DNA from: Chloroflexota bacterium
GTDB lineage: Bacteria > Chloroflexota > Limnocylindria > Limnocylindrales > CSP1-4
Reading direction: 5' to 3'
DNA: 64,000 nt
NCBI GenBank assembly: GCA_012026785.1
Contig: VEOW01000115.1
Location: 3,495-67,494 of the forward strand
In this document: positions 1-64,000 of the stretch, one piece after another
Position numbering within the stretch: position 1 is the first letter of the stretch
How the letters are laid out: each line of letters begins with the position of its first letter
Notes under the pieces: model-generated
Told to the model about the DNA's origin: nothing
Database searches by the model: none
Seen by the model: the letters and a program-made list of their open reading frames with translations, nothing else
Translations under genes and position numbers: made by a program

Positions 1-850
1 CTCGAGAGTTGCGAGGTAGCGTCCGATCTTGTTGTGCTCGACGTGCGAGCGGCCCGCGATCGTCGGGTAGTCGGCAGGGCCGGCCGCCAGGGCGGCAAGC
101 AGGCTGAAGTATGTGGCCGGCGATTCGAGTTCCTGAGCGAGGACTGCGCGTCCCTCGTTGAACAGGCCTGCCAGGGGATCGAGTGTCGTCGCCGCCAGAC
201 TTGCCGCGGGGTCGGCCGAGCCCGCCATGACCGCCAGATACTTCGGCATCCCGCCCGCGAGCCCGAATGCCACGAGCTGGTTCTCGGGCGTCATGCCCTC
301 GAGGAGTTCCTGCGCGCGCCAGAAATCGAGTGGGCGGATCCGGAGCGGCTGAAGGCGGTCGTGCAGGGGCTGCCGTTCTGCCAGGAGCTCCTCCATGATT
401 CCAACGTGGCTGCCGGTCAGGATGAGCTTGAGCCGCGAGTTCGGCGACTCCTCCTCCATGATCTTGAGGAGCGTGGACGGCAGTGCCCGGTCGACGCGGA
501 GGAGATTCGGGAGTTCATCGATAACGGCGAGTCGCGGCTCGGTGTGAGCGCGGCGATAGAGGGTTCGAAAGAGCGTCTCCAGATCGGGAAGGTCCGGTCG
601 CTCGCCGTCCCGCTCGAGCGTGGCGGCGAACCCCGCGAGCTGGTCGGGCAGGGCGCGAGTGGTCCCGATCAGAACGTCCGCCTCGCGTCCGTGGGCGAAG
701 GCCTTGAAGAGCCACGATTTTCCGACCCGACGGCGGCCGTGTAGGACGAGCGCTCGTGGCTCACCGACCCGGTCGAACCAGCCCTTGATGGCATCGAGCT
801 CGGCGACTCGATCGCGAAATCGGTCGATGGCCTCGAACACATAGGGCATC
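1..850 (-). CDS. AAA-family ATP-binding protein (archaeal-ATPase/DUF234-like), 3' end truncated by window start
   Basis: Reverse-strand translation from ATG at 850 gives MPYVFEAIDRFRDRVAELDAIKGWFDRVGEPRALVLHGRRRVGKSWLFKAF... with a Walker-A-like GRRRVGKS and a DELP Walker-B-like motif. The plus-strand ORF 34..744 is its antisense frame. Confidence 0.6.
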
Positions 851-1005
851 TGTTTACTCCAGCGTAACTTACGACAGCGTAAGCAAAGCCTGCCTGGTTG
901 GTCAAGTCGCTGGCGCGGCTTCCACGGTCCTCCCGATCGCGAGAGAAGCGAGACACCGACAGTCTCGACGTGGCGGCCACGTCCACGTCCGTCAGCGGTG
1001 GCCTC

Positions 1006-1036
1006 TTGCAGCAACGACCGCAACGGCGGGTATAGT
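1006..1036 (+). promoter_or_regulatory. putative sigma70-type promoter for tRNA-Lys (TTGCAG, 19-nt spacer, TATAGT)
   Basis: Hexamers read directly about 45 nt upstream of the tRNA. The spacer is long for an ideal promoter. It shares the TATAGT -10 with the tRNA-fMet promoter. Confidence 0.35.
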
Positions 1037-1079
1037 CAATCGCCTCGCGAGCGGCGACGAGCGCGAGACCGATTCGGGC

Positions 1080-1154
1080 GGGCCCGTAGCTCAGCGGCAG
1101 AGCAGGGGACTTTTAATCCTCGTGTCCTGGGTTCGAATCCCAGCGGGCCCTCCA
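1080..1154 (+). tRNA. tRNA-Lys (anticodon UUU)
   Basis: Cloverleaf read by eye. Acceptor stem GGGCCCG/CGGGCCC, D-arm GTAGCTCAGCGGCAGAGC, anticodon loop CTTTTAA, T-arm CTGGGTTCGAATCCCAG, encoded CCA. Confidence 0.85.
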
Positions 1155-1189
1155 TGACCACCGGCCGCCGTCGTAGAGGGAGAGACGCA

Positions 1190-1489
1190 ATGGCTGAGGT
1201 CGTCTCGATCGTCACTGGCACGGTCTCCAGCGACGGCCTTCAGCAGGTCGCCGACGCCTACCGGTCCGGGCTGTCCGAGGGCCCGCCTCCCGAGATCGAG
1301 GAGACGTTCCTACTCGAGGCGGACGGTGGTCGCGTCGCGATCCTGTCGGTGTGGCATCGACGCTCCGGCCTGGAAGCCATGATTGCCTCCGGTGAAGAGC
1401 CCTTCGCCAGACGCGTGATCCGAGAGGCTGGCGGCAGTCCGGAGGTGACGGTCTATCGGATCGTCCAGCGTGCCGGGTCCGACGACTGA
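1190..1489 (+). CDS. small hypothetical protein (about 99 aa)
   Basis: ATG preceded by a GAGGGAG RBS. It lies downstream of the tRNA, so ORF 998..1489 was trimmed because it overlaps the tRNA. No confident family assignment. Confidence 0.45.
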   Translation: MAEVVSIVTGTVSSDGLQQVADAYRSGLSEGPPPEIEETFLLEADGGRVAILSVWHRRSGLEAMIASGEEPFARRVIREAGGSPEVTVYRIVQRAGSDD

Positions 1490-1528
1490 CTCGGAGACTG
1501 ACACGGGCTCGAACACAAGGATTCCAGA

Positions 1529-2227
1529 TCAGGCGCGGCGCCAGACGACGCAGCACATCCCGGGCTGGCGGGCGAGCTCGGCGCGGATGCCGGTGGCGCC
1601 CAGCCCCGCGATGACCCCATCCATCAGCGACAGGTTCATCCCACAGACGAGGGTCCGATGCGCCTGCGCGAGGGCGTCGAACGGGCAGTTGCGGAGGACG
1701 ACCAGGTCGCCGCTGCCCGCCGCAGGCTCGAACCCAGCCTCCGCCAGCACGGAGATCGCGGCCTCCACGAGGGCCCCCCGTCCACGCGAACGCCCGGCCC
1801 GACGTCGCGCCTCCTGCCCGAGCGCCCGGCCGTAGGATCGGGCGGCCTCGTCGAGCGCCGCCTGGGTGGAGGCGTCCGAGGCCACGCCCCTCGACAACGC
1901 GGCGGCGAACAGCCGCGCCGCCAGCTCGTAGCGGCGGGCCGGCAGCGAGACGCTGACCTCGCGGTCGGAGCGGGCGTACAGCTTCGACGGGCGACCGGCG
2001 CCTGGACCGGTTCGGCCGGTCAGGCGGCGGTACGACACGTCCAGCAGGCCGGCATCGCCGAGCCGGTCGAGGTGAAACGCCGCCAGCGCTCGGCTGATCC
2101 CCAGGGCGGTGGCGGCCGCGTCGCGGCCGACGGGCTCGCGGCTCGACGCGACGTGCTCGTAGAGCCGGCGACGTACCGGCTCGGCGAGAACGGCGACGTC
2201 GGCGACGGCGTCGCGGGGCATGTCCAT
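1529..2227 (-). CDS. winged helix-turn-helix transcriptional regulator
   Basis: N-terminal wHTH (VRRRLYEHVASSREPVGRDAAATALGISRALAAFHLDRLGDAGLL) with a C-terminal effector-like domain. It is divergent from folE. Confidence 0.7.
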   Translation of the reverse strand: MDMPRDAVADVAVLAEPVRRRLYEHVASSREPVGRDAAATALGISRALAAFHLDRLGDAGLLDVSYRRLTGRTGPGAGRPSKLYARSDREVSVSLPARRYELAARLFAAALSRGVASDASTQAALDEAARSYGRALGQEARRRAGRSRGRGALVEAAISVLAEAGFEPAAGSGDLVVLRNCPFDALAQAHRTLVCGMNLSLMDGVIAGLGATGIRAELARQPGMCCVVWRRA

Positions 2228-2292
2228 GTCTCGACTCTACGGCTGAGCTGCATCTAACGCAAGTGGTCTTTAGCGGAACCCTCGCCGGGTGG

Positions 2293-2321
2293 TTGACACT
2301 AATAATAGGACACGCTAGTTT
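2293..2321 (+). promoter_or_regulatory. putative promoter TTGACA-17-TAGTTT in an AT-rich divergent intergenic region upstream of folE
   Basis: Hexamers with 17-nt spacing read directly. The region stands out as AT-rich in a 72% GC background. Confidence 0.45.
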
Positions 2322-2357
2322 TAGAAGCACCAACAAACCAACCAGTCGAGGCGACCG

Positions 2358-3050
2358 ATGACTCCAGCTCCCCACCTCTCGCTGGCCCCAGACCTCGTCG
2401 AGGCCGAGCCGGTCCCGACCCCCGCCACCGCGCCCACCGGCCGGCGCATCGAGCCCGCGGACTGGCGGCGCTACGAGAGCTACCTCGGCGAGATCCTCGA
2501 GGCCCTTGGCCTTGACCTCTCGAGCGCGGCCACCGTGGCCACGCCGCGCCGGTTCCTGCAGGCCCTGTACGACGCGACCGACGGGTACGACGGCGATCCC
2601 AAGCTCCTGACGGCCTTCCCGACCGAGTGCCACGGCGACGCCAACTGCGAGCTGGCCCAGGTCATCGAGGGTCCCATCCGGTTCCACGCGCTGTGCGAGC
2701 ACCACGCGCTGCCGTTCAGCGGCGAGGCCTACGTCGGCTACGTCGCCCACGAGGGCATCATCGGCATCAGCAAGCTGACCCGCCTCGTCCGGGTCCTTAC
2801 CCGCCGCTTCGGCGTCCAGGAGCGGATGACCCACCAGATCGCCGACGAGCTCGATCGGCTCGTGGCGCCGCACGGGGTCGCGGTCTATCTGGAGGCGCAC
2901 CACCTGTGCACGCAGATGCGCGGCGTGCGTGAGAACGATGCCCTGACACGAACGACGGCCTACCGCGGCGTCTACGCCGAGAACGCCGCCCTTCGACGCG
3001 AGTTCTTCGAAGCCAGCGGCCTCGGGATGGTTCGAGGGGGTCGACGATGA
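2358..3050 (+). CDS. folE: GTP cyclohydrolase I
   Basis: Conserved FolE motifs: TPRRFLQAL, CEHHALPFSGEAYVGY, ISKLTRLVRVLTRRFGVQERMTHQIA. Confidence 0.9.
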   Translation: MTPAPHLSLAPDLVEAEPVPTPATAPTGRRIEPADWRRYESYLGEILEALGLDLSSAATVATPRRFLQALYDATDGYDGDPKLLTAFPTECHGDANCELAQVIEGPIRFHALCEHHALPFSGEAYVGYVAHEGIIGISKLTRLVRVLTRRFGVQERMTHQIADELDRLVAPHGVAVYLEAHHLCTQMRGVRENDALTRTTAYRGVYAENAALRREFFEASGLGMVRGGRR

Positions 3051-3955
3051 CGGTCACGCTCGCGCCCGAGACGCTCCAGCGCCTCGAGCTGCTGTGGGAG
3101 GCGCTCCCGGCCGACCGTGCCGAGATCCGGGGTGGCGGCCTGCCGCCCGAGCTGGCTCGGCGGTACGGCGGCCCGCTCCTCGTCGGCCTGCGCCCGGATC
3201 GTCCGACGGTTATCGCCAACCTCGTGTCGACGATCGACGGCATCGTCGCGCTCGGTCCGGGGGAGCTGAGCGGCGGTCGCGTCGTCAGCGGGTCCCACGA
3301 GCCCGATCGGTTCGTCATGGCCCTGCTCCGGGCGCTTGCTGACGTCGTGCTGGTTGGCGCAGGCACGCTCCGTCAATCGTCCAGCCAGCGCTGGACCGCC
3401 GAGCACCTGCAGCCGAAGCTCGCGCCGGCGTTCGAGGACTGGCGCCGCGCGATGGGGTTGGCGCCCCGACCCATGACCGTGATCGTGACCACCAGCGGGG
3501 ACATCCCGGTCGAGCACCCAGGCTTGACCAGCCCCGACATCCGGGTCGTCGTGGCCACGTCGCTCGATGGCGCGCGGAGGCTCGCCCACCGGGGCCTGAC
3601 GGACAACATCTCGCTCGAGGTCCTCGGAGGCGCAGGCGCCCTCGACGGAGCCAGCTCGCTCGATGCTGCCGCGATCGTCGAACTGGTCGGGCGGCTGGGC
3701 GCGCGGGTCGCCCTGGCCGAGGGTGGGCCGCACGCGCTCGGCGAGCTCGTTGGAGCCGATCTCGTGGACGAGCTGTTCCTGACCGTCTCGCCGCAGCTCG
3801 TCGGCCGAGCCGATCCCGCCCGCCTCGGCCTCGTCGAGGGCGTGGCCGTTCCGCCGGGCTCGCGCTGGCAGGAGCTGGCGAGCGTCCGACGCTCCACCGA
3901 CCACCTGTTCCTGCGATATCGCCGCGCTTCGATTGCGGCAGCCACGGAGGCCTGA
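3047..3955 (+). CDS. RibD C-terminal domain / dihydrofolate-reductase-family pyrimidine reductase
   Basis: Motifs VIANLVSTIDGIVA, LLRALADVVLVGAGTL and DELFLTVSPQLVG are typical of the bacterial deaminase-reductase C-terminal domain. ATGA overlap with folE. Confidence 0.7.
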   Translation: MTVTLAPETLQRLELLWEALPADRAEIRGGGLPPELARRYGGPLLVGLRPDRPTVIANLVSTIDGIVALGPGELSGGRVVSGSHEPDRFVMALLRALADVVLVGAGTLRQSSSQRWTAEHLQPKLAPAFEDWRRAMGLAPRPMTVIVTTSGDIPVEHPGLTSPDIRVVVATSLDGARRLAHRGLTDNISLEVLGGAGALDGASSLDAAAIVELVGRLGARVALAEGGPHALGELVGADLVDELFLTVSPQLVGRADPARLGLVEGVAVPPGSRWQELASVRRSTDHLFLRYRRASIAAATEA

Positions 3956-3956
3956 C

Positions 3957-5177
3957 ATGCCACAGCAGACCCACGTCATCGTCGGCGCCAGCCTCGCCGG
4001 AGCCAGTGCCGCCGCGGCCCTGCGCAAGCGCGGCTTCGACGGCCGGATCGTTCTGATCGGCGATGAGCCCCATCTCCCGTACGAGCGCCCGGAGCTGTCG
4101 AAGAAGTACCTCCGCGGCGAGGTCGAAACCCCGGTCATCGTGCACGACGAGGCGTTCTACGCGGACTCGGCCATCGAGCTCCTGCGGGGCCGCCGGGTCA
4201 CCGGCCTCGATCTCGATGCCCGCCGGGTGATCATCGATGCCGAGACGATCCGGTTCGACCGGCTGCTGGTCGGGACCGGCGCCTCGCCCCGGCCGCTGGG
4301 CGTGCCCGGCGAGGACCTCCCGGGCGTGCACCGGCTGCGGACCCTGGAGGACGCGGATGCGATTCGCGAGGCGGCCGCTCGCGCGAGCGGCGCCGTCGTC
4401 GTCGGTGGCGGCTGGATCGGCTCGGAGGTGGCTGCCTCGCTGCGCCAGCTCGGCCTCGATGTGGCCGTCGTATCGCTCACCCCAACGCCGCTGGAGCACG
4501 TCCTGGGCGCCGAGATCGGCGCGATCTACCGGGAGACGCACGAGGGGCACGGCGTGCGATTCGTCACGGGTTCGCGCGTTCGGAGAATCCTGGGCACGGA
4601 TCGAGCGACCGGGGTCGAGACGGATGACGGCCGGCGAATCGAGGCCGACCTCGTGATCGTCGGTGTGGGCGCGGATCCGCGGACCGACCTGGCCGTCGCT
4701 GCGGGCCTCGAGGTTCGGAACGGCATCGTCGTCGGCGCCAACCTCGAGACAGGCGCTCCCGGCGTGTTCGCGGCCGGTGACGTGGCGAACGCCTGGCACC
4801 CGTTCTACCGGCGCCACCTCCGGGTCGAGCACTGGGACAACGCCAAGCGCCAGGGCCGGGCGGCCGCGGCGAGCATGCTCGGCGAGCCGACGAGCTACGA
4901 TCGGATCCCGTACTTCTACTCCGACCAGTACGAGCTCGGGATGGAGTACACAGGGCACGCCCTCCACTGGGACGAGGTCGTCATCCGGGGCGACCGCGAG
5001 GCGCGCGAGCTCATCGCCTTCTGGCTCTCCGGTGGGCGCGTCGTGGCCGGCATGAACATGAACGTCTGGGACGTCGCGCCGGCGATCGAGCGGCTCGTCC
5101 GGTCTCGGTCGGCCATCGATCGCGACCGCCTGGCCGACCCGGACGCTCCGCTCGAGGCGCTCGCTCCCGCCGCGTGA
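3957..5177 (+). CDS. FAD/NAD(P)-dependent oxidoreductase, ferredoxin-reductase family
   Basis: Dinucleotide-binding VIVGASLAGASAAAALR and a second VVVGGGWIGSEVAASL. Putidaredoxin-reductase-like architecture. The ATG at 3957 is taken rather than the 3933 ORF start because it abuts the upstream stop. Confidence 0.8.
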   Translation: MPQQTHVIVGASLAGASAAAALRKRGFDGRIVLIGDEPHLPYERPELSKKYLRGEVETPVIVHDEAFYADSAIELLRGRRVTGLDLDARRVIIDAETIRFDRLLVGTGASPRPLGVPGEDLPGVHRLRTLEDADAIREAAARASGAVVVGGGWIGSEVAASLRQLGLDVAVVSLTPTPLEHVLGAEIGAIYRETHEGHGVRFVTGSRVRRILGTDRATGVETDDGRRIEADLVIVGVGADPRTDLAVAAGLEVRNGIVVGANLETGAPGVFAAGDVANAWHPFYRRHLRVEHWDNAKRQGRAAAASMLGEPTSYDRIPYFYSDQYELGMEYTGHALHWDEVVIRGDREARELIAFWLSGGRVVAGMNMNVWDVAPAIERLVRSRSAIDRDRLADPDAPLEALAPAA

Positions 5178-5455
5178 CCGGAGGCGGGGCCCGAAAAGGT
5201 TGCGCGGCCGGCGCGCGATGTCGTATCGTCCGGCCCTCATGCACGAGCCAACCGCCCACCACGAGGCGAAGAAGCTCTGGCGGCCCTGCCGGGAGGCACG
5301 GGCGCCAGGGCTCTGACGGCGCGTCGCACGAGCGACGAACCACCAGGAGCCACCCGGCGCGGAGGCTCCAGGGGCCGCGGACACCACCACCGGTGACCGC
5401 GGTCTTTTGTTTGCAGTCGGAGCCTCCGGAACGGAACAGCGGAGGAACCGACGCC
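5178..5455 (+). promoter_or_regulatory. long structured 5' leader of dapB: candidate riboswitch/attenuator (lysine L-box hypothesis)
   Basis: 278-nt non-coding gap in a gene-dense region. Contains the hairpin CCGCGG-A-CACC..GGTG-A-CCGCGG followed by TCTTTTGTTT. A 10-bp outer helix CGGAGGCTCC/GGAGCCTCCG sits on either side of it. The CCTCC segment in the outer helix can alternatively pair with the GGAGG RBS at about 5441. Confidence 0.4.
5375..5412 (+). terminator. intrinsic-terminator-like hairpin plus U-tract inside the dapB leader
   Basis: Stem CCGCGGACACC / GGTGACCGCGG followed by TCTTTTGTTT. A T-run is conspicuous in this GC-rich genome. Confidence 0.5.
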
Positions 5456-6262
5456 ATGACGACCTTCATCTTCGGAGACGGCCACCTCGGCCGGGCGATC
5501 GCCGCGGCCATCGCGGAACGCGGCGAGGCCGAGCCGATCGTCGTCGGGCGGCCGCCGGACGGCGAGCATCGGGCAACCCGGTTCGTCGGTGCCGACCTCG
5601 TCTTCGACGCCTCGGTTCCCGGCGCCGTCGCCGGGAACGTCGCGGCGGCGCTCGCGGCCGGCTGTCGACGGTTCGTCATCGCCGCGACCGGCTGGGAGGA
5701 TGCTCGAGACGCGGTCGACGAGGCGCTCCGCGCGCATGACGCGGCGGCGGGCGCGGCGCCGAACTACAGTCTCGGGGTCGCCGCACTGCTCCGGCTGACC
5801 GACCTCGCCGGGCAGCTGTTCGCCGCCCTCGACGGCTTCGACCCGTACGTCCTCGAATGGCACCGCCGCGGCAAGGCGGACCGGCCGTCCGGCACGGCCC
5901 GGGAGCTGGCCCGCCGTCTGCTGGCCGTCGATCCTCGAAAGCACACCATCGCCCCGACCGGCTCGTCAGCCCCGGCGCCCGACGAGCGCGAGGTGGCCAG
6001 CGTCCGGGCCGGCGCTTCGCCGGGCATGCACGTCGTGGGCTTCGATGCGGCGGGCGAGACGGTCGAGCTGCGCCTGACGGCGCGCGATCGCTCCGCCTAC
6101 GCGGCCGGGGCGCTCGTGGCGGCCGACTGGCTTCGGGCCGCGCCGCGTTCGCCGGGCATCCACTCGTTCGACGAGGTCGTCGAAGAGCGCATCGGTGTGG
6201 CCGCCAACGGGCCCGGCCCAGCGCTCGAGAAGCCTCGGGCGGTGACCGGCTCCACCGGCTGA
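5456..6262 (+). CDS. dapB: 4-hydroxy-tetrahydrodipicolinate reductase
   Basis: MTTFIFGDGHLGRAI N-terminus and the MHVVGFDAAGETVELRLTARDRSAYAAGAL DapB C-terminal domain. ATG with a GGAGG RBS. The ORF track start 5174 is an upstream in-frame extension. Confidence 0.9.
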   Translation: MTTFIFGDGHLGRAIAAAIAERGEAEPIVVGRPPDGEHRATRFVGADLVFDASVPGAVAGNVAAALAAGCRRFVIAATGWEDARDAVDEALRAHDAAAGAAPNYSLGVAALLRLTDLAGQLFAALDGFDPYVLEWHRRGKADRPSGTARELARRLLAVDPRKHTIAPTGSSAPAPDEREVASVRAGASPGMHVVGFDAAGETVELRLTARDRSAYAAGALVAADWLRAAPRSPGIHSFDEVVEERIGVAANGPGPALEKPRAVTGSTG

Positions 6263-6314
6263 CCGCCTCGCCGCCGTTCGACGCACCGCCAACGAAGCTC
6301 GAAGGAGACCCGAC

Positions 6315-7313
6315 ATGCCCCGCCTCGAACGTCACGCTCGAACCACCCGTCCGGTCCTGCGGGGCGCCCTGACCGCCATGGTCACGCCCTTCACCGCCGA
6401 CGGCGCCCTCGACGAGCCGACCCTGCGCGAGCTCGTCCTGCTCCAGGTCCTGGCCGGGATCGCCGGCCTCGTCCCGTGCGGCACGACCGGCGAGGCGCCG
6501 ACGCTGTCGGTCGCCGAGCGGGAGCGCGTCATCGCGCTGACCGTCGAGACCCTTGCGACGCGACCGTCGCAGCGACGGGTGCCGGTCGTCGCCGGAACGG
6601 GGACCAACGACACCGCCGCGACGATCGCGGCGACGCGCCGCGCCGCCGAACTCGGCGCCGACGCGGCCCTCGTCGTTGCGCCCTACTACAACCGGCCCGA
6701 CGGCCGGATGCTGGAGGCCCACTTCCGGGCGGTGGCCGACGAGGGCGACCTGCCGATCGTCGTCTACAACGTGCCATCGCGGACCGGGACGAACGTTCCG
6801 GCCGACGTCTTCCTGCGGCTGGCCGAGCATCCCCGCGTCATCGCCGTCAAGGAGGCGTCCGGCAACCTGGAGCAGATCGCGGTCATCTGCCGCGATCGGC
6901 CCCGTGACGTGGCCGTCCTGGCCGGTGACGATGCCTGGACCCTCGCGGTGCTCGCGATGGGTGGCGATGGCGTGGTCTCGGTGGCGAGCAACGAGATCCC
7001 GGGTGACATGGTCGGGCTGTGCGCGGCCGCGCTCGCCGGCGACTGGGACGCGGCCCGGCGGATTCACCGTCGCTGGCTGCCGCTGTTCCTCGCCAACTTC
7101 CGCGGCGGCCCGAATCCCGTCCCGGTCAAGGCCGCCCTCGCCGCGATGGGCGTGCTCAGGTCCGATGGCGTTCGGCGGCCGCTGCTCGGCCTCGCCGACG
7201 GCGATCGCGAGTCGCTGATGGCGCTGATGCGCGGGCTCGGCCTCCTGGAGGCGGGGGGCCGGATCGCGACGCGGCAGACGGCGGGCAGGGCGGCCACGGA
7301 GCTCGTCTCGTGA
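6315..7313 (+). CDS. dapA: 4-hydroxy-tetrahydrodipicolinate synthase
   Basis: TALVTPF, GTTGE and a catalytic-Lys region (RVIAVKEASGN), all typical of DapA. Confidence 0.9.
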   Translation: MPRLERHARTTRPVLRGALTAMVTPFTADGALDEPTLRELVLLQVLAGIAGLVPCGTTGEAPTLSVAERERVIALTVETLATRPSQRRVPVVAGTGTNDTAATIAATRRAAELGADAALVVAPYYNRPDGRMLEAHFRAVADEGDLPIVVYNVPSRTGTNVPADVFLRLAEHPRVIAVKEASGNLEQIAVICRDRPRDVAVLAGDDAWTLAVLAMGGDGVVSVASNEIPGDMVGLCAAALAGDWDAARRIHRRWLPLFLANFRGGPNPVPVKAALAAMGVLRSDGVRRPLLGLADGDRESLMALMRGLGLLEAGGRIATRQTAGRAATELVS

Positions 7314-8101
7314 CCGACATCCTGGCCGACCTCGACGCAGGCCGGCGCCGAGCGGCCTCACCGGATCGGGCGGCCACCGCCGGCTGGCGGGTCGACGCGA
7401 GCGTCAAGGCGGAGATCCTCGAGCTGTTCGACCGTGGTGGCGATCGGACCTTCGAGGTCGGCCCGCTGGCGTTCGCCGATCGCGCCTCACTGCCGCTCAA
7501 GCGCCTCCATGACGGCGTCGACGCCAGGGCCGCCCGGGATGCCGGGCGGCCCTGGCGGATCGTGCCCGGCGGGACGAGCCTCCGGGCCGGCGCGCATCTC
7601 GAGCCCGGCGGCGTCGTCATGCCGCCGTCGTTCGTGAACGTCGGCGCCTGGATCGGCGCCGGCACGATGATCGATTCCCACGTCCTGGTCGGCTCCTGCG
7701 CCCAGATCGGGGCGCGCGTCCACCTCGCCGCGGGCGTCGTGATCGGCGGCGTGCTCGAGCCGCCGGGGGCACGGCCGGTCATCGTCGAGGACGACGTCTT
7801 CGTCGGTGGCGGCTGCGGGCTGTACGAGGGCGTGCTGGTCGGACGGGGCGCCGTCCTCGCGGCCGGCGTGACCCTGACCGGGACGTCACGGCTGTTCGAC
7901 CTCGTCCGCGAGCGGGTCATCGAGGGGACAGCCGACGCGCCGCTGGTCGTGCCCGAGCGGGCCGTCGTCGTGCCCGGCACCCGCGCCGTCGACGGGAGCT
8001 TCGGCCGCGAGCACGGCCTCGGGGTCGCGACGGCCCTGATCGTCAAGGACCGCGACGCGGGCACCGATGCGCGGGTCGCGCTCGAGGCGGCGCTCCGGTG
8101 A
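7310..8101 (+). CDS. dapD: tetrahydrodipicolinate N-acyltransferase (DapD/DapH family, hexapeptide-repeat)
   Basis: GTG start overlapping the dapA stop (GTGA). Left-handed beta-helix hexapeptide repeats (VGAWIGAGTMIDSHVLVGSCAQIGARVHLAAGVVIGGVLEP). Confidence 0.8.
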   Translation: MTDILADLDAGRRRAASPDRAATAGWRVDASVKAEILELFDRGGDRTFEVGPLAFADRASLPLKRLHDGVDARAARDAGRPWRIVPGGTSLRAGAHLEPGGVVMPPSFVNVGAWIGAGTMIDSHVLVGSCAQIGARVHLAAGVVIGGVLEPPGARPVIVEDDVFVGGGCGLYEGVLVGRGAVLAAGVTLTGTSRLFDLVRERVIEGTADAPLVVPERAVVVPGTRAVDGSFGREHGLGVATALIVKDRDAGTDARVALEAALR

Positions 8102-9456
8102 GCGCCCTCCGTGCATCCGCGCCGGCAACCCGCGGCCGGCCGGCCGCCACCGACGCGCCGCGCCGGGGCCGTCCGCCGGCCCGCAACGAGATCCTGCGCG
8201 CAGGTCGCCTCGGCGGCCTGGAGCCGGAGAACCTGGCACGGCGTTTCGGGACGCCGCTGTACGCCTACGACCTCGGCGTCGTCGATCGGCAGGTCGCCGC
8301 GCTGCGGGCCGTCCTGCCGCCCGGCTTCGAGCTGGCCTACGCGGTCAAGGCCAACCCGGCGCTGGCGGTCGTGCGCCACCTCGCGCGCCGCGGCCTGGGT
8401 GCGGATGTCGCGTCGGGCGGGGAGATTGAGGCGGCGCTCCGCGCCGGGGTGTCGCCGGCGACGATCGTGATGACCGGGCCCGGCAAGCGCGATGACGAGC
8501 TGGTGCTCGCGGTCCGGACCGGGCTCCGGGCGATCACCGTCGAATCGCTCGGCGAGCTGGAACGGCTCGAGCGAGTCGCGGCCCGGGAGGGGCGGGTCGT
8601 GCCGATCCTGCTTCGAGCCGCCGTGTCGCCCGAGGTCGCGCTGGAGCGGGTCCGGCTCGTCGGCGACGACGGGGCCGGGAAGTTCGGCATGGCCGACGAC
8701 GATCTCCGGCTCGCTGCGCGGCGGGCCGCCCGGTCGGCCCACCTCGAGCCCCTTGGGATCCACGCCTTCGGTGCCTCGAACGTCGTCGACGCGGAGGCCC
8801 TGGCCCGCCATGTCGAGCGAACGGTCGAGCGGGCACGAGCGGTTGCCGCGGAGGCGGGGTTCACGCTTCGGCTCGTCGACGCGGGCGGCGGTCTCGGCAT
8901 TCCGTACGAGCCCGAGGATCGGGAGCTCGACCTCGCCGCGCTCGGCCGCCGGCTGCGCTCGATCAGGAACCGCCTGGAAGGGGATGCGACCACGCGGGAC
9001 GCCCGCGTGCTCCTCGAACCTGGCCGGTTCCTCGTCGGTCCGGCTGGCGCCTACCTGGCCCGGGTCGTCGATCGCAAGTCCGTCGACGGCGCCCACGTCG
9101 TGATCCTCGACGGCGGGATCCACCACCTGCTGCGCCCGGCCCTGGTCGGCCAGGAGCACCGCATCCGGACATTCGGATCGAACGGCGGACCGAGGCCGAA
9201 GGCCTTCCCGGTCACCGTCGCGGGGCCGCTCTGCTCCGGCCTCGACGTGCTCACGTCCCAGGCCGTGATGCCGCCGCCGGCGATCGGCGACTTGGTCGCA
9301 GCCCTCGACGTCGGCGCCTACGGCTTCACCGAATCGATGCCGTTTTTCCTATCGCACCCGACCCCCGCGGAGGTCGTCATCAGCGACGGCGAGGCCAGGC
9401 TGGCCCGGCGACGGATCGAGCCACGCGAATGGCTCGCGATGCAGGAGGTCCCGTGA
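8098..9456 (+). CDS. lysA: diaminopimelate decarboxylase
   Basis: PLP-fold motifs YAVKANP, GGGLGIPY and CSGLD. ATGA overlap with dapD. Confidence 0.9.
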   Translation: MSALRASAPATRGRPAATDAPRRGRPPARNEILRAGRLGGLEPENLARRFGTPLYAYDLGVVDRQVAALRAVLPPGFELAYAVKANPALAVVRHLARRGLGADVASGGEIEAALRAGVSPATIVMTGPGKRDDELVLAVRTGLRAITVESLGELERLERVAAREGRVVPILLRAAVSPEVALERVRLVGDDGAGKFGMADDDLRLAARRAARSAHLEPLGIHAFGASNVVDAEALARHVERTVERARAVAAEAGFTLRLVDAGGGLGIPYEPEDRELDLAALGRRLRSIRNRLEGDATTRDARVLLEPGRFLVGPAGAYLARVVDRKSVDGAHVVILDGGIHHLLRPALVGQEHRIRTFGSNGGPRPKAFPVTVAGPLCSGLDVLTSQAVMPPPAIGDLVAALDVGAYGFTESMPFFLSHPTPAEVVISDGEARLARRRIEPREWLAMQEVP

Positions 9457-9495
9457 CACCCGGAATCGCGGACGGGGAGCGCCTATCGTGACGGC

Positions 9496-11067
9496 ATGCA
9501 GGGTCGCGTGGAGAATCGGCGAGGCGAGGGCCGTCGCGAGCGTCGTGAGCGCCGCGCGGCGGCGGGGGTTCCCCGGCTGCCGTGGCGCCGGATCGTCAAC
9601 CCGTTCCCGCCGCTCGAGATCCTGAGCGTCGATCAGCTCGAGACGATCCACCAGGCGGGGCTCCGGATCCTGCGCGACATGGGCGTTGAGGTTCTCGGCG
9701 GGCGCGCTATCGATCACTTCGAGCGAGCCGGGGCGAGCGTCGAGCGAGAGGGCGACGTCGCCGGCCGCGGGGCGGCCGGGCTGGTCCGACTCGAGCCCGC
9801 CCACGTGGAGGAGCTGGTCGCCAGGGCGCCGTCGCGCTTCGAGCTGTTCGCCCGCAACCCCGATCGAAACCTCGTCTTCGGCGATCGCCACCTCGTCTTC
9901 GGAGCCGTCGGCGGCCCGGCCTTCGTGACCGACATCGACCGTGGCCGGCGGGCCGGCAACTTCGAGGATTTCGAAGCCTACGTCCGCCTGATCGGCGCGC
10001 TCGACGTCATTCACCAGGAGGCCGGCGGACCGCTCGAGCCGACCGACCTGCCGGTCGAGACGCGGCACCTCGACATGTACCGGACGCTGGCCACGACGCT
10101 CGACAAGACGTGGCAGTGCCTGGCCTACGGGCGCGAGACCGTGGACGATGCGATCGAGATCGCCTGCCTGGCGCGCGGGGTCAACCGCGAGCAGCTGGTG
10201 CGCGAGCCGAGCCTGATGACGATCGTGAACACCAACTCGCCGCTGCGCCTCGATGGCCCGATGTCCGAGGGGCTGATCGAGATGGCGACCTGGGGCCAGC
10301 CGGTCGTCGTGACCCCGTTCACGATCTCCGGCGCGATGGCGCCCGCCACGCTCGCCGGCGCCCTCGCCGAGCAGCACGCCGAGGCGCTGTTCGTCGTCGC
10401 CCTCGCCGAGATCGTCCGACCCGGGACGCCGATGATCTACGGCGGCTTCACCTCGAACGTCGACATGCGGACCGGCTCGCCGGCCTTCGGCACGCCCGAG
10501 TACGTGAAGGCGCAGCTCGCCAGCGGCCAGCTGGCCCGGCGGGTCGGGCTGCCGTTGCGCTCGTCGAACGTCACCGGCTCGGCGGTCGTCGATGCCCAGG
10601 CGGCGTACGAGAGCGAGATGTCGATCTGGGGGGCGATGCTGGCCGGCGCAAACCTGCTGTACCAGGGCGCGGGCTGGCTGGAAGGCGGCCTCACCGCGTC
10701 GTTCGAGAAGCTGATCCTCGACGCGGAGCTGCTCCAGCAGATGGCGCTGGTGCTCGAGCCGATCGCGGTCTCGGACGACGAGCTGGGGCTCGATGCGATC
10801 GCCGAGGTCGGCCCCGGCGGCCACTTCTTCGGGGCGGCCCACACGCTGGCGAGGTTCGAGACGGCCTTCTACCAGCCGATGCTCTCGGACTGGCGGAACT
10901 TCGAGACGTGGCGCGACGACGGCGCTCGGACTGCGACCGAGCGGGCGAACGCCATCTGGAAGCGACTCCTGGCCGAGTTCGAGCCGCCGCCGCTCGATCC
11001 GGGCACCGCCGAGGCCATCGACGCCTTCGTCGAGCGTCGGAAGCGCGAGATCGTGCCCGGCGGGTAA
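9496..11067 (+). CDS. MttB-superfamily (trimethylamine-methyltransferase-like) methyltransferase, non-pyrrolysine type
   Basis: 523 aa with an Arg-rich N-terminus, a GPGGHFFGAAHT motif near the C-terminus and overall MttB-family similarity. There is no in-frame TAG. Confidence 0.75.
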   Translation: MQGRVENRRGEGRRERRERRAAAGVPRLPWRRIVNPFPPLEILSVDQLETIHQAGLRILRDMGVEVLGGRAIDHFERAGASVEREGDVAGRGAAGLVRLEPAHVEELVARAPSRFELFARNPDRNLVFGDRHLVFGAVGGPAFVTDIDRGRRAGNFEDFEAYVRLIGALDVIHQEAGGPLEPTDLPVETRHLDMYRTLATTLDKTWQCLAYGRETVDDAIEIACLARGVNREQLVREPSLMTIVNTNSPLRLDGPMSEGLIEMATWGQPVVVTPFTISGAMAPATLAGALAEQHAEALFVVALAEIVRPGTPMIYGGFTSNVDMRTGSPAFGTPEYVKAQLASGQLARRVGLPLRSSNVTGSAVVDAQAAYESEMSIWGAMLAGANLLYQGAGWLEGGLTASFEKLILDAELLQQMALVLEPIAVSDDELGLDAIAEVGPGGHFFGAAHTLARFETAFYQPMLSDWRNFETWRDDGARTATERANAIWKRLLAEFEPPPLDPGTAEAIDAFVERRKREIVPGG

Positions 11068-11083
11068 TAGGCCGGGTGCGCGG

Positions 11084-11521
11084 TCACGCCTGGCGGCCGC
11101 TCGAGTCGGGGAGCGCGACGACTTCGACGCCGAGCGCGGCGGCAACCGCGGCGAGCCCGCGATCCGACGTGGCCAGGTCGGCGCCCAGCGCGACCGCGGT
11201 TGCGAGGCAGACCGCGTCCGCCCGCGAGATCGGGGCGCGCTCGCGATGGTAGTGACCGGCCCGGATCGAGGCCGCAGTTCGGGCGATGGACAGCCAGACA
11301 GGCTGGACTTCCAGGCCGGACGCGAGCAGCCAATCGATCCGATCTCGCACGTCCTGCTCATGGCGACCGCCGATGCGGATCATGTTCTCCATGGCCTCGG
11401 CGAGGTTGACGGCCGAGATCGACGGCGGCGGGCGCCGCCGGAGGATCGCCTCGACCTCGGGCCGACCGGGCTCGCCGGCCAGGAACGCGATCAGCGCGGA
11501 CGCGTCGAGAACGGTCGTCGC
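11084..11521 (-). CDS. vapC: PIN-domain toxin VapC (start codon unresolved)
   Basis: TVLDASALIAFLAGEPG...VNLAEAMENMIRIGG...DAVCLATAVALGADLATSDRGLAAV is a PIN fold. No canonical start near the TVLDAS N-terminus. The track ORF extends to 11695 via an in-frame upstream extension. Confidence 0.65.
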   Translation of the reverse strand, partial: ATTVLDASALIAFLAGEPGRPEVEAILRRRPPPSISAVNLAEAMENMIRIGGRHEQDVRDRIDWLLASGLEVQPVWLSIARTAASIRAGHYHRERAPISRADAVCLATAVALGADLATSDRGLAAVAAALGVEVVALPDSSGRQA

Positions 11522-11757
11522 AGCTTCCTCGCTTCGATCTCTTCCTCTTCCTCGCGCGCGATGCGTCGCATCTCGCCGCTCGTCGGGCCGGGCCCGGCAA
11601 GCGAGCCGGCCGCGGCGCCGATCGGGTCGTCTGGCAGCGGGCGGATTCTCAGCATGCTGCCCTCGTCGTCGAGGATGACGTTGCGCGTACCCCACCGCCG
11701 CCGGACCTCGGCCGGAACCTGGATCTGGCCGCCCTGTGAGATCTTCGTGATTCTCAT
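11491..11757 (-). CDS. vapB: AbrB/MazE/SpoVT-family antitoxin (VapB-like)
   Basis: MRITKISQGGQIQVPAEVRRRWG...VILDDEGSMLRIRPLPDDP swapped-hairpin motif. It overlaps the 5' region of vapC. Confidence 0.7.
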   Translation of the reverse strand: MRITKISQGGQIQVPAEVRRRWGTRNVILDDEGSMLRIRPLPDDPIGAAAGSLAGPGPTSGEMRRIAREEEEEIEARKLRRPFSTRPR

Positions 11758-11788
11758 GAGACTATCCTAGGTTTCATGAGCATGTCGG

Positions 11789-12850
11789 TCAACCGTTCGC
11801 AATGCCAGCGGCCGCCGTCGCCAGCGGTTCCTTCTCGGCGAGCCAGCACGCGGCAGATTGGCCACCGCCGACGTCGAAGAGTGGCGGCGGCTCGACCCGG
11901 CAGCGGTCGAAGGCCAGCGGGCAGCGGGTGTGGAACCGGCAGCCGGGCGGGATGGCGGCTGCGTCGGGCGTCTCGCCGCTGAGGACGACGCGCTTCGCGC
12001 GCTCCTCGGCCGTCATCGGCTCGGGCGACGGCGACACGGACACCTGCGCCTGGGTGTACGGATGGCGCGGCGCGGAGATGACTCGTGCGGCTGGACCGAT
12101 CTCCATGATCGCCCCGAGGTACATGACCGCGATGCGATCGGCGATCACCCATGCCAGCGACAGGTCGTGGGTGATGAACAGGTACGTCAGGCCGCGCTCC
12201 TTGCGAAGGTCCAGCATGAGGTGCAGCAGCTCGGTTCGAATCGAGACGTCCAGCATGCTGCCCGGCTCGTCGGCGACCACGAGCTCCGGCCCCAGCACGA
12301 GCGCGCCGGCGATGACCGCCCGCTGGCGCTGGCCGCCCGAAAGCTCGTGGGGATAGCGAGCCGCGAACTGGTCGGCCGGCCGCAGGCCAGCCGCGTCGAT
12401 CGCCTCGAGGACCCGCCGCTCGCGCTCGGCCGGCGTCCCGGCGAGGCCGTTGACCTGGAGCGGCTCGGCCACGAACTCGCGGATCGACTGCTTCGGGTCG
12501 AGCGTCTCGTACGGGTCCTGGAAGATGAGCTGGACGCGCCGCCGATAGCCGCGCAGGTGACGCTGGCCCCAGAGGTCCGAGACGTCCGCCCCGTCGAATT
12601 CGATGCGGCCACCGGTCTGGCGGGTGAGCTTGACGATGACCCGGCCGGTCGTCGTCTTGCCGGAGCCGGATTCACCGACCAGCCCGAGGACCTCGCCGCT
12701 GTCGATCGCCAGGTCGATCCCGTCGACGGCGCGGACGACCCCACCCGAGCGACCGAGGGCGATCTCGACCAGGCCACGCCGGATCGGGAAGTGGACCTGG
12801 AGGTTCGTCAGCCGGAGCAGCTCGGTCACCAGCGATCCCTCACGCCGCAT
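11789..12850 (-). CDS. peptide ABC transporter ATP-binding protein (DppF/OppF-like)
   Basis: Walker A GESGSGKTT, signature LSGGQRQR, Walker B LVVADEP and a C-terminal oligopeptide-transporter extension. Start placed at M31 (12850), adjacent to the upstream stop. Confidence 0.85.
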   Translation of the reverse strand: MRREGSLVTELLRLTNLQVHFPIRRGLVEIALGRSGGVVRAVDGIDLAIDSGEVLGLVGESGSGKTTTGRVIVKLTRQTGGRIEFDGADVSDLWGQRHLRGYRRRVQLIFQDPYETLDPKQSIREFVAEPLQVNGLAGTPAERERRVLEAIDAAGLRPADQFAARYPHELSGGQRQRAVIAGALVLGPELVVADEPGSMLDVSIRTELLHLMLDLRKERGLTYLFITHDLSLAWVIADRIAVMYLGAIMEIGPAARVISAPRHPYTQAQVSVSPSPEPMTAEERAKRVVLSGETPDAAAIPPGCRFHTRCPLAFDRCRVEPPPLFDVGGGQSAACWLAEKEPLATAAAGIANG

Positions 12851-13925
12851 CCTCGCCCGCGGCCGTCGGCGTCGCCGGCGACGCCCCACTGACCTCGTCC
12901 GACGACGGAAACAGATGGCAGGCGACCCGGACCCCGTCATCGAAGCGGACTTCGGGGGGATCGACCTCCGAGCAGACCGGCATCACGAACGGACAGCGCG
13001 GGGCGAACCGGCAGCCGGTCGGTGGATCGAGCAGGTCGGGCGGCTGGCCCGGGATGACCTCGAGCGTCCGGCGGTCGGCGTGGATGTTCGGAAAGGCGCC
13101 GAGCAGCTTGCGGGTGTAGGGATGGCGCGGCTCCCGGAAGACCCGTTCGACGGGCCCCTCCTCGGCGACCTTGCCGGCATACATGATCAGCACCCGGTCG
13201 CACGTCTCGGCGATGACCGAGAGGTCGTGGGTGATCAGGATCAACGACAGGCCGAGGTCACGCCGCAGCTGCTCGAGGAGCAGCAGGATCTGGGCCTGGA
13301 CCATGACGTCGAGCGCGGTCGTCGGTTCGTCGCCGATGACGATCGCCGGGTCGCAGGCCAGGGCCATCGCGATCATCGCCCGCTGGCGCATCCCTCCGGA
13401 GAGCTCGTGGGGGTAGGCGCCGAGGCGCTTGCGCGGGATGCCGACGAGGTCCAGCAGCTCGGCGGCTCGCCGCTTGGCGGCGGTGTCGCTCTGGCCGAGC
13501 CGGTGCCGGATCGGCTCGGCGATCTGGTCGGCCACGCGGATGACGGGATTGAGGGCGTTCATCGCGCCCTGGAAGACGATGCTGATCTCGCGCCAGCGGT
13601 AGCGCTGCATGGCCCGCTCCGACTTGGGCACGAGATCGATCCCGAACAGCTCGACGCTGCCGCCGCGGATCCGGCCGTTCGAGGGCAGCAAGCGAACGAG
13701 CGACAGCGCGGTCGTCGTCTTGCCGCAGCCGGATTCGCCGGCCAGGCCAAGGGCCTCGCCGTCGGCCAGCGAGAAAGACACGCCGTCGACCGCGCGGACC
13801 CAGCCGCGCTCCAGCCGGAAGTGCGTCTTCAGGTCGCGGACCTCGAGCAGCGGCGCGGCGGGGTCCGCGAGCTTCGGCAGCGGCCACTGGCGGCGGCCGC
13901 GGATCTCGTCGGGCGTCTGGGTCAT
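12840..13925 (-). CDS. peptide ABC transporter ATP-binding protein (DppD/OppD-like)
   Basis: GESGCGKTT, LSGGMRQR, IVIGDEPTTALD. Start at MTQTPDEI (13925), overlapping the permease stop. Confidence 0.85.
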   Translation of the reverse strand: MTQTPDEIRGRRQWPLPKLADPAAPLLEVRDLKTHFRLERGWVRAVDGVSFSLADGEALGLAGESGCGKTTTALSLVRLLPSNGRIRGGSVELFGIDLVPKSERAMQRYRWREISIVFQGAMNALNPVIRVADQIAEPIRHRLGQSDTAAKRRAAELLDLVGIPRKRLGAYPHELSGGMRQRAMIAMALACDPAIVIGDEPTTALDVMVQAQILLLLEQLRRDLGLSLILITHDLSVIAETCDRVLIMYAGKVAEEGPVERVFREPRHPYTRKLLGAFPNIHADRRTLEVIPGQPPDLLDPPTGCRFAPRCPFVMPVCSEVDPPEVRFDDGVRVACHLFPSSDEVSGASPATPTAAGEDAA

Positions 13926-14866
13926 CGGCGGCCCTGCAGCTTCGGATTCAGGATGTCGTCGAGAGCGTTGCCGAGGAGCGTGAAAGCGAACACGACGAGC
14001 ACGACCGCGGTGCCGGCAGGGACGAAGTACCACCACGCGCCGAGGCCCGGCGCGCCGGTGCTCCGGGCGGCTTCCAGCAGCTGGCCCCACGACGGCTGGA
14101 ACGGGTCGCCGAGGCCAACGAACGACAGCGTCGTCTCGGTCAGGATCGCCCCTGCGAAGGTCAGGACGGCGTTGGCCACGATGAGGTTCACGACGTTCGG
14201 GAGGATGTGGCGGCGCATGATGTGGCCGCTCGAGGCGCCGATCACGCGCGCCCGGTCGACGAACGCCCGCTCCTTGAGGGACAGCGTCTGGGCGCGGATG
14301 ATCCGGGCCGCCGACGACCAGCTGGTGATACCGATGACGACCACGATCACCAGCAGGCTGAGGCGGATGCCGAAGAGCTCGCGGCTGCCGGTGCCCAGGG
14401 CGTCGCGGATGATCGCGGTCAGGATGATCGCCAGGACGAAGGTTGGCAGGACGAGGAAGAAGTCGGCGACCCGCATCAGGACCGCGTCGAAGCGCCCGCC
14501 GACGTAGCCGCTGACGATGCCCAGGACCGCCCCGATGGCGACCGTGATGAACGTCGCCAGCAGCCCGATGACCATCGAGATCCGGGTCGCGTGGACGGTC
14601 AGGTTGAGGATCGAGCGGCCCAGCTGGTCGGTCCCGAACGGGAACTCGGTCGACGGCGGGGCGAGCCGCGGCCCCGTCGCGGTCACCGCGGTCTGGAGCG
14701 GGCCGACGAGGACGTCCGGCAGGATCGCTAGGATCGTGAAGACGGCCAGGATGCCGATCCCGAAAGCGCCGTTCGGGCGTCGCAGGATCTCGCGCAGGAA
14801 TGCCCCCCGCCGACGGCCGACCGGGCGGAGCGAGGTGTCGCTGACCGGTAGGGCAGGGGCGGTCAC
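13922..14866 (-). CDS. peptide ABC transporter permease (DppC/OppC-like)
   Basis: Multi-TM permease with EAA-like loop. GTG start at 14866 overlapping the upstream stop (GTGA). The 474-aa track ORF is an artefactual extension. Confidence 0.8.
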   Translation of the reverse strand: MTAPALPVSDTSLRPVGRRRGAFLREILRRPNGAFGIGILAVFTILAILPDVLVGPLQTAVTATGPRLAPPSTEFPFGTDQLGRSILNLTVHATRISMVIGLLATFITVAIGAVLGIVSGYVGGRFDAVLMRVADFFLVLPTFVLAIILTAIIRDALGTGSRELFGIRLSLLVIVVVIGITSWSSAARIIRAQTLSLKERAFVDRARVIGASSGHIMRRHILPNVVNLIVANAVLTFAGAILTETTLSFVGLGDPFQPSWGQLLEAARSTGAPGLGAWWYFVPAGTAVVLVVFAFTLLGNALDDILNPKLQGRR

Positions 14867-15840
14867 GTTCGAACCCGCGGGTCGAGGATGCCGTAGGTCA
14901 GGTCGGCGACGAGGTTCGCGAGGACCACGCCCACGCTGAGCAGCAGAAACACGCCCTGCAGGACGGGGAAGTCGCGGCTCGACAGGGCGTCGACCGTCAG
15001 CGTGCCGAGCCCTGGCCAGTTGAAGACGACCTCGACCGTGATCGCACCCGCCACGACGTAGCCGAGGTTGATCGCGATGAGCGTCACTGCCGGCAGCAGG
15101 GCGTTGGGGATGGCGTGGGTCCGCAGCACCCGGCCCTCGGTGAGGCCCTTCGCCCGGGCGGTCGTGATGTAGTCCTCGCTGAGCGTCTCGACGATCGACG
15201 AGCGCATCAGGATCGAGTACTGGCCGACGAGGCCGAGTGCCACCGTGGCCAGCGGCAGCGCGAGGTGGAAGCCGATGTCGGCGATCTGGTCGAGGGGTCC
15301 CGAGTACACGCGCCCGACCGTGTCGATCCCGAACGTCGGGAACCATCCCAGGCCGGTCGCGAAGATCAGCAGCAGGGCCATCCCGAGGAGGAAGTACGGC
15401 GTCGAGTACAGGATCAGCGACAGGCCGTTGCCGAGGTGGTCGAGGACGCCCCCTCGTCGCCAGCCCGAGTAGGCGCCGAGCGCCAGGCCGAGGACGATCG
15501 CGATGAGCTCGCCGAGCCCGAACAGCAGCAGCGTCGGCCCGAGCTTCTGCAGGAGTACGTCAGTCACCGGGCGACCACGGGCCCCGTACGAGAAGCCGAG
15601 GTCGCCCTGCGCCGTCGCGGCCAGGTAGGCCACGAACTGGTCCGGGAACAGCGGCTTGTCGAGGCCCCACCGCTCCCGGGTGGCCGCCACGACCTCGCCG
15701 CTCACGTTCGGGATCCGGCCGAGCAGGATGCGCTCCGGTGAGCCGGGCATCATCCGGAACAGCACGAAGTTCAGGATCACGATCAGCAGGATCGTGATCG
15801 CCGCGCTCGCGAGCCGCCGGGCGAGATACCGAAGGCTCAC
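14863..15840 (-). CDS. peptide ABC transporter permease (DppB/OppB-like)
   Basis: Typical BPD-transporter permease with 6 TM helices and the YITTARAKGL EAA motif. Confidence 0.85.
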   Translation of the reverse strand: MSLRYLARRLASAAITILLIVILNFVLFRMMPGSPERILLGRIPNVSGEVVAATRERWGLDKPLFPDQFVAYLAATAQGDLGFSYGARGRPVTDVLLQKLGPTLLLFGLGELIAIVLGLALGAYSGWRRGGVLDHLGNGLSLILYSTPYFLLGMALLLIFATGLGWFPTFGIDTVGRVYSGPLDQIADIGFHLALPLATVALGLVGQYSILMRSSIVETLSEDYITTARAKGLTEGRVLRTHAIPNALLPAVTLIAINLGYVVAGAITVEVVFNWPGLGTLTVDALSSRDFPVLQGVFLLLSVGVVLANLVADLTYGILDPRVRT

Positions 15841-15857
15841 GCGCTACCGCTCGGATG

Positions 15858-15880
15858 GGGTGGGCTGGGGGCGCCGAAGC
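15858..15880 (-). other. intercistronic GC hairpin (GGGGGCGC-cgaa-GCGCCCCC) between the substrate-binding protein and permease genes
   Basis: Perfect 8-bp stem read directly. Such hairpins between the binding-protein gene and the permease gene commonly stabilise the upstream mRNA segment. Confidence 0.4.
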
Positions 15881-15889
15881 GCCCCCGCG

Positions 15890-17800
15890 TCACTCTTCTT
15901 CCTCGGCCGGGCGCCGTCGGCGCATCAGCAGGAAGCCGCCGCCGACGACCGCGATGACCACGAGCGCCCCGACGAGCAGGACCGTCGAGTCGACCCCGCC
16001 GCCGGCGCCCGCTGGCGCCGCGCTCGGCGTCGGGCTGGTGCCAGGCGATTCGCCGGCCGTCGGCGCCGCCGTGGGCGGGCCCTCGGTCGGGACGGCGCTG
16101 GCGTCCTGGAGCAGCATGTAGCCGGGGTAGCCGAAGCCGAACAGCGGCACGCCGGTATCGGGCGGCTGGTTGGTCCAGCCGGTGAACTTGTCGGTCCGCA
16201 TCGCGTGCAGCTCGCTGTCGTAGTACAGGACGTGATAGCAGGCTGCGTCGTAGAACAGCTGCTGCATCTCGTCGACGTACTCCTTGCGGGTCGCCTCGTC
16301 GGTTGCCTGCTGCTGGAGCGTGTTCAGCTCGTCATAGCGAGGATCCGAGTAGAAGCAATCGTTGACCGCCTGGGGGATCTGGTCGGTCGTGAACAGCCCC
16401 AGCAGCGAGTTCGGGTCAGGGTCGCCGCCCCAGCCCCACATGTAGAAGTCCCAATCGGCGTTGTACCCGTCGTCGTACTCGGGCCCCGGCAGGAGTTCGA
16501 GGAGGGCGCCCTCCTCGGTCACCGCGGCGTCGACCCCGATGCCGATCTGCTCGAACCAGCCCTGGATGAACTGGGCGTCGGCGGAGTGGTCTTCCGAGTC
16601 CGGCCAGGTCAGCCGCAGGACGATCGGTTTGCCGTCCTTGTCGACCCGGCGTCCGTCGTCACCGCGCGCGTAGCCGGCGGCGTCGAGGCGCCGATTGGCC
16701 TCGGCGAGGTCGAAGGTTCGCGGGTTGTCGGGCTCGACGTGCCAGTCGACGTGGTACGGCGGGACGTGCGTCGTTCCGGGGACCCCGTGGCCGTTCAGAA
16801 CCCGATCCACCAGCGTCTGCCGATCGATGGCGTATCCAAGGGCGTCGCGGAAGGCCTGGTCCTCGAGAGCCGAGGTGGACCCGCCATAGCCGTCCTCGGT
16901 TGCCCGGGTGTTGAACGACAGGTAGGTATAGCCGTTGGCGTAGCCCTCGGCGACACGGATGTTCGGCTCGGTCGCGAGAGCATCGAACTGGTCGGCCCCG
17001 GTGCCTCGGACGTAGTCGAGCTCGCCCGACCGCAGCGCCTGGACCATGGTGTCCACGCTCTCGAACGTCTGGAAGACGATCTGGTCGGGGACGCCGGGCG
17101 TCCCCCAGTAGTTGGGATTGCGCTCCATCCGGATGGACTCGCCGGGGACCCACTCGACGGCGTGGTACGGCCCGGAGCCGACGACCGGCGGCTCGTTGGC
17201 GAAGTAGCCCTCGGCCGTGGCGTCGCTGATCTCCTGCTGGCTGTACTGCGACCAGATGTGCTCGGGCAGGATCGGGACGTAGGCCTGGGTGAGGAGAGTC
17301 GTTGGATATGAGGTGGTGGCGATCAGGTTCCCGGCGTCGTCGCACTCCACGCTCTCGAGCCCGGCACTGGAGAGATACGGCTCGAGATAGCCTGAGCCGA
17401 CGTAGCCGTCGTCGGACGCCAGCACGTCGAGGACGAACTGGTAGGTGTAGCGGGCGTCCTCGCAGGTCGCCGGCTCACCGTCCGACCACTTCATCCCCTC
17501 GCGGATGTGGAAGGTGTGCGTCTTGCTGTCCGCCGACGTCGACCAGCTGTCGGCGAATCCGGGCGCCGGCTCGAGGTTGATGTCGAAGCTCACCAGCAGC
17601 TCGTACTGGATGCTGAACATCTCGTAGTCGGCATACGTGATCGACTGCCAGGGATTGAGCGTCTCGAGCTTCTGGTCGGTCCCGACCCGCAGCACGAGCT
17701 GGTCCTGGGCCTTGGCCCCACCGGCCATGATCAGCGTTGGGGCGAGCAGCAGCATGGCGGCCAGCATGGGCCGCACGCGGCGAGTCAGTGGTGATCGCAT
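15890..17800 (-). CDS. family-5 (peptide/nickel) ABC substrate-binding protein with N-terminal signal peptide and C-terminal PT-rich linker plus TM anchor
   Basis: Start at MRSPLTRRVRPMLAAMLLLAPTLIMAGGAKA with a GGAGGAGG RBS. SBP_bac_5-like body. C-terminus PTEGPPTAAPTAGESPGTSPTPSAAPAGAGGG, then LLVGALVVIAVVGGGFLLM and RRRRPAEEEE. Confidence 0.85.
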   Translation of the reverse strand: MRSPLTRRVRPMLAAMLLLAPTLIMAGGAKAQDQLVLRVGTDQKLETLNPWQSITYADYEMFSIQYELLVSFDINLEPAPGFADSWSTSADSKTHTFHIREGMKWSDGEPATCEDARYTYQFVLDVLASDDGYVGSGYLEPYLSSAGLESVECDDAGNLIATTSYPTTLLTQAYVPILPEHIWSQYSQQEISDATAEGYFANEPPVVGSGPYHAVEWVPGESIRMERNPNYWGTPGVPDQIVFQTFESVDTMVQALRSGELDYVRGTGADQFDALATEPNIRVAEGYANGYTYLSFNTRATEDGYGGSTSALEDQAFRDALGYAIDRQTLVDRVLNGHGVPGTTHVPPYHVDWHVEPDNPRTFDLAEANRRLDAAGYARGDDGRRVDKDGKPIVLRLTWPDSEDHSADAQFIQGWFEQIGIGVDAAVTEEGALLELLPGPEYDDGYNADWDFYMWGWGGDPDPNSLLGLFTTDQIPQAVNDCFYSDPRYDELNTLQQQATDEATRKEYVDEMQQLFYDAACYHVLYYDSELHAMRTDKFTGWTNQPPDTGVPLFGFGYPGYMLLQDASAVPTEGPPTAAPTAGESPGTSPTPSAAPAGAGGGVDSTVLLVGALVVIAVVGGGFLLMRRRRPAEEEE

Positions 17801-17912
17801 CGATCCTCCTCCAGGGACGCCGGTGTGGGCGCGAGCCCGCAACACGCGCGTCGCGCGACGGCCGCTAGGTTCGCACGCTCGGGGGTGCGAATGCAACCAG
17901 ATCGCGCCGCCC

Positions 17913-19088
17913 TCAGCGGTCCGCGACGAGATTCGCAGTCGAAGCCGCCCGGAGGATCGGTCGATCGCAGCTGAAGAGGCCTTCGCCGGGCGTTTTCGCG
18001 CGTCTGTCGCCGAGGGCGAGGTCAGCGAGGATCCGGCCGAACAGGGCGGCGAACTTGTAGCCATGGGCCGCCCCGAGCGCGACCACCAGGCCCGGCATGC
18101 CCGGGACGCAATCGAGCACGAAGTCCCGGTCGGGCGTCAGGGTGTAGAGGCAGGTCTTCGTTCGAGTCGGGCCGAGGGCGGTCGGGAGGTGCTGCTCGAG
18201 GAAGCCGGCCACGCGGGCGAGACCGTCGGGGTCCGGTTCGAACGATCGTCCGTCGGCCGTCGTCTCGCGGCCGCCGATGTCCTGGCCGACCTTCGGCCCC
18301 CGGCCGCGGTGCGCCGGGAAGCCGTAGAACGACGGCTCGCCGAGCCAGATCCAGATCGGGAAGCGGTCGGGTTCGAAGGCCGCCCGGTCGGTGGCGTCGA
18401 ACCAGGTGACCTGCTCGCGGGTGACCCGCAGCGGGAGGGCGTGACCGAGTGGACCCAGGAGGTCGTTCGTCCAGGCATCGGTGGCCAGGACGACGGCCCC
18501 GGTTTCGAACCGCCGGCCATCGGCCGTCTCGACCGTCAGCTCCCCAGCGGCCTCCTCGCGGATCCCGGTCACCTTGACCCGTTCGAGGAGCTCGGCCCCG
18601 TGCTCGCGCGCCAGCCGCTGGTGGGCCGGGTTGCCGACGCTCGGATCGGCGATTCCGGCAGCCTCCTGGAGCAGCCCGCGAGTGCCGTCGTCGAGGCGCC
18701 ACTGGGGCCAGCGCCGGGCGATGGCGGCGGTATCCAGCCACTCGAACGCGACGCCCGCGGCGGTCATCGCGGCGGCGTAGTCCTCGATGGCCTCGGGCGC
18801 GTCGGGCGGCGCCAGGTCCAGCCCGCCGGTGATCGTCAGGATGCGGTCGCCGGACGCGGCCTCGACCTCGTGCCACGCCGCGAAGGCATCCTTCGCGAGC
18901 TCCACGTACTCGCGCCGGTGGTACGACAGCCGGATGATCCGCGACTCGTCCTGCGACGCGCCGCGGTCGTGACCGAGCTCGAACTGCTCCAGGCCCAGGA
19001 CGCGGGCTCCGCGCTGGGCCAGGCGGTAGGCCGCGGCGCTCCCGATTCCACCGAGACCGATGACGATTGCGTCATAGCTGGTGCTCAC
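17913..19088 (-). CDS. FAD-dependent monomeric sarcosine oxidase / N-methyltryptophan oxidase-like oxidoreductase
   Basis: GTG start with a GGGAG RBS. YDAIVIGLGGIGSAAAYRLA dinucleotide fold and DAO-family body. A Cys near the C-terminus (LFSCDRP) is in the position expected for a covalent flavin. Confidence 0.7.
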   Translation of the reverse strand: MSTSYDAIVIGLGGIGSAAAYRLAQRGARVLGLEQFELGHDRGASQDESRIIRLSYHRREYVELAKDAFAAWHEVEAASGDRILTITGGLDLAPPDAPEAIEDYAAAMTAAGVAFEWLDTAAIARRWPQWRLDDGTRGLLQEAAGIADPSVGNPAHQRLAREHGAELLERVKVTGIREEAAGELTVETADGRRFETGAVVLATDAWTNDLLGPLGHALPLRVTREQVTWFDATDRAAFEPDRFPIWIWLGEPSFYGFPAHRGRGPKVGQDIGGRETTADGRSFEPDPDGLARVAGFLEQHLPTALGPTRTKTCLYTLTPDRDFVLDCVPGMPGLVVALGAAHGYKFAALFGRILADLALGDRRAKTPGEGLFSCDRPILRAASTANLVADR

Positions 19089-19188
19089 GCTCCCGACGAT
19101 AGCCGAGCCGCCGTGCCGCTGCGCCCGGCCGTGAGGCCGCTCAGCCGCGTTGTCGGCGAACGACGACACCCCTCCGTAGACTGCGCTC

Positions 19189-21219
19189 GTGGAGGTTCGC
19201 CGGGATGTCGGCATCATCGCCCGCGACGGCGTGCGGCTGTCGGCCAACCTGTTCCTGCCGGACGCCGTTGCGGACGGCGCGGCCGGGCCCTGGCCGGCGG
19301 TGCTGAACACCGACCCGTACCGGAAGGACGACTGGTCGGCGGGCTGGGACCTGACCCTCGCCTCGTACCTCGCGGAGCGCGGCTATGCGTACTGCCGCAT
19401 GGACGTCCGCGGCACCGGCTCATCCGCGGGGGTCGCGCTCGACGAGTACACCGAGGCCGAGAGCCGCGACGGCTACGACGCGGTCGAATGGCTGGCGGCC
19501 CAGTCATGGTGCAGCGGCGCCGTCGGGATGTGGGGCCTGTCGTACGGCGGCTTCACCTCGCTCCAGGTGGCGACGCTGCGCCCGCCGCACCTCCGCGCGA
19601 TCGTGCCGATCCAGGCCACCGACGACCGCTACACCGACGACGTCCACTACGTCGGCGGGGCGATGACGGTCAGCGAGCTGTCCCAGTACGCGGTCTCGCA
19701 GGTCGCCACGAACGCGATGCCGCCCGATCCGTCGGCGTGGGGCGAGGGCTGGCGCGACCGCTGGCGCGAGCGCCTCGAGGGGACCCCACCGTGGCTCTTC
19801 GAGTGGGCCCGCCAGCAGCGCGACGGACCCTACTGGCGGCGTGGCTCCGTGGCACCCGACTACGGCCGGATCGAGGCCGCCGTGCTCCACTTCGCCGGCT
19901 GGATGGACGAGTACGTCGACGCCGCCCTGCGGATGCAGGCGAAGTGCGTCAACGCCGCGGCCCATCGGACGATCGTCGGGCCGTGGGTCCACGGGCTCCC
20001 GGACCACGCCTACCCGGCGCCGAACATCGACTGGCTCCACGAGCTCGTCCGGTGGTTCGACCGGTGGCTGAAGGGGATCGAGAACGGCGTCGAGGCCGAA
20101 CCCGCGCTGACGTGGTTCGAGCGCGAGTTCACCCGGCCCGCGCGGTTCCCGGCGCGGCTCAACGGGGCCTGGCGGGCGGTGTCCGGGTGGCCGGTGCCGC
20201 AGGACAACCTCGTGTTCGACCTCGAGGGCGGTGCCGAGCCCGGGCGCGGACAGCTGGTTCGCGGGGCGCCAACGGGCGACGGCGAGGACGTGTTCCAGCA
20301 CCAACCGGCGGCCGGAGTGCGGGCGGGCTCGCTGTGCTGGGGCGCCGGGCACCGACCGAACGGCCTGGCGGCCGATCTCCGGCTGGAGGAGCCGAACGGG
20401 CCGGTCTACACGAGCAAGCCGCTCACCGCGCCGCTGGCCGTCCTCGGCGTGCCGACCGCCGCGCTCCACGTGACCTCGTCCGAGCCGATTGCCCACCTCG
20501 TGCTCAGGCTCGGTGACGTCGCCCCGGATGGATCGGTCGAGCAGGTCAGCGAAGGGATCCTGAACCTGGCCCATCGCGAATCGCACGCCGAGCCGGCGCC
20601 GCTCGAGCCGGGCCGGCGCTACGAAGTCCAGGTCGCGTTGCGGGCCGCCGGCTACCGCTTCCTGCCCGGGCACCGGATCCGGCTCAGCGTCGCGAGCGCG
20701 CACTGGCCGGTCATCTGGCCCTCGCCGGGCGCCGCGACGCTCTCGATCGCCCGTGGGCCGGCGGCGCCGGCGCGGCTCGTCCTGCCGCTCGCGCCGACTG
20801 ACGATGCTGTCGTGGCCGCGCCGTCGTTCCGCGACCCGCCGACGGGCCTCCGCGAGTTCGGGAGCGAGGTCAGCGAGCCCGTGCAATGGGAGGTGGTCGA
20901 CGACCCGGTCGCCGCGACCGTGACCGTCCAAACCCGGGAGGCCGCGACGACCACGTTGCCCGACGGCCACTCGACGCTCTACCTCGCCGAGGCACTGACG
21001 ATGTCCGCCTCGGAGCGCGCTCCGGGCGAGGGCCGCTTCGAGAACCGCTGCGACTACCGGCTGCATCGCGACGGCCTCCACGTCGAAGTCACGGCGGATG
21101 GGACGACGATCGCGTCGGCGACCGCCTTCGACTGGCGCGGCGGTCTCCGCGTCGCCGTCGATGGCGAGCCGTTCTTCGAGCGGCAGTGGAACGAGACGAT
21201 CCCGCGCGACCTGCTCTGA
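19189..21219 (+). CDS. CocE/NonD-family hydrolase (X-Pro dipeptidyl-peptidase S15 family)
   Basis: GWSYGG-type nucleophile elbow (MWGLSYGGFTSL), catalytic-domain architecture and a C-terminal beta-sandwich domain. 676 aa. Confidence 0.8.
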   Translation: MEVRRDVGIIARDGVRLSANLFLPDAVADGAAGPWPAVLNTDPYRKDDWSAGWDLTLASYLAERGYAYCRMDVRGTGSSAGVALDEYTEAESRDGYDAVEWLAAQSWCSGAVGMWGLSYGGFTSLQVATLRPPHLRAIVPIQATDDRYTDDVHYVGGAMTVSELSQYAVSQVATNAMPPDPSAWGEGWRDRWRERLEGTPPWLFEWARQQRDGPYWRRGSVAPDYGRIEAAVLHFAGWMDEYVDAALRMQAKCVNAAAHRTIVGPWVHGLPDHAYPAPNIDWLHELVRWFDRWLKGIENGVEAEPALTWFEREFTRPARFPARLNGAWRAVSGWPVPQDNLVFDLEGGAEPGRGQLVRGAPTGDGEDVFQHQPAAGVRAGSLCWGAGHRPNGLAADLRLEEPNGPVYTSKPLTAPLAVLGVPTAALHVTSSEPIAHLVLRLGDVAPDGSVEQVSEGILNLAHRESHAEPAPLEPGRRYEVQVALRAAGYRFLPGHRIRLSVASAHWPVIWPSPGAATLSIARGPAAPARLVLPLAPTDDAVVAAPSFRDPPTGLREFGSEVSEPVQWEVVDDPVAATVTVQTREAATTTLPDGHSTLYLAEALTMSASERAPGEGRFENRCDYRLHRDGLHVEVTADGTTIASATAFDWRGGLRVAVDGEPFFERQWNETIPRDLL

Positions 21220-21477
21220 GCGCTCGCGGCGTGAGGTCCCGGTCACCCGGGAAGGCGCGTCCGGTACCGAGGCGCGGCCCCGCACCAGGCGACGAGCCCG
21301 CACCTGACGCCCGATTCTTCGGCCCAACCCGCTTGCCGTTGCTATCGGCCGACGACTCCAGCGTCCGATGACGCGTCTGTCGCCTGAAGCAGGCCCGTGA
21401 GGCCCGTCGAGGCTGGTCCAGTCGCGGCGCGCCCGTTTCAGGCCAAGAATCGTGCCTCAGATGCACGGTCGTGGGCT

Positions 21478-21515
21478 GGAGAACGAGGAAAACGAGGGGC
21501 CGAGGGGAACGAGGG
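21478..21515. repeat. short tandem repeat: four units of about 9 nt ending in ACGAGG / CCGAGG
   Basis: gaacgagg aaaacgagg ggccgagg ggaacgagg, read directly in the convergent intergenic region. Confidence 0.5.
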
Positions 21516-21520
21516 ATAAC

Positions 21521-23659
21521 TCAGGCGCGAAGGTAGCGGTCGAACCAGGCGAGGATGCGGGTCATCCGATCGATCCGGCGATCCGGCCGGCCCGAGGCCT
21601 GGTAGACGTGGAACTCCTCCGGATAGAGGACGTACTCGACCGTTCGACCCAGCCACCGCAGGGCCACGAACAGCTGCTCATTGTCGGCCGGCGGGCAGCG
21701 CAGGTCCGCCTCGCCCTGGAGGATGAGCAGCGGCGTCCTGACCCGGGCGACGTTGGACAGCGGGCTCTGGCGCCACAGCCGCTCCATGCCCTCGCGATCG
21801 AGCGGCTCGCCGAGCCTGGCGTCGCGCGAGTAGGGCGCGCCGGTGTCGCTGTTGGCCCACGCCGACACCTGGTTCACGACGCCGTTGTCGGTGACCGCCG
21901 CGGCGAAGCGATCGGAGGTGCCCACGAGCCAGTTGACGAGGAACCCGCCGTACGAGAGGCCGAGCAGGCCGACCCGGTCAGGGTCGACGAGGCCGAGCCC
22001 GATCGCGTGTTCGAGCACCGCGTGGACGTCGTCGGCATCCACGCCGCCCCAGTCGCCGAGCTGCGGCGCGATCCAGTCACGGCCGTAGCCGGCCGAGCCA
22101 CGGATGTTCGGCAGCAGCACCCGGTAGCCGGCGGCGCACAGCAGCACGACCTCGATCGATGGCGCCGGCGTCCAGCCACCCAGCGGTCCGCCGTGGATGT
22201 CGATCACCGTCGGTCGGGCGGCGTTCGGAGCGCCGGCGCCCGGGACGTCGGCGGGCGAGGCAATCCAGGTCTCGCTCGGGCCGCCGGGGCCAGGCGCCTC
22301 GACGACCCGCATGACCGGCCACGGGAACCGGTCCCGCCAGCGGCTGCCGAGTCGGGTTCGGACGCGAGGTGCCACCGCCGGCCGGGCCTCGCCAGCGAGC
22401 GGCACCGTGACCAGCTCCATCGGACGATCGCCCACGCATGCCAGCAGGGTGACCCTCGCGTCGGCCGGTGCGTCGGATCGACTCGCGAGCGCGAAGCTGT
22501 AGGTCGCGAGGTCCGTCCCGGTGAGGGGGGCCGGAGGACGGGATGCATGGCCCGTCGCGGGATCGATCTCGAACCGCCAGGGTCCCGACCGCCCGCGGTC
22601 CGTGACGACGGCGACGATCGACCGGTCGTCGAGCCAGGCGGGCGTCGTCCGCGATGAGGCGACCCAGCCGAACAGGTCCGTGTCGGTCCAGTTGCCGAGG
22701 GGCCGGTCGAGCTCGGGCGCGACCGCGCGGGCCGGGCCGCTCCCGTCGGCCGGGCCAACCACGAGACCGGGGCTGGTGTCGTCGAAGGCGTCGGCGTCCT
22801 CGATCCCGACCGCGGCCAGCCAGCGGCCGTCTGGCGACCAGGCGGGGTCATAGGCTCGCCCGCCGAGCGCGAGGACCTCCCTCGGTGGCTCGGGGACCGA
22901 AGCGTTCGCGCGGACCGTCCAGATGGAGGATCTCGGCCGGGTGTCCGCCTCGGGCCGGGGGTCGGCGACGAAGGCGATCCGGCTGCCGTCGGGCGACCAG
23001 GCGAGGCCCGAGACGCCCCAGTCGCCCTCGGTCAACCGAATGGCTGTGGCGCCGCGCCTCGCCTCCACGACGTGGAGGTGGTCCCAGCGGTCGACGTGAC
23101 CGACCTCGTCGAGGCGCCAGTCGATTCGGGTGATGCGCCGAGCGAGCGGCGCCTCGTCGCCGCGGGGCTCGGCGCCGGCGAGGAACCGCGGCGGGGCTGC
23201 CTCGAGGCCGAAGGCCAGCCGCCGAGCGGCGGGCGACCAGGCGATCTCGCCGACCGACCGGCCGCGCGGGGTTCGAACCGGCCACGGGCGGCCGGACCGG
23301 TGCGGCCCCGCCCCCTCGCGAAGCGGGAGCACGAAGACGCGGCTGTCATCGTTCCCGGGGCGCTTGCCGCCGCGCCCAGCGGCCGGCGCAACCACGCGGC
23401 GCCGAAACGCGACCGCCCGCCCGTCCGGCGCGACCCGCGGCCGCGTGTCGCGGACCGAACCGGACGTCAGCTGGATGGGGGCGCGGGGTCCGTCGAGGGG
23501 CACGAGCCACAGGTGGGAGCGGTAGCGGTTGCCATGGACGAACCGGCGGACGACGACCGCGAACGAGCCATCGGCAGCGACGTCGTGCTCCTCCAGCACG
23601 ACCTGGCCTCGAATGACGGCGGCGGGATCGACCCCGCCCGAACCCCTGCGGATCGGCAC
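21521..23659 (-). CDS. S9-family serine peptidase (acylaminoacyl-peptidase / prolyl-oligopeptidase family) with N-terminal beta-propeller
   Basis: GLSYGGFL nucleophile elbow, DNG and C-terminal His region. WD/beta-propeller-like N-terminal repeats (AWSPDG repeated three times). Confidence 0.8.
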   Translation of the reverse strand: MPIRRGSGGVDPAAVIRGQVVLEEHDVAADGSFAVVVRRFVHGNRYRSHLWLVPLDGPRAPIQLTSGSVRDTRPRVAPDGRAVAFRRRVVAPAAGRGGKRPGNDDSRVFVLPLREGAGPHRSGRPWPVRTPRGRSVGEIAWSPAARRLAFGLEAAPPRFLAGAEPRGDEAPLARRITRIDWRLDEVGHVDRWDHLHVVEARRGATAIRLTEGDWGVSGLAWSPDGSRIAFVADPRPEADTRPRSSIWTVRANASVPEPPREVLALGGRAYDPAWSPDGRWLAAVGIEDADAFDDTSPGLVVGPADGSGPARAVAPELDRPLGNWTDTDLFGWVASSRTTPAWLDDRSIVAVVTDRGRSGPWRFEIDPATGHASRPPAPLTGTDLATYSFALASRSDAPADARVTLLACVGDRPMELVTVPLAGEARPAVAPRVRTRLGSRWRDRFPWPVMRVVEAPGPGGPSETWIASPADVPGAGAPNAARPTVIDIHGGPLGGWTPAPSIEVVLLCAAGYRVLLPNIRGSAGYGRDWIAPQLGDWGGVDADDVHAVLEHAIGLGLVDPDRVGLLGLSYGGFLVNWLVGTSDRFAAAVTDNGVVNQVSAWANSDTGAPYSRDARLGEPLDREGMERLWRQSPLSNVARVRTPLLILQGEADLRCPPADNEQLFVALRWLGRTVEYVLYPEEFHVYQASGRPDRRIDRMTRILAWFDRYLRA

Positions 23660-23694
23660 GACGCGCAGGGTAGCCGCGGCGATAGGCTGCGGCC

Positions 23695-24540
23695 ATGGAG
23701 GTCCGGCGGTTCGAGTCGATCGAGGCCTTCCTGGGCCTCGCCGGGCCGTTCCTCGGCGCCCGCGAGGCCGAGCACAACCTCATCTTCGGCATCTGCTCGA
23801 ACGTCCAGGCGAACCCCGGCCTGTACGGGGAGGCGCCGCCCTATCTCGCGACGGTCCTCCATGGCTCGAACGTCGTCGCCGCTGCGGTTCGAACGCCACC
23901 GTGGCGGCTGGTGCTGTCGGAGATCGACCATCCGACGGCGGTCCAGCTGCTGGCGGCCGATCTCGAGGGCGAGCGCCTGCCCGGCGTCCAGGGGCCGGCC
24001 GGGGTCGCGGCCTCGTTTGCCAAGGCCTGGACGCGCCGGACCGGGACCCCCGCTCGGGCCCTCCGGAACCTGCGGGTCTTCCGGCTCACGAAGGTCCCGC
24101 CGCCGGTCCTCGCGCCGGGGCACATGGCCGACGCTTCGGCGGCCGACCGGGACCTCGTTGCGAGGTGGCTTCGGGCGTTCCACGACGAAGCGCTCTCGGA
24201 CAACCCCGAGCAGGACTACGACGACATGGCCGAGCGCTGGATCGCCGGCCAGGGACGGCGGCTCGTGCTGTGGATCGACGGCGGCCGGCCCGTCTCGCTG
24301 ACCGGGATCGGCGGACGCACGCCGAACGGCATCCGGATCGGCCCGGTCTACACGCCACCCGAGCTGCGCGGACGCGGCTACGCCAGCAACCTCGTCGCCG
24401 AGGCGTCTCAGGCCGAGCTCGACGCCGGGCGGCGCTTCGTGTTCCTGTTCACCGACCTGGCGAACCCGACGGCGAACCGGATCTACCAGGCGATCGGCTA
24501 CGAGCCGGTCGGCGACGTCGACGAGTTCGCATTCGACTGA
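23695..24540 (+). CDS. GNAT-family N-acetyltransferase
   Basis: C-terminal acyl-CoA N-acyltransferase motif RGRGYASNLV and FTDLANPTANRIYQAIGY. Confidence 0.65.
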   Translation: MEVRRFESIEAFLGLAGPFLGAREAEHNLIFGICSNVQANPGLYGEAPPYLATVLHGSNVVAAAVRTPPWRLVLSEIDHPTAVQLLAADLEGERLPGVQGPAGVAASFAKAWTRRTGTPARALRNLRVFRLTKVPPPVLAPGHMADASAADRDLVARWLRAFHDEALSDNPEQDYDDMAERWIAGQGRRLVLWIDGGRPVSLTGIGGRTPNGIRIGPVYTPPELRGRGYASNLVAEASQAELDAGRRFVFLFTDLANPTANRIYQAIGYEPVGDVDEFAFD

Positions 24541-24657
24541 CTGCCGGTCGCTACCGGATCGCAACCAACGCTCCACCGCGTCGCCGCCGACGCTGCGTCG
24601 TGCGTGGACCAGACTGCCCCCCAGCGTCCGTGACCTTGCCTCGGAAGGAGGCTCGCC

Positions 24658-24891
24658 ATGTCCCTCGACTTCTCGACGACTTCACTCGGCTCCCGCGCCG
24701 TCCGCGACGGCCAGGCCGCTCCGGTGACCTGTGGCTCCTGTGGCTGCCGCCTGGAGTACGCCGGCCCGAGCGGCACCGCGGCCTGGTTCCACTACGGCCG
24801 GATGGGCGGCCGGGATGCCCGCGGCTGTCGGGTCGCCTGCATCGATGCGCCCCACGACGCCCACGGGAGGCCGCCGGCCATCCCGGCCTGA
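24658..24891 (+). CDS. small Cys-rich hypothetical protein (77 aa)
   Basis: Strong RBS GGAAGGAGG 8 nt upstream of the ATG. Cys pattern C-x2-C-x-C ... C-x3-C. Confidence 0.35.
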   Translation: MSLDFSTTSLGSRAVRDGQAAPVTCGSCGCRLEYAGPSGTAAWFHYGRMGGRDARGCRVACIDAPHDAHGRPPAIPA

Positions 24892-24906
24892 CCTGGCGCG
24901 CCCGCG

Positions 24907-25638
24907 TCAGGTCTCCTCGTCGACCTCGATGCGATAGCCAACCCCGCGGATCGCGACGATCGCGGGGCCACCCGCGTCGTCGACCTTCCGGCGGAGCCGC
25001 GCGAGGTGCGGCTTCAGCCATAGCGGGTCTGGATCGGCCTCGGCCGGCCAGCCCGCGCGCGCGAGGCGGAGGTGGGGGACGAGGGCGCCGCCGGCGCGGA
25101 CGAGGACCTCCAGGAGGCGATACTCGGTCGGGGTCAGCGACAGCCGCCGGTCCTCGACGCGGGTTTCGTGGCGCCCGGGATCGAGCGCCAGGTTGCCGAT
25201 CTCGAGGAGGTTGCTCGTGGCCGAGGCTGGCGTCGCCGCCAGTCCACCGACGGCCCGCTCGGCCCGGCGCATGACGGCCCCGATTCGGGCCAGCAGCTCG
25301 GCTCGCCCGAACGGCTTGACGAGGTAGTCGTCGGCCCCGATGGCGAAGGCCCGGACCTTGGCCTCCTCGGCGCTCTCGCCGGTCACGACGACGATCGGGG
25401 CCTCGCCCTCGGCCCGGATCTGGCCGGCAACGGTGAAACCGTCGGGGCCGGGCATCGCAAGGTCGAGGAGGACGAGGTCGGGCCGCTCCTCTCGGAACCG
25501 ACGGACGGCCGTCAGGCCGTCGTAGGCGGTGATGACCTGGTGGCCCTCGGTGCCGACGAGGGCGGTGATGGCACCGACCATGGCCGGATCGTCGTCGACG
25601 ACGAGGATCCGCAGCGGGCGTGTGGCGACCACCCTCAC
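24907..25638 (-). CDS. OmpR-family response regulator
   Basis: Receiver domain (LVVDDDP, phospho-acceptor D in LVLLDLAMP) and a C-terminal winged-helix (IAIRGVGYRI). Confidence 0.85.
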   Translation of the reverse strand: MRVVATRPLRILVVDDDPAMVGAITALVGTEGHQVITAYDGLTAVRRFREERPDLVLLDLAMPGPDGFTVAGQIRAEGEAPIVVVTGESAEEAKVRAFAIGADDYLVKPFGRAELLARIGAVMRRAERAVGGLAATPASATSNLLEIGNLALDPGRHETRVEDRRLSLTPTEYRLLEVLVRAGGALVPHLRLARAGWPAEADPDPLWLKPHLARLRRKVDDAGGPAIVAIRGVGYRIEVDEET

Positions 25639-25648
25639 GCTCCCATCC

Positions 25649-26917
25649 TCACATCGCCGCCGCGGCCGGCAGTGACAGCACGAATCGCGCGCCGTGCCCG
25701 TTGGCCGGCTCGCACCACAGCCGCCCTCCGACCGAGTCGGAGAGACGCCGGGCAGCGTACAGCCCGATCCCGGATCCGCGGGCGGTCCGCGTCTCGCGAC
25801 GGGCGTACGGTTCGAAGATCCGTTCCCGCCACTCCTCGGGGATCCCCGGTCCCTCGTCGCTGACCGAGATCCGGATCGAGCCCTCGGCCATCCGCCAGTC
25901 GAGCGTGATCGTCGTCTCGGGCGGGGCGTACTTCACGGCGTTCTCGATGAGGTGCTCGAGGATCTGGCGGAGTCGGGCAGGGTCGGTCAGCGCGAAGTGG
26001 CGAATGCCGCCGCGGATGTCGACGCGATGCCGCGACGTGAGCGGCTCCAGCTCCGCGGCGGTCTCGGCGACGATCGCCCCGACGTCGGGCGGCTCGAGCT
26101 CGGCCGCCTGCTCGGGCGCGACCCGCACCGAGGCGAGAATCGAGTCGACCAGCCGATCCAGCCTCGAGACCTGGTCCATCGCGCCGCGATACCAGGCCGC
26201 TCGCCGCTCTCGGCGGTCCGGATCGCGTGACGAGCGGCCGTCGAGCGGCGGCTCCTCGGCCAGCAGGTCGGCGTAGGCGCGGACGACGGCGAGCGGCGTC
26301 CGCAGCGCGTGGGTCACGAGCGCGATGAGCTCGGCGCGAGCCTCGTCGAGGGCCTTCAGCTCTGCTGCCCGCGCCTCGGCCTCGCGCTGCAGGCGGCCCT
26401 TCTCGACGATCCCCGCGAGCAGGTCGGCGATCGCGCCGAGGTGGACGACGTCCGAATCGCTGAACTCGCGGTGGCGGTCGGTCTGGACGTTGAGCACGCC
26501 GACTGTTCGGTCGTTCCAGATCAGCGGCACCGACAGCATCGAGGCGATGAACCGCTTCTGGTCGATGCCACGGACCCACAGGAAGCGCTTGTCGCTCGGC
26601 ACGTCGTAGATCACGATCGGCTGCTTCGTCGCGGCGACCCGACCCGTCACGCCCTCGCCGAACGGCACCCGCGCGCGACCGATCTGGAAGCGGTCGAGCC
26701 CATTCGTGGCGGCCAGCGTGAGGTTCTTGCCGTCTCGGTCGACGAGGTACAGCGACGAGACGGTTGCCCGGAGCGCATCGCGGGTCTCGTCGACGACCGT
26801 TTCGAGCAGCTCCTCCCACGTCGTCGCGGTTGTCGCGAGGCGGGCGACGCGGTGGAGGAACCGCAGCTGGTCGAGCTGCTCCTCGGCGCGCGTGGGCGGA
26901 TCGAGCTGCTGGGTCAC
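25649..26917 (-). CDS. GAF-domain sensor histidine kinase (start uncertain)
   Basis: GAF region (LYLVDRDGKNLTLAATNG...GVTGRVAATKQPIVIYDV), HisKA H-box THALRTPLA and HATPase N/G boxes (ENAVKYA, DEGPGI, GSGIGL). GTG at 26917 (MTQQLDPP) chosen. The 977-aa track ORF runs antisense through gltB. Confidence 0.7.
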   Translation of the reverse strand: MTQQLDPPTRAEEQLDQLRFLHRVARLATTATTWEELLETVVDETRDALRATVSSLYLVDRDGKNLTLAATNGLDRFQIGRARVPFGEGVTGRVAATKQPIVIYDVPSDKRFLWVRGIDQKRFIASMLSVPLIWNDRTVGVLNVQTDRHREFSDSDVVHLGAIADLLAGIVEKGRLQREAEARAAELKALDEARAELIALVTHALRTPLAVVRAYADLLAEEPPLDGRSSRDPDRRERRAAWYRGAMDQVSRLDRLVDSILASVRVAPEQAAELEPPDVGAIVAETAAELEPLTSRHRVDIRGGIRHFALTDPARLRQILEHLIENAVKYAPPETTITLDWRMAEGSIRISVSDEGPGIPEEWRERIFEPYARRETRTARGSGIGLYAARRLSDSVGGRLWCEPANGHGARFVLSLPAAAAM

Positions 26918-27019
26918 CCATTCACGATAGCCGAGGGTGGCCTCGCAACCGAATCGCACCTCGAACGCCACCTCGCGGCCGTCGTCCGTTGGGACCCCGC
27001 CAATTGACACTGCGAAGGT

Positions 27020-31666
<4,647 letters not shown>

Positions 31667-31679
31667 GTGGCCGCGACGG

Positions 31680-32171
31680 CTACTGCCTGATGGGAGGAAG
31701 TCTGAGGATGTGCTTCGCCAGCACGCTGCCATCCTCGATCCGGCTGTGCACGACGACCTCGTCGCCGACGGCCAGGTCGTCGAGCTCGCCCCGGGTGCGC
31801 CCGAGCCGGACGGCCGTCTCGTCGCTCGTCTCGATCGTCACCGATGCCCCGTCGGCCTCCCCGATGACGACGGTCCCGTTGCCGATCGACTCGATCGTGC
31901 CGTGGTCGAGATGGTGCTCGACGATCTCGCCGGCGCGATCGATGGCGGTGACCTCGAGGTGGACGAGGTGGCGAGCCGCGGCCAGCCGAGCGAACGGACT
32001 GTGGCGGCCGAAGAGCGAGGCAGTAGCGCCAGGACGGTCATTCCCGGCGCCGGCCGCGGTGGCGTCGGCGGGCGGTTCGACCGAGCCAGCCGTGACAGCG
32101 GCAGCGCCGACGACGACCAGCGTCATGGTGGCGGCACCGGTCAGGACCAGGCGCCAGGGCGCAATGCGCAT
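31680..32171 (-). CDS. secreted hypothetical protein
   Basis: ATG at 32171 with a GGGAGGAG RBS. Signal-peptide-like MRIAPWRLVLTGAATMTLVVVGAAAVTAGS. The remainder is acidic and beta-rich. Confidence 0.5.
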   Translation of the reverse strand: MRIAPWRLVLTGAATMTLVVVGAAAVTAGSVEPPADATAAGAGNDRPGATASLFGRHSPFARLAAARHLVHLEVTAIDRAGEIVEHHLDHGTIESIGNGTVVIGEADGASVTIETSDETAVRLGRTRGELDDLAVGDEVVVHSRIEDGSVLAKHILRLPPIRQ

Positions 32172-32303
32172 CGTGGTCTCCTCCCACATGGACGGCCTTC
32201 GAATCAAGGCCAGCTGTGCGTGAGCGTGATGCCCGAACATGAGCTGAGCGCCCTTCATTCGTCAGGGCGACGTAAGGCGTTCGCCCACCGGTAGGCTCAT
32301 CCC

Positions 32304-35114
32304 ATGGTCAACCGTGCCGTCCGCGCCGAGCCCCGCGGCATCGGCTCCGCCCGCGCTCGCGATCAGCTCGGCCTCGAGGTTCGCCTGCTCGGCGCGCTCC
32401 TCGGACAGGTCATCGCGGAGCAGGCGGGCCCCGAGCTGTTCGAGCTCGTCGAACGGGTGCGGCGCCGGCTGGTCGGCCTGCGCCGGATGGACGATCCGGG
32501 CGAGCGGGGGCGCCTGGCGAGCGAGCTCGACGCCCTGGACCTGGACGCCAGCGAGGGTCTCGTGAAGGCCTTCTCGCTGTACTTCCGACTCGTCAACCTG
32601 GCCGAGGAACGGCAGCGCGTTCGGGCGCTCCGGCGGCGCGCACGCGCGGCGCGACATGGCGTCCTGGACGACTCGGTCGCCGAGGCCGTGACGAGGGCGG
32701 GTCCCACTCGCGCCGACCGCGAGCGGCTCGACGATCTCGTCGGCCGGCTCCACATCGAGCCCGTCCTGACGGCCCACCCGACCGAGGCCCGGCGCCGGAC
32801 CGTCCTGGTGGCGCTCCGGCGCGGCGCCGAGCTGCTGGAGCGACTGGACGATCCGCGCCTTACGCCCCACGAGGACGGCGAGCTCCGGCGGCGACTGCGC
32901 GAGGAGGTGACGATCCTGTGGCGGACCGCCGACGTGCGGGCCGAAACGCCGAGCCCGCTGGACGAGGTACGCAGCGCCATGGCCTTCTTCGACGCGACGC
33001 TGTTCGAGGTCGTGCCCCGGCTCTACCGAACGCTCGACGGTGCACTCGATCGGCCCGCGGGCTCCGGTGACCAGGCGTCCACCGGTCGGGGTTCGAACGG
33101 TCCCGCGGCCGCCAGCGGTCGAACGGGCACCCGGCCGCCCCGGTTCGACGCCTTCCTGCGGTTCGGCTCGTGGATCGGCGGCGATCGAGACGGCAACCCG
33201 TCCGTCACGGGCGCCGCGACCCTCGCGACCCTCCGGATCCACGCCGACCATGTGCTCCGCGGCTACGAGGCCGTGGCGCTCCGCCTCATGCAGACGATCT
33301 CGACCGCCACCGAGCTGTCGCCCGGGTCGGCGCTTGCCGCGCGTCTCGGGACCGACGCGGGGCTGCTGCCGGCGATGCACCGTCAGCTCGAACGGCGCTT
33401 TCCGAACGAGCCGTACCGGCGGCGCTTCGGGTACATCGCCGAGCGGCTGCGCCGGACCCGGGCGGGCCTCACCGGAGACGGACCCGAGCCCGGTTCGTAC
33501 GGGGCGCCGGCCGTGCTCGACGCGGAGCTGGTCGAGGTGCAGCGGGCCCTGGTTGCCGATCGCCTCGAGCGCGTCGCCTACGGCCCGGTCCAAGAGCTTC
33601 GCTGGCAGGTGGCGACGTTCGGTTTCCACCTCGCCTCGCTCGACATCCGTCAGCACGCCGGGGTCCATCGTGCGGCCCTTGCGGCCACCGAGCGCGGCGC
33701 AGCGCGGGACGAGGAGATCGCGCCCGGCGTGACGCTTGCCGAGGTCCTCGACACGTTCCGCGCGATCGGCGAGGCGCAGGCGAGGTTCGGCGAGGCGGCC
33801 TGCCACCGCGTCGTCGTCAGCTTCACGGCCGCACCGCGGGACGTCACCGACGTGCTGGAGCTTGCCCGGCGCTCGTCGGACGGGTCGTCGCACGCCGGTC
33901 GGGCCCTCGCGGACCGCCTCGACGTCGTGCCGCTGTTCGAGTCGGCCAATGCCCTGCGGCAGGCGGGGGCACTTCTGGCGGCGCTCCTCGACGATCCTGC
34001 CTACCTGGCCCACCTGGAACGGCGGGACCGGCGCCAGGAGGTCATGCTGGGCTACTCCGACTCGAACAAGGAGTCGGGCTTCCTCGCGGCCGGCTGGCTG
34101 CTGCACCAGGCCCAGGCGCGGCTCGCCGAGGTCGCCCGCGAAGCCGGCGTGGAGCTGACGCTGTTCCACGGCCGCGGCGGGGCGATCGGTCGCGGCGGCG
34201 GCCCGGCCAACCGGGCCATCCTTGGCCAGGCGCCGGGATCGATCGATGGCCGGATCCGGCTGACCGAGCAGGGCGAGGTCATCGCGGCCCACTACGCCAA
34301 CCCGGCGATCGCCCTTCGCCAGCTCGAGCAGCTGACGGCCGCCGTGATCGTCGCCTCGACACCGGCGCACACGGCGGCCCTTGCGGCGGCGATCGAACGG
34401 GGCGCCGTCCTCATGGACGAGCTGGCGGAGATCTCGCGCCGGGCCTACCGATCGCTCGTCCACGACGACCCCGGGTTCGCGGCCTTCTTCCGGGCTGTCA
34501 CCCCGATCTCCGAGATCTCGGAGATGCGGATCGGATCGCGGCCCGCGGCCCGGCAGCGAGGCGGCGGCGAGGTGCCCTCGATCGACGAGCTGCGGGCGAT
34601 CCCTTGGACGTTCGCCTGGGCCCAGTCGCGGATCGATCTGCCCGGGTGGTACGGCCTCGGGACCGCGTTGGCGTCCGTTCGAAAAGCCCATGGCGAGGGC
34701 ACGCTCGACCGGCTCGGCGGGCTGTACCGCTCGTGGCCGTTTCTTCGAAGCATCCTGGACAATGCCGAGCTGGCACTGGCGAAGGCCGACATGGGCATCG
34801 GACGCCGGTATGCAGACCTGGCATCCGGGAATGCCGACCGGCGGCGTTGGGCAGCTATCGAGGCGGAGCACGAGCGGTCAGCCGAACTGCTGCTTCGCGT
34901 GACCGGCCGCGCCCGGCTGCTCGACGGCGCGCCGGTCCTGCAGCGGGCCATCGCGCTGCGGAATCCCTACGTTGACGCGCTCTCGGAGATCCAGGTCCGG
35001 AGCCTGCCGCGACTTCGCTCCGCCGAGCTGGACCAGGCAGAACGAGCCCGGCTCCTGCGACTCGTCCAAGCGACCGTCAGCGGCGTCTCGGCCGGCCTCC
35101 AGGGCACTGGGTAG
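32304..35114 (+). CDS. ppc: phosphoenolpyruvate carboxylase
   Basis: PEPC signatures VLTAHPTE, GYSDSNKESGFLAAGW, FHGRGGAIGRGGGP and IPWTFAWAQSR. C-terminal QGTG in place of the usual NTG. Confidence 0.9.
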   Translation: MVNRAVRAEPRGIGSARARDQLGLEVRLLGALLGQVIAEQAGPELFELVERVRRRLVGLRRMDDPGERGRLASELDALDLDASEGLVKAFSLYFRLVNLAEERQRVRALRRRARAARHGVLDDSVAEAVTRAGPTRADRERLDDLVGRLHIEPVLTAHPTEARRRTVLVALRRGAELLERLDDPRLTPHEDGELRRRLREEVTILWRTADVRAETPSPLDEVRSAMAFFDATLFEVVPRLYRTLDGALDRPAGSGDQASTGRGSNGPAAASGRTGTRPPRFDAFLRFGSWIGGDRDGNPSVTGAATLATLRIHADHVLRGYEAVALRLMQTISTATELSPGSALAARLGTDAGLLPAMHRQLERRFPNEPYRRRFGYIAERLRRTRAGLTGDGPEPGSYGAPAVLDAELVEVQRALVADRLERVAYGPVQELRWQVATFGFHLASLDIRQHAGVHRAALAATERGAARDEEIAPGVTLAEVLDTFRAIGEAQARFGEAACHRVVVSFTAAPRDVTDVLELARRSSDGSSHAGRALADRLDVVPLFESANALRQAGALLAALLDDPAYLAHLERRDRRQEVMLGYSDSNKESGFLAAGWLLHQAQARLAEVAREAGVELTLFHGRGGAIGRGGGPANRAILGQAPGSIDGRIRLTEQGEVIAAHYANPAIALRQLEQLTAAVIVASTPAHTAALAAAIERGAVLMDELAEISRRAYRSLVHDDPGFAAFFRAVTPISEISEMRIGSRPAARQRGGGEVPSIDELRAIPWTFAWAQSRIDLPGWYGLGTALASVRKAHGEGTLDRLGGLYRSWPFLRSILDNAELALAKADMGIGRRYADLASGNADRRRWAAIEAEHERSAELLLRVTGRARLLDGAPVLQRAIALRNPYVDALSEIQVRSLPRLRSAELDQAERARLLRLVQATVSGVSAGLQGTG

Positions 35115-35123
35115 GGCCCTTCT

Positions 35124-35152
35124 TTGACTCGGGGGCGGCTTCCGGGTATAGT
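35124..35152 (+). promoter_or_regulatory. sigma70-type promoter TTGACT-17-TATAGT driving tRNA-fMet
   Basis: Near-consensus hexamers with 17-nt spacing. Predicted TSS about 3 nt before the mature tRNA 5' end. Confidence 0.6.
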
Positions 35153-35162
35153 TGATGGCCTT

Positions 35163-35237
35163 CGCGGGGTGGAGCAGCGGCAGCTCGTCGGGCTCATAAC
35201 CCGAAGGTCAGGGGTTCGAATCCCCTCCCCGCAACCA
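35163..35237 (+). tRNA. initiator tRNA-fMet (anticodon CAU)
   Basis: CGCGGGG...CTCATAA...CCCCGCAACCA. The C1:A72 mismatch and three G-C pairs in the anticodon stem are characteristic of bacterial initiator tRNA. Confidence 0.85.
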
Positions 35238-35252
35238 CCGAATTCCCCTCAG

Positions 35253-35290
35253 AACCCCGGGCCCCGACCACCCGGGGTTCTTCCTTTCGC
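35253..35290 (+). terminator. intrinsic terminator after tRNA-fMet
   Basis: AACCCCGGG-ccccgacca-CCCGGGGTT stem-loop followed by CTTCCTTTC. Confidence 0.55.
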
Positions 35291-35504
35291 GCGGCGTCCG
35301 CTCTTCCCTGCCGTGAGGCGGATTAGGGGATGGACACTCCCGAATGCGGCATGGATAATCGGTAATCGATTCTCGAGTTTCCATTGTCGAGCGCATGCGT
35401 GTCGGGCGGCGAAAGGCGTCGTACGAATGCCTGGCATCGCGCCTATTGACTAATGCGCAGCCGCGTACGAGCGCTCAGCGCGGCCGTCACGGGAGGGCGA
35501 TCTC

Positions 35505-36836
35505 ATGGATTCCAGGACTTCCCCGGGTGGCCGAGCGCATCGCGATTCGGAAGCCGATGACGACGCCGCCTCCCAGTCCGCGGGCCAGTCTCGGCGGAAC
35601 TTCCTGAAGGCTGCGGCAATGGCCGGGGCAGGTGCCGTCGTGGCCGGGGCCATCCCGGCGGCGGCGGCCGGCTCGTCGCCAACAAGCCGTCGCGACGCAT
35701 TGACGCCCAAGCCATTGACCGCACCGAAAGCCGCCCGCCCGGGCGTCGCCCGGATCGACACCGTTCTCGGCGAGGTCGATCCGAGCAGCATCGGCAAGGT
35801 CCTGGCTCACGAACACCTATACGTCGACTTCATGCTCTTCTTCGCGCTCGATCACCCCGGCTATCTGAAGCCGGTTGGTGGGTTCGACGCGGCGATTGAC
35901 GTCATCTCTGAGTACGTCATGGACGTGAAGGACCAGGGCGTCGAGTTGATCATCGATTGGGGCTGTATGGGCGTTGGCCGGAGTGCTGACACGGCTCGGA
36001 AGGTGGCACAGCGTACAGGCGTCAACGTGGCGATTCCGACCGGCATCTACAAGTGGCTGCTCGAGCCTCGGTTCGATGGCTGGTCGGTGGATCAGCTGAC
36101 GGACTTCATGATCGAGGAGTTCAAGCATGGGATCGACGACACCGGCATCAAGCCGGCGTTCGTCAAGCTCGGTGCCGACCCGGTCCCGACCGCGATTGAG
36201 ACCAAGATCCACCATGCTGCTACTCAGGCGGCCGCCGAGGTCAATGCAACCGTCGCCTGCCACTTGCCGTTCCCTCTTGACGCGAGAACGGACACGGAGA
36301 TCGCGCGGGCACGCCAGATCTGGAACATCGCCCGCTCCGCCGGGGTCAAGCCCGATCGATTCGTCTGGGGCCATGCGAACGGCGCCATCAAAGCCGACAA
36401 GGTCAGCTCTGCCCACCTGGACTCTGCCCGAGCGCAGTACTTCGAGTTGGCCGCAGAGGGCATCACACTGCAGTTCGACGCCGTTGGCTCGGACCCGACG
36501 AATGGCGCGGACCCATGGTTCGGCGGCCCGACGGACCCGGATGTCTTCCTGGACGTCCTCGAGAAGTTCGTCGCTCAGGGCTATGGCGACCGGGTGATGA
36601 TCTCCAACGATTGCTCCGTCTACGTCAACCCCGGCGGCGGGATCGGAGGCGAGCTTCTGGCTGACTACACGTCGGCGGGCCTACCGAACTGGCAGTATCC
36701 ACGTGACATCCGGTATCTATTCGGTACCTTCGAGGCGCTGCTCGTGGCCCGGATCGGGAGCGACGCAGCGACGCAGATCCTCAGCCAGACGCCGGCGCGG
36801 GTCTTCAGCCGGGTCCGCACCCCCAGCATCGACTGA
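35505..36836 (+). CDS. phosphotriesterase-family (PTE/PLL-like amidohydrolase) hydrolase with Tat signal peptide
   Basis: Twin-arginine motif SRRNFLKAAAMAGAGAVVAG, then LAHEHL metal-binding His pair and TIM-barrel PTE-family body. GGGAGGG RBS. Confidence 0.8.
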   Translation: MDSRTSPGGRAHRDSEADDDAASQSAGQSRRNFLKAAAMAGAGAVVAGAIPAAAAGSSPTSRRDALTPKPLTAPKAARPGVARIDTVLGEVDPSSIGKVLAHEHLYVDFMLFFALDHPGYLKPVGGFDAAIDVISEYVMDVKDQGVELIIDWGCMGVGRSADTARKVAQRTGVNVAIPTGIYKWLLEPRFDGWSVDQLTDFMIEEFKHGIDDTGIKPAFVKLGADPVPTAIETKIHHAATQAAAEVNATVACHLPFPLDARTDTEIARARQIWNIARSAGVKPDRFVWGHANGAIKADKVSSAHLDSARAQYFELAAEGITLQFDAVGSDPTNGADPWFGGPTDPDVFLDVLEKFVAQGYGDRVMISNDCSVYVNPGGGIGGELLADYTSAGLPNWQYPRDIRYLFGTFEALLVARIGSDAATQILSQTPARVFSRVRTPSID

Positions 36837-36874
36837 CGCTGGTCGCGCGAGCGCTCGGGCGGAGGATCTCGCAA

Positions 36875-37624
36875 CTACTCCCAGCGGAATAGGCGGGAGG
36901 CCGCGATGGCGGCGGCCAAGGCCCACGCGGCCAGCACGGCTGCGGAGGGCAGGGCTTGGCCCGAGCCGGCAAACGAGATTCGCAGCAGCTCGGCGAGGGC
37001 GGTCGCCGGCAGGACTGCCGCGAGGGGCTGGAGCACGGCCGGCAGGTGGTCGACCGGCAGGACGATCCCGCCGAGCATCAGGAACGCCAGGAGAAGGCCA
37101 TTGGCCAGGGCCAGCGTCGCCTCAGCTCGAAGGGTGCCCGCCATCAGCAGCCCCAAGCCGGCGAAGGCGGCGGTCCCGAGGGCGATCGCCGCAATGGCCA
37201 GCGGAGGCGACCAGACCGGTCCAGGCGCCCAGTCGAGGGCGACGACGGCGACCCCGAGAAGCACAACGACCTGCAGCACCACGATCACCAGGACAGCCAC
37301 CAGCTTCGCCCCGACGACGAGAGATGCATGGATCGGCGCGCCGCCAAGGCGCTTCAGGACGCCGTAGGCCCGTTCGAAGGCCGTCGAGATGCCCAGGCTC
37401 ACGAAGCTGCTGGCGATGATCGCGAGCGCGATGCTGCCGGGGAGGAGGAAATCGACCGGCCGGGCACCTGTGCCGGGGATGAGGCCCGTCGAGGCGAAGA
37501 ACAGCAGCACGGCGGGCGGCACGAGCATCGAGATGAGCACGTTCTCGTCGCGCCGCGCGGCGAGCCGGAGCTCCATGGCGGTGAGCGCCGCGAGGGCCCG
37601 ACTGGACGAGGCAGGCTGACTCAC
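36875..37624 (-). CDS. ABC-2-type transporter permease
   Basis: Six predicted TM helices of ABC-2 family topology. ATGA overlap with the upstream ATPase. Confidence 0.75.
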   Translation of the reverse strand: MSQPASSSRALAALTAMELRLAARRDENVLISMLVPPAVLLFFASTGLIPGTGARPVDFLLPGSIALAIIASSFVSLGISTAFERAYGVLKRLGGAPIHASLVVGAKLVAVLVIVVLQVVVLLGVAVVALDWAPGPVWSPPLAIAAIALGTAAFAGLGLLMAGTLRAEATLALANGLLLAFLMLGGIVLPVDHLPAVLQPLAAVLPATALAELLRISFAGSGQALPSAAVLAAWALAAAIAASRLFRWE

Positions 37625-38594
37625 GCCGAGTCTTCCACGCCGGTGTCGCCGGTCAGCTCCAGGTACCGTTCCTCGAGGCTCGCCGACCCGCTCCGGAGCT
37701 GCAGGATCAGGAGCCCCTCCCGAGCCGCCCAGCTGGCGACCGTGGCGATCGCGTCGGCCGCCTGGAGCCCCGGTGCGATGGAGAGCTCGTTCGTCCGGCC
37801 CTCATCCACGGCGACGGGTGCGGGCGATCCGGGAGCGAGGGCCCGGCCGAGCCGGGCGAGGGCCGCGGGCTCGGGCGCGGCGTGGAGCCGGACGCGAATG
37901 CCGGCCGTGCCCGCATCGGCCATGAGGGCGGCCGGCGCGCCCTCGGCCAGGATCCGACCCGACGCCAGGATCACGACCCGGTCGGCCAGCTCCTCGGCGT
38001 CGGCGAGGTCGTGCGTCGTCAGCAGGATTGCCCGCCCCTCGGCTCGAAGCCGCTCGATCAGCGCCCGGGCGCCGCGTCGCGCCTCGGGGTCGAGGCCGGC
38101 CGTCGGCTCGTCGAGAATCAGCACCTCGGGATTGCCGACGAGCGCGATGGCGAGCGCGAGGCGCTGACGCTCGCCGCCCGAGAGCCGCCGGATCGGACGA
38201 GCTGCGACGGTCTCGAGGCCGACCGAGGCCAGGAGCTCGTCGGGATCGTGGCCACCCTCGTGCAGTGCCGAGAAGAGCCGCAGCGATTCTCGCGCCGTTG
38301 CTCGCGGCTGGAGGCCCTCCCCGCCCTGCAGCATGAACCCGACGCGCGCCCGCAGCGCCGCCCCACCCGCTCGGGGCTCCCGGCCGCGCACGCGGACCGC
38401 CCCGCCGTCGGGGGTTCGATAGCCCTCGATGATCTCGACCTCGTCGTCTTGCCGGCACCGTTCGGACCGAGGAGGGCGACGAGCTCGCCAGGCCGGACCG
38501 CGAGATCGATCCCGTCGAGGACGGTCCTGCCGCCGTAGCGCTTGACGAGCCCCGCGACCTCGATGGCCGCGGGCGCGAGGGCCGCCTGGGTCAC
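37621..38594 (-). pseudogene. ABC transporter ATP-binding protein interrupted by a -1 frameshift (about 38445-38450)
   Basis: N-terminal part (GTG 38594; VKRYGG, Walker [10 protein letters not shown]) sits in one frame and the rest ([25 protein letters not shown]-loop TTHDL) in another. Restoring one C in acgacga(c)ggtcgag gives the continuous [26 protein letters not shown]. Confidence 0.7.
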
Positions 38595-39064
38595 GAATCG
38601 GGCGCGATCAGCGCGTACTGGCGCTCGAAGTCGGCGTCGGTGACCTCGCCGACCTGGATGGCTCGAAGGATCCCCGCCGGGTCGATGAAGTACGTCTGCG
38701 GCCGCGCGGCCACGCGGTACGCGCGCCGAATGGCGCCGTCGGGGTCGTCGACCGTCGGCCAGGTTGCGCCCATCTCGGCGATGAAGTCTCGAGCCGGCGC
38801 GACCGGGTCGAACGTCAGGATTCCGACGATCGCCAGGCCGTCCTCGGCATGCTCGGTGAGCTTCGACTTGAAGAGCGGGAACTCGTCCCGGCAGGGCACG
38901 CACGACGGGCCCCAGAAGTTGAGGATGACGGGACGACCGCGCAGCGACGCGAGATCGAATGAGTCGCCGTCGAGGGTCGTCCCGAGGACCGCCGGCGCGG
39001 CCTGGCCCTTGGCGATGAGCCCGGATTCCGAACTGCCCGGCCCACACGCCACGAGGGCGAGCAA
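38591..39064 (-). CDS. TlpA-family thiol-disulfide oxidoreductase (thioredoxin fold, CxxC), probable lipoprotein
   Basis: WGPSCVPC active site. Lipobox-like LVAC right after a TTG start. The in-frame upstream sequence encodes the rest of a signal peptide ([26 protein letters not shown]) but has no canonical start codon. Confidence 0.7.
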
Positions 39065-39168
39065 CGCCAGGACGGCGAACCCGAGTGGGCCGAGGGAGGC
39101 GGGCCGGCGGCGCCGGCGGAATGCGGAGGTCGTGGTGTGCCTGCCTGTGCGGCCCCGCGATGGCGGTG

Positions 39169-40251
39169 CTACCGGACGATCAGCGTCCCGGTCATCGCGG
39201 GGATCGGATGGACGGAGCAGATGAAGACGTATTCACCGGCTTCGAGCGGGGTGTACTGGTAGATCTGGGATTCTCCGCCCTCGGTGTGCGGCGTGTCCTG
39301 CAGCACCCCGCCGCCCCCGTCGCGGATGTCGATGTCGTGCGGGACCGACGGAGGGTCCTCGTTTCGAAGCTCGATCGCGAACGGCTCGCCGGCAGGGACC
39401 TCGATCTCGTGGGTGTCGAAGGCGATGTCCTTGGCGACGACGATGATCGTCCCGGGTGGCGCACTGGCCTGGCCGCTTGGCGCCGGCGAACCGCCGGGCC
39501 CGCCGGCCGCCTCGTCGGGGCCCTGGATCGGCAGGATTCCGAGCTGGAACAGGCCAACGAGCACGAACGCCACGGCGAACAGCTGCAGCCAGGTCGCCGG
39601 CCAGCGTTTCGGGGGCGGGTTCTCGAGGTGGCCGGTCGCGTCGGCCTCCTCGACCTTTCGATACTCGGCCGTGAAGTCGCCGAGCCAGCCGACGAGCGTC
39701 CAGGTGAGGAAGACCGCGGCCAGCACGAGGACCCAGCCGCCGAAGACGAGGCCGGCCATCAGGGCAAACGCCCCGAGGGAGGCGAGCAACGGGCGGATCG
39801 ATGGCCCGGGCATGTGGACGCCCGGTGGGGGTCCCTCGTGGACGACCGCCGGCAACGCCGTCGGGGACTCCAGGCGGTCGTATTCGCGAACCGCCTCCCG
39901 GCCCCAGACGAGCATCGTGGCGATGAGGAGGACAACGCCGATCCACAGGAATGCACCGCCGGCCACGAGCCCGAAGAACAGGGCCCCGGCGCCGAGGGCG
40001 ACGAGGATCGGGGACGCCGATGGACCGGGCATGTGGAGGTGCCTCGGCGTGACCGGCGTCACCCGCGCCGGCGCCCGGCGCGTCGGGCCGGCGGTCGCGA
40101 AGCGTCGGATGGTCCAGCCGAAGTACAGGAGCACCAGGAGCGCCAGCAGCAGCGGGATGCGGGCGACCAGCTCGCTCCAATCGGGGGTGATGAACGTTGC
40201 CGCGAGGTCGAGCAGCGTCTGCACCAGGTCCTTCGGCGCCTCGGTCTCCAT
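39169..40251 (-). CDS. polytopic membrane protein with internal tandem repeat and C-terminal type-1 copper (plastocyanin-like cupredoxin) domain
   Basis: Two repeats of about 55 aa (HMPGPS-x2-P-[IL]L[VA]-x-LGA-x-AL...GLV-x-GG...EY[DR][RK]), each with two TM helices. C-terminal domain has H (PHDIDI), C-x2-H-x4-M ([11 protein letters not shown]). Its end is identical to the CoxB C-terminal domain. Confidence 0.7.
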
Positions 40252-40281
40252 TCGCCCTGCCTGCCTGCCGCGCGGCCCGGC

Positions 40282-40479
40282 CTACTCGCCCGGCTCGGAC
40301 GGCCCGGTGTGCAGCACGAAGGCCATGATCCCGAGGGCCACGCCAAGGGCGAACAGCATCGTCACGCCGGCCCACTCAACGTGGTAGCCGAGGACCGGCG
40401 CGAATGCCGCGTAGGCGATCGCGATCAGGATCGTGCCACCTGCGATCAGGCCGGCGATGAGGTTCCTGCTCAGGAGCAT
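40282..40479 (-). CDS. small two-TM membrane protein, putative oxidase subunit IV
   Basis: 65 aa, two hydrophobic helices, located immediately after ctaE in the operon. Assignment by position only. Confidence 0.4.
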   Translation of the reverse strand: MLLSRNLIAGLIAGGTILIAIAYAAFAPVLGYHVEWAGVTMLFALGVALGIMAFVLHTGPSEPGE

Positions 40480-40492
40480 CCGAGCCTCGCGC

Positions 40493-41134
40493 TTACAGGA
40501 GGTAGAGGACCGAGAAGAGCACGATCCACACGACGTCGACGAAGTGCCAGTACAGCGAGACCGCCTCGACCGCGTCGTGATGGCGTGACGAGAACTGGCC
40601 GAGCATGCCGCGGTACAGGATGACGCCGAGCATCAGGACGCCGCCGAAGACGTGCGCGCCGTGGAAGCCGGTCAGCGTGAAGTAGGTCGTTCCAAACGCA
40701 CCGGAGCCCATCGTCAGGCCCTCAGAGAACAGGATCGAGTAGTCGACCGCCTGCAGGCCCAGGAAGATCACACCGAGTACGAAGGTGACGGTGATGTTGC
40801 GAATGAACCCGGTCCGGTCGCCGCGCCGGATCGACCACACCGCGAACTGGCAGGTGAACGAGCTGGCGACGAGGATGATCGTCGCCACCAGGATCAACGA
40901 CAACGGATCCAGCAGTCCCTGGAACTCGGCCGGCGGCCACGGCTGGTTGGCGGCCCGTGTCGCGAAGTAGGCGGCGAACAGGCCCGAGAAGAACATCACC
41001 TCCGAGGTGATGAACAGCAACATCCCGAGGACGGGATTGCTGATGCCCCGGCTCGCGGCGTGGCCGGCGACGGCCGTCCCGTGCGAGGCGCCGTGGGCCT
41101 CGCTCGCGGCGACCGCGCGACTCTCGGCGGTCAT
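40493..41134 (-). CDS. ctaE: cytochrome c oxidase subunit III
   Basis: Heme-copper oxidase subunit III motifs (FITSEVMFF, GFHGAHV, LYWHFVDVVW). ATGA overlap with ctaD. The 780-aa track ORF is an upstream artefact. Confidence 0.85.
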   Translation of the reverse strand: MTAESRAVAASEAHGASHGTAVAGHAASRGISNPVLGMLLFITSEVMFFSGLFAAYFATRAANQPWPPAEFQGLLDPLSLILVATIILVASSFTCQFAVWSIRRGDRTGFIRNITVTFVLGVIFLGLQAVDYSILFSEGLTMGSGAFGTTYFTLTGFHGAHVFGGVLMLGVILYRGMLGQFSSRHHDAVEAVSLYWHFVDVVWIVLFSVLYLL

Positions 41135-42894
41135 CGCTTCGTCTCCAGGTCCTCGCCGGTCGTCGTCTGCTCGCCGACGCCGGCCTCGTCGTCGGGGGCC
41201 GCCGGGACCTCGCCTGACGGCGCCGGCTGCTCCAGCAGGGCCGGCCCGGGCTCCGGCTCCCCGTGCCCGACGAGCCCATGGCGGGCGTCGAACAGCGGCC
41301 GTTCGGAGCGGATCTCCGGGAGGCGGTCGAAGTTGTAGGGCGGCGGCGGCGAGGTGGTGGCCCACTCGAGGGTGTTGCCCTCCCACGGGTCGTTGCCGGC
41401 GACCTTGCCGTTCCGGAGCGAGACGAAGACGTTCCAGATGAACGGCAGCATCGATAGCCCGATGAGGAAGCCACCGATCGTGGCGACCAGGTTCCAGTCG
41501 TTCCAGCCGGCCCCGCTCGCGTAGTCGGCAATCCGCCGCGGCATGCCCTTGACGCCAAGGATGTGCATCGGGAAGAAGGTCAGGTTGAAGCCGATGAACA
41601 TCAGCACGAACTGGACCTTGCCGAGGCCCTCGTCGAGCATTCGACCGGTCATCTTCGGGAACCAGTAGTAGATGCCGGCGAAGACCCCGAACGCCGAGCC
41701 GCCGAACAGCACGTAGTGGAGGTGCGCGACGACCCAGTAGGTGTCGTGGAGGGCGAAATCGACCGGCACCGAGGCGCTGAAGGCGCCGTTGATGCCGCCG
41801 ATCAGGAACATCGTCAGGAAGCCGACCGCGAACAGCAGCGGCGTCGAGAACGTCAGCTGGCCGCGGAACATCGTGAAGACCCAGTTGAACATCTTCACGC
41901 CGGTCGGGACCGCGATCAGGAACGTCATCAGGCTGAAGAACGGCAGGAAGACCGCGCCGGTCGTGAACATGTGGTGGGCCCAGACCGAGAAGCCGAGTGC
42001 CCCGATCCCGGCGGTGGCGAAGACGAACGCCTTGTAGCCGAACAGCGGCTTCCGGCTGAAGACCGGCAGGACCTCGCTGATCACGCCCATCGCCGGCAGG
42101 ACCATGACGTAGACCGCCGGGTGGGAGTAGAACCAGAACACGTTCTGGTACAGGACGGCGATGCCGCCGCTTTCGGGGTTGAAGAACGAGCCGCCGAGGT
42201 TGCGGTCGATGTACAGCATCACGATCGCGCTGGTGATCACCGGCGTCGCCATCACGACCAGGATGCTCGTGACCAGGACGGTCCAGACCATGATCGGCAT
42301 CCGGAACAGGGTCATCCCGGGGGCTCGCATCTTGAAGATCGTGACGAGGAAGTTGATGCCGCCGAGGATCGAGCTCGTGCCGATGAGGACCAGCGACGCG
42401 ATCCACAGGTCCTGCCCGGGGCCGGGGGACGCGAGGGGGCTGTTCCCGGCAAGCGGCGGATAGCTCGTCCAGCCCGCGGCGGCCGCGCCGCCGGGTGTCA
42501 GGAAGCCCATCAGCAGCAGGATCCCGCCGAGCGGCAGCATCCAGAACGACAGGGCGTTGATGCGCGGGAACGCCATGTCCGGCGCACCGATCATGAGCGG
42601 GACGGCGAAGTTCCCGAGCCCGGCCAGCATCGGGATGATGAACAGGAAGATCATCACCGTCGCGTGGATGGTGAACGACTCGTTGTAGACGTGCTCGTTC
42701 TGGAACAGCTGCAGTCCCGGTGCCGCCAGCTCGGCCCGGACGAGCAGTGCGAAGATCCCGCCAATCAGGAAGAACAAGAACGAGTTGATGACGTAGAGGA
42801 TCCCGATCTTCTTGTGGTCGGTCGTCGTCAGCCACTCGTAGAGGCCGCCGCGATACCCGGCGACGGCGGCGGGGCTCAGGGCGTGGGTGGCCAT
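41131..42894 (-). CDS. ctaD: cytochrome c oxidase subunit I
   Basis: 12-TM heme-copper oxidase I with DHKKIGILY, the GGFGN-region equivalent, HHMFT and VAHFHYV-like His ligands. Confidence 0.9.
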   Translation of the reverse strand: MATHALSPAAVAGYRGGLYEWLTTTDHKKIGILYVINSFLFFLIGGIFALLVRAELAAPGLQLFQNEHVYNESFTIHATVMIFLFIIPMLAGLGNFAVPLMIGAPDMAFPRINALSFWMLPLGGILLLMGFLTPGGAAAAGWTSYPPLAGNSPLASPGPGQDLWIASLVLIGTSSILGGINFLVTIFKMRAPGMTLFRMPIMVWTVLVTSILVVMATPVITSAIVMLYIDRNLGGSFFNPESGGIAVLYQNVFWFYSHPAVYVMVLPAMGVISEVLPVFSRKPLFGYKAFVFATAGIGALGFSVWAHHMFTTGAVFLPFFSLMTFLIAVPTGVKMFNWVFTMFRGQLTFSTPLLFAVGFLTMFLIGGINGAFSASVPVDFALHDTYWVVAHLHYVLFGGSAFGVFAGIYYWFPKMTGRMLDEGLGKVQFVLMFIGFNLTFFPMHILGVKGMPRRIADYASGAGWNDWNLVATIGGFLIGLSMLPFIWNVFVSLRNGKVAGNDPWEGNTLEWATTSPPPPYNFDRLPEIRSERPLFDARHGLVGHGEPEPGPALLEQPAPSGEVPAAPDDEAGVGEQTTTGEDLETKR

Positions 42895-42907
42895 GCGCGC
42901 GCCCTCC

Positions 42908-44017
42908 TCAGCGGACCGTCAGCGTCCCGGTCATCGCCGGGATGGGGTGGACGGAGCAGATGAACGTGTAGGTGCCCGCCGGGAGCGGGTCGTAGGTGTA
43001 GGTGGTGGAGGTTCCGCCGTCGATCGTCGGCTGGTCCTGGACGACGGTGGTGTTGTCGGTCTCGCGGATGTCGGCGTCATGCGGAACGCCGGGCGGGTCA
43101 TTGTTGGCGAACTGGATGGCGAACGGCGTGTCGGCCGGCACTTCCAGCTCGAGCGTGTCGTAGGCGATGTTTTCGGCCGAGAGGGTCAGCGTCGTCGCCC
43201 CGCTCGGCAGCGGCGGCGGGGTGGCGTTCGACTTCTCGATCAGCGCCGCCAGCCAGGCGTCGAAGTCGGCCTGGCTCAGCGCGAGGACGTCGAACAGCAT
43301 GACCCGATGTCCGGTCCCGCACAGCTCGGCGCACTGGCCGCGGTACGTCTGGCCGGCCTCGCTGGGGTCGAGGGTGAACTCGAAGTGGTTGGTCTGCCCG
43401 GGCACGACATCGCGCTTGAAGAGGAAGCGCGGGACGTACCAGGCGTGGATCACGTCGGGGCTGTCGAGGGTCACGTAGACCGTTCGCCCGACCGGGACGG
43501 CCATGCCGCCGCCCTGGTCGGCCACGGGGACGGACTGGGTGGCGAGAACCTGGCCGTTCGCGTCGAGGTACTCGAACTGCCACTGGAACTGGCCGGCCAC
43601 AGCGTGGACTCGAACGTCGGGATCGACGCTCACGGCTTCGATGTTGTTCAGCGTCTGCCACGAGATGACGAAGAGGTACAGGACGATGACCGTCGGGATC
43701 AGCGTCCACAGCACCTCGACGAAGTTGTTGCCGTGAGTCTGCGGCGGCAGGTCGGTGTCGGTCGGCTTCCGGCGGTAGCGGATGATGCTCCAGACGATCA
43801 GGCCCTCGACGGCGACGAAGATCGCGACGGCGATGGCGAAGACGATGTCGTAGAGCGAGGCGATCTCGCGAGCCTGGTCGGTCGCGGGCGCAGGCGGATA
43901 GAGGGCCGACCCGGCTCCGGTCAGGAACACCACGGCGACGACGGCGATCAGGAGCAGAACCACGGCACCCGCCACGAGCGCTTCGGAGGCGGGTTGTTTC
44001 CTGGGACTCGTCGACAT
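42908..44017 (-). CDS. ctaC: cytochrome c oxidase subunit II with C-terminal fused cupredoxin (blue-copper) domain
   Basis: Two N-terminal TM helices. CuA centre HAWYVPRF...CAELCGTGHRVM. Extra C-terminal domain has PHDADI...[18 protein letters not shown] (H, C-x2-H-x4-M) in the place where caa3 oxidases carry cytochrome c. Confidence 0.85.
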   Translation of the reverse strand: MSTSPRKQPASEALVAGAVVLLLIAVVAVVFLTGAGSALYPPAPATDQAREIASLYDIVFAIAVAIFVAVEGLIVWSIIRYRRKPTDTDLPPQTHGNNFVEVLWTLIPTVIVLYLFVISWQTLNNIEAVSVDPDVRVHAVAGQFQWQFEYLDANGQVLATQSVPVADQGGGMAVPVGRTVYVTLDSPDVIHAWYVPRFLFKRDVVPGQTNHFEFTLDPSEAGQTYRGQCAELCGTGHRVMLFDVLALSQADFDAWLAALIEKSNATPPPLPSGATTLTLSAENIAYDTLELEVPADTPFAIQFANNDPPGVPHDADIRETDNTTVVQDQPTIDGGTSTTYTYDPLPAGTYTFICSVHPIPAMTGTLTVR

Positions 44018-44123
44018 GACTCCTCGTGCGGTCGGTCAGGACAAGGGGTCCAACGGGCTGCGCTCGACACCCGCCGGAACAGGACGCGCGTGCTGGCCGA
44101 CCGCGACGGGTCAACCGACCCGC

Positions 44124-45233
44124 ATGATAGCGCGAGGCCGAGATCGCGCGCCGTGCCACCATGACGGGGTGATCTGCCTCTCCTCGTGCCCCGGCCGCGT
44201 CGTCCCCCGGCTCGTCGGGGGCGGCGTTGCCGTCCTCGCGCTGGCCGCGATCGCGGGCCCGGTGGCGGCCCACGGCGGCGCGCCCGACGAGGCGCCGACG
44301 CTGGCGTCGTTCGTGTTCGACTGGTCGTTCGAGCCGCTGGTCGCGATCCCGTTGGTCCTGGCTGCGCTGGTCTGGCTGACCCTCGTCGACCGCGCCGGCC
44401 GACTGCATCCCGGGCACCCGGTCTCGCCATGGCGCACGGCGGCGTTCTTCGGCGGGCTGGCGGCGGTCGCGATGGCCCTCATGTCCGGGGTGGAGGCGTA
44501 CGACACGACCCTCTTCTCGGTCCACATGGTCCAGCACATGCTGCTGACCTTCGCCGCCGCGCCGCTCCTCGTTCTCGCCGCGCCGGTCACCCAGCTGCTA
44601 CGGGCCGCCAGCCCGGAGGTCCGGCGCCGCTGGATCCTGCCGATCCTGCACTCTGGCCCGGTGGCCGTCCTCGGCCACCCGGTGGTCGCGTGGCTGACGT
44701 TCACGGTCGTCATGTGGGCGACCCACTTCTCGCCGCTGTTCGACATGGCGCTCGAGGACCCCTTCCTCCACGACATCGAGCACGCGCTGTTCCTCGGGTC
44801 CGCGCTGCTGTTCTGGTGGCCGGTCGTGGGGGCCGATCCCGGTCCGCGGCGAATGGGCTTCGCCGGGCGGGGCCTGTACCTACTCCTGCAGATGCCGCCG
44901 AACTCGTTCCTCGCGGTCGCGATCCTGATGGCCGGCGCGCCGCTGTACCCCCATTACGCGACACTCGGCTCGCCCTACGGCATCGACCCGCTGGCCGACC
45001 AGCAGCTCGCCGCCGGGCTGATGTGGGTCGTCTCCGACTTCGTGTTCATCGGCGCGATCCTGCTCGTGGTCGCGGCCTGGATGCGCCAGGAGGAGCGGGA
45101 CGCCCCGGCGGTCGAGCGGCGGGTGGAGCGGGAGCGGCAGCGGATCAGCCAGCGGGCGGAGGAGCTCGCTGCCCGGACCGGTCAGCCCGGCGAGCCGTCC
45201 TCGGGCGGCGGCCAGGCGAGCAGGGTTCGGTAG
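44124..45233 (+). CDS. CtaG/caa3-type cytochrome oxidase assembly factor-like membrane protein
   Basis: Signal/TM N-terminus, 7 TM helices, conserved HMVQHML and H-rich loops. Divergent from ctaC. The ATG at 44124 is chosen from several candidates. Confidence 0.6.
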   Translation: MIARGRDRAPCHHDGVICLSSCPGRVVPRLVGGGVAVLALAAIAGPVAAHGGAPDEAPTLASFVFDWSFEPLVAIPLVLAALVWLTLVDRAGRLHPGHPVSPWRTAAFFGGLAAVAMALMSGVEAYDTTLFSVHMVQHMLLTFAAAPLLVLAAPVTQLLRAASPEVRRRWILPILHSGPVAVLGHPVVAWLTFTVVMWATHFSPLFDMALEDPFLHDIEHALFLGSALLFWWPVVGADPGPRRMGFAGRGLYLLLQMPPNSFLAVAILMAGAPLYPHYATLGSPYGIDPLADQQLAAGLMWVVSDFVFIGAILLVVAAWMRQEERDAPAVERRVERERQRISQRAEELAARTGQPGEPSSGGGQASRVR

Positions 45234-46186
45234 CGTTCGGGATCCACGTTCCCACCGCTGACCACGGCAACGATGGTCCCACGGGCGTCCGCCAGGTTGG
45301 CCTCGGCGAGGTGGTAGCAGGCCGCTGCCGCGGCCAGTGCGCCCGACGGCTCGGCGACAAGGCGGCTCTCCTCGGCAATCCGGCGCACGGCCGCCGCGAT
45401 CTCCGCCTCGGTCACGGTCACGATCGCGTCGAGCAAACGCGAGAGGTGGGCGAAGTTGCGCTCGCCGATCGATTGCGTTCGGGTGCCATCGGCGATCGTG
45501 CGGCTCGTCAGGGCCCCGTCCCAGCGGACCCGGCGACCCTCCCGCAGCGACGCCGCCGCGTCAGCGGCCAGCTCCGGCTCCACGCCGATCACCCGAGCGG
45601 CCGGGCACAGGGCAGCGACGGCGACCGCGACGCCCGACGCCAGCCCACCGCCCCCCACCGGCACCAGCACCGCCTCGAGATCGGGGACGTCCTCGGCGAT
45701 CTCGAGCCCGACCGTGCCCTGGCCGGCGATGATCCGGTCGTCGTCGTAGGGCGGGATCGGGACGAGCCCGCGCTCGCTGGCCAGCCGTTCGGCCATCGCC
45801 TCGCGCTCGCCGCTGGCCGTCCCGACGGTCACGATCTCGGCGCCGTCCGCCTCGACCCGGCGGCGCTTCACGGCCGGGGCATCCGAGGGCATCACGATCG
45901 TCGCCCGGACGCCGAGCAGGCGGGCCGCCCGGGCGACGCCCTGGGCATGGTTGCCCGACGAATGGGTCACGACCCCGCGCGCCCGCTGCTCGGAGGTGAG
46001 CGAGGCGATGGCGTGGTAGGCGCCGCGGATCTTGAATGCCCCGATGGGCTGGAGCGACTCGGCCTTCAGGAGGACCCGCGGCGGGCCGGGCAGGAACGGC
46101 ACGAGAGGCGTTCGGATGGCCACTCCCGCGAGATTCGCCGCGGCCGCCCGGACCTCGTCGATGGTGACGAGGCCCGCCTCGTTCAC
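45182..46186 (-). CDS. PLP-dependent threonine/serine dehydratase (IlvA/TdcB-like, no ACT domain)
   Basis: SLQPIGAFKIRGA with the PLP Lys, HSSGNHAQGVA and GGGGL glycine loop. GTG at 46186 overlaps the DksA-like stop (GTGA). Confidence 0.75.
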   Translation of the reverse strand: MNEAGLVTIDEVRAAAANLAGVAIRTPLVPFLPGPPRVLLKAESLQPIGAFKIRGAYHAIASLTSEQRARGVVTHSSGNHAQGVARAARLLGVRATIVMPSDAPAVKRRRVEADGAEIVTVGTASGEREAMAERLASERGLVPIPPYDDDRIIAGQGTVGLEIAEDVPDLEAVLVPVGGGGLASGVAVAVAALCPAARVIGVEPELAADAAASLREGRRVRWDGALTSRTIADGTRTQSIGERNFAHLSRLLDAIVTVTEAEIAAAVRRIAEESRLVAEPSGALAAAAACYHLAEANLADARGTIVAVVSGGNVDPERYRTLLAWPPPEDGSPG

Positions 46187-46524
46187 CTTGGCCGCTTCCT
46201 CGCGTCGTCGATGCACAGCGAGACCCACGGGATGGCCTCCAGCCGCTCCGGCGCGATCGGCCGGCCGCATTCCACGCAGGTCCCGTAGTCGCCTCGATCC
46301 AGCGCCTCAAGGGCCCAGCGGACGTTGGCCAGCTCGGAGCGCGCCTGGTCTCGGAGGGCGAGATCCCGCTGCTGCTCGAAGACGTGGGTGGCGGCCGCGG
46401 CCTGGGAGCCGTAGGTCATCTGGCCGGGCCCCTCGATCGGCTCCCCGAGCAGCTCGAGCAGACGCCGTTGCTCGGCTTGGAGCCGCGCACGGATGACCGC
46501 CAGATCGAGTCCCGTTTCCGTCAT
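46183..46524 (-). CDS. DksA/TraR-family C4 zinc-finger regulator
   Basis: Coiled-coil N-terminus and C-terminal CVECGRPI...C zinc finger. Start at MTETGLD (46524). Confidence 0.7.
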   Translation of the reverse strand: MTETGLDLAVIRARLQAEQRRLLELLGEPIEGPGQMTYGSQAAAATHVFEQQRDLALRDQARSELANVRWALEALDRGDYGTCVECGRPIAPERLEAIPWVSLCIDDARKRPR

Positions 46525-46616
46525 CGATCGATCGTACCAGCGCCCAATCCAGCTTCGAGGGCCCACTGAGCACCGATCGCGGGGCCGATCGGCCCCATCG
46601 CGCCGGGCGCTCGAAC

Positions 46617-47420
46617 CTACAGCCGCGCCCCGGCGGTCTCGGCCCCGCTGATTCGTGTCGCCAACCAGACCGGGATGATGCTGACCAGGATCAGCACGAA
46701 TGCCAGGACGTTGACGACCGGCAGCTCGTTGGGCCGCTGGATCGCGGCGAAGATGAACATTGGAATCGTCTGCGTTCCCGGCCCGGACGTGAACAGCGTC
46801 ACGATGATCTCGTCGAACGACAGCGCGAACGACAGCAGTCCCCCGGACATGAGGGCCGTGCCGAGCCGTGGGCCCGTGACTCGGCGGAACGTCGTCCACA
46901 TATCGCCGCCAAGATCAGCCGAGGCTTCCTCCGGTGAGCGCGGGAGGCGTCGCAGTCGCGCGATGACGTTGTTGTAGACAACCACGACGCAGAAGGTGGC
47001 GTGCCCGATCACGACCGTCAGCAGCCCGAAATCGATGCCGACGGTGATGAACGTCCGCTGCAGGGCGACGCCCGTCACAACGCCGGGGAGGGCGATCGGA
47101 AGCACGAGGAGGAACGAGATGGTCTGTCGCCCGAAGAAGCTGTACCGGTGGACCGCGATCGCGGCCAGCGTCCCGAGGACGAGGGCGACCCCAGTGGCGA
47201 ACGAGCCCGCCAGCAGCGAGTTCACCACGGCCCGGGTCACGGCCGGGTTGTTGAGGGCCTCCTCGAACCAGTGGAGGGTGAGATCCGCCGGTGGCCACGC
47301 CTGCAGGCGGCTGCTGTTGAAGGCATAGATCGCGACGACGATCAATGGCAGGTACAGGAACGCGAGCACGGCACTGCTGGCGATCCGCAGCAGCCACTTC
47401 ACGGGACGGGACTCAACCAT
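46617..47420 (-). CDS. polyamine-type ABC transporter permease (PotC-like)
   Basis: 6-TM BPD permease with an EAA-loop region (EEASADLGGDMWTTFRRVTGP). Confidence 0.8.
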   Translation of the reverse strand: MVESRPVKWLLRIASSAVLAFLYLPLIVVAIYAFNSSRLQAWPPADLTLHWFEEALNNPAVTRAVVNSLLAGSFATGVALVLGTLAAIAVHRYSFFGRQTISFLLVLPIALPGVVTGVALQRTFITVGIDFGLLTVVIGHATFCVVVVYNNVIARLRRLPRSPEEASADLGGDMWTTFRRVTGPRLGTALMSGGLLSFALSFDEIIVTLFTSGPGTQTIPMFIFAAIQRPNELPVVNVLAFVLILVSIIPVWLATRISGAETAGARL

Positions 47421-47426
47421 CGGCGA

Positions 47427-48356
47427 TCACAGCGATTCGAAGGCGCCGAGCCGCCGCGCGACCGCCAGGTAGACGACCATGATCGTGATCGGCACCAGGG
47501 AATAGGCGGCGGCGAGCGGCGGGCTGCCGAGGCTCGAGTTGTCGTAGATGACATTGCCGATGAACTTCGCGTCCGACACGAGGTCGGGCGTGATGTAGTC
47601 ACCGAGCGTCAGCGAGAACGTGAAGATCGAGCCGGCGACGAGGGCCGGGAACACGAGCGGCAGGATGACCCGCCGGAACGTCGTCCGCGCCCGGCCGCCC
47701 AGGTCCGCCGACGCCTCCAGCAACGACGCGGGAATGCGCTCGAGGCCGGCGTACAGGGGCAGGATCATGTACGGCAGCCACAGGTAGCTCAGCACGAGCC
47801 ACGTGTTGGCGAGCTCCTTCAGGCCCTGCCACGGCTGGCCGAGGCCGAAGGGCTCCAGGACCCATTCGAGCAGTCCGTTGCCCTGGAGGATCGTCCGCCA
47901 GGCGTACACCTTCACCAGGTAGGCCGCCCAGAGCGGCATGAGCACGGCGATCACCAGCGCGTTCCGAACGCGCGGCGAGGCGACTCGGGCCATGTAGTAG
48001 GCGATCGGGAAGGCCAGCAGCGCGTCGGTTACCGTCACCAGCGCGGCGATCCCGATGGTCCGGATGGCGACCGTCCGGTAGACCTCACCGTTGATGAGGC
48101 TCTCGAACGCCGCCAGCGACCAGGCGAACGGCTCCACGTTGCCGGTGAAGGTGTCCTTCTCCCAGAACGCGCTCAGCAGCAGCACGAACAGCGAACCGAG
48201 ATAGACGAGGACCAGCCAGCCCAGGGGGGTGGCGAGCAGCAGCCCGAGCTGCAGCCGGCGGCGAGGGAACAGCCAGATCGCTAGCCGTCGGGGCAGGCTG
48301 CGGGGTGGGCGCTCGTCGTGGGTCGCGTGGATCGATGTGGCAGTCATGTCGACCAA
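47427..48356 (-). CDS. polyamine-type ABC transporter permease (PotB-like)
   Basis: BPD permease with EAA loop (LEASADLGGRARTTFRRVILP). Confidence 0.8.
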   Translation of the reverse strand: MVDMTATSIHATHDERPPRSLPRRLAIWLFPRRRLQLGLLLATPLGWLVLVYLGSLFVLLLSAFWEKDTFTGNVEPFAWSLAAFESLINGEVYRTVAIRTIGIAALVTVTDALLAFPIAYYMARVASPRVRNALVIAVLMPLWAAYLVKVYAWRTILQGNGLLEWVLEPFGLGQPWQGLKELANTWLVLSYLWLPYMILPLYAGLERIPASLLEASADLGGRARTTFRRVILPLVFPALVAGSIFTFSLTLGDYITPDLVSDAKFIGNVIYDNSSLGSPPLAAAYSLVPITIMVVYLAVARRLGAFESL

Positions 48357-48413
48357 ACCATGATGAAGGGCTCCCCGCGGCGCGGGGAGCCCTTATCACG
48401 CTGCTTCTCCGGA

Positions 48414-49634
48414 TCAGCCGCCGCGGAGCTGCGTCCAGGCCGCGACCCAGTCGTCCTGCGTCTTGCAGGTCGTGGCCGCGTCCTCGTCGGCACAATCCTG
48501 TTGCGGCGTCGCCCAGTACCAGACCTTCGAGTAGTAGGCCTCGTCGGTCGCGTGGGTGACCTCGCAGTGGCCGGGCGAGATCGTCTCGGCGTAGTCGCAC
48601 GCCGCCTGGCTCGTGGCCGCCTCGCCGAAGTAGACCGTTGCCTGGCCGTTGGCCTCGGCCGACATCATGTGGTCCATCCACATGAGCATGCAGTTTGGAT
48701 GGGCCGCGTTGGCGTGGATCATCCAGGTGTCGGACCAGCCGGTGGAGCCCTCCTCGGGCAGGATGCCCTCGACGGCCACGCCGTCGGCCTTGAGCAGCGC
48801 GACCTGGAGCGGCCAGGTCGTGCCGATGACGACATCACCGGCGGCGTACGACGCCATCTGGTCCGTGTAGACCGACCAGTACAGGGAACCCGCATCCCGC
48901 TGCGCCGCCAGGAGGTCGACCGCGGCGTTGAACTGCTCCTCGTTGAGCTGGTAGGGGTTGGTGACGCCGAGGTCCGGCTGCGTGGCCATCAGGTGGAGGG
49001 CCGCGTCGGCGATGTAGATCGACGAGTCGTAGATGCTGATCTTGCCAGCGTAGTCGGCGGCGTTCTCCCACACGCCGTCCCAGGTCGTGGGCGCCGGTGT
49101 GACCGCCTCGGTGTTGTACATGAGCAGGTTCGCGCCGCGGCCGTGGGGGACGCCGTAGTTCACGCCGTCCACGGTGTTGTGCGGCAGGTCCTTGAGGCCG
49201 TCGAACACGTTCGCGTAGTTCTCGAAGATCGACGTGTCGACCGGGGCGACGATGCCGCCCTGGATCAGGCGGGTCGTGGCGTCACCGGAGGCCGAGATGC
49301 CGTCGTACTGGCCGGACTGCATGAGGGCGACGCCGTTGTTCGAGTCGGTCATGTCGGTCGTGTTGACCTTGCAGCCGGTTCGTTCCTCGAACGGCGTCAC
49401 CCAGTCGAACTCCGGATACGTGGCACCGCGCTCGGCGTAGCCGGCCCAGATGATCAGGTTCAGCTCGCCCTCGCCTGGCCCGATGCCGCTCATCGACGGC
49501 GCGGCCGTCGGTCCCGCGGTGGCGGGTGTGTCGGTCGGTGTGCTCGTGGGCGCCGTGGTGGCGGCCGGTCCGGAGCACGCCGCTGCGACGAGCGCGAGCA
49601 CCGTCAATGCCCCCATAGCCTTTCGTGAATTCAC
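48414..49634 (-). CDS. polyamine/solute-binding lipoprotein (PotD/PotF-like, SBP_bac_1/8)
   Basis: Lipoprotein signal ...LTVLALVAAAC. A GTG start with a GGAGG RBS (49634) is preferred over the internal ATG. PotD-like fold. Confidence 0.75.
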   Translation of the reverse strand: MNSRKAMGALTVLALVAAACSGPAATTAPTSTPTDTPATAGPTAAPSMSGIGPGEGELNLIIWAGYAERGATYPEFDWVTPFEERTGCKVNTTDMTDSNNGVALMQSGQYDGISASGDATTRLIQGGIVAPVDTSIFENYANVFDGLKDLPHNTVDGVNYGVPHGRGANLLMYNTEAVTPAPTTWDGVWENAADYAGKISIYDSSIYIADAALHLMATQPDLGVTNPYQLNEEQFNAAVDLLAAQRDAGSLYWSVYTDQMASYAAGDVVIGTTWPLQVALLKADGVAVEGILPEEGSTGWSDTWMIHANAAHPNCMLMWMDHMMSAEANGQATVYFGEAATSQAACDYAETISPGHCEVTHATDEAYYSKVWYWATPQQDCADEDAATTCKTQDDWVAAWTQLRGG

Positions 49635-49705
49635 TGCTCCTCCTCGAGCTCCCGTATTGCGGGAGCGCCCTTCCTCCGTCCGCCGCACGCGCGGCGGATC
49701 GACGG

Positions 49706-50842
49706 TCAACCCTCGGCCACCGGCAGGTTGTGCTGACGCTTCCAGGTGAGCTGGACCGCCCGCCCCTTCGCCGCCAACGCCTCCATGGACGAGGTCGCCA
49801 GGTTCTGCTCGGTGACCACGAGCTCCGGTCCCGCCTCCAGCGAGACGAGATATCGCGTATCGGGCCCGAGGTACACGACCTCGCGGACGTGCCCCGCGGC
49901 CCCGACCTCATCCGGCCCGGGCTCGGCCTCGGGTGCGCGGATGTGGATCTTCTCGGGCCGGACGGTGAACGTTCCGTCCGCCCCCAGGATCGTGCGCGCT
50001 GCTTCGCCGCTGATCAGGTTCGAGTGGCCGACGAAGCCGGCCACGAAACGGGTCGCGGGACGCTCGTAGATCTCGGCCGGCGAGCCGAGCTGCTCGATCC
50101 GGCCGCGATTGAAGACCGCGAGGCGGTCGCTCATCGTGAGCGCCTCCTCCTGGTCGTGGGTGACGTAGATGAAGGTGATGCCGACCTCCTGCTGGATGGC
50201 CTTGAGCTCGAGCTGCATCTCCTCGCGGAGCTTCAGGTCCAGGGCGCCCAGGGGCTCGTCGAGCAGCAGCACCCGGGGGCGGTTGACCAGCGCCCGCGCC
50301 AGTGCGACGCGCTGGCGTTGGCCACCCGACAGCTGCGAGGGCTTGCGCCGCTCGTAGCCCGACAGCCGAACCATCGCCAGGGCGTCCCCGGCACGCCGCA
50401 GCCGCTCGGCCCTGGGAACCTTGCGGATCACGAGGCCGTAGCCGACGTTGTCCCCCACGCTCATGTGGGGGAACAGGGCGTAGTCCTGGAAGACGGTGTT
50501 GACGTCCCGTTCGAATGGCGGGCGGGTCGTCACGTCCTCGCCATGCAGCCAGACGCGGCCCGAGGTCGGCGATTCGAACCCGGCGATCAGCCGCAGGGTC
50601 GTCGTCTTGCCCGAGCCCGACGGGCCGAGCATCGAGAAGAACTCGCCGTCACCGATCTCCAGGCTGACGTCGTCGACCGCGACCACGGCCGACGAATCGG
50701 CCGCGCCCTCGGCGGTCCCGGCGCCTCGGCCGCGGGCGGCCTCGCCGCCGAACCGCTTCACGACGTGCTCGAGGCGGACGGCCGGGATCATCGCATCGGC
50801 GCGCGCATCGCCCGTTGCGGCCGAGCGGGTCATCGTGGCCAA
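49706..50842 (-). CDS. polyamine-type ABC transporter ATP-binding protein (PotA-like)
   Basis: [35 protein letters not shown] and a C-terminal TOBE-like domain. Confidence 0.85.
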
Positions 50843-51071
50843 GCGGCTCCTTCGTGCGGGTCGCGTCGATCGTGCGCCAATCTGCGGCGTGATTCGTCGC
50901 TCGAGCCTCTCCCTCCCGCGAGGTTCGAACGACTGGCCGGGCGGCGGATGCGCGGACTATCCGGGCCGCGGGGCGCCGTGTCAAGACGGCGCCTTCGCGA
51001 TCGGGCCGGTGCTACCCTGACGAGGCCCGTCGGGGACAGGCGTCCAGCACGAGAGGAGTCGATTTCCCGCC

Positions 51072-51359
51072 ATGACCTACGTCATCGCCGAGCCGTGCAT
51101 TGACGTGCTCGACCTTGCCTGTGTCTCGGTCTGCCCGGTCGACTGCATCCACTACGAGGAAGGCGTCGATCGCAAGCTGTTCATCGCCCCCAACGAGTGC
51201 ATCGACTGCGGGGCCTGCGAGCCCGAGTGCCCGGTGAACGCCATCTTCCCCGAGGACCAGGTACCGGCCGAATGGGCCGAGTACACCCAGATGGACGCGG
51301 TCTGGTTCAACGACCGCGACGCCGCGCGCCAGATGGTGGACGCCGCCAAACCTCGCTGA
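51072..51359 (+). CDS. fdxA: 7Fe ferredoxin (FdxA-type, one [3Fe-4S] and one [4Fe-4S] cluster)
   Basis: MTYVIAEPCIDVLDLACVSVCPVDCI...CIDCGACEPECPVNAI. Confidence 0.85.
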   Translation: MTYVIAEPCIDVLDLACVSVCPVDCIHYEEGVDRKLFIAPNECIDCGACEPECPVNAIFPEDQVPAEWAEYTQMDAVWFNDRDAARQMVDAAKPR

Positions 51360-51419
51360 GCGCCGCCACGCGCCGCGCCGCTCACGGAGGCGGCCAGGAC
51401 GCGTGGCATACTCGGCCCG

Positions 51420-52304
51420 ATGTCGCCACTCGCTGAGCGCCGCATCGCGACCGTCGGCTCCGGCGTCATGGCCGAGGCGATCATCGCCGGCCTGCTCCGC
51501 GGCCAGCTCGTGGCGCCCGGGCAGATCGTCGCCAGCCATCCCCGGGCAGACCGCCGCGAGGCCCTCGAGAGCCATCACGGGATCCGGACGACCGACTCCA
51601 ACGCCGGGGCCGTCGAAGGTGCTGACATCGTTCTGCTTGCGATCAAGCCGCAGATGCTCGCCCGCGTCGGGCGTGAGCTGCGCGGCGCGCTCCGGCCGGG
51701 GCAACTGGTCATTTCGATTCTCGCCGGCGCCACGACCCGCGCGCTGACCGGCCACCTCGGCCACGCCGAGGTCGTCCGAAGCATGCCCAACACTCCGGCC
51801 CAGCTCGGCCGCGGGATGACCGTCTGGTACGCGACCCCCGAGACGACCGAGGAGCAACGCGCCCAGGCGGCGGCCCTCCTCGGCGCGCTCGGTGTCCAGA
51901 TCGAGGTCGATGACGAGAAGCTCGTGGCGATGGCGACCGCGGTCTCAGGGACCGGCCCGACGTATGTGTTCCTGGTCATGGAGGCCCTCATCGACGCCGC
52001 GGTCCACCTCGGCTTCGCCCGCCACGTGGCCCACGACCTCGTCGTCGAGACGCTCGAGGGCAGCACCCTCTTCGCCAAGCAGTCGGGGATGCACCCGGCG
52101 GAGCTCCGCAACATGGTCACCTCGCCCGGCGGCACCAGCGCCGCCGCGCTCCACCAGCTCGAATCCGGACGTCTTCGAACGGTCCTCTCGGACGCCGTCT
52201 GGGCGGCCTACAAGCGGACGGTCGAGCTGGGCGAGCAACTCGAAGTGGGCGTCCCCGCCCCCGACGCGAAGCCGGCGCCGGCGGAGGTTCGCGAACGGGC
52301 TTGA
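51420..52304 (+). CDS. proC: pyrroline-5-carboxylate reductase
   Basis: N-terminal Rossmann IATVGSGVMAEAIIAGL and a C-terminal P5CR dimerisation domain (SPGGTSAAAL). Confidence 0.9.
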   Translation: MSPLAERRIATVGSGVMAEAIIAGLLRGQLVAPGQIVASHPRADRREALESHHGIRTTDSNAGAVEGADIVLLAIKPQMLARVGRELRGALRPGQLVISILAGATTRALTGHLGHAEVVRSMPNTPAQLGRGMTVWYATPETTEEQRAQAAALLGALGVQIEVDDEKLVAMATAVSGTGPTYVFLVMEALIDAAVHLGFARHVAHDLVVETLEGSTLFAKQSGMHPAELRNMVTSPGGTSAAALHQLESGRLRTVLSDAVWAAYKRTVELGEQLEVGVPAPDAKPAPAEVRERA

Positions 52305-52359
52305 TGGCCAGGACGGCGTGACCCTCCGGTCGCGGATCGGCGCCGTGGTCGAGCGCGTC

Positions 52360-53298
52360 ATGCGCTCGTTCCTGCTGACGATCTCGCACTGGCGCTGGCT
52401 CGGCCGACTCGCGGTCCGCTTGCCGTTCACCCGGCCGATGGTGTCGCGGTTCGTCGCCGGCCAGAGCGTGGCCGGGGCGGTCCCGGCCCTCGAGCGCGCC
52501 CGGGATGCCGGCTTTCGGACGACCGTCGACATCCTCGGCGAGTCGGTGACCCATGCCGAGGCCGCCCGTGCTGCCGCGGACGGGTACGTCGCTGCCCTCG
52601 GCACGCTGGCCGAGCACCGCCTCGACATGAACGTCAGCCTCAAGCTGAGCCAGATGGGCCTCGGCCTGGGAACCGCCGTGGCGCGCGAGAACCTGGCCCG
52701 CGTCCTCGTCGCGGCCTCGAGCCACGAGGCGTTCGTCCGGATCGACATGGAGGACCATACGACGACCGATGCGACGCTCGAATTGTGGCGGGGCCTTCGA
52801 CCGGCGATGGCCGGCTCCGGCGACGTCGGGGTCGTCCTCCAGTCGGCGCTGCGGCGGACGGACGCCGACCTCGAGGCGTTGATCGCCGAGGGCGCTCGAA
52901 TCCGGCTCTGCAAGGGCGCCTACAAGGAGCCCGCGACGGTCGCCTACCAGGACAAGGCCGACGTCGACGCGGCCTACGTGCGGCAGATGGAGCGGCTGCT
53001 CCTCGATGCGCCATATCCGGCGATCGCGACCCACGACGACCGGATCATCGACCACGCGATCGCCTTCGCCCGCGAGCACGGCATCGGGCCTGAGCGCTTC
53101 GAGTTCCAGATGCTGTACGGCGTCCGACGCGACCTGCAGGAGCGCCTCCGCCGCGACGGCTGGACGGTCCGGATCTACGTACCGTCAGGCCGTGAGTGGT
53201 ATCCGTACTTCATGCGCCGCCTCGCCGAGCGGCCGGCCAACGTCGTGTTCCTCGTCACCAGCCTGTGGCGCGAGCGCCGCGGCAAGGGCGCCGCGTGA
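52360..53298 (+). CDS. proline dehydrogenase
   Basis: MRSFLLTISHWRWLGRLAV N-terminus and ProDH barrel motifs (RIDMEDH, LYGVRRDLQERL, VRIYVPSG). ATG at 52360, which is the internal M157 of ORF 51892. Confidence 0.85.
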   Translation: MRSFLLTISHWRWLGRLAVRLPFTRPMVSRFVAGQSVAGAVPALERARDAGFRTTVDILGESVTHAEAARAAADGYVAALGTLAEHRLDMNVSLKLSQMGLGLGTAVARENLARVLVAASSHEAFVRIDMEDHTTTDATLELWRGLRPAMAGSGDVGVVLQSALRRTDADLEALIAEGARIRLCKGAYKEPATVAYQDKADVDAAYVRQMERLLLDAPYPAIATHDDRIIDHAIAFAREHGIGPERFEFQMLYGVRRDLQERLRRDGWTVRIYVPSGREWYPYFMRRLAERPANVVFLVTSLWRERRGKGAA

Positions 53299-53305
53299 GG
53301 CTGGC

Positions 53306-53812
53306 TTAGCCGTCGGAGACCGCGAGGGCCTCGCGCAGCTGCGTGACGTGACCCTCCAGGTGGCCGACCTGGAACCGCTCCACGATCTCGGTCACGGCCA
53401 GCGGCCCTCGTGTTGGGTGGAGTCCTTCCCGCTGTCCCTCTGCGGCCGAGAGCTCGCGCAGCCGGCCGGCCACTCGATTCGCATCCGCGGCGATGCGTGA
53501 CAGCAACTCCCGGGCGGGCATCGTCCGGTCGCGGCCGATGATCGCGACGCGGACGGGATCCGCCTCCGTTCGACCGAATGGCACCGGCTCGCCATCGGCG
53601 CCATCGAGGATTCGTTCGATCTCACCCATCCAGTAGGGGAGCATCTCGGCCACGTGGGCGAGGACCTCGCGGGGCCCCCAGGCCGACTCGGGACCGGGCC
53701 CGTAGACGTCGGTCAAGGCCCACGGCGCGCCCGCCTCGATTCGAGTTCGAAGGCCTTCCAGTTCGGCGGCCGCCTGCTCCAGGCGGGCGGCCTGCTGCGT
53801 GAGTGTCGACAT
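53306..53812 (-). CDS. DinB/YfiT-like (mycothiol-maleylpyruvate-isomerase N-terminal-domain family) protein
   Basis: Four-helix-bundle DinB_2-like pattern with conserved His (LAHVAEMLPYW...VGHLEGHVTQL). Start at M53 of the track ORF. Confidence 0.55.
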   Translation of the reverse strand: MSTLTQQAARLEQAAAELEGLRTRIEAGAPWALTDVYGPGPESAWGPREVLAHVAEMLPYWMGEIERILDGADGEPVPFGRTEADPVRVAIIGRDRTMPARELLSRIAADANRVAGRLRELSAAEGQREGLHPTRGPLAVTEIVERFQVGHLEGHVTQLREALAVSDG

Positions 53813-53882
53813 GGCGGCAGTGTCGCATGGCGCCGCCCGCATCGCCCCCCATCCCCCCAAGAATCCTCCCATCGCCCCCTCT

Positions 53883-54045
53883 TTGCGTCCCAGGCAACAA
53901 GCGTCGGTTGGACGGCTGGATTCGGTGCCGCGACGTCCGCCAGCCGTCCAGGCTTGCGCCACGTGCAACGTCTCGCGGTTGGATGAGCTGAATCGCGGTC
54001 GGCCGTCCCGTCAACCGTTCCTTGTTGCGCACCGCGCAAACGGCC
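53883..54045. repeat. repeat element copy A: three CAAC-N8-GTTG palindromes (53895-53910, 53966-53981, 54012-54027) in the hppD leader
   Basis: Read directly. The flanking 28 nt (ttgcgtcccaggcaacaagcgtcggttg) matches the reverse complement of 63258-63292 at 28/29. Confidence 0.6.
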
Positions 54046-54211
54046 GGGCCGGATGAGCGATGAGCAGCCCGTGGCCCGGGAGTGTCGCACCGGCGTTGCG
54101 CGACGACCGCCACCGCGGGCGCGGCCTCGAGGGACCGAGGACTACCATGACCGCAACTTGCTCCGGCGGGGCCATCGAGCCCCGGCACTGCAGCACAGGA
54201 GCCCGCGTCCC

Positions 54212-55381
54212 ATGACCGACACGATGACCCGGGGAGCCGCCAACCAGGCCGGCGCCCACATCAACAAGGACGCCTACGCGGAGGCGGCGGACTTCCTGCC
54301 GCTCAACGGCGTCGACCACGTGGAGTTCTGGGTCGGCAACGCGCGCCAGGCGGCCCACTACTACCGCGCCCTGTGGGGCTTCACGCCGATCGCCTACGCC
54401 GGGCTGGAGACGGGCGTCCGCGACCGGACGAGCTATGTCATGCGCCAGAACGACATCACCCTCGTCCTGACCGGGGCGCTGTCCCCCGAGGGCGAGATCG
54501 CCGAGCACGTCAAGCGCCACGGCGACGGCGTCCACGACATCGCCTTCAGCGTCGATGACGCGAGCGCGTCGTGGCGCGAGACCACGACGCGTGGCGCCCG
54601 CTCGGTCCTCGAACCGACGGAGCTCGACGGCGGCGAGGACGGCGTCCTCCGCAGGAGCTCGGTCGGGACGTACGGCGAGGTCGTCCACTCGTTCGTCGAC
54701 CGCCGCGACTATCACGGCGTCTTCGCGCCGGGCTATCGGAAGGTCAAGAAGCCGGCCCGCGCCGCGACCGGCATGAACCTCCTCGAGATCGACCACTGCG
54801 TCGGCAACGTCGAGCTGGGCGACATGAACCGCTTCGTCGACTACTACCGCGACGTCTTCGGCTTCGCGCAGCTGATCCACTACGACGACAAGGTCATTCA
54901 CACCGACTATTCGGCCCTCATGTCGAAGGTCATGACCAATGGCAACGGCCGGATCAAGTTCCCGATCAACGAGCCGGCCACGGGCAAGAAGAAGAGCCAG
55001 ATCCAGGAGTTCCTCGACTACTACCTCGACGCCGGGACGCAGCACATCGCGCTCCGGACCGAGGACATCGTCGGGACGGTTCGAACGCTCCGCGAGAACG
55101 GGGTCGAGTTCCTCGGCATGCCGCACGCCTACTACGAGCAGCTGCCGGATCGGGTCGGCGACGTCGGCGTCTCGATCGAGACGCTCGAGGAGCTCGGCAT
55201 CGAGGCCGACCGCGACGAGGAGGGCTACCTCCTCCAGATCTTCACGCGGCCGATCCAGGACCGCCCGACGTTCTTTTTCGAGATCATCGAACGTCATGGC
55301 TCGCGCGGCTTTGGCGTCGGCAACTTCAAGGCCCTCTTCGAGGCCATCGAGATCGAACAGGCCCGCCGCGGAAACCTGTAG
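54212..55381 (+). CDS. hppD: 4-hydroxyphenylpyruvate dioxygenase
   Basis: Two VOC domains and HPPD iron-ligand regions (HIAL..., FFEIIERHG, GFGVGNFKALFE). ATG at 54212. Confidence 0.9.
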   Translation: MTDTMTRGAANQAGAHINKDAYAEAADFLPLNGVDHVEFWVGNARQAAHYYRALWGFTPIAYAGLETGVRDRTSYVMRQNDITLVLTGALSPEGEIAEHVKRHGDGVHDIAFSVDDASASWRETTTRGARSVLEPTELDGGEDGVLRRSSVGTYGEVVHSFVDRRDYHGVFAPGYRKVKKPARAATGMNLLEIDHCVGNVELGDMNRFVDYYRDVFGFAQLIHYDDKVIHTDYSALMSKVMTNGNGRIKFPINEPATGKKKSQIQEFLDYYLDAGTQHIALRTEDIVGTVRTLRENGVEFLGMPHAYYEQLPDRVGDVGVSIETLEELGIEADRDEEGYLLQIFTRPIQDRPTFFFEIIERHGSRGFGVGNFKALFEAIEIEQARRGNL

Positions 55382-55403
55382 AGCGCCACCCCCGGACCCT
55401 CGG

Positions 55404-55679
55404 TCAGGGCCGCAATCGGTAGGTACTCTCGGACCGCCGGGCGACGCGGAGGATTACGACGGACCTCGTCGACGGGTCGACGGTATAGACGACGCGCAGC
55501 GGGCCGACGCGGATCCTCCATGCGTCGCTGCTCACGATCTTCTCGCAGCCCGGTGGCCGAGGATCCAGACCCAGGGAGGCGATCGGCCCGGCCAGGCGGG
55601 CGGCGGCGTCAACCGGCAATCGCCTGAGCTCGCGCTCCGCCGGCCGGGTCATGACGACCCGCCAGGGACGGTCGCTCAC
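55404..55679 (-). CDS. RelE/ParE-family toxin
   Basis: About 90 aa with RelE-like fold motifs (AERELRRLP, WRIRVGPLRVVYTVD...VVILRVARR). GTG overlaps the antitoxin stop. Confidence 0.7.
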   Translation of the reverse strand: MSDRPWRVVMTRPAERELRRLPVDAAARLAGPIASLGLDPRPPGCEKIVSSDAWRIRVGPLRVVYTVDPSTRSVVILRVARRSESTYRLRP

Positions 55680-55936
55680 TCCTCGTCGGTGCCATAGCGT
55701 GCCCGTGTCTCGGCGGCCAGCTCGTGGAACACCTCGGCCGCGTCGCGGCCGCCGTAGCGACGGTAGTCATCCAGGGCGGCCTTGGCCGCGGCTGCGTCTT
55801 CGTCGTCCTCGAGCGCGCGCAGCCACTGGCCGAGCGCCTCTTCGACGATGTCGCGCACGGAACGATCGCGCCGCGCCGCCTCGACTTTGATGGCCCGATA
55901 CAGCTCCGGGTCCGAGAGATCAAGCGTAACCTTCAT
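55676..55936 (-). CDS. ribbon-helix-helix (CopG/Phd-like) antitoxin
   Basis: MKVTLDLSDPELYRAIKVEAARRDRSVRDIVEEAL RHH motif. Start at the internal ATG 55936. Confidence 0.65.
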   Translation of the reverse strand: MKVTLDLSDPELYRAIKVEAARRDRSVRDIVEEALGQWLRALEDDEDAAAAKAALDDYRRYGGRDAAEVFHELAAETRARYGTDEE

Positions 55937-56039
55937 GGCGCCAGCATACCAGTATGCTGGGTTGCCAGCTTGGTCCCGTCGCACCGCCGCCGGCGATGCC
56001 GGCGGCGGTGAACGTGCGGGTCGAGCGTCTGCCCCGCGC

Positions 56040-56954
56040 CTACTGGCTGAACTGGAAGCTCTCGACGATCGGCATCCCTTCGGCGAGAAATGGCTCGAAT
56101 TCGGCCGAGGTCGTCGAGTACATGAAGATGACGAGCACGCCGCGACCGGGGACGTCGAGAAGAATGCCCCGCATGCGCTCGTCCTCGGGATCGACCCCCT
56201 CAGGAAGGTCCGAGTCGCCCGGGCAGGTGCCTGTCCAGTCGGGACTGCGCCACACGTCGAACTGTTTGCCGGTCAGGCCGCCGATCGTGACGTCCACCAC
56301 CCCGGACACCGCCAGGACTTCGTTGGCCGTCATGGCGGCCACCTTCTCGGCCGCCGTCGCGCCAGAGTTGCTCTCTGCCGATTCGCAGCTGAACCACGGG
56401 CTCGGATGCACGCCCATGAAGATTGACTGGGCCAGTTCATCGGAGCGTGCGTGCTGGGCCTGGTTGGCGGGCGTGTCCGGGAACAGCGCGAAGTAGTTCG
56501 ACTCGTCGTAGGTGTTGACCCAGCCCTCCGGGACGCTGAAGCGGAACCCCGGCGTGAAGGACGCGGTCTCGTGCGTGCCGGCAGCCATGATCCCGGCGCC
56601 GTTGGCGTCAGCGACGGCAGCGGGCGGATACCACGCCGGATACCGGGCGCTCGACGATGGGGCCGCGGATGGCGAGGCCGCTGGCGTCGGCGTGGGCTGG
56701 CCAGCGACATTGGCCGGGCTGGCGGGCAGGAACTGCCAGATCGCGAAGGCGGCGATGATCACCGCGGCGGCCGCCGCGAGGTAGGTGAAGATCCGATTCA
56801 CGGGTGCGGTCCTCCCAACGAGGTGCACCACGCGACGCTGGCGGTTGACGGAGATGCGTGCGGCGACGGTGTCGACGACCCGGTCGGGCATGGAGTCCGG
56901 CCCGTCCTCGAACCAGTGCCGCAGGACACGCCCGATGTCGGAGCGCTCGTTCAT
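56040..56954 (-). CDS. putative membrane-spanning anti-sigma factor
   Basis: Immediately downstream of, and overlapping (ATGA), an ECF sigma gene. Single TM helix (IFTYLAAAAAVIIAAFAIWQFL) and a Pro/Ala-rich periplasmic region. Confidence 0.5.
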   Translation of the reverse strand: MNERSDIGRVLRHWFEDGPDSMPDRVVDTVAARISVNRQRRVVHLVGRTAPVNRIFTYLAAAAAVIIAAFAIWQFLPASPANVAGQPTPTPAASPSAAPSSSARYPAWYPPAAVADANGAGIMAAGTHETASFTPGFRFSVPEGWVNTYDESNYFALFPDTPANQAQHARSDELAQSIFMGVHPSPWFSCESAESNSGATAAEKVAAMTANEVLAVSGVVDVTIGGLTGKQFDVWRSPDWTGTCPGDSDLPEGVDPEDERMRGILLDVPGRGVLVIFMYSTTSAEFEPFLAEGMPIVESFQFSQ

Positions 56955-57514
56955 GCCGAATACCCTCCGACGGCCGGGGCGCGGGCCTCTGCGTCAAGCG
57001 CTGCTCGCATGGCGCGGTGGGCGTGGTGGAGTCGTGAGCGGACGGACCCCGCCGGCATGCCGAGGAGCTCGGCGATCTCGGACGGGGCGTAGCCCACGAA
57101 GTGATGCAGGACGAGGACCGCGCGCTCGTCGGGCTTGAGCCGCCTGAACCCGCGGTCGAGCTGGTCGCGATCGGCCACGCGGAGGAGGTCGTCCGGAGCG
57201 GCCGGGCCCTCGAGCGGCAGAGCGCGAAGCTGGGCATAGCGGCGGCGCTCACGCGTCGCCTGGGCGATGCAGACGTTCGTCAGCAGCCGATGGGTCCACG
57301 CATCGAACCGGTCCGGATCGCGAAGGCCCGGGAGGTCACGCCAGGCGATCACCAGCGCGTCCTGCAGGGCATCCTCGGCCCGGTCGACGTCACGGAGGAT
57401 CCGGTGGGCGATCGCGAAGAGACGGTCGCCGCGAAGGCGAACCAGGTCCATGAAGGCCTCCTGGTCGCCTCGCCGTGCCCGCTCCACGAGGTCGCGATCC
57501 ACCGACACCACCAC
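56951..57514 (-). CDS. ECF-type RNA polymerase sigma-70 factor
   Basis: Region 2 (DALQDALVIAWRDLPGL...FDAWTHRLLTN) and region 4 (ERAVLVLHHFVGYAPSEIAELLGMPAGSVRSRL). Confidence 0.85.
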   Translation of the reverse strand: MVVSVDRDLVERARRGDQEAFMDLVRLRGDRLFAIAHRILRDVDRAEDALQDALVIAWRDLPGLRDPDRFDAWTHRLLTNVCIAQATRERRRYAQLRALPLEGPAAPDDLLRVADRDQLDRGFRRLKPDERAVLVLHHFVGYAPSEIAELLGMPAGSVRSRLHHAHRAMRAALDAEARAPAVGGYSA

Positions 57515-57699
57515 TGTTGACGCTCATCGGGAGCGTCGTCCGCCAGTATTGGTTCAGGATGCCGCCAGGGCGTTGGAAATTCGCGTCACGAGGTCCAGCT
57601 TCCGCCCGCTCGGGGAGTGACGGCTGTCCCGTGACGGCGGGACCGGCATGGTGCGAGACTCTCGGCAACAGGGATCGGCTCGAAGGGAGGAGGGAGCTC

Positions 57700-58203
57700 G
57701 TGGACCTGACACCGTACGTGCGCTGGATCGTGTTCCTGCACGTCCTTGGCGCGTTCGCGTTTGCCGCCGGCCACGGCGTCTCGATGGTCGTGGCGTTCAA
57801 GCTTCGCCGGGAGACCGACCGGGGCCGAATGGCGGCGCTCCTCGACGTGTCGGCGACCTCGCTGAACCTGGCCGGGATCGGCCTGCTCGTGCTGCTCGTG
57901 GCCGGCATCCTCGCCGGGATCGTCCTCGGCTCCTTCGGCCGCGCCTGGATCTGGATCGCGCTCGTGCTCTTCATCGTCGTTGGCGGCGCGATGACGCCGT
58001 TCGGCGCGATCTACTTCAACAAGATCCGCCTGGCGATCGGGATGCGGCCGCGGAATCTCAAGCCGGAGGACCCCGATCCCGTCCCGGCCTCCGACGCCGA
58101 GCTGGCAGTGTTGCTCGCGACACGCCGGCCGGAAGCGCTCCTGCTCATCGGCGCCGGCGGCTTCCTCGTCATCCTGTACTTCATGTACTTCCGGCCGTTC
58201 TGA
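57700..58203 (+). CDS. integral membrane protein (4 TM, DUF-like)
   Basis: GTG with a strong GGGAGGAGGGAG RBS. Four hydrophobic helices. Confidence 0.5.
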   Translation: MDLTPYVRWIVFLHVLGAFAFAAGHGVSMVVAFKLRRETDRGRMAALLDVSATSLNLAGIGLLVLLVAGILAGIVLGSFGRAWIWIALVLFIVVGGAMTPFGAIYFNKIRLAIGMRPRNLKPEDPDPVPASDAELAVLLATRRPEALLLIGAGGFLVILYFMYFRPF

Positions 58204-58216
58204 GCGACCCGATCAG

Positions 58217-58609
58217 ATGGCCCGCCGAACGGTCGACGAGCTGCTCGAGGAGGCGCGCTCCGGTCTCCACCGGCTCCAGCCGGCAGCCGCGCTCGCGGCC
58301 ATGGAGGCCGGGGCCCTGCTCGTCGACACGCGCTGCGAGGACCTGCGCGAGGCCGATGGGGTCGTGCCCGGCTCGGTCCACGTGCCGCTGTCGGTCCTCT
58401 ACTGGCGCCTCGATCCGTCGTCCGGCCACGACGATCCGGCGCTGTCCGACCTCGACCGCCAGGTCATCCTGCTGTGCGCCCATGGCTACAGCTCCAGCCT
58501 CGCTGCGGCGACCCTGCGAGCGCTGGGCTTCGAACAGGCCACCGACGTCATCGGGGGGTTCGAGGCGTGGCGAGATGCCAACCTGCCGTTCGACGGGGGT
58601 TCGAGCTAG
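58217..58609 (+). CDS. rhodanese-domain sulfurtransferase
   Basis: Active-site loop LLCAHGYSS with the catalytic Cys. Single rhodanese domain. Confidence 0.8.
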   Translation: MARRTVDELLEEARSGLHRLQPAAALAAMEAGALLVDTRCEDLREADGVVPGSVHVPLSVLYWRLDPSSGHDDPALSDLDRQVILLCAHGYSSSLAAATLRALGFEQATDVIGGFEAWRDANLPFDGGSS

Positions 58610-58662
58610 CGGTCAGTGCCCTCGAACCGCCGTTCGCCGAGCCGTGGCACGATGGCCGGGAC

Positions 58663-59238
58663 ATGGCGCGCGCGGACCAGCCAAGGCTCGTGATCGGCCT
58701 CGGGGCCGCCGTCGTCGCCATCTCGCTCGCGGCCTGCAACGCCGCAGAACCAACGGAGACCGACATGCGTAGCCCCGAATCGACCGCGGGCGTCCAGTTC
58801 GCCCTGACCAGCCCCGAATTCCCCGAGGGCGGCGCGATCCCGAGCCGCTACACCTGCGATGGCGACGACGTCTCTCCGCCACTCGAGTGGAGCGGCGCCC
58901 CCGAGTCTGCCGCCTCGCTGGCCCTCGTCATCGACGATCCCGACGCCCGCGGCTTCGTCCACTGGGTCGTCTACAACATCGACCCCTCCGCCTCCGGAGG
59001 CCTGCCGGCCGGCTGGTCGGAGGACGCCGAGTTCCAGGGCTCCAACGACTTCGGTCGAATGGGCTACGGCGGGCCCTGTCCGCCATCAGGTGCCCATCGA
59101 TATCGCTTCCGGTTGCTGGCGCTGGACACGATGCTCGACCTGACCGGTGCCCCAACGGCCCAGCGGCTCACGGACGCCGCCGCCGGTCACGTCCTCGCCG
59201 AGGCCCAGCTCAACGCCAGCTACCGGCGCGCGCGGTGA
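58663..59238 (+). CDS. YbhB/YbcL (PEBP/RKIP-family) lipoprotein
   Basis: Lipobox AISLAAC, then PEBP motifs (LALVIDDPDA...GFVHWVVYNI, HRYRFRLLALD). Confidence 0.8.
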   Translation: MARADQPRLVIGLGAAVVAISLAACNAAEPTETDMRSPESTAGVQFALTSPEFPEGGAIPSRYTCDGDDVSPPLEWSGAPESAASLALVIDDPDARGFVHWVVYNIDPSASGGLPAGWSEDAEFQGSNDFGRMGYGGPCPPSGAHRYRFRLLALDTMLDLTGAPTAQRLTDAAAGHVLAEAQLNASYRRAR

Positions 59239-60272
59239 AGGGCGGCCACGTCCGCGAGACGCACGCTCCGGCCGGGGCGCCGTGGCGGCTGGCCGCGGCG
59301 CGACGCTGGGACGCCGGCGAGTGGCTCGACCTGGAGGTCGTGCGGCGCCGGCTCGTGTCCGCCGATCCCCGGCGAGCCCACAACTCGATCCTCTTTCGAC
59401 AGCCGCTGACGACGCTCGACGACCTGCTCGTTCGGGGGCTTCGAATCGAGGTCCTGGCCGAGCTCGTCGAGGGCTTCGAACCCCGCGGGGCGCCCGAGGA
59501 CGATGACGCGGTCCTCGACCCAGCCGACCTCGTCTTCGGCCGGCCGATCCTGCAGCCGCCGGCGTTCCGCGACTTCTATGCGTTCGAACGGCATGTCCGG
59601 ACGATGTGGGAACGCCGCGGCGGCGAGATCCCCGAGGCCTGGTACCGCCTGCCGATCTTCTACATCTCGAACACCTCGGAGCTGCGCGGGCCGGGTGAGC
59701 CGGTCTGGGCGCCGCGTGGCAGCCAGGAGCTGGACTTCGAGCTGGAGGTCGGCGCCATCGTCGACACACCCGCGGTCGACCTGGCCGAGGAGCACGCCGA
59801 GGCCGTCATCGGCGGCTACTTCGTCCTGAACGACTGGTCGGCGCGAGACCTGCAGCGCGACGAGACGACCGTCCGGCTCGGGCCAGCCAAGGGCAAGGAC
59901 TTCGCGGCCTCGATCGGGCCTTGGATCGTGACGCCCGACGAGCTCGCCGATGCCCGGGTGGAGGGCTCAACTGGCCCGGACCTCGCGATGTCCGCGTCCG
60001 TCCAGGACGCGGCCGGCAGCGTGACGGCGATCTCGCGGGGCACGTGGGCGAGCGCCCAGCACTCGTTCGGGGCGATGCTCGCCCGGGCCTCGGCCGACGT
60101 CCACCTTCGGGCCGGCGAGATCGTCGGCAGCGGCACGGTCGGCGGCGGCTGCCTGCTCGAGGTGAAGGACGAGACGCTGGGCCGGTGGCTGGCGCCGGGC
60201 GACGTCGTGCGCCTGTCGATCGAGCGCCTCGGCGTCCTCGAGAGTCCGGTCATCGAGCGCCCCGGACGCTGA
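59235..60272 (+). CDS. fumarylacetoacetate-hydrolase (FAH) family protein
   Basis: GTG overlapping the PEBP stop. FAH-fold motifs (GYFVLNDWSARDLQ, GPAKGKDF, GEIVGSGTVGGG). Confidence 0.75.
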   Translation: MKGGHVRETHAPAGAPWRLAAARRWDAGEWLDLEVVRRRLVSADPRRAHNSILFRQPLTTLDDLLVRGLRIEVLAELVEGFEPRGAPEDDDAVLDPADLVFGRPILQPPAFRDFYAFERHVRTMWERRGGEIPEAWYRLPIFYISNTSELRGPGEPVWAPRGSQELDFELEVGAIVDTPAVDLAEEHAEAVIGGYFVLNDWSARDLQRDETTVRLGPAKGKDFAASIGPWIVTPDELADARVEGSTGPDLAMSASVQDAAGSVTAISRGTWASAQHSFGAMLARASADVHLRAGEIVGSGTVGGGCLLEVKDETLGRWLAPGDVVRLSIERLGVLESPVIERPGR

Positions 60273-60336
60273 GCGGCGGCGCCCGGGCCGTCCGCGGCGC
60301 CGTGGTCCGTCGCCGCGTCCCCTTGCCCCGCCCCAG

Positions 60337-60510
60337 CCGCGTCCCCTGTCAGGTGACGGATTCGATGGGGGTTGGTCACGTTGTCCCCTGGAGGGGGACG
60401 AAACGACGGTTTCGGGCCCTCTGGAGGTCCGCAGGTGGTCGTTGTCTCCCCTCCACAGGTGACAGAGCGTCGGTGCGCCGTCGCCACTGACCCCTCTCAG
60501 GGGACACGCC
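60337..60510. repeat. four degenerate tandem imperfect palindromes (GTCCCCT...AGGGGAC type) in the tauE leader
   Basis: gtcccctgtcaggtgac, gtcccctggagggggac, tctcccctccacaggtgac and gacccctctcaggggac spaced about 42-64 nt. Flanking ggtc(ac)gttgtc(t)cccct is also repeated. Confidence 0.5.
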
Positions 60511-60637
60511 TCGCGATTGACAAGCCGGCACCATTACGCCACTATCCAGACTATTCCCACTGATTCAGTGGAAACACTTGGATAGTCGTGATCCGAGGCT
60601 CGTCCCCGCCCCGACCAAGCGCCTGGAGGATCCGTCC

Positions 60638-61579
60638 ATGCCGATGCTCATCGCGATCGCCTGTGCCGGCTTCGTCGCCCAGCTCGTGGACGGGTCGCTG
60701 GGCATGGGCTACGGCGTCACGTCGACCAGCCTGCTGCTGACGATCGGCCTGACACCGGCCCTGGCATCCGCGTCGGTCCACCTCGCCGAGATCGGGACGT
60801 CGGGCATCTCCGGCTTCTCCCACTGGCGCCTCGGGAACGTCAACGGGCGCGTTCTGCTGCTGATGGGCATCCCGGGTGGGATCGGCGCCTTCCTCGGCGC
60901 CGTGGTGCTCTCGAATCTCACGCTCGACGCGGCGCGGCCCATGGTCTCGCTGGTGCTGCTGGCCCTGGGTGGCGCGATCCTGTTTCGCTTCCTCCACGGC
61001 CGCCGGGTCGCTGCCCAGATCGCGGAGGCGACGGCGCTCGCCGACAGGGGCATCGCGCCTGCCGCCAAGCCCGAGCGACGGGCGCGCAGCTGGATGCTCG
61101 TCCCGCTCGGCCTCGTTGGCGGCTTCATGGACGCCAGCGGCGGCGGTGGCTGGGGCCCGGTTACGACCTCGACGATGCTGGCCGCCAGCCGGATGCGGCC
61201 ACGGACGATCATCGGCACGGTCAGCGGCTCGGAGTTCATCGTCTCGATCGCGGCGTCGACGGGCTTCCTGTTCGCCCTCGGTTCGGCGGGCATCGATCCC
61301 GCGATCGTCGCGATGCTGCTGCTCAGCGGCGCCGTGGCGGCGCCGCTCTCGGCGTTCCTCGTCAGCCGCTTCGACGATCGGTCGCTCGGCACCGCGGTGG
61401 GCGCCCTGATCATCTTCCTGAACGTCGACCGCGTGCTGCCGCTGTTCGGCCTCGATCCGGCGATCGGATTCGCGATCAGGCTGGGCGTCGGCGTGGCGGC
61501 GTTCGTCGTGGTCGGCGGCCTGGTGCTTCGGGCGCGGGCGAGGCGGGCGGCGGCCGGCTCGGCCGCCTCCGCCGCCTGA
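60638..61579 (+). CDS. sulfite-exporter TauE/SafE-family membrane protein
   Basis: Two TauE half-repeats of four TM helices each, with a Gly-rich MDASGGGGWGP loop. Start at MPMLIAIACAGF. Confidence 0.8.
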   Translation: MPMLIAIACAGFVAQLVDGSLGMGYGVTSTSLLLTIGLTPALASASVHLAEIGTSGISGFSHWRLGNVNGRVLLLMGIPGGIGAFLGAVVLSNLTLDAARPMVSLVLLALGGAILFRFLHGRRVAAQIAEATALADRGIAPAAKPERRARSWMLVPLGLVGGFMDASGGGGWGPVTTSTMLAASRMRPRTIIGTVSGSEFIVSIAASTGFLFALGSAGIDPAIVAMLLLSGAVAAPLSAFLVSRFDDRSLGTAVGALIIFLNVDRVLPLFGLDPAIGFAIRLGVGVAAFVVVGGLVLRARARRAAAGSAASAA

Positions 61580-61609
61580 GGCTCGGAGGCCGCCACTACA
61601 CTCGCCGGC

Positions 61610-62068
61610 GTGAGGGTTTCGGCCAGGGCCGACTACGCGATCCGGGCGCTCGTCGAGCTCGCCGCGTCCGCGGGCGAGGCACCCATCCGGGGCGAGGCCC
61701 TCGCGCGCGCCCAGGCCATCCCGGCCAAGTATCTCGAGAACCTGCTGGCGGACCTGCGTCGCGCTCGCCTCGTCGCCAGCCAGCGCGGCAGCGAGGGCGG
61801 CTATCGACTGGCCAGGCCGGCCGGCGATATCAGCCTGGCCGACGTCATCCGGGCCATCGATGGCCCCCTGGCCGGCGTTCGAGGAGAAGCGCCCGAGGAC
61901 GTCGAGTACCCCGGTGCGGCGGCGTCGCTACGGGACGTCTGGATCGCGCTGCGGGCGGGGATGCGGGCCGTGCTCGAGTCGGTCACGGTCGCCGACGTCG
62001 CCGCCGGACGCCTGCCGGCCACGGTGACGAGCCTGCTGTCGGAACCGGGGGCGTGGGCCCGCCGCTGA
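61610..62068 (+). CDS. Rrf2-family transcriptional regulator
   Basis: MRVSARADYAIRALVELA wHTH. It lacks the three-Cys Fe-S ligand set of IscR/NsrR. Confidence 0.8.
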   Translation: MRVSARADYAIRALVELAASAGEAPIRGEALARAQAIPAKYLENLLADLRRARLVASQRGSEGGYRLARPAGDISLADVIRAIDGPLAGVRGEAPEDVEYPGAAASLRDVWIALRAGMRAVLESVTVADVAAGRLPATVTSLLSEPGAWARR

Positions 62069-62093
62069 CGGCGGTCTGCGGGCGGCAGCCCGA

Positions 62094-62642
62094 CTAGTCT
62101 TCCTGCTCCGCCCGGTGCTTCTTCATCGACGCGTACTCGGGTGGGAAGGCGCGCTGGAGCCGGCGCAGCAATCCGTGGAGCTCGTCCTTCTCGTCGTCCG
62201 ACAGGGCCGATGCGATGAGCGCCTCGCGGCGGGCCTGGGCGCCGGTGCAGCGCTCCCAGGCTGCGTGGCCTTCCTCGGTCGGCTCGATCAGCGTCCCGCG
62301 CCGGTCGCTCGGGTCGGGTAGCCGACGGATGAGCCCCGCTTCCTCGAGCCGATCGAGGCGATTGGTCATCGCCCCGCTGGACAGTCGAAGCTCCTCCGCC
62401 AGTTGACCGGGGGTGCTTCGGTAGGGTGGACCCTGGTAGCGCAGGTGTCCGATCAGCCAGTAGGCCCGGCGATCGAGGCCGATCTCCGCGAGCGTCTCGT
62501 CCATCGAGCGGTCGAAGTAGTGCGCGAGGATCTGGATCCGTTCGACGATGCCCTCGGTCGGGACGTCGAGCCCGGGGATCTCGCGCTTCCAGACCTTCAG
62601 CTTCTCGTCGAGGCGATCGAGCTGCTCGACGGATGTTTTCAT
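62094..62642 (-). CDS. MarR-family transcriptional regulator
   Basis: MarR wHTH (LIGHLRYQGPPYRSTPGQLAEELRLSSGAMTNRLDRLEEAGLIRRLPDPSDRRGTLIEPT). ATG at 62642. The 357-aa track ORF is an artefact. Confidence 0.8.
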   Translation of the reverse strand: MKTSVEQLDRLDEKLKVWKREIPGLDVPTEGIVERIQILAHYFDRSMDETLAEIGLDRRAYWLIGHLRYQGPPYRSTPGQLAEELRLSSGAMTNRLDRLEEAGLIRRLPDPSDRRGTLIEPTEEGHAAWERCTGAQARREALIASALSDDEKDELHGLLRRLQRAFPPEYASMKKHRAEQED

Positions 62643-62670
62643 GCCGACATTATTCACCTCGAATATCTTT

Positions 62671-62689
62671 ATGTCAAGCCTCTTGACAT
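62671..62689. promoter_or_regulatory. perfect palindrome ATGTCAAG-cct-CTTGACAT, probable MarR operator overlapping a TTGACA-16-TAGAGT promoter
   Basis: Read directly in the AT-rich MarR-divergent intergenic region. The -35 of the plus-strand promoter is the right half-site. Confidence 0.5.
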
Positions 62690-62782
62690 CGTTCGATTCC
62701 GGTGCTAGAGTTCCCCCAGATAGTTCGAGATCAAGAGTCTTTGACTCGAATATCACAAGTATGAGGGAAAGCGAGGACAGAC

Positions 62783-63003
62783 ATGAACGGAATGGACCTG
62801 ATGCGAGTGCCCGGGCTTGGCCTGGCCGCCGCAACCCCCAACGAGCTGATGACCGAGCCGCGCACCGATCGCCACCTCTCCGACGAGGTGACGCCGAGCC
62901 CGACCTTCCAGCTCCATCGACTGCTCGAGGTGTTCCGACCGACCGCCCGCGAGACCGCCGCGCCCGTCGAGCGCCTGCCTGCCTCTCCTTCCGGCAAGGA
63001 CCT
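62783..63003 (+). CDS. small hypothetical protein (73 aa) divergent from MarR
   Basis: GAGGGAAAGCGAGGA RBS-like sequence upstream and a promoter at 62684-62711. No recognisable domain. Confidence 0.3.
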
Positions 63004-63104
63004 CGCCCGCGCCTGAGCTCTCGCTCGAGGGCCGGACATCCGGCCCGAACCCTCGCTAGCCCACGACTGGCCTCCGCCGACGCGGAGGCCAGTTCGATTC
63101 GCCC

Positions 63105-63292
63105 TCCGCCGCTCGGTTTGCACACGCTGCAACAACCGACGGTTGGACGTCCGACTGCAGGCCCCAAAGGCCTGTCGGGTGCCTCAAACCGTCATCCGTT
63201 GCGCCTGGAGCAACGACATACGGTTGGGCGGCGGTGGAGTGGGGTCGCCCCGGAGCTCAACCGTCGCTTGTTGCCTGGGACGCAAGACAAGG
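63105..63292. repeat. repeat element copy B (inverted relative to copy A): CAAC-N8-GTTG palindromes at 63130-63145, 63211-63226 and 63258-63273
   Basis: Same three-palindrome architecture and spacing (81/47 nt versus 71/46 nt in copy A). The terminal 28-33 nt are about 80-97% identical to the reverse complement of copy A ends. Confidence 0.6.
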
Positions 63293-64000
63293 CGGTGCTC
63301 ATCCCCCGTGTGTACGAGACGGACAACCTCGGACATCGAAGCCATCGCAGCGGCACCGGTCAGCCCGCTCCCTGGCCGGACGTCGCACCGGATCTCATCG
63401 AACCCGAGTTCCCCATAAGCCAGCAGGCGTGCCGCGAGCGCCGCGACCTCGTCGGACCCGACCGGCGCCGTGAACGAGAACAGGTCGACGGATCGCCGGA
63501 GCGTGGCCGGGTCGCGACCGATCTCCTGGCAGGCTGCATCGACCTCACGCGTCAGCGCCTCGAGCCGCTCCCGGCCGCCTTCGGCGTCCGATTCGACCCA
63601 CCAGTTCCATTCGTCGGCGTACCGTGCTGCCAGCCGAATGGCCTTCGGCTTGCCCGCGGCGATGACGATCGGGATACCGGAAGGCCGAGGGCCGCGCAGC
63701 ACGAGCTCCGCGTCGGGCACGCGGTAGTACTCGCCATCCAGGGATGCCCGCCCCTCCCGCAGCAGGCCGTGGATCACGGCGATCGCCTCCGCGAAGCGGG
63801 AATAGCGGTGGTCGGCGTCGATGCCGAACGGGGGATAGTCGTCCGGCGTATTGCCGAGTCCGATGCCGAGGCGGTATCGGCCGCCCGAGATCTCGTCCAG
63901 GGTGACGGCAGAGCGCGCGACGAGGGTCGGATGGCGGTACGGGTTGTTGATCACGGCGTGGCCGATGCCGATCGTCGTTGTCGAGGCGGCGATCGCGGCG
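63184..64000 (-). CDS. luciferase-like (LLM-class, flavin/F420-dependent) oxidoreductase, 5' end beyond window
   Basis: TIM-barrel LLM motifs (GRYRLGIGLG, IPIVIAAGKP). The ORF has no start inside the window. The C-terminal about 35 codons overlap repeat copy B. Confidence 0.65.
   Translation of the reverse strand, partial: AAIAASTTTIGIGHAVINNPYRHPTLVARSAVTLDEISGGRYRLGIGLGNTPDDYPPFGIDADHRYSRFAEAIAVIHGLLREGRASLDGEYYRVPDAELVLRGPRPSGIPIVIAAGKPKAIRLAARYADEWNWWVESDAEGGRERLEALTREVDAACQEIGRDPATLRRSVDLFSFTAPVGSDEVAALAARLLAYGELGFDEIRCDVRPGSGLTGAAAMASMSEVVRLVHTGDEHRLVLRPRQQATVELRGDPTPPPPNRMSLLQAQRMTV

Follow-up and report, generated by a model that had tools for sequence, protein, structure and literature searches.

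The 278-nt gap ahead of dapB is a genuine regulatory leader acting in cis; it is conserved, and it includes an intrinsic terminator, helices that compete with one another and an anti-Shine-Dalgarno segment. The best reading is a new family of a known mechanism, a leaderless transcription attenuator that senses Lys-tRNA: the element probably acts as a ribosome-mediated leader-peptide attenuator reporting charged tRNA-Lys to a lysine operon of the diaminopimelate (DAP) pathway. In its sequence it has three parts typical of this class, namely a short, start-proximal predicted ORF, clustered cognate codons and an intrinsic terminator before the first structural gene. Positions refer to the window, the whole 64-kb stretch of DNA that was analyzed. 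The features of the element are:

5200-5205, + strand: predicted −35 box of the leader promoter, TTGCGC (relatives' consensus TTGCAt/TTGACA), from aligned upstream regions
5224-5229, + strand: predicted −10 box, TATCGT (consensus cAtACT/TAtgGT), ending exactly 9 nt 5′ of the uORF ATG
5239-5316, + strand: putative leader-peptide ORF (uORF; leaderless, 5′ UTR 0-3 nt), MHEPTAHHEAKKLWRPCREARAPGL*; in-frame ATG-to-stop, 19-28 codons, in 75/75 aligned leaders, 25 codons in the window
5269-5274, + strand: putative regulatory Lys codons AAG AAG (KKK, KxK or xKK in relatives), kept in all leaders
5270-5314, + strand: P1 hairpin, made of segment 1 (5270-5290), a GGGA loop (5291-5294) and segment 2 (5295-5314); overlaps the 3′ two-thirds of the uORF
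5280-5286, + strand: segment-1 core GCGGCCC, complementary to segment 2 (GGGC) and also to the terminator 5′ arm
5322-5337, + strand: P2, small variable hairpin CGUCGC-ACGA-GCGACG, predicted in both conformers; sequence and length differ between subgroups
5346-5369, + strand: P3 hairpin, A (GGAGCCACC, 5346-5354) with B (GGAGGCUCC, 5361-5369), −14.1 kcal/mol
5371-5412, + strand: intrinsic terminator T, stem 5371-5406, U-tract UCUUUUGUUU 5403-5412, 5′ arm core GGGCCGC 5372-5378
5419-5428, + strand: segment C (GGAGCCUCCG), pairs with B (10 bp around T) or, by CCUCCG, with the dapB Shine-Dalgarno
5440-5445, + strand: dapB Shine-Dalgarno region CGGAGG, masked through pairing with 5423-5428 in the ground-state fold as predicted
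5456-9456, + strand: regulated operon by Pfam and NCBIfam assignments, dapB 5456-6262, dapA 6315-7313, dapD 7310-8101 and lysA 8098-9456

Locus and conservation of the leader

An earlier note on this DNA had pointed to the gap, which lies at 5178-5455 between a FAD/pyridine-nucleotide reductase gene ending at 5177 and the dapB ATG at 5456, and its reading of the locus was borne out. Neighboring genes do overlap by 4 nt (7310/7313 and 8098/8101), and the four genes downstream are lysine-biosynthetic: dapA and dapD (NF008808) scored above their NCBIfam cutoffs, dapB was above the Pfam threshold for DapB_C and below the cutoff for TIGR00036, and lysA scored 283 against TIGR01048 (cutoff 298). The dapB product carries the Rossmann GDGHLG motif at residues 8-13, and GGAGG lies 10 nt 5′ of ATG 5456. 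A dapB start at GTG 5174, in an in-frame ORF that crosses the leader, was rejected; the extension has no Pfam match, homologues align from M5456, and the ORF was dismissed because a genome of 71% GC yields such ORFs. Antisense ORFs at 5011-5679 and 5237-5944 were likewise without Pfam match.

Of 80 Limnocylindria (Chloroflexota) loci, about 75 carry some 165 nt of the gap (5268-5432) ahead of dapB at 70%-83% identity, as against 41%-77% identity for DapB across the same loci. The family comprised 146 leaders, of which 75 were aligned and 66 were metagenome leaders. The conserved block consists of a σ70-like promoter, an ORF of 19-28 codons, three covarying hairpins and an intrinsic terminator; the comparison of dapB leaders from relatives that the earlier note had proposed thus gave both conservation and covarying helices (75 aligned leaders). 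Downstream of dapB, the order was kept for dapA in 78/80, dapD in 77/80 and lysA in 71/80 related loci, while the genes upstream in the window (FAD reductase, RibD_C, GTP cyclohydrolase) preceded dapB in 0/80. Because the upstream genes are absent from all 80 loci and the leader and operon are kept, the leader was assigned to dapB-dapA-dapD-lysA.

Copy number was settled with searches by sequence pattern and BLAST, which gave a single copy of the element per locus and per 64-kb window; no further copy of the leader motif and no other Lys-codon sORF candidate were found in the window. Among the 146 leaders, the element was found only ahead of dapB-dapA-dapD-lysA. In metagenome leaders with sufficient downstream DNA, dapB came next in 45/47, and the remaining two (L162, L169) are broken or chimeric contigs. 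A regulon-type design, with several operons sharing the RNA motif, was not seen, the motif lying only before dapB; this search covered leaders related to the motif in sequence.

Predicted leader promoter and leader-peptide ORF

The predicted promoter stands at a conserved position relative to the ORF. An xAxxxT hexamer occupies exactly −15 to −10 relative to the in-frame ATG in 50/75 leaders, the spacer is 16-19 nt in 61/75, and the commonest bases of the −35 region are T at −38 (57/75), T at −37 (46/75) and G at −36 (44/75). In one leader (L027) GTG replaces ATG at the same spacing to the −10 box. There is no Shine-Dalgarno between the −10 box and the uORF ATG; upstream of the start, 80% have a purine at −3, and pyrimidines stand at −1 and −2. 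This arrangement implies a 5′ UTR of 0-3 nt, with which the leader ORF would be leaderless. As an alternative start, ATG 5218 was rejected, since it sits within the promoter spacer and is missing in one leader (L005). A simple promoter and terminator scan over 4800-5800 found nothing, and was uninformative because the terminator has a 1×1 internal loop and the promoter hexamers match weakly. The leader peptide matched nothing in Pfam or NCBIfam.

Two or three Lys codons at a constant distance are the only coding feature kept across subgroups. Lys is encoded at codon −3 in 75/75 leaders, at codon −5 in 89% and at codon −4 in 53%; at least two Lys codons fall among positions −5 to −3 in 75/75 genome leaders, and KKK, KxK or RKK was found in 66/66 metagenome leaders. 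The window leader has just two. The spacing from the Lys codons to the P1 core is a constant 5 nt, and one leader (L049) carries synonymous AAA instead of AAG. Variation 5′ of the Lys codons is codon-phased, the N-terminal codons being free and varying in wobble fashion (codon −7: H3 = 1.74 versus H1 = 0.54). At the other end, the stop codon lies always at or inside the 3′ arm of P1 (75 aligned leaders). The "+x+" K-x-K macrolide-arrest motif (PMC12583479) was considered and ruled out by the gene context and the existence of xKK variants.

Native hairpins and the intrinsic terminator

The consensus fold strings together three or four independent hairpins whose stems contain the conserved bases, and the whole leader folds with z = −4.28. 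Across the native helices, 97.8% of cells are paired and 7 pairs show double changes in 71 cells, matched by 0/500 shuffles. P1 (−33.7 kcal/mol, z = −4.4) covaries in its inner stem (UA to AU and back in 17 sequences, CG/UA in 13, GC/AU in 2). P2 has a GNRA-type loop (GCGA/GCAA) in most relatives. P3 covaries between CG and GC in 13 sequences, and the A:B duplex gave z = −3.4, with p ≤ 0.05 in 94% of leaders. Segment B is a Shine-Dalgarno-like sequence.

The strong terminator hairpin with a U-rich tail that the earlier note had picked out is there at 5371-5406, its tail running over 5403-5412. The T stem, GGGGCCGCGG-A-CACC / GGUG-A-CCGCGGUCUU, has −24.5 kcal/mol and z = −4.3, equalled by 0/200 shuffles; it covaries between GC and AU in 13 and in 7 sequences, and a T-rich tail is present in all leaders.

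Segment C and the dapB Shine-Dalgarno

The perfect 10-bp helix described earlier on either side of T, CGGAGGCUCC at 5360-5369 with GGAGCCUCCG at 5419-5428, was recovered (−45.5 kcal/mol with the enclosed hairpin, z = −4.6). Since the terminator lies inside this helix and is not in competition with it, the helix cannot be the antiterminator itself. B and C remain complementary in each of the four subgroups, through differing sequences (z = −1.4; p ≤ 0.05 in 41%, controls 6%-19%).

Masking of GGAGG by an anti-Shine-Dalgarno, also suggested earlier, was likewise found: CCUCCG 5423-5428 and CGGAGG 5440-5445 form a local hairpin (−21 kcal/mol, z = −3.65), and this pairing is the minimum-free-energy state of the whole leader. 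The probability that the Shine-Dalgarno is unpaired was 0.00 in the window and 0.24 on average over 63 leaders, with the partner 20-45 nt upstream. In one leader (L019) CCUCCG/CGGAGG is replaced by CCUCCA/UGGAGG. Per-sequence duplex energies against shuffles gave no C:SD complementarity above control. Predicted Shine-Dalgarno accessibility did not change under ribosome masks, so the folding model did not reproduce relief of sequestration by a stalled ribosome, and a translational layer of control is a hypothesis that may apply.

Alternative pairings and ribosome-mask folding

In alignment A1, 99.8% of cells preserve the complementarity of the segment-1 core to 5372-5378 in the terminator 5′ arm. 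Over 137 leaders this helix showed 2 independent compensatory changes (L071/L073 and L022), 9 wobble changes and 2 mismatches; the covariation is thin because both strands are nearly invariant. Segment 1 can pair with B and the terminator 5′ arm at −22 to −28 kcal/mol. In every subgroup segment A has an alternative partner, the 3′ portion of segment 2. Most subgroups, using different sequences for it, reach 9-10 bp and −15 to −22 kcal/mol, and the subgroup of the window has only 6-7 bp, at about −12 to −13 kcal/mol; this pairing gave z = −2.2, with p ≤ 0.05 in 70%. For 2:A, B:C and the outer part of P1, column-wise covariation failed because of register shifts between subgroups, and these were scored by per-sequence duplex energies with shuffles.

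Ribosome-mask folding was done on the RNA made before the terminator 3′ arm, for 74 leaders; equilibrium folds of the full attenuator do not discriminate. Once the terminator 3′ arm is included, T forms at equilibrium in every ribosome state, and the antiterminator can therefore work only kinetically. The same holds for the trp attenuator of E. coli. On the pre-terminator RNA, the probability that the segment-1 core pairs with the terminator 5′ arm rose from 0.19 in free RNA to 0.84 when the first Lys codon was placed in the A site, and in a scan of all codons sequestration peaked at the first Lys codon and the preceding codon. In the window itself the probability rose from 0.00 to 0.98 with a mask to +10, or 0.69 with a mask to +11, that is, with a mask ending just before the core. 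The predicted switch depends on the footprint assumed, and in the window's own subgroup no mask produces it unless it ends at +10 or +11. Placing the last Lys codon in the A site masks the segment-1 core. A ribosome on the stop codon is also predicted to favor the pairing (0.73, the second peak of the scan); this peak was discounted, on steric grounds only, because the helix would need to bridge the ribosome.

Proposed mechanism

From the predicted σ70-type promoter (−35 5200-5205, −10 5224-5229), the transcript would begin at ATG 5239 or 1-3 nt earlier, and the 25-codon ORF would be translated leaderless, without a Shine-Dalgarno. With ample lysine, or with no ribosome loaded, P1 (1:2, 5270-5314), P3 (A:B, 5346-5369) and T (5371-5406 and the U-tract) would form in turn. 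RNA polymerase would then halt at about 5412, and any RNA that did read through would have its dapB Shine-Dalgarno held by the CCUCC of segment C.

With scarce Lys-tRNA, the ribosome would stall where its A site meets a Lys codon (5269-5274), and its footprint would open P1 along the outer 5′ strand as far as the base of the GCGGCCC core. The released 3′ strand of P1 could then capture A once A is transcribed, so blocking closure of P3 by B, and the segment-1 core would pair with B and the terminator 5′ arm (5280-5286 with 5372-5378). The product would be a single long alternative hairpin lying wholly downstream of the ribosome. This hairpin is our candidate for the effective antiterminator: with its 5′ arm occupied, T would form too late and the polymerase would continue into dapB-dapA-dapD-lysA. 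In a possible second layer, free B may pair with C and release the Shine-Dalgarno. The response in vivo, in both direction and size, is one that we infer from this scheme.

Alternative explanations

The rival readings are taken in descending order of probability. The earlier note had seen in the leader the expression platform of a riboswitch. The terminator, the competing helices and the anti-Shine-Dalgarno are real; the lysine riboswitch itself is unsupported, given the lack of an Rfam match, the row of hairpins and the Lys-codon ORF. A lysine-related input, with a lysine operon downstream, is still the obvious hypothesis. The most likely sensor is a ribosome reading Lys codons (charged tRNA-Lys) rather than a lysine aptamer, because there is no Rfam match, no multi-helix junction and a conserved Lys-codon ORF. 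Rfam amino-acid leader families and T-box gave no match at E ≤ 10 in the window leader or in two divergent homologous leaders (L048, L057), and at the same E value 5100-5520 and these two leaders gave only chance miRNA- or snoRNA-level matches.

A ligand-binding riboswitch of a new class, with the conserved P1-P2-P3 region as receptor for lysine or an intermediate of the DAP pathway and as selector of terminator or alternative fold, and with an ORF of no regulatory role, would fit the extreme conservation of P1 nucleotides, third codon positions included (H3 about 0-0.3 for codons 0 to +7), as well as the significant structure (z = −4.3) with covarying helices and the terminator and anti-Shine-Dalgarno platform. 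We nevertheless consider it unlikely. Besides the missing Rfam match, the fold is a plain hairpin series with GNRA-type loops and no conserved multi-helix junction or unpaired core, and the near-invariance of GCGGCCC is already accounted for by its two RNA partners. Such a riboswitch also leaves unexplained the promoter 9 nt before an in-frame ATG or GTG, the Lys codons at constant distance with intervening and preceding codons variable, the swap of AAA for AAG and the stop codon invariably in the P1 3′ arm.

Two further readings turn on the conserved C-terminal stretch W-R-P-C-R-E-A-R-A. In one, it would serve as a nascent-chain sensor that arrests the ribosome near the stop codon, responding in the exit tunnel to free lysine, DAP or another pathway signal, in addition to the sensing of tRNA-Lys charging, and the two inputs together would drive the terminator and Shine-Dalgarno masking through a relay of five helices that exclude one another, the Shine-Dalgarno mimic B among its parts. 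That a ribosome on the stop codon is also predicted to favor sequestration of the 5′ arm, and that R, P and A-R-A are nearly invariant, is consistent with this dual input, which we regard as rather improbable.

In the other, to which we give little credence, the peptide would act by its own sequence alone, either as an arrest peptide that stalls near the stop with lysine or a small molecule, as do TnaC and SpeFL, or as a free micropeptide. The invariant R and P codons, the conserved A-R-A tail and the predicted effect of a ribosome at the stop codon on the terminator 5′ arm speak for it. Against it, the conserved codons lack synonymous variation (CGG 73/75, CCC 70/75), which therefore points to constraint on the RNA and not on the amino acids; where substitutions occur (C to S, G or R; E to K; A to T), they alter the residue and keep the base pairs; and the C-terminal ends vary (RA*, RAL*, RALGL*). 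Stalling in abundant lysine would moreover switch a biosynthetic operon on, which is the wrong logic, and the peptide has no Pfam or NCBIfam match.

Attenuation by a lysine-responsive RNA-binding protein that recognizes P1, in the manner of TRAP, PyrR or HutP, appears very unlikely. A highly conserved hairpin of invariant sequence could be a protein-binding site, but its invariant bases are already covered by RNA-only alternative pairings, the promoter-adjacent ORF and Lys codons would go unexplained, and neither in the window nor in related loci does a candidate gene for such a regulator accompany the operon.

The known lysine riboswitch (L-box, RF00168) is refuted as far as sequence and structure models can test it, and we place almost no weight on it. 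Nothing favors it beyond the lysine-operon context and the purine-rich GAGGCGAAGAAG stretch; this stretch, which the earlier note had likened to an L-box core (GAGGCGaaGAAG at about 5262), is codons GAG GCG AAG AAG (E-A-K-K) of the conserved uORF. In the covariance-model check that had been proposed, RF00168 was not matched at the gathering threshold in the whole 64-kb window; with permissive filters and E ≤ 10, the window leader and its two homologues were also without a match. The five-helix junction with a conserved unpaired core was absent, the hairpins standing in series with their conserved bases in stems.

Equally improbable is the alternative, also raised earlier, that the hairpin terminates the FAD-oxidoreductase gene before it and that what remains of the gap is spacer under no constraint: the hairpin is on the same strand and 3′ of that gene, but it lies about 195 nt past the stop codon with a conserved promoter and ORF between, and the synteny comparison of 80 related loci, in none of which the upstream genes recur while leader and terminator are kept, refutes it.

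Comparison with known systems

The preferred reading, a leader-peptide attenuator, places the element beside the classical attenuators of E. coli and Salmonella, trpL, hisL, thrL, leuL and pheL. The hisL attenuator is summarized in PMC12360218. Shared with these are a short leader ORF with tandem codons for the operon's own amino acid, an intrinsic terminator ahead of the first structural gene, overlapping hairpins, here predicted to be mutually exclusive, a stop codon in the second segment, and, in the proposed scheme, termination as the default without a ribosome stall. Unlike them, the present leader belongs to a lysine operon of the DAP pathway in an uncultured Chloroflexota class, has an apparently leaderless ORF instead of a Shine-Dalgarno-led one, matches no Rfam leader family and has five or six interacting segments (1, 2, A, B, terminator 5′ arm and C) instead of four. 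The proposed antiterminator also differs, since segment 1 itself takes part in it; it is a long hairpin, 2:A plus 1:B/terminator 5′ arm.

For lysine, Tsubouchi et al. reportedly described in J Biol Chem in 2005 that the Thermus thermophilus lysine (α-aminoadipate, AAA) cluster is under leader-peptide attenuation. That cluster is said to have a short leader ORF, tandem Lys codons and a terminator, with lysine sensed through translation. Likened by description only, the layout is the same, whereas the pathway (AAA versus DAP), phylum, RNA and peptide differ. The L-box (RF00168) resembles the element in controlling lysine biosynthesis from a 5′ leader through a terminator or a Shine-Dalgarno-sequestering platform; the two have no match in sequence or structure, there is no five-way junction, and a Lys-codon ORF stands in place of the aptamer.

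Leaderless attenuators are known in other phyla. In mycobacteria, leaderless sORFs with at least two consecutive Cys codons attenuate Cys operons, forming a "Cys ribulon" (Canestrari et al., bioRxiv 10.1101/834739). As predicted here, a leaderless sORF is the first cistron, an RNA duplex masks the Shine-Dalgarno of the gene that follows and the ribosome senses charged tRNA; at least two consecutive cognate codons suffice there. The locus dissected in that work (bioRxiv 10.1101/834739) operates by translational unmasking of the Shine-Dalgarno and has no terminator, whereas an intrinsic terminator is the conserved centerpiece here and relief of Shine-Dalgarno sequestration was not reproduced in our folding model. 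Several Cys loci share that design, in contrast to the dapB operon alone among the 146 leaders. The Sinorhizobium meliloti trpL/rnTrpL element is a leaderless trp attenuator with its leader ORF at the transcript 5′ end (PMC10117765), and is thus likewise driven by leaderless translation, which is predicted for the present case. It differs in sensing tryptophan, in its alphaproteobacterial host and in an unrelated RNA, for which roles as trans-acting sRNA and as peptide have been shown (PMC10117765). Searches of the literature on dapB and on lysine leader peptides found no description of the present element.

Significance

A long structured leader with a terminator before an amino-acid operon is, by itself, no evidence of a riboswitch, and this locus serves as a caution. 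It also offers a testable case of leaderless sORF attenuation beyond Actinobacteria, and its multi-segment relay, with a Shine-Dalgarno mimic and anti-Shine-Dalgarno copies, is a compact design that could interest attenuator engineers. The structured-RNA family is well defined, absent from Rfam and usable to annotate Limnocylindria genomes. Lysine biosynthesis is usually described as being under the L-box riboswitch or protein regulators, and to our knowledge the only earlier lysine case of leader-peptide sensing is the Thermus AAA-pathway cluster. The present findings indicate that the Limnocylindria, uncultured Chloroflexota that are abundant in soil and fresh water, as a whole class use the ribosome, by way of a leaderless Lys-codon leader peptide, as their lysine sensor instead.

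Gene order and structure of the dapB leader

The last nucleotide of the FAD/pyridine-nucleotide reductase gene is 5177, and the dapB start at ATG 5456 is backed by a Rossmann GDGHLG motif (residues 8-13) and by GGAGG 10 nt 5′ of the ATG; the gap is therefore 278 nt, as the earlier note had it. The structures described there, a strong hairpin with a tail, a 10-bp helix on both sides of this terminator and a CCTCC able to mask the dapB GGAGG, all exceed chance, the four lysine-biosynthetic genes were recovered downstream, and the observation of a structured leader before dapB is confirmed. Features on the + strand are as follows.

5200-5205, +: -35 box, TTGCGC
5224-5229, +: -10 box, TATCGT
5239-5316, +: putative leader peptide, MHEPTAHHEAKKLWRPCREARAPGL, then stop
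5270-5314, +: hairpin P1, formed by segment 1 and segment 2
5346-5354 with 5361-5369, +: helix P3, strands A and B
5371-5412, +: intrinsic terminator
5371-5406, +: terminator hairpin, followed by UCUUUUGUUU; -24.5 kcal/mol, z = -4.3
5360-5369 with 5419-5428 (segment C), +: 10-bp helix around the terminator; -45.5 kcal/mol including the hairpin, z = -4.6
5423-5428 with 5440-5445 (dapB Shine-Dalgarno region), +: anti-Shine-Dalgarno pairing, CCUCCG:CGGAGG; -21 kcal/mol, z = -3.65
5178-5470, +: whole leader; -153.6 kcal/mol, z = -4.28
5456-6262, +: dapB; Pfam DapB_C
downstream of dapB: dapA; TIGR00674, above cutoff
from ATG 7310, overlapping the dapA stop: dapD; NF008808, above cutoff
downstream of dapD: lysA; TIGR01048, 283 bits, cutoff 298

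The window DapB is divergent: Pfam detects its C-terminal domain only, TIGR00036 gives 87 bits (cutoff 122), and the N-terminal Rossmann part is short, at about 106 aa. An MttB-family gene (trimethylamine methyltransferase-like; PF06253, E = 3e-187) at 9496-11067 (+), separated from lysA by 39 nt, probably encodes a non-pyrrolysine MttB homologue. An ORF from GTG 5174 to 6262 (+), in frame through the leader into dapB, was rejected as an artefact of 71% G+C; its 94-aa extension had no Pfam match, and it could lead gene callers astray, concealing the leader.

Conservation across genomes and metagenomes

One genome per species was scanned for DapB, yielding 80 loci, nearly all from Chloroflexota-labelled MAGs (Limnocylindria or unclassified Chloroflexia/Chloroflexi); their DapB proteins share 41-77% identity with the window's. 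Using BLASTN, the sequence at 5268-5432 was found directly 5′ of dapB at 70-83% identity in about 75 of the 80, and the leader is better conserved than DapB, the protein encoded next to it. Downstream of dapB, dapA was present in 78, dapD in 77 and lysA in 71 of the loci, and FAD reductase, RibD_C and GTP cyclohydrolase I, which lie upstream in the window, preceded dapB in none of the 80. Because the operon genes are kept and these upstream genes are not, the leader belongs to the dapB operon, and the hairpin is not the terminator of the upstream FAD-oxidoreductase gene, the alternative that had been raised against a regulatory role. The leader motif has a single copy in the window, and no genome locus has more than one (exact match in 59 of 80).

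A pattern scan of metagenome contigs gave 120 matches, comprising 66 true leaders and 54 others. All 66 true leaders carry a Lys motif (KKK, KxK or RKK), and dapB is next in 45 of the 47 with at least 600 nt downstream, the remaining two being broken contigs; the 54 others have neither Lys codons nor a dapB match on the contig. In contig L162 the leader breaks off after segment 2, and in contig L169 the break lies about 13 codons into dapB, with unrelated sequence following in both; these contigs are probably assembly chimeras or rearrangements. The chance matches on contigs L092, L106, L107 and L146 have in common a conserved stretch, AACACATCATACTGCATgGCTAc-GCGGCCCCGTCaGGAGACTTCGGT, which is unrelated to the leader and may represent a different small structured RNA that has a promoter-like CATACT box of its own.

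In alignment A1 (75 sequences), the P1 inner stem, P3 and the terminator were 97.8% paired, and seven pairs had changed on both sides (71 cells); neither the pairing nor the covariation was reached in any of 500 shuffles, and pairing fell to 37%-51% when partners were slid.

Searches for known RNA and peptide families

Rfam 15 at gathering thresholds matched only two tRNA genes in the whole 64-kb window (1080-1151 and 35163-35234) and did not match the leader. At E ≤ 10, just chance-level microRNA and pseudoknot matches were obtained for 5100-5520, and just chance sRNA, snoRNA and microRNA matches for two homologous leaders (L048 and L057). RF00168 (Lysine), T-box and the Rfam amino-acid leader families were absent from all three leaders, and neither the leader peptide nor the leader RNA had a match in Pfam, NCBIfam or Rfam. 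Of the interpretation in the earlier note, the lysine riboswitch is not supported; its broader idea, a lysine-responsive leader acting through a terminator and anti-Shine-Dalgarno pairing, is.

A small ORF predicted to be translated leaderlessly

In every leader, an ORF starts at an ATG 6-14 codons 5′ of K-K-K, K-x-K or x-K-K, spans the conserved block and stops in or at the P1 3′ arm (for example MSHHLVSFDAKKKHWRPCRKARALGL in L048, MNHVALKAKRWRPCREARA in L009 and MAHILVLKPKRWRPCLEAVA in L077, each followed by a stop). A sigma-70-like promoter, conserved despite the 71% G+C of the genome, adjoins its 5′ side. The -35 box (TTGCAt/TTGACA) and -10 box (cAtACT/TAtgGT) of this promoter are 16-19 nt apart, exactly 9 nt separate the -10 box from the ATG, and an xAxxxT hexamer lies at -15 to -10 in 50 of 75 leaders. 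None of the 75 aligned leaders has a Shine-Dalgarno sequence before the ORF. Because the promoter lies 9 nt from the start codon and a Shine-Dalgarno sequence is absent, we infer a 5′ UTR of at most about 3 nt and predict leaderless translation.

A more divergent leader from a lake Chloroflexi dapB locus (L027, 400-600) keeps the design with different sequences: TTGCAC and CATACT are 17 nt apart, the start codon, here GTG, follows after the usual 9 nt, the peptide is ITSWLKRRKQRSPAEAVGR followed by a stop, and the terminator is GCCGCAGG..CCUGCGGC followed by UUUUUGAUUU. This leader suggests that the family reaches past the BLAST-detectable set.

Codon-wise entropies were calculated with codons numbered from the R of W-R-P. 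N-terminal codons vary freely in a coding-like manner; codon -7 encodes D or E, and its entropy is 1.74 at the third position versus 0.54 at the first. Lys is encoded in 75 of 75 leaders at codon -3, in 89% at codon -5 and in 53% at codon -4, and no leader has fewer than two Lys among the three; in L049, AAA replaces AAG. Codons 0 to +7 (R-P-C-R-E-A-R-A) are near-invariant at all three positions, and their changes alter the amino acid and keep the base pairs, as where TGC becomes AGC or AGT together with GCA becoming GCT or ACT. The Lys codons always lie 5 nt from the GCGGCCC core. These entropy patterns and the fixed 5 nt indicate a constraint on Lys codons in the 5′ half of the ORF and on RNA in the 3′ half. 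A likeness of 5269-5277 and its homologues to the '+x+' macrolide-arrest motif (K-x-K) is probably coincidence, given the lysine operon context and the xKK variants.

Alternative pairings and ribosome position

In most subgroups, 9-10 bp (-15 to -22 kcal/mol) can form between A and the 3′ part of segment 2, with such different sequences as GGGGCUCUG:CGGAGCCUC, GAGGCUUCG:CGGGGCCUC and GCAGGCCUCG:CGGGGCCUGC; the pairing is weaker in the window's subgroup (6-7 bp, about -12 to -13 kcal/mol). Relative to shuffles, z was -2.2, and 70% of leaders reached p ≤ 0.05 (controls 6%-19%). Segment 1 can pair with B plus the terminator 5′ arm (-22 to -28 kcal/mol) through a core, GCGGCCC (5280-5286):GGGCCGC (5372-5378), that is paired in 99.8% of cells. 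Across 137 leaders, compensatory change in this core, part of the proposed antiterminator helix, arose independently twice (GCGACCC/GGGUCGC in L071 and L073; GCGGCUC/GAGCCGC in L022, 1113-1308), alongside nine wobble changes and two mismatches. Pairing of B with C past the terminator is possible in all subgroups, and the partner of the dapB Shine-Dalgarno sequence is C or a second CCUCC copy. Given these conserved pairings, the modeled leader can adopt two alternative folds: P1, P3 and the terminator, or one long hairpin, with segment 2:A inside and segment 1:(B plus terminator 5′ arm) outside, that would use up the terminator 5′ arm.

Equilibrium folding with the terminator 3′ arm present kept the terminator in every ribosome state. 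The trp attenuator behaves alike at equilibrium, its terminator too being the more stable helix. RNA preceding the 3′ arm was therefore also considered: for 74 leaders, the mean predicted probability of pairing between the segment-1 core and the terminator 5′ arm was 0.19 without a ribosome and 0.84 when the first Lys codon occupied the A site; it was 0.00 for the last Lys codon (core masked) and 0.73 for a ribosome on the stop codon. When all codons were scanned, sequestration of the terminator 5′ arm peaked at the first Lys codon and the preceding codon, with a second peak near the stop codon. In the window's subgroup, which has two Lys codons and a longer, perfect P1, an A site at 5269-5271 raised the value from 0.00, reaching 0.98 with a mask to +10 and 0.69 with a mask to +11. 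This flip required a mask ending just before the core; other footprints paired the 5′ arm with segment 2, and this arm stayed largely free when the second Lys codon occupied the A site and the mask was short. The modeled direction of control, in which a stall at Lys codons occupies the terminator 5′ arm and gives read-through, is robust, unlike the choice of effective antiterminator and the precise site of the stall. We infer that the stop-codon state can be discounted, because its helix must close around the ribosome and the Lys-stall conformer lies wholly downstream.

Proposed mechanism

With ample lysine, or in the absence of a loaded ribosome, P1, P3 and the terminator would form, transcription would stop at about 5412, and the Shine-Dalgarno sequence would be masked in any read-through RNA. 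When Lys-tRNA is scarce, a ribosome pausing at 5269-5274 would melt the outer P1 strand, segment 2 would capture A, and segment 1 would capture B and the terminator 5′ arm, so that the terminator would not form in time and dapB-dapA-dapD-lysA would be transcribed. In a further relay, which the folding model did not reproduce, free B would pair with C and release the Shine-Dalgarno sequence, adding translational control.

Relation to known systems

The Limnocylindria dapB leader would work like classical leader-peptide attenuators, with four of five sequence-level criteria for such systems found in it; the fifth, exclusive pairings tying ribosome position to the terminator, is only partly established, because it is footprint-dependent and covariation in the key helix is thin. 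A Lys-codon leader peptide has reportedly been shown for the alpha-aminoadipate lysine cluster of Thermus thermophilus. Literature searches turned up no such leader described in Chloroflexota or before a DAP-pathway operon. The closest concept is that of the mycobacterial polycysteine sORFs, in which translation starts leaderless, two cognate codons suffice and the Shine-Dalgarno sequence is masked (bioRxiv 10.1101/834739); trpL of S. meliloti is likewise a leaderless attenuator (PMC10117765). Judged by sequence, the dapB leader is a new, well-populated family within a known type of regulator, and its detailed switch is a model. Its interest is moderate and lies in its spread over an uncultured class, its predicted leaderless architecture and its proposed multi-segment relay.

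Follow-up and report, generated by a model that had tools for sequence, protein, structure and literature searches.

A CtaF-like protein with two subunit III-type hairpins and a tethered type-1 copper domain, encoded in the oxidase operon of Limnocylindria

The helix pair with which seven-transmembrane (TM) COX3 (PF00510) begins, TM1-2, also occurs as a C-terminal copy on subunit I of the aa3-600 quinol oxidase of Bacillus subtilis (PDB 6KOB), and in actinobacteria it is replaced by part of CtaF (PF12270), a subunit of the CIII2CIV2 assemblies of Mycobacterium smegmatis and M. tuberculosis (PDB 6ADQ, 6HWH and 8HCR). In mycobacteria, the C-terminal half of CtaF supplies this helix pair beside a five-TM subunit III, CtaE (PMC8361435). 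CtaF itself stands alone and is short, at about 139 aa (about 135-145 aa for such proteins); it crosses the membrane four times, contains a single hairpin and bears no domain outside the membrane. With respect to the electron donors of such enzymes, the replacement of cytochrome c by blue-copper proteins between complexes III and IV is an established idea both for Chloroflexus and for archaea (for the latter see, for example, PMC5155288). Sulfocyanin SoxE of the archaeal SoxM supercomplex and the auracyanins of Chloroflexus and Roseiflexus (PDB 2AAN, 1QHQ and 6KOL) are membrane-attached blue-copper proteins of this kind that substitute for cytochrome c between a quinol-oxidising complex and a haem-copper oxidase; each is a protein of its own, anchored simply by a single helix or by lipid. 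A different arrangement is that of the caa3 oxidases (Thermus thermophilus, PDB 2YEV; Bacillus CtaC), in which the donor of CuA is built in as a haem c domain at the C-terminus of subunit II (CoxB). Here we describe a family of proteins in which elements of these systems are combined in one polypeptide; a literature search found no description of this family.

The Limnocylindria, known earlier as Ellin6529 and related groups, are uncultured Chloroflexota that abound in soils, groundwater and lakes. We analysed a stretch of 64,000 nucleotides from one such genome (hereafter the window), in which an open reading frame encodes, as originally predicted, a protein of 360 aa within an oxidase operon (Table 1). 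The protein is 100% identical to the deposited MAG protein FIA92_08380 ('Chloroflexi bacterium'), by which name we refer to it. It has more than 1500 relatives with a conserved architecture, all of them from uncultured MAGs; all the named ones are Chloroflexota, mostly Candidatus Limnocylindria or Limnocylindrales. These relatives have been annotated automatically only, under names such as 'cupredoxin domain-containing protein', 'cytochrome c oxidase subunit 4' and 'plastocyanin'.

Table 1. Genes of the oxidase locus in the window and parts of FIA92_08380, in the order in which they are read from the CtaG gene
Feature	Coordinates	Strand	Details
Caa3_CtaG-type oxidase assembly factor	44016..45233	+	Pfam PF09678, E 9e-72; divergent transcription; position conserved
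CoxB	42908..44017	-	369 aa; Pfam COX2_TM, COX2 and Cupredoxin_1; TIGR02866 CoxB above cut-off
CoxB, C-terminal cupredoxin	~42911..43213	-	type-1 copper domain, paralogous to that of FIA92_08380
CoxA	41131..42894	-	587 aa; subunit I; Pfam COX1 E 1.8e-162
CoxC/CtaE	40493..41134	-	213 aa; five-TM subunit III without TM1-2
Small ORF (earlier named 'ctaF')	40282..40479	-	65 aa; two TM; EWAGVTML motif
FIA92_08380	39169..40251	-	360 aa; ATG start; six TM and C-terminal type-1 copper cupredoxin
N-terminal outward-facing helix and TM1 (aa 1-48)	40108..40251	-	AF2 helices 9-21 and 25-53
Hairpin repeat 1 (aa 71-126, starts HLHMPGPS)	39874..40041	-	copy of the subunit III TM1-2 module
Hairpin repeat 2 (aa 144-199, starts GVHMPGPS)	39655..39822	-	copy kept in single-hairpin relatives
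TM6 (aa 219-238), cupredoxin membrane anchor	39538..39597	-	AF2 helix 219-236
Flexible Pro/Gly/Ser/Ala-rich tether (aa 239-265, ~27 residues)	39457..39537	-	pLDDT <50 at aa 243-262
Type-1 (blue) copper cupredoxin (aa 266-360)	39172..39456	-	ligands His305, Cys345, His348 and Met353
TlpA/ResA-like membrane thiol-disulfide oxidoreductase (thioredoxin fold)	38591..39064	-	157 aa; Pfam AhpC-TSA and Redoxin

Judged by its sequence, CoxA is the subunit I of an A-family haem-copper oxidase, and the enzyme is of the aa3 type. The CuA motif of CoxB is intact in full (CAELCGTGHRVM in translation). The structural genes of the oxidase are separated by gaps of 13-30 bp, CoxA and CoxC overlapping by 4 bp, and in a promoter and terminator scan the terminator-like matches all fell inside coding sequence. 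CoxC differs from a seven-TM subunit III in that only positions 77-255 of the 258 positions of the Pfam COX3 profile are matched, and a hydrophilic stretch makes up its first 34 aa. It thus represents the five-TM form, comprising TM3-7 without TM1-2. The TlpA/ResA-like protein scores below the cut-offs of the NCBIfam models ResA, DsbE and TlpA.

This arrangement is conserved. Relatives of FIA92_08380 are encoded at 181 loci of the GTDB species set, and in the best 80 of these, covering about 80 species of Candidatus Limnocylindria, the order CtaG(-) / CoxB-cupredoxin, CoxA, CoxC, small ORF, FIA92_08380 relative, ResA-like is kept almost without exception. The co-occurrence with CoxB-cupredoxin fusions, which had been proposed as a check, is seen as one conserved operon. 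In three loci (L056, L057 and L062), CoxB lacks the cupredoxin while the FIA92_08380 relative retains its own. In Ca. Limnocylindrus, the small ORF (53 aa), the FIA92_08380 relative and the ResA-like gene adjoin CtaG, with coxBAC elsewhere. The TlpA/ResA-like gene lies downstream of the FIA92_08380 relative in every case, Ca. Limnocylindrus included.

The AlphaFold model of FIA92_08380 has six TM helices and a disordered linker at aa 243-262, with a mean pLDDT of 76 overall and of ~96 in the cupredoxin. The N-terminal helix carries a conserved TLLDxAAxFITPDW sequence, the N-terminus being net negative and followed by an Arg-rich loop, and TM6 is preceded by positive residues but followed by none. 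The tether that follows varies in both length and sequence among homologues. Counted across 67 homologues, Lys and Arg residues average 12.7 in the predicted inner loops, which lie ahead of each hairpin and of TM6, against 0.7 in the predicted outer segments, namely the N-terminus, the turns of the hairpins and the tether. This distribution of charge therefore predicts that both HMPGPS motifs are cytoplasmic and that the cupredoxin lies outside, on the side of CuA. The outward-facing cupredoxin of the original prediction is accordingly borne out as a prediction, by the AlphaFold model as well as by the charge counts. The N-terminus of subunit III is cytoplasmic, and the hairpins of FIA92_08380 have the same predicted orientation as TM1-2 of COX3, with a cytoplasmic start.

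That the membrane part contains a duplicated two-helix module was confirmed by alignment: repeats 1 and 2 align free of gaps with 27 identities in 61 positions (44%; E 3e-14), and the core H-x-P-G-x-S-x2-P is invariant across the 67 homologues in both copies (H73, P75, G76, S78 and P81 in repeat 1; H146, P148, G149, S151 and P154 in repeat 2). The module had been left unexplained, but it has known relatives. Searched against the PDB as single sequences, repeat 2 matched residues 9-66 of Rhodobacter sphaeroides COX3 (E 0.005), and repeat 1 matched residues 9-68 of plant COX3 (E 0.016) as well as residues 578-622 of QoxB, subunit I of the aa3-600 oxidase of B. subtilis. We then used a family hairpin profile made from 27 hairpins of distant family members, against which repeat 1 itself gives a domain E of 5e-25. 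In the PDB this profile matched residues 10-65 of R. sphaeroides COX3 (E 1.4e-7), residues 7-64 of mammalian COX3 (E 1e-4 to 1e-3), residues 580-620 of B. subtilis QoxB (E 7e-4) and residues 548-599 of the I+III fusion of Thermus caa3 (E 0.086). Down to E 0.1 the matches were solely to TM1-2 of subunit III or to fused copies of it, the first unrelated match coming at E 0.56. Furthermore, the distant members carry the canonical PSPWP and W-x-RD-x2-RE motifs, and the family has the motifs H-x3-PS-x-WP and W-x-RD-x2-RE in common with TM1-2 of seven-TM COX3 and with the C-terminal copy on subunit I of aa3-600.

These matches identify the module of FIA92_08380 as the TM1-2 hairpin of subunit III, present twice and equivalent to the C-terminal half of CtaF. 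It had been considered that a known, unrelated family might account trivially for the repeat; the family is indeed a known one, but it is related to the oxidase, and the existence of a second copy is not accounted for by it. Since the hairpin belongs to subunit III and CtaF, we would place FIA92_08380 in the oxidase. Unlike TM1-2 of COX3, however, the hairpin is here separate from subunit III, and its two tandem copies are joined to a redox domain. The hairpin profile found no further copies in a six-frame translation of the window, CoxA included, and among the longer relatives there were no Rosetta-stone fusions of the hairpin to COX3, as these relatives carry PF12270 and/or cupredoxin domains only.

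In 18 distant members, each repeat clusters with its positional counterparts, and the duplication of the hairpin is therefore old. Relatives with a single hairpin exist (P0149, P0193 and P0237), and their hairpin groups with repeat 2. Repeat 1 is the variable copy, with lineage-specific insertions in its outer loop, and is missing in some relatives.

The name 'ctaF' had been given to the 65-aa ORF upstream of FIA92_08380. The signature of PF12270 (Cyt_c_ox_IV, actinobacterial CtaF), however, sits in FIA92_08380 itself, which scores 30.6 bits against a gathering cut-off of 26.9. The match falls into two stretches, one per repeat, the better of which (aa 150-194) covers profile positions 83-127 of 132; it spans the C-terminal third of the profile only, leaving unmatched the part with GVEWAG and the N-terminal TM1-2. 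Most homologues show the same match among precomputed annotations. A direct BLASTP comparison of FIA92_08380 with CtaF of M. tuberculosis gave nothing significant, and a profile-profile comparison (hhalign) gave a weak match to CtaF, with E 2.5e-3 at 12% probability. The 65-aa ORF lies between CoxC and the FIA92_08380 relative in most of the best 80 related loci and has an (I/V)EWAG(V/T)TML motif, at the equivalent position of which CtaF of M. tuberculosis has GVEWAGTTAL (sequence checked against PDB 8HCR). Its likeness to the N-terminal half of CtaF is weak, with a BLASTP E of 0.011 over a nine-residue motif and an hhalign E of 6.7e-4 at 27% probability, and it has no match in Pfam, in NCBIfam or, by phmmer, in the PDB. 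The name 'ctaF' is thus unjustified for the 65-aa ORF, which may nevertheless correspond to the N-terminal half of CtaF. What FIA92_08380 and CtaF would share is a helix pair that replaces TM1-2 of subunit III beside a five-TM CtaE; in contrast to the short, four-TM, single-hairpin CtaF, FIA92_08380 has 360 aa, six TM helices, two hairpins and a cupredoxin.

The cupredoxin domain bears the marks of a type-1 copper protein. Pfam Cupredoxin_1 matches aa 264-359 (E 2.4e-11; 44 bits against a cut-off of 27), and His305, Cys345, His348 and Met353, the type-1 copper ligands, are invariant in the 67 homologues. In other genomes, the C-x2-H-xn-M loop (n = 2-5) and the upstream His are kept in 58 of 59 domains of FIA92_08380 relatives and in all 59 CoxB-fused domains; the locus of the one domain without the full ligand set has a frameshift. 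A Foldseek search gave amicyanin (E 5e-8), auracyanin and plastocyanin at probability 1.0, and the best sequence match in the PDB by phmmer was auracyanin A of Chloroflexus (E 7e-5). The Pfam SoxE model gave no match. The binuclear CuA motif, H-x34-C-x-E-x-C-x3-H-x2-M, is absent from FIA92_08380, which has a single loop Cys (C345) and is unmatched by the COX2 models. Neither Pfam nor NCBIfam gave a match at E ≤ 0.1 to PCuAC (PF04314), Sco (PF02630) or HMA/CopZ-type models, and the site, which has the single-Cys pattern of type-1 proteins, lacks the chaperone motifs H(M)x10Mx21HxM and CxxxC. Thus, of the two roles that had been put forward, copper-based electron delivery fits the fully conserved type-1 ligands, whereas copper handling finds no counterpart among these families.

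The cupredoxins of FIA92_08380 and CoxB are truly paralogous, with 61 identities in 106 positions (58%; E 8e-35), and their homology extends over the full domain, well beyond the last 20 residues. From their identical C-terminal tails it had been proposed that the duplication was recent. However, the identical tail is the conserved copper-binding loop, and a domain tree built from the final 98 residues of both CoxB and the FIA92_08380 relative in 59 genomes (118 domains) tells otherwise: for 110 of the 118, the nearest neighbour is the domain in the same position, CoxB or FIA92_08380, of another genome. In the window, the CoxB domain is 88% identical to that of CoxB in another locus (L005) and the FIA92_08380 domain 81% identical to its counterpart there, against 59% between the two domains of the window. 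Given these same-position neighbours, the duplication of the cupredoxin is not recent. Strict ancient orthology of the two cupredoxins, which we also considered, fits incompletely: the mean identity between the CoxB and FIA92_08380 domains within a genome (51%) is higher than the cross-type identity between genomes (44%), and the deep clades of the tree mix both types. Because of these two features, it is likely that the domains have occasionally been exchanged, replaced or converted, or else have drifted together within lineages. The spacing within the C-x2-H-xn-M loop is mostly x2 in CoxB and mostly x4 in FIA92_08380 relatives, and x4 in both within the clade to which the window belongs.

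On sequence grounds, the most fitting description of FIA92_08380 is that of a CtaF-like subunit, specific to Limnocylindria, in which two hairpins of subunit III are fused to a tethered type-1 copper domain. With a probability of roughly 0.6, we believe that it serves as a lineage-specific structural subunit, of subunit III/IV type, of the A-family oxidase of Limnocylindria, tethering a blue-copper carrier beside CuA. From its domains, predicted topology and conserved operon we infer its physical assembly into the oxidase, where each of the hairpins docks, and from and to which partners the electrons pass, as follows. One hairpin, most likely repeat 2, would pack against CoxC and CoxA and complete subunit III; because CoxC is of the five-TM form and mycobacterial CtaF provides a precedent, the hairpin would occupy the TM1-2 site of the assembled enzyme. 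The second hairpin, the N-terminal TM helix and the 65-aa protein would be extra peripheral helices and could offer a partner complex a surface to bind. TM6 and the tether would hold the type-1 cupredoxin at the outer face of the membrane, where it would take electrons from a quinol-oxidising complex and hand them to CuA, either directly or via the paralogous cupredoxin of CoxB. The latter is placed at the site that the cytochrome c domain has in caa3 oxidases. As in caa3, the donor to CuA would be built in at the C-terminus of CoxB, but the carrier is here a type-1 copper protein instead of a haem c domain, and a second carrier is found on another subunit, FIA92_08380. Similarly, in contrast to the separate, simply anchored SoxE and auracyanins, the blue-copper domain of FIA92_08380 is fused to an oxidase core module. 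The built-in copper carriers would stand in for soluble cytochrome c, and the Limnocylindria oxidase is probably fed by them and not by cytochrome c. TlpA of Bradyrhizobium is a model for how copper-ligand cysteines are kept reduced, and by analogy the TlpA/ResA-like protein may do the same here during assembly.

More tentatively, and with clearly less confidence than we attach to the subunit assignment itself, the two built-in type-1 copper domains could form an all-copper entry path, a Cu-Cu-CuA relay that replaces cytochrome c, and the extra hairpin could serve to attach the oxidase to a quinol-oxidising partner in an obligate supercomplex. Taken further, FIA92_08380 would be a bridging subunit of such a supercomplex, with one hairpin completing subunit III, the other docking the quinol-oxidising complex and the cupredoxins acting as a fixed copper wire. 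This is a stronger version of the explanation that we prefer, likened to the role of the di-haem QcrC of actinobacteria. In mycobacteria, the contact with complex III is made mainly by CtaE and CtaF (PMC8361435), repeat 1 is variable or absent in some relatives, as would be expected of a partner-specific surface, and CoxB and FIA92_08380 would offer two copper centres in series. Against this, the operon has no linked genes for complex III or alternative complex III (ACIII). Pfam scans of 20 further genes of the window, which encode transporters, peptidases, GOGAT, an MTTB homologue and similar proteins, found neither of these complexes and no cytochrome c, and no quinol-oxidising complex or other electron donor was found in the window or in the 10-kb flanks of one related locus on a 2-Mb contig. 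We consider a fixed bridge of this kind unlikely.

It is similarly improbable that FIA92_08380 is an anchored blue-copper carrier for another enzyme, such as a nitrite or nitrous-oxide reductase or a dehydrogenase, in which case the hairpins would be a mere anchor and the link with the operon a matter of co-regulation. The separation of the 53-aa ORF, the FIA92_08380 relative and ResA from coxBAC in Ca. Limnocylindrus would be in keeping with such a carrier, as would the occurrence of related cupredoxins in tandem multi-cupredoxin proteins outside oxidase operons. However, a generic anchor would have no need of the family-wide H-x-P-x-P-S-x2-P ... W-x-[RG]-[DE]-x3-E-[YW] motifs at the two ends of both hairpins, the module that these hairpins represent is exactly the one that CoxC lacks, and even in Limnocylindrus the gene adjoins that of the oxidase assembly factor CtaG. 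Finally, we regard it as very unlikely that FIA92_08380 is a copper chaperone or assembly factor that would deliver copper to CuA or to the CoxB cupredoxin together with the TlpA/ResA-like protein and CtaG while remaining outside the mature electron path: its gene does lie between the structural genes and that of the TlpA/ResA-like reductase, with Caa3_CtaG nearby, and some cupredoxin-fold proteins are copper chaperones, CupA (PDB 4f2e) appearing at Foldseek rank 34, but a complete and invariant set of His, Cys, His and Met in a C-x2-H-xn-M arrangement is typical of electron carriers, the top matches in both structure and sequence are to amicyanin, auracyanin and plastocyanin, PCuAC, Sco and HMA are unmatched at E ≤ 0.1, and fusion to a structural module of subunit III would be odd for a transient factor.

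The hairpin of FIA92_08380 adds a fourth context to those in which the TM1-2 module of subunit III is found: in COX3, on subunit I, in CtaF and now in a duplicated form fused to a redox domain. The module is thus seen to be a mobile one, and FIA92_08380 offers a testable case of how electron carriers become fixed to oxidases. Should the all-copper relay and the supercomplex prove true, the system would parallel, in bacteria, the arrangement of archaeal SoxM and be a third solution beside caa3 and the di-haem QcrC of actinobacteria. Furthermore, if the main oxygen reductase of Limnocylindria does use built-in blue-copper proteins, respiration in these organisms would depend on copper and not on the maturation of haem c. 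Copper-based respiration of this kind, if true, would bear on metabolic reconstructions of the Limnocylindria and on their trace-metal ecology.

The cupredoxin domain is not always shared between CoxB and the 360-aa membrane protein. In three related genomes (L056, L057 and L062), CoxB stops past the CuA domain in a short tail of Pro, Ala and Ser and carries no fused cupredoxin, and the homologue of the 360-aa protein encoded downstream has kept its own. In the Ca. Limnocylindrus locus (L085), CtaG, on the minus strand, is grouped with a 53-aa two-TM ORF, a homologue of the 360-aa protein and a ResA-like gene, but the order differs in that no coxBAC separates CtaG from the small ORF. Near this group are also a YHS-domain gene and one for a heavy-metal P-type ATPase.

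The 65-aa two-TM ORF of the window is conserved class-wide, with an invariant G-x-T-x-L core within its EWAGVTML motif, a motif similar to the sequence at which TM2 begins in mycobacterial CtaF. No family was found for this ORF in Pfam, NCBIfam or the PDB. The outward-facing N-terminal amphipathic helix of the 360-aa protein, TLLDxAAxFITPDW, is also strongly conserved (P23 is invariant; L14 and W25 occur in at least 90% of homologues) and is a candidate contact surface at the outer face.

Features discussed in the text and their positions
Feature	Position	Strand	Accession
CtaG/53-aa ORF/homologue/ResA-like group	L085:8829-11344		GCA_049435925.1
CoxB without cupredoxin	L056:1975-2883		
CoxB without cupredoxin	L057:6487-7401		
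CoxB without cupredoxin	L062:6489-7400		
65-aa ORF	window 40282..40479	-	
N-terminal helix, aa 9-25	window 40108..40251	-	
Cu-binding loop region, 360-aa protein	window 39172..39240		
Cu-binding loop region, CoxB	window 42911..42980		
Tandem cupredoxin proteins			P0231, P0264, P0265, P0180, P0172, P0213
Phosphotriesterase-family protein (PF02126)	window 35505..36836	+	
MTTB homologue	window 9496..11067	+	
Oligopeptide-type ABC transporter genes	window 12840..18064		

Elsewhere in the window, the N-terminus of the phosphotriesterase-family protein, SRRNFLKAAAMAGAGA, is twin-arginine-like, suggesting that the protein is exported by the Tat pathway. A full-length homologue of the trimethylamine methyltransferase family (MTTB; E 3e-187) is encoded upstream of genes for an ABC transporter of the oligopeptide type; glycine betaine is a frequent substrate of non-pyrrolysine MttB relatives.

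Relatives of the cupredoxin of the 360-aa protein are also found repeated in tandem, with 3-5 such domains per protein, in proteins 440-640 aa long, which could act as multi-copper electron wires. Across the window and loci L004-L083, the Cu-binding loop varies in length (C-x2-H-x2/3/4/5-M) and tends to depend on position, x2 being found mostly in CoxB-fused domains and x4 mostly in domains of the 360-aa type. Since the window's own clade has the x4 loop HPIPAM at both positions, a domain replacement or conversion in the past of this clade is suggested.

Follow-up and report, generated by a model that had tools for sequence, protein, structure and literature searches.

Oxidases with a built-in electron carrier are the textbook cases for electron entry at CuA, and the known bacterial examples use heme c. 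In the caa3 oxidases of Thermus thermophilus (PDB 2yev) and Rhodothermus marinus, which are A-family enzymes with the YS (A2) motif in subunit I, the carrier is a CxxCH heme domain covalently fused after the CuA domain of subunit II. In the actinobacterial bcc-aa3 supercomplex (CtaCDEF and QcrC), the oxidase is obligately associated with QcrABC, and CuA is fed by QcrC, a di-heme cytochrome cc. Copper-based carriers include the auracyanins of Chloroflexus and Roseiflexus, which are free-standing, lipid- or helix-anchored type-1 copper proteins of phototrophic Chloroflexi. A passage of PMC10873879 names auracyanins as the periplasmic electron acceptor of alternative complex III (ACIII). In haloarchaea, subunit IIa (CbaD) of ba3 oxidases, a protein with a single helix, carries halocyanin at its N-terminus, as in Halobacterium OE_4073R and Haloarcula; this fusion has been taken as evidence for a cupredoxin as the physiological donor and is listed as uncharacterised (PMC3128077, PMC8305020). 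Finally, AcoP of Acidithiobacillus ferrooxidans (PDB 7z3b) is a membrane-anchored cupredoxin encoded in an oxidase operon; it is purified together with the oxidase, and a cytochrome can pass electrons to it (PMC5982212).

The locus analyzed here, part of a 64-kb window (the whole stretch of DNA studied) from a bacterium of the Chloroflexota class Limnocylindria, shares features with each of these systems. Similar to caa3, the enzyme belongs to the A-family, has the YS (A2) motif in subunit I, carries a putative one-electron carrier domain of about 110-120 aa covalently fused after the CuA domain of subunit II, and is accompanied by an adjacent gene for the Caa3_CtaG assembly factor. Unlike in caa3, a type-1 cupredoxin takes the place of the CxxCH heme domain as the carrier, separate genes encode subunits I and III, and a second carrier is tethered to a subunit-IV-like protein. 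With halocyanin-CbaD it shares a blue-copper domain attached covalently to a membrane subunit of a heme-copper oxidase. However, the haloarchaeal fusion concerns an archaeal B-family enzyme, in which the copper domain is N-terminal to a single helix and lies off the CuA subunit, while the Limnocylindria enzyme is bacterial and A-family, with its copper domains at the C-termini of subunit II and of a six-helix protein, i.e. neither B-family nor N-terminal to subunit IIa. The auracyanins are comparable in phylum and as membrane-tethered type-1 copper domains, but the Limnocylindria cupredoxins sit in larger polypeptides instead of being free-standing single-domain proteins, and no ACIII genes were found near the operon, either in the window or in related loci. 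AcoP is likewise a membrane-bound cupredoxin encoded within an oxidase operon. The resemblance to bcc-aa3 consists in the similarity of CtaD, the PF12270 subunit IV element, and two covalently attached carriers in series with no soluble carrier gene nearby; in Actinobacteria, however, the carriers are hemes and belong to complex III (QcrC), whereas in Limnocylindria they are copper domains that belong to the oxidase.

A covalently attached carrier (caa3) and a blue-copper donor fused to an oxidase subunit (haloarchaea) are therefore already known. New are the placement of the type-1 domain on the very subunit II of an A2-type oxidase from a bacterium, the second tethered cupredoxin on a subunit-IV-like protein, and the conservation of this two-cupredoxin arrangement across the whole class. 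No description of a subunit II-cupredoxin fusion was found in the full-text literature, including recent Limnocylindria genomics, in a search that lay mostly outside subscription journals. We believe that the ctaC-fused cupredoxin probably acts as a fixed entry to CuA that replaces the caa3 cytochrome c domain, and that the tethered cupredoxin probably acts as a captive shuttle.

The ctaC-cupredoxin fusion and its distribution

The fusion gene and the parts of its product are located as follows:

42908..44017, minus strand: ctaC-cupredoxin fusion gene, 369 aa, ATG start, continuous ORF
43277..43618, minus strand: CuA domain, residues ~134-247, with ligands H191, C229, E231, C233, H237 and M240, and Trp146 in QFQWQFEY
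43196..43228, minus strand: linker NATPPPLPSGA, residues 264-274, Pro/Ala-rich and conserved
42911..43195, minus strand: C-terminal type-1 copper (cupredoxin) domain, residues 275-369, with ligands H313, C354, H357 and M362

The product consists of an N-terminal anchor helix (residues 14-32), two COX2 transmembrane helices, the CuA domain, the linker and the type-1 copper domain, in this order. Pfam analysis placed COX2_TM at residues 42-120 and COX2 at residues 140-241, and the two-helix anchor and the periplasmic cupredoxin-fold domain (PF02790 and PF00116) are both present. A preliminary description of the locus had recognized a normal CuA centre followed by a domain with a complete set of type-1 copper ligands, and both observations are borne out. 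The CuA pattern His...Cys-x-Glu-x-Cys-x3-His-x2-Met is complete and all six ligands are invariant in an alignment of 54 homologues. The same alignment shows Trp146 to be invariant, a residue which we take, from alignment by eye, to correspond to the electron-entry tryptophan of Paracoccus subunit II. Regarding the C-terminal domain, H313 (within PHDADI) was found in 46/46 aligned CtaC-fused domains, and C354, H357 and M362 (within an 11-residue stretch, arranged as Cys-x2-His-x4-Met) in all 44 that are not ended by a contig edge; the type-1 ligands are also invariant in the 54-sequence alignment.

The domain has the Greek-key beta-sandwich fold and the ligand order of an N-terminal His followed by Cys-x2-His-x(2-4)-Met in a C-terminal loop. 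The HMM search that had been suggested as a check placed it above the cut-off of two families, Cupredoxin_1 (PF13473; residues 265-368, E 2.5e-10, 40.8 bits vs. a cut-off of 27) and Copper-bind (PF00127, the plastocyanin/azurin model; 23.2 bits vs. 21.2). Its nearest solved relatives in both sequence and structure are the auracyanins (PDB 2aan, 1ov8, 6kol), at an identity of only ~22-28% and with a weak match (E 3.7e-6). Cupredoxin_1 also includes non-redox copper-binding domains, e.g. those of EfeO and FtrB, which are close structural matches; this observation runs against the entry and shuttle functions.

A frameshift or an assembly error had been raised from the outset as a possible origin of the fusion, and a gene-calling error might likewise have joined a separate plastocyanin-like gene to ctaC. 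Such errors do occur in this gene set, since some error-prone assemblies show the operon in pieces with apparently free cupredoxin genes. In the window, however, the ORF is continuous, its codon bias is uniform along its length, and its GC3 of 0.92 is typical for genes in this 70% GC window. Searching 5.8 billion proteins with the fusion gave 2805 homologues, and the best 120 of these (365-376 aa) match 100% of the query at 68-96% identity with an identical three-domain architecture. Furthermore, among 185,579 species genomes scanned, 45 loci matched the fusion over its full length (41-89% identity). The same architecture is thus seen in over 100 independent metagenome proteins of different sources and in 45 genome loci, with a conserved linker of fixed length, and an artefact is effectively excluded. 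The fusion is genuine.

Nearly all of the 45 loci are labelled Candidatus Limnocylindrales/Limnocylindria or unclassified Chloroflexota. Three carry the labels Patescibacteria, Deferrimicrobiaceae or Dormiibacterota, and these were read as probably misbinned contigs because they are 68-89% identical. Apart from them, the fusion is restricted to the Chloroflexota class Limnocylindria among the 45 genome loci. The survey of CoxB homologues proposed in the preliminary description thereby qualifies its statement that the fusion is rare: it is phylogenetically restricted, but it is abundant in absolute terms. Public annotations of the fused proteins read only 'cytochrome c oxidase subunit II', 'plastocyanin' or 'cupredoxin domain-containing protein'.

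Oxidase type and replacement of the cytochrome c domain

Directly downstream of the ctaC fusion lie the genes for subunits I and III:

41131..42894, minus strand: ctaD, heme-copper oxidase subunit I, 587 aa (Pfam COX1, E 1.8e-162)
40493..41134, minus strand: ctaE, subunit III, 213 aa (Pfam COX3, E 2.2e-40)

The ATG of ctaE overlaps the stop codon of ctaD (ATGA). Subunit I belongs to the A-family, and its motif FWFYSHPAVY has Tyr-Ser for the helix-VI Glu, with YSHP in place of GHPE; following the established classification, we take this to be the A2 signature of the Thermus and Rhodothermus caa3 type. Overall, CtaD is closest to actinobacterial CtaD (mycobacterial/corynebacterial; E 1e-199), with mycobacterial proteins as its best PDB matches, and then to Thermus caa3 (E 1.6e-158), and the core of CtaC is closest in sequence to subunit II of Thermus caa3 (2yev_B, E 5e-34). 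Heme a in both heme sites requires CtaA and CtaB. The label 'aa3' given in the preliminary description is provisional, since heme a synthesis genes (COX15-CtaA, UbiA) were not found in Pfam scans of ~45 window genes.

The preliminary description had pointed out that the position of the fused domain is occupied by cytochrome c in caa3-type oxidases, and the nearest relatives confirm it. The comparison covered the CtaC ORFs of the 33 closest homologues that lack the fusion, which represent Anaerolineales, other Chloroflexota, Thermoleophilia, Acidimicrobiia and further groups. Behind the CuA motif, 27 of the 33 have a ~120-residue tail with a single CxxCH ~50 residues in, i.e. the caa3 arrangement, while the remaining six have no tail. 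Among the Limnocylindria CtaC sequences, 42 have an equally long tail that contains a type-1 copper motif, and two are ended by contig edges; a cytochrome c domain is absent from 42/42 complete sequences, and the CtaC fusion of the window likewise lacks CxxCH, the mark of the C-terminal mono-heme domain of caa3 subunit II. Because the nearest homologues outside Limnocylindria mostly carry a CxxCH tail of the same length at the same position, the fusion is, as judged by sequence comparison, a clean domain swap, with a cupredoxin in place of the cytochrome c tail of a caa3-like A2-type oxidase.

A second cupredoxin and its operon neighbours

The preliminary description did not include a second cupredoxin fusion that our analysis revealed in the same operon. 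It is encoded together with further conserved genes:

39169..40251, minus strand: subunit-IV-like membrane protein with a second type-1 cupredoxin, 360 aa, six helices and two HMPGPS hairpin repeats
39448..39537, minus strand: tether of this protein, residues 239-268, flexible and Gly/Pro/Ala/Ser-rich
39172..39447, minus strand: second type-1 cupredoxin domain, residues 269-360, with H305, C345, H348 and M353
40282..40479, minus strand: small membrane ORF with two hydrophobic segments, 65 aa, candidate extra oxidase subunit
38591..39064, minus strand: TlpA/ResA-like extracytoplasmic thiol-disulfide oxidoreductase (Pfam AhpC-TSA/Redoxin) with a CVPC motif and an LVAC lipobox-like N-terminus
44016..45233, plus strand: Caa3_CtaG oxidase assembly factor, divergent from ctaC (Pfam PF09678, E 9.1e-72)

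The 360-aa protein contains two stretches of Cyt_c_ox_IV (PF12270; 30.6 bits vs. a cut-off of 26.9), the family of actinobacterial subunit IV (CtaF-type), and ends in Cupredoxin_1 (E 2.4e-11). It has 1506 database homologues and was present in every fused locus extending far enough, while caa3-type relatives do not have this architecture. The ligands of its cupredoxin are invariant in 34-35 of 35 homologues. In the AF2 model the protein has six membrane helices and a cupredoxin with a pLDDT of 97, and Foldseek matched the fold of the domain to amicyanin, auracyanin and plastocyanin. Both cupredoxins of the operon share the plastocyanin-like Y-x-F-x-C-S-x-H context and the axial Met.

At 63% identity (tblastn), the second cupredoxin is a paralogue of the ctaC-fused domain. 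The identity of the two copies within a genome (54%) exceeds the cross identity between genomes (47%), the ctaC-fused and subunit-IV-fused domains are not cleanly separated in an NJ tree, and the last 55 nt of both copies are almost identical at the DNA level. These patterns give only a hint of gene conversion between the two copies, since the domain is short and GC3 is 0.92.

The two copper domains of CtaC and the cupredoxin of the subunit-IV-like protein are located on the outer (P) side of the membrane, a topology based on hydropathy and charge distribution (positive-inside rule). The segments that connect the cupredoxins to the rest of their proteins are rather different. The CtaC linker has a fixed length of 10-11 residues with a mean majority fraction of 0.91 among 54 homologues, is conserved in divergent loci too, and is predicted by AF2 with a pLDDT of 81-88. 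In contrast, the subunit-IV tether varies between 26 and 39 residues, has a majority fraction of 0.64 and is predicted to be disordered, with a pLDDT below 50 for residues 243-261 (AF2). Given that the linkers contrast in length variation, conservation and predicted order, we read the ctaC-fused domain as held fixed beside CuA and the subunit-IV domain as mobile on a leash.

Concerning the other neighbours, the 65-aa ORF was found by tblastn at the same position in 34 related loci and belongs to no Pfam family. The CtaG gene is conserved in 42 related loci and the TlpA-like redoxin gene in 33. By analogy with the known role of Bradyrhizobium TlpA, the latter is likely to be the reductant for the copper-site cysteines during assembly. 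Promoter and terminator scans of the operon gave nothing usable.

Electron supply and the wider cupredoxin family

In the proposed electron path, the ctaC-fused domain would be the permanent entry site, and electrons would pass from its type-1 copper to CuA, then to heme a, to heme a3/CuB and finally to O2. The tethered cupredoxin would collect electrons from a quinol-oxidising complex encoded elsewhere and hand them to the fixed domain or directly to CuA. Copper occupancy of both domains, the path and direction of the electrons and the division of labour between the domains are what we infer from this architecture.

The preliminary description had reported no cytochrome c near the operon, and this can be extended to the whole 64-kb window, where CxxCH occurs in no ORF supported by codon bias. 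The ~45 window genes scanned with Pfam include transporters, amino-acid metabolism, PEP carboxylase, glutamate synthase, a ferredoxin and regulators; Rieske protein, cytochrome b and ACIII were not found among them, and there are no qcr genes in the window. In the flanks of the 45 related loci, motif scans detected no Rieske motif and a single CxxCH ORF, a number at chance level. As neither the window nor these flanks offer a candidate, the donor to the cupredoxins is encoded elsewhere.

It could be argued that the main donor to the oxidase is a cytochrome c, soluble or anchored in the membrane, whose gene lies elsewhere, and that the cupredoxins form a side branch (e.g. to a copper nitrite reductase or a dehydrogenase) or serve as donors under low iron. 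The coverage of 64 kb of the genome leaves room for such a cytochrome, in some relatives a single operon encodes both a cytochrome c domain and multi-cupredoxin proteins, and P0270, on a contig of 1.7 kb, is a cytochrome c-cupredoxin fusion of the same domain family, which can therefore partner with c-type cytochromes. Nevertheless, this explanation seems unlikely to us when set against the absence of a cytochrome c domain from all 42 complete Limnocylindria CtaC sequences, the absence of CxxCH proteins from the window and, apart from one chance-level case, from the flanks of the 45 loci, and the covalent attachment of two carriers, which suggests a main route.

The domain family extends well beyond the operon. 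An exhaustive HMMER search with the domain alone against 1.84 billion cluster representatives returned 1487 proteins at E <= 1e-3, and 342 of these also reached E <= 1e-10. Simple motif rules, which undercount variant copper loops, were applied to 144 of the best matches listed: 66 proteins carry two to five type-1 sites in tandem, 53 are small and have a single domain, six clusters are fused to CtaC and five to subunit IV, and 14 fall outside these groups. One protein, P0357, matched the cupredoxin-domain query in six stretches. Two tri-cupredoxin membrane proteins are encoded in oxidase operons of other lineages, between CtaG and a TlpA-like redoxin, and one of these operons still encodes a CtaC with a cytochrome c domain and has genes for cytochrome c maturation ahead of it. 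The recurrent linkage to oxidase operons ties the domain family to terminal oxidases, and the position among assembly genes leaves room for a biogenesis role of the tethered copies. A description of this multi-cupredoxin membrane protein family of oxidase operons was not found in the literature.

A search with a short query also returned many 'plastocyanin' proteins of 90-160 aa, i.e. candidates for free-standing homologues. The two that were examined on long contigs proved to be fragments of the same operon in frameshifted assemblies, and such proteins were for this reason not counted as free genes.

The second cupredoxin gene adjoins the TlpA-like redoxin, and in other lineages cupredoxin genes also adjoin CtaG, an arrangement that is compatible with biogenesis and does not favour the entry and shuttle reading. 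It has to be considered whether the cupredoxins, and especially the tethered one, carry no electrons but act in copper handling or assembly, through delivery, storage or redox maintenance for CuA/CuB. Consistent with this are the location of the second cupredoxin gene directly upstream of the redoxin gene, the tri-cupredoxins found elsewhere between CtaG and redoxin in caa3 operons that retain the cytochrome c domain, structural neighbours that include the copper chaperone CupA and the cupredoxin domains of FtrB/EfeO, and the fact that AcoP was first described as stabilising oxidase activity. However, both domains have the complete and invariant His/Cys/His/Met set, with the axial Met and the Y-x-F-x-C-S-x-H context, while to our knowledge the known copper chaperones use other ligand sets. 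Moreover, the ctaC-fused copy occupies the exact position, and has the size, of the electron-entry cytochrome c domain of its relatives. We therefore regard a role confined to copper handling or assembly as improbable.

The interpretation of the fused domain as a copper electron-entry module, already put forward in the preliminary description, is supported, and its function we infer. Extending the entry and shuttle reading to the respiratory chain, we tentatively suggest that Limnocylindria may possess an all-copper, cytochrome-c-independent link from quinol oxidation to O2 reduction, in which a captive cupredoxin would shuttle from a complex III equivalent to the cupredoxin beside CuA. Such a link would correspond to the di-heme cytochrome cc bridge of Actinobacteria, with copper in place of heme, possibly within an obligate supercomplex.

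The operon represents a natural and widespread alternative to heme c as the built-in carrier of an oxidase, and a broader family of multi-cupredoxin membrane proteins linked to oxidase operons can be flagged. If the proposed function is true, the fusion would provide a defined system for electron transfer from type-1 copper to CuA within one polypeptide. The discussion of copper-based respiratory chains has so far centred on haloarchaea, Sulfolobales, ammonia-oxidising archaea and phototrophic Chloroflexi; such chains would then extend to a class of uncultured bacteria that is abundant in soil, groundwater and freshwater. This would also point to iron being traded for copper in the energy metabolism of these organisms, which would affect how their distribution is read with respect to metal availability. 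Should the all-copper link also hold, Limnocylindria would have a bacterial iron-sparing respiratory chain of covalently wired blue-copper domains.

The second cupredoxin fusion and its copper-binding loop

The oxidase operon encodes a further fusion between a subunit-like membrane protein and a copper domain, located downstream of ctaC:

39169-40251 (-), subunit-IV-like protein with a second type-1 cupredoxin domain

The membrane part of this protein comprises six helices and a pair of hairpin repeats (HMPGPS) of the type seen in actinobacterial subunit IV, and is joined to the cupredoxin by a disordered linker of ~30 residues. This fusion and the ctaC fusion are kept together throughout the Limnocylindria. 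The preliminary description of the region did not mention the second fusion.

Comparison of the two cupredoxins revealed that their final ~55 nt (42911-42965 in ctaC and 39172-39226 in the subunit-IV-cupredoxin gene, both on the minus strand) have almost the same nucleotide sequence and encode the copper-binding loop (15 residues), while the remainder of the two domains is divergent. Furthermore, identity between the two domains within a genome exceeds that across genomes. Together with the near-identical 3' ends, this pattern may reflect gene conversion, a reading confounded by the extreme GC3 bias.

Multi-cupredoxin and cytochrome c relatives

Members of the family of the ctaC-fused domain were also found in other architectures:

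L080 (locus of another lineage) 1293-2636, membrane-anchored protein with three tandem type-1 cupredoxin domains
L082 (locus of another lineage) 8001-9329, membrane-anchored protein with three tandem type-1 cupredoxin domains
L081 (contig) 578-1444, P0270, cytochrome c-cupredoxin fusion of 288 aa

Both tri-cupredoxin proteins belong to caa3-type oxidase operons of other lineages, in which they are flanked by CtaG on one side and a TlpA-like redoxin on the other. Relatives in the representative library have between two and six domains in tandem; a literature search found no account of such multi-cupredoxin proteins. In P0270 the cytochrome c domain is N-terminal and the cupredoxin C-terminal, on a contig too short for its context to be read.

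Operon copies in other assemblies and additional genes of the window

Copies of the operon 68-89% identical to that of the window are present on L001, L005 and L018. These contigs come from MAGs labelled Deferrimicrobiaceae, Patescibacteria and Dormiibacterota and are probably misbinned Limnocylindria sequence. In some assemblies (L084, L085) the operon is in pieces, with COX1 in two parts, CtaC likewise broken and the cupredoxin predicted as a small gene of its own. Such breakage is a source of false database records of free 'plastocyanin' proteins.

Elsewhere in the window lie:

9496-11067 (+), MttB-family (trimethylamine methyltransferase-like) gene, full-length Pfam match (E 2.9e-187)
25649-28582 (-), GAF histidine kinase, mechanically listed ORF
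27020-31666 (+), glutamate synthase large-subunit gene

Peptide and ABC transporter genes adjoin the MttB-family gene. The listed kinase ORF shares ~1.5 kb with the beginning of the glutamate synthase gene; given that its kinase domains start only at residue 587, translation probably begins well downstream of the listed ORF start.

A small membrane ORF within the operon

Between ctaE and the subunit-IV-cupredoxin gene lies a small ORF:

40282-40479 (-), 65-aa ORF, apparently unannotated, with two hydrophobic helices

It matched no Pfam family, its position is unchanged in 34 related loci, and it may encode an extra small subunit of the oxidase.

Follow-up and report, generated by a model that had tools for sequence, protein, structure and literature searches.

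The window, by which we mean the whole 64,000-nt stretch of DNA analysed here (G+C content 71%), carries two full copies of a short palindromic repeat. Copy A lies in the intergenic region between a DinB-like gene and the divergently oriented hppD, 171 nt upstream of the hppD ATG. Copy B lies between convergent genes, beside a terminator-like hairpin, and overlaps the coding 3′ end of an ORF (63184..63954 and beyond, minus strand) of the LLM/luciferase-like oxidoreductase family (PF00296). Both copies are marked by the palindromic motif CAAC-N8-GTTG, which occurs six times in the window (at 53895, 53966, 54012, 63130, 63211, and 63258), every instance being confined to copies A and B. With an expected count of 0.24, and with six or more instances in 0 of 100 dinucleotide-preserving shuffles of the 64-kb window, the motif triplets stand well above chance, as a preliminary description of this DNA had supposed.

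The likeness between the two copies extends beyond the short palindromes. They can be aligned end to end, from TTGCGTCCC to GCAAAC, with unrelated flanks on either side, and the core that they share runs from End-1 to End-2 at 53883..54041 on the plus strand in copy A (alignments; nhmmer E=3.5e-41) and at 63116-63285 on the minus strand in copy B (alignment). Global alignment gives 73% identity in inverted orientation vs 66% in direct orientation; each copy is itself ∼65% identical to its own reverse complement, and the unit is therefore quasi-palindromic. End-1 (TTGCGTCCCAGGCAACAAGCGNCGGTTG) is 27/28 identical (96%) between the left side of copy A and the right side of copy B, and End-2 (GGTCGGMCGTC...CAACCG..TTGTTGC-N7-GCAAAC) is 70% identical between the copies, compared with only 54% for the interior. 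Copy B is thus genuinely inverted relative to copy A, in agreement with the preliminary description, and the ends are conserved beyond the interior. The end identities of 80–97% over 28–33 nt given there hold for End-1; End-2 falls short of them. Taken at the sequence level, the combination of conserved ends (96% for End-1) and a drifted interior (54%) points to selection on the ends. A full copy measures ∼160–190 bp, the shared core being 159–170 bp and the inserted segment at the site of copy B 188 bp.

The element has a modular build. A 28-mer, TTGC-N7-GCAACAA-N4-CGGTTG, is exact in all four terminal arms of copies A and B and, with up to three mismatches, recurs in the centre of each copy (expected 0.01). 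Each of them makes up one half of a 41-nt dyad, CAACCG-N6-GTTGC-N7-GCAAC-N6-CGGTTG. Scored along the window as a template with 22 specified positions, the dyad resolves a full copy into three 41-bp modules set 71–81 bp apart, of which the outer two form the terminal inverted repeats. Copy A consists of module 1, the End-1 arm (53870..53910; 18/22; 28-mer exact; motif at 53895), module 2 in the centre (53941..53981; 20/22; motif at 53966), and module 3, the End-2 arm (54012..54052; 17/22; 28-mer exact on the minus strand; motif at 54012); their centres at 53890, 53961, and 54032 are spaced by exactly 71 + 71 bp. In copy B, the corresponding modules are the End-2 arm (63105..63145; 16/22; motif at 63130), a central module (63186..63226; 21/22; motif at 63211), and the End-1 arm (63258..63298; 19/22; motif at 63258; 27/28 identical to End-1 of copy A), with centres at 63125, 63206, and 63278 and spacings of 81 + 72 bp. 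The central module of copy B, an inverted repeat reading AAACCG-N6-GTTGC-N7-GCAAC-N6-CGGTTG, is the best preserved of all, and the 17-nt arm core of this copy is 94% complementary. No other site scored above 16/22 in the rest of the window or in the DNA of relatives. From these template scores, the 16-bp palindromes of the preliminary description are correctly placed and are best understood as the better-preserved halves of larger dyads, three to a copy.

GC-rich hairpins lie between the modules, at 53909..53950 in copy A, where an 11-bp perfect stem (TGGACGGCTGG/CCAGCCGTCCA) forms an inverted repeat, and at 63151..63178 in copy B (CCGACTGCAGGCC-CCAAA-GGCCTGTCGG; sequence and fold). Adjoining End-2 is a subterminal box, GGTCGGCCGTCC (53997..54008, plus strand, in copy A), which sequence comparison also places in copy B and in a third, partial copy described below. 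The termini of the copies pair in single-strand folds. A concatenated six-frame translation of both copies had no protein homolog at E≤10 among 5.8 billion proteins, and consensus scans for sigma-70-like promoters and intrinsic terminators found none inside copies A or B.

At the site of copy A, comparison with relatives shows an enlarged intergenic region. The hppD protein of the window itself occurs only on short same-strain metagenome contigs (L108–L111; 99.95–100% identity), and the closest other relatives, at 85–92% identity, belong to MAGs labelled Chloroflexi or Candidatus Limnocylindria/Limnocylindrales. The host is accordingly placed among uncultured high-GC Chloroflexota, and an actinobacterial origin was rejected. 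The gap from the DinB-like gene to hppD is 94–134 bp in four relatives (L114, L115, L119, and L128) vs 400 bp in the window. Those four carry one GAGTGTCGCAC-type box by the DinB-like start codon, followed within 4–20 bp by GGACTACCATG. The window gap holds AGTGTCGCA twice, as a 9-bp direct repeat on the plus strand (53819..53827 and 54081..54089) that brackets 253 bp including copy A. This repeat is a candidate target-site duplication, the box being single in relatives, with a shuffle p of ∼0.06 and a bracketed length of 253 bp that exceeds the 159-bp core.

Two features of the same neighbourhood are recorded here in their own right. The boxes GAGTGTCGCAC (or GAGTGTGGCAT) and GGACTACCATG are kept across relatives in the DinB-like/hppD intergenic region (window 54080-54150) and are probably native promoter or operator elements of the two genes. 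Directly downstream of hppD (55404-57514), the window encodes a toxin of the ParE family, accompanied by a small partner ORF, together with an ECF sigma factor and a protein of 304 aa that matches nothing in Pfam; in relatives, this position is taken by DUF998/TetR or cNMP-binding genes, so that the block is lineage-specific.

At the site of copy B, the insertion is visible both in the reading frame of the LLM gene and as an allelic difference within the species. All 120 listed LLM homologs cover only 84–85% of the window ORF, and the nine that were aligned end two residues past a conserved VVRLVH (e.g. ...HEG*). The window ORF runs on for 38 further residues, through the junction and copy B (63184..63297, minus strand), and this C-terminal tail has no counterpart among the 120 listed relatives. 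A conspecific contig, L120 (Logan SRR30756392), has the empty site: its positions 730-1254 are 100% identical to window 63102-62578, and positions 22-729 correspond to window 64000-63291. The 188-bp segment in between (63103..63290, minus strand; blastn of L120 against the window) is missing, and the normal LLM stop codon is retained. Contigs from three further samples (L121, L122, and L124) have the filled allele and encode a 335-aa LLM protein. With empty and filled alleles both found, copy B is a true insertion/deletion polymorphism within the species and no assembly artefact. Distant syntenic orthologs (L125–L127, with LLM, a 77-aa gene, and MarR) carry no element at this position or at that of the third copy.

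No significant direct repeat flanks the site of copy B. In their LLM part, the filled and empty alleles show 13 differences, 12 of them inside a hyper-diverged 34-nt patch at the LLM 3′ end, next to End-1 (63296..63329, minus strand); among these is a 2-nt indel by which the native TGA stop is lost. Outside the patch, there is one difference in ∼675 nt on the LLM side, and the 525 nt across the insertion are identical. Some outgroup-like states are retained by each allele. As read from the allele sequences, this pattern points to either a short conversion tract or error-prone repair; it is unlike what simple cut-and-paste insertion would predict and suggests a contribution from recombination.

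Public short-read contigs break inside a copy (L111 begins at window 54024, within copy A) or at its edge (L123, from another sample, begins exactly at 63102), and L122 begins within the third copy. Such breaks are consistent with a repeat and/or with co-existing filled and empty alleles in the samples. A further same-strain contig break, at 57335-57362, was considered as a possible repeat and rejected, the DNA there being ordinary coding sequence.

The two copies reported in the preliminary description are joined by a partial third, copy C, which lies just past the right edge of the window, ∼150–240 bp beyond its end, on three same-strain contigs (L124 77-170, L121 1-90, and L122 1-55). Copy C comprises the End-2 half, GGTCGGCCGTCCAACCGTCGGTTGTTGCAGCGGGTGCAAAC, ∼40 bp upstream of the LLM start codon. 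Its End-2 is 90% identical to that of copy B, and one module (17/22) remains, the 5′ half being either degenerate or truncated. Copies B and C have the same orientation and flank the LLM gene on both sides. A similar sequence, G-Y-CGRAT(n)CGA, stands 6–12 nt past End-2 in all three copies (54042-54060; 63103-63115; L124 160-180), as GCCGGATGAGCGA in copy A, GGCGAATCGA in copy B, where it is native flank, and GTCGGATTCGA in copy C; this could be a target-site preference or chance.

These three copies, two full and one truncated, all lie within ∼10.5 kb, and the remaining 53 kb of the window has none. When ∼108 kb of non-redundant DNA from relatives was searched with an nhmmer profile of the element, no copy was found, and all three sites are empty there. 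Scanning a genome collection with the arm consensus (17 specified bases) gave at least 107 matches, each of them single and due to chance, in unrelated taxa of mostly lower GC. A metagenome scan with a 24-base two-arm pattern returned a single locus (L112), which is coding DNA of 42% GC and hence a chance match. The same scan missed copy A from JGI sample 3300029304, and the collection therefore covers the organism poorly. Two viral-contig scans gave no match, and neither did a distant blastn of copy A against plasmids.

We consider it probable, at moderate confidence, that the element is a lineage-specific, non-coding, non-autonomous MITE-type insertion in an uncultured, high-GC, Limnocylindria-like Chloroflexota species. 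The element is small and non-coding, has inverted terminal modules and conserved ends, is polymorphic within the species, and is absent in relatives, and it therefore fits this class. It falls under the usual length of such elements (less than about 500 bp) without coding capacity, it has terminal inverted repeats, and it shows presence/absence polymorphism with an intact empty site, to which the diverged 34-nt patch is a caveat. Of the two readings that had been offered at the outset, the small mobile or REP-like repeat family is thus the one sustained, by the presence or absence of copy B in conspecifics, the three sites empty in relatives, and the conserved ends around a drifted interior.

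Bacterial examples of MITEs include the Correia/NEMIS elements of Neisseria, RUP of Streptococcus, and Nezha of cyanobacteria. Like bacterial MITEs in general, the element is a non-coding unit of 100–200 bp with terminal inverted repeats of ∼28–45 bp and no transposase inside; it occupies intergenic positions beside promoters and terminators, is polymorphic in the species, and has conserved ends and a drifted interior. It differs from them in that no parent IS with matching ends was found, in that three copies are known so far, and in that the terminal motif is repeated once more in the centre, giving a third dyad module, regularly spaced at ∼71 bp. Unlike Correia elements, which duplicate a TA target, it has no clear or consistent target-site duplication. 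Among the 38 window ORFs scanned (picked by codon-position GC and searched against Pfam), all of them ordinary chromosomal genes, there was no transposase, integrase, or RAYT and no cognate autonomous IS.

On the MITE-type reading, a transposase or recombinase whose gene lies elsewhere in the genome would bind the CAAC/GTTG half-sites of the terminal modules, as a dimer or multimer, would then pair End-1 with End-2, and would move or copy the element. The effects at the three insertion sites look passive: with copy A, the divergent promoter region between the DinB-like gene and hppD has grown from ∼100 bp to 400 bp, copy B destroys the LLM stop codon and adds the 38-residue tail, and copy C lies ∼40 bp upstream of the LLM start. 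The tail of LLM recalls the Rickettsia palindromic elements, in which a palindromic repeat in the coding frame adds residues to a protein that is otherwise conserved, here the 38 C-terminal ones. Rickettsia palindromic elements are in-frame insertions inside genes and are widespread in Rickettsia; the LLM read-through, unlike these, follows the loss of a stop codon at a gene end and is a single instance.

An active counterpart of the MITE-type reading can be imagined, and we hold it to be improbable. The element would then be a mobile cassette of binding sites, spreading up to six CAAC-N8-GTTG dyads and recruiting a multimeric DNA-binding protein, host- or element-encoded, wherever it lands, thereby rewiring the expression of hppD and tyrosine catabolism and of neighbouring genes. 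Its mode of spread would be unusual, leaving dense substitutions in a short tract at the junction in place of a target duplication of fixed length. The phasing of such a cassette could be about one helical turn between dyads within modules and about seven turns between modules.

The alternative closest in kind is a REP/BIME/REPIN-type repeat, in which the 41-bp dyads would be clustered extragenic palindromes of alternating orientation, spread by a RAYT (an IS200/IS605-like tyrosine transposase) acting on single-stranded hairpins without target duplication. The resemblance to REP, BIME, and REPIN sequences moved by RAYTs (PMC3116915, PMC3337134, PMC3733652) is real: the imperfect palindromic units are clustered with linkers, each module is able to form a hairpin or cruciform, the sites are extragenic or at 3′ ends, with copy B beside a terminator-like hairpin between convergent genes in a typical REP location, and no clear target-site duplication is seen. 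GTAG-type REPs have also been reported in Chloroflexi, in Thermomicrobium roseum (PMC3733652). A tagged REP, however, is a short stem-loop that carries GTAG or CGTC as an unpaired tag on one of its ends, the CGTC type having a stem of 8–9 bp and a loop of 4–5 nt (PMC3733652). When judged against stems of 5–13 or 8–9 bp and loops of 2–20 or 4–5 nt, the modules have no such unpaired tag at their ends: GTAG is absent, and CGTC occurs only inside a dyad arm (CAACCGTC). Their central stem is 5–6 bp with a 7-nt loop, compared with 8–9 bp and 4–5 nt in CGTC REPs, and the units are 41-bp dyads with four half-sites, unlike the simple stem-loops of 20–40 nt that make up REPs. They also form a three-module unit with two distinct ends and do not behave as free singlets or doublets, and no RAYT or Y1 transposase was found nearby, among the 38 ORFs scanned. 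We therefore regard a REP-type origin as unlikely. Somewhat less likely still is local recombination, by which one ancestral insertion would have been copied nearby through gene conversion or illegitimate recombination, and the polymorphism at the site of copy B would be a short tract imported or lost. The clustering of three copies within ∼10.5 kb, with B and C bracketing one gene in direct orientation, would suit such copying, as would the junction patch that holds 12 of the 13 allele differences with outgroup-like states in each allele, and the lack of a consistent target-site duplication. Conversion, on the other hand, needs flanking homology, and the flanks of the three sites are unrelated and do not share it; copy A runs opposite to B and C, and its interior is only 54% identical to that of B against 96% for End-1, which speaks for older independent copies with constrained ends.

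A cis-regulatory array had been the other proposal of the preliminary description, with the palindromes serving as operators of a dimeric factor, the neighbouring MarR, Rrf2, or another, that would co-regulate hppD and the LLM locus. Dyads of 4-8-4 form spaced ∼12–13 bp apart would match the typical geometry of helix-turn-helix dimers, copies A and C are upstream of genes, and all three copies have the same direction relative to the adjacent gene. Yet the motif is missing upstream of hppD and LLM in all relatives, and copy B sits away from any promoter, where two genes converge 3′ to 3′ and within a coding tail, and the species can do without it. Nor does the local MarR fare well as the recogniser, given that its own promoter has an unrelated operator-like palindrome that is also conserved in L125 and L126 (ATGTCAAG-AGG-CTTGACAT); the TauE-Rrf2 operon, for its part, has no CAAC-N8-GTTG upstream. 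As the primary explanation, regulation at both loci is very doubtful and was set aside, and a DNA-binding protein may make secondary use of the sites. A structured RNA (a leader, an sRNA, or a 3′-UTR element) is the least credible of these readings, and we give it next to no weight: the termini pair into a long stem, the fold is somewhat more stable than in shuffled sequences, and the copies all face the same way with respect to the genes that they overlap or adjoin, but the z-scores (-1.7 and -2.4) are weak, the positions of the internal hairpins are not conserved between copies A and B, and orthologous loci are without the element. Rfam 15, run over the whole window at the gathering threshold, returned two tRNAs only, and the copy A region had no relevant match at E≤1, the best being an 18-bit snoRNA hit (E=0.63).

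Other palindromes were noted in the vicinity of the two regulator genes. The divergent promoter region of MarR and the 77-aa gene (62643-62782) contains, besides the perfect palindrome already mentioned, a second one, TCGAGTCAAAGACTCTTGATCTCGA, and both are conserved in L125 and L126; they are probably the MarR operator. Upstream of the TauE-Rrf2 operon (60260-60600) are several palindromes of the GTCCCC...GGGGAC and CAGGTGAC types, e.g. GTTGTCCCCTGGAGGGGGACGAAAC, with no Rfam match at the gathering threshold. As separate candidates for the element, an integron attC site, a dif/pdif Xer site, a plasmid centromere, and a CRISPR array were rejected on architecture: a cassette array, an integrase, and cas genes are all lacking, and the spacing differs; the copies lie 9 kb apart amid syntenic housekeeping genes, with LLM itself syntenic in relatives.

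The repeat family is not previously described, and the kind of element, a MITE-like palindromic repeat, is ordinary; the finding opens no new mechanism, and its main use is in annotation and strain typing. If the MITE-type reading is correct, this would be the first small non-autonomous repeat family described from Limnocylindria-like Chloroflexota, an abundant but uncultured lineage of soil and wastewater. The element would account for assembly breaks in this region and, in at least one case, for a gene model extended in error, that of the 335-aa LLM protein with its repeat-encoded tail, and for annotators the palindromes upstream of hppD would represent inserted DNA and no conserved operator. 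The insertion polymorphism within the population would in turn be usable as a strain marker.
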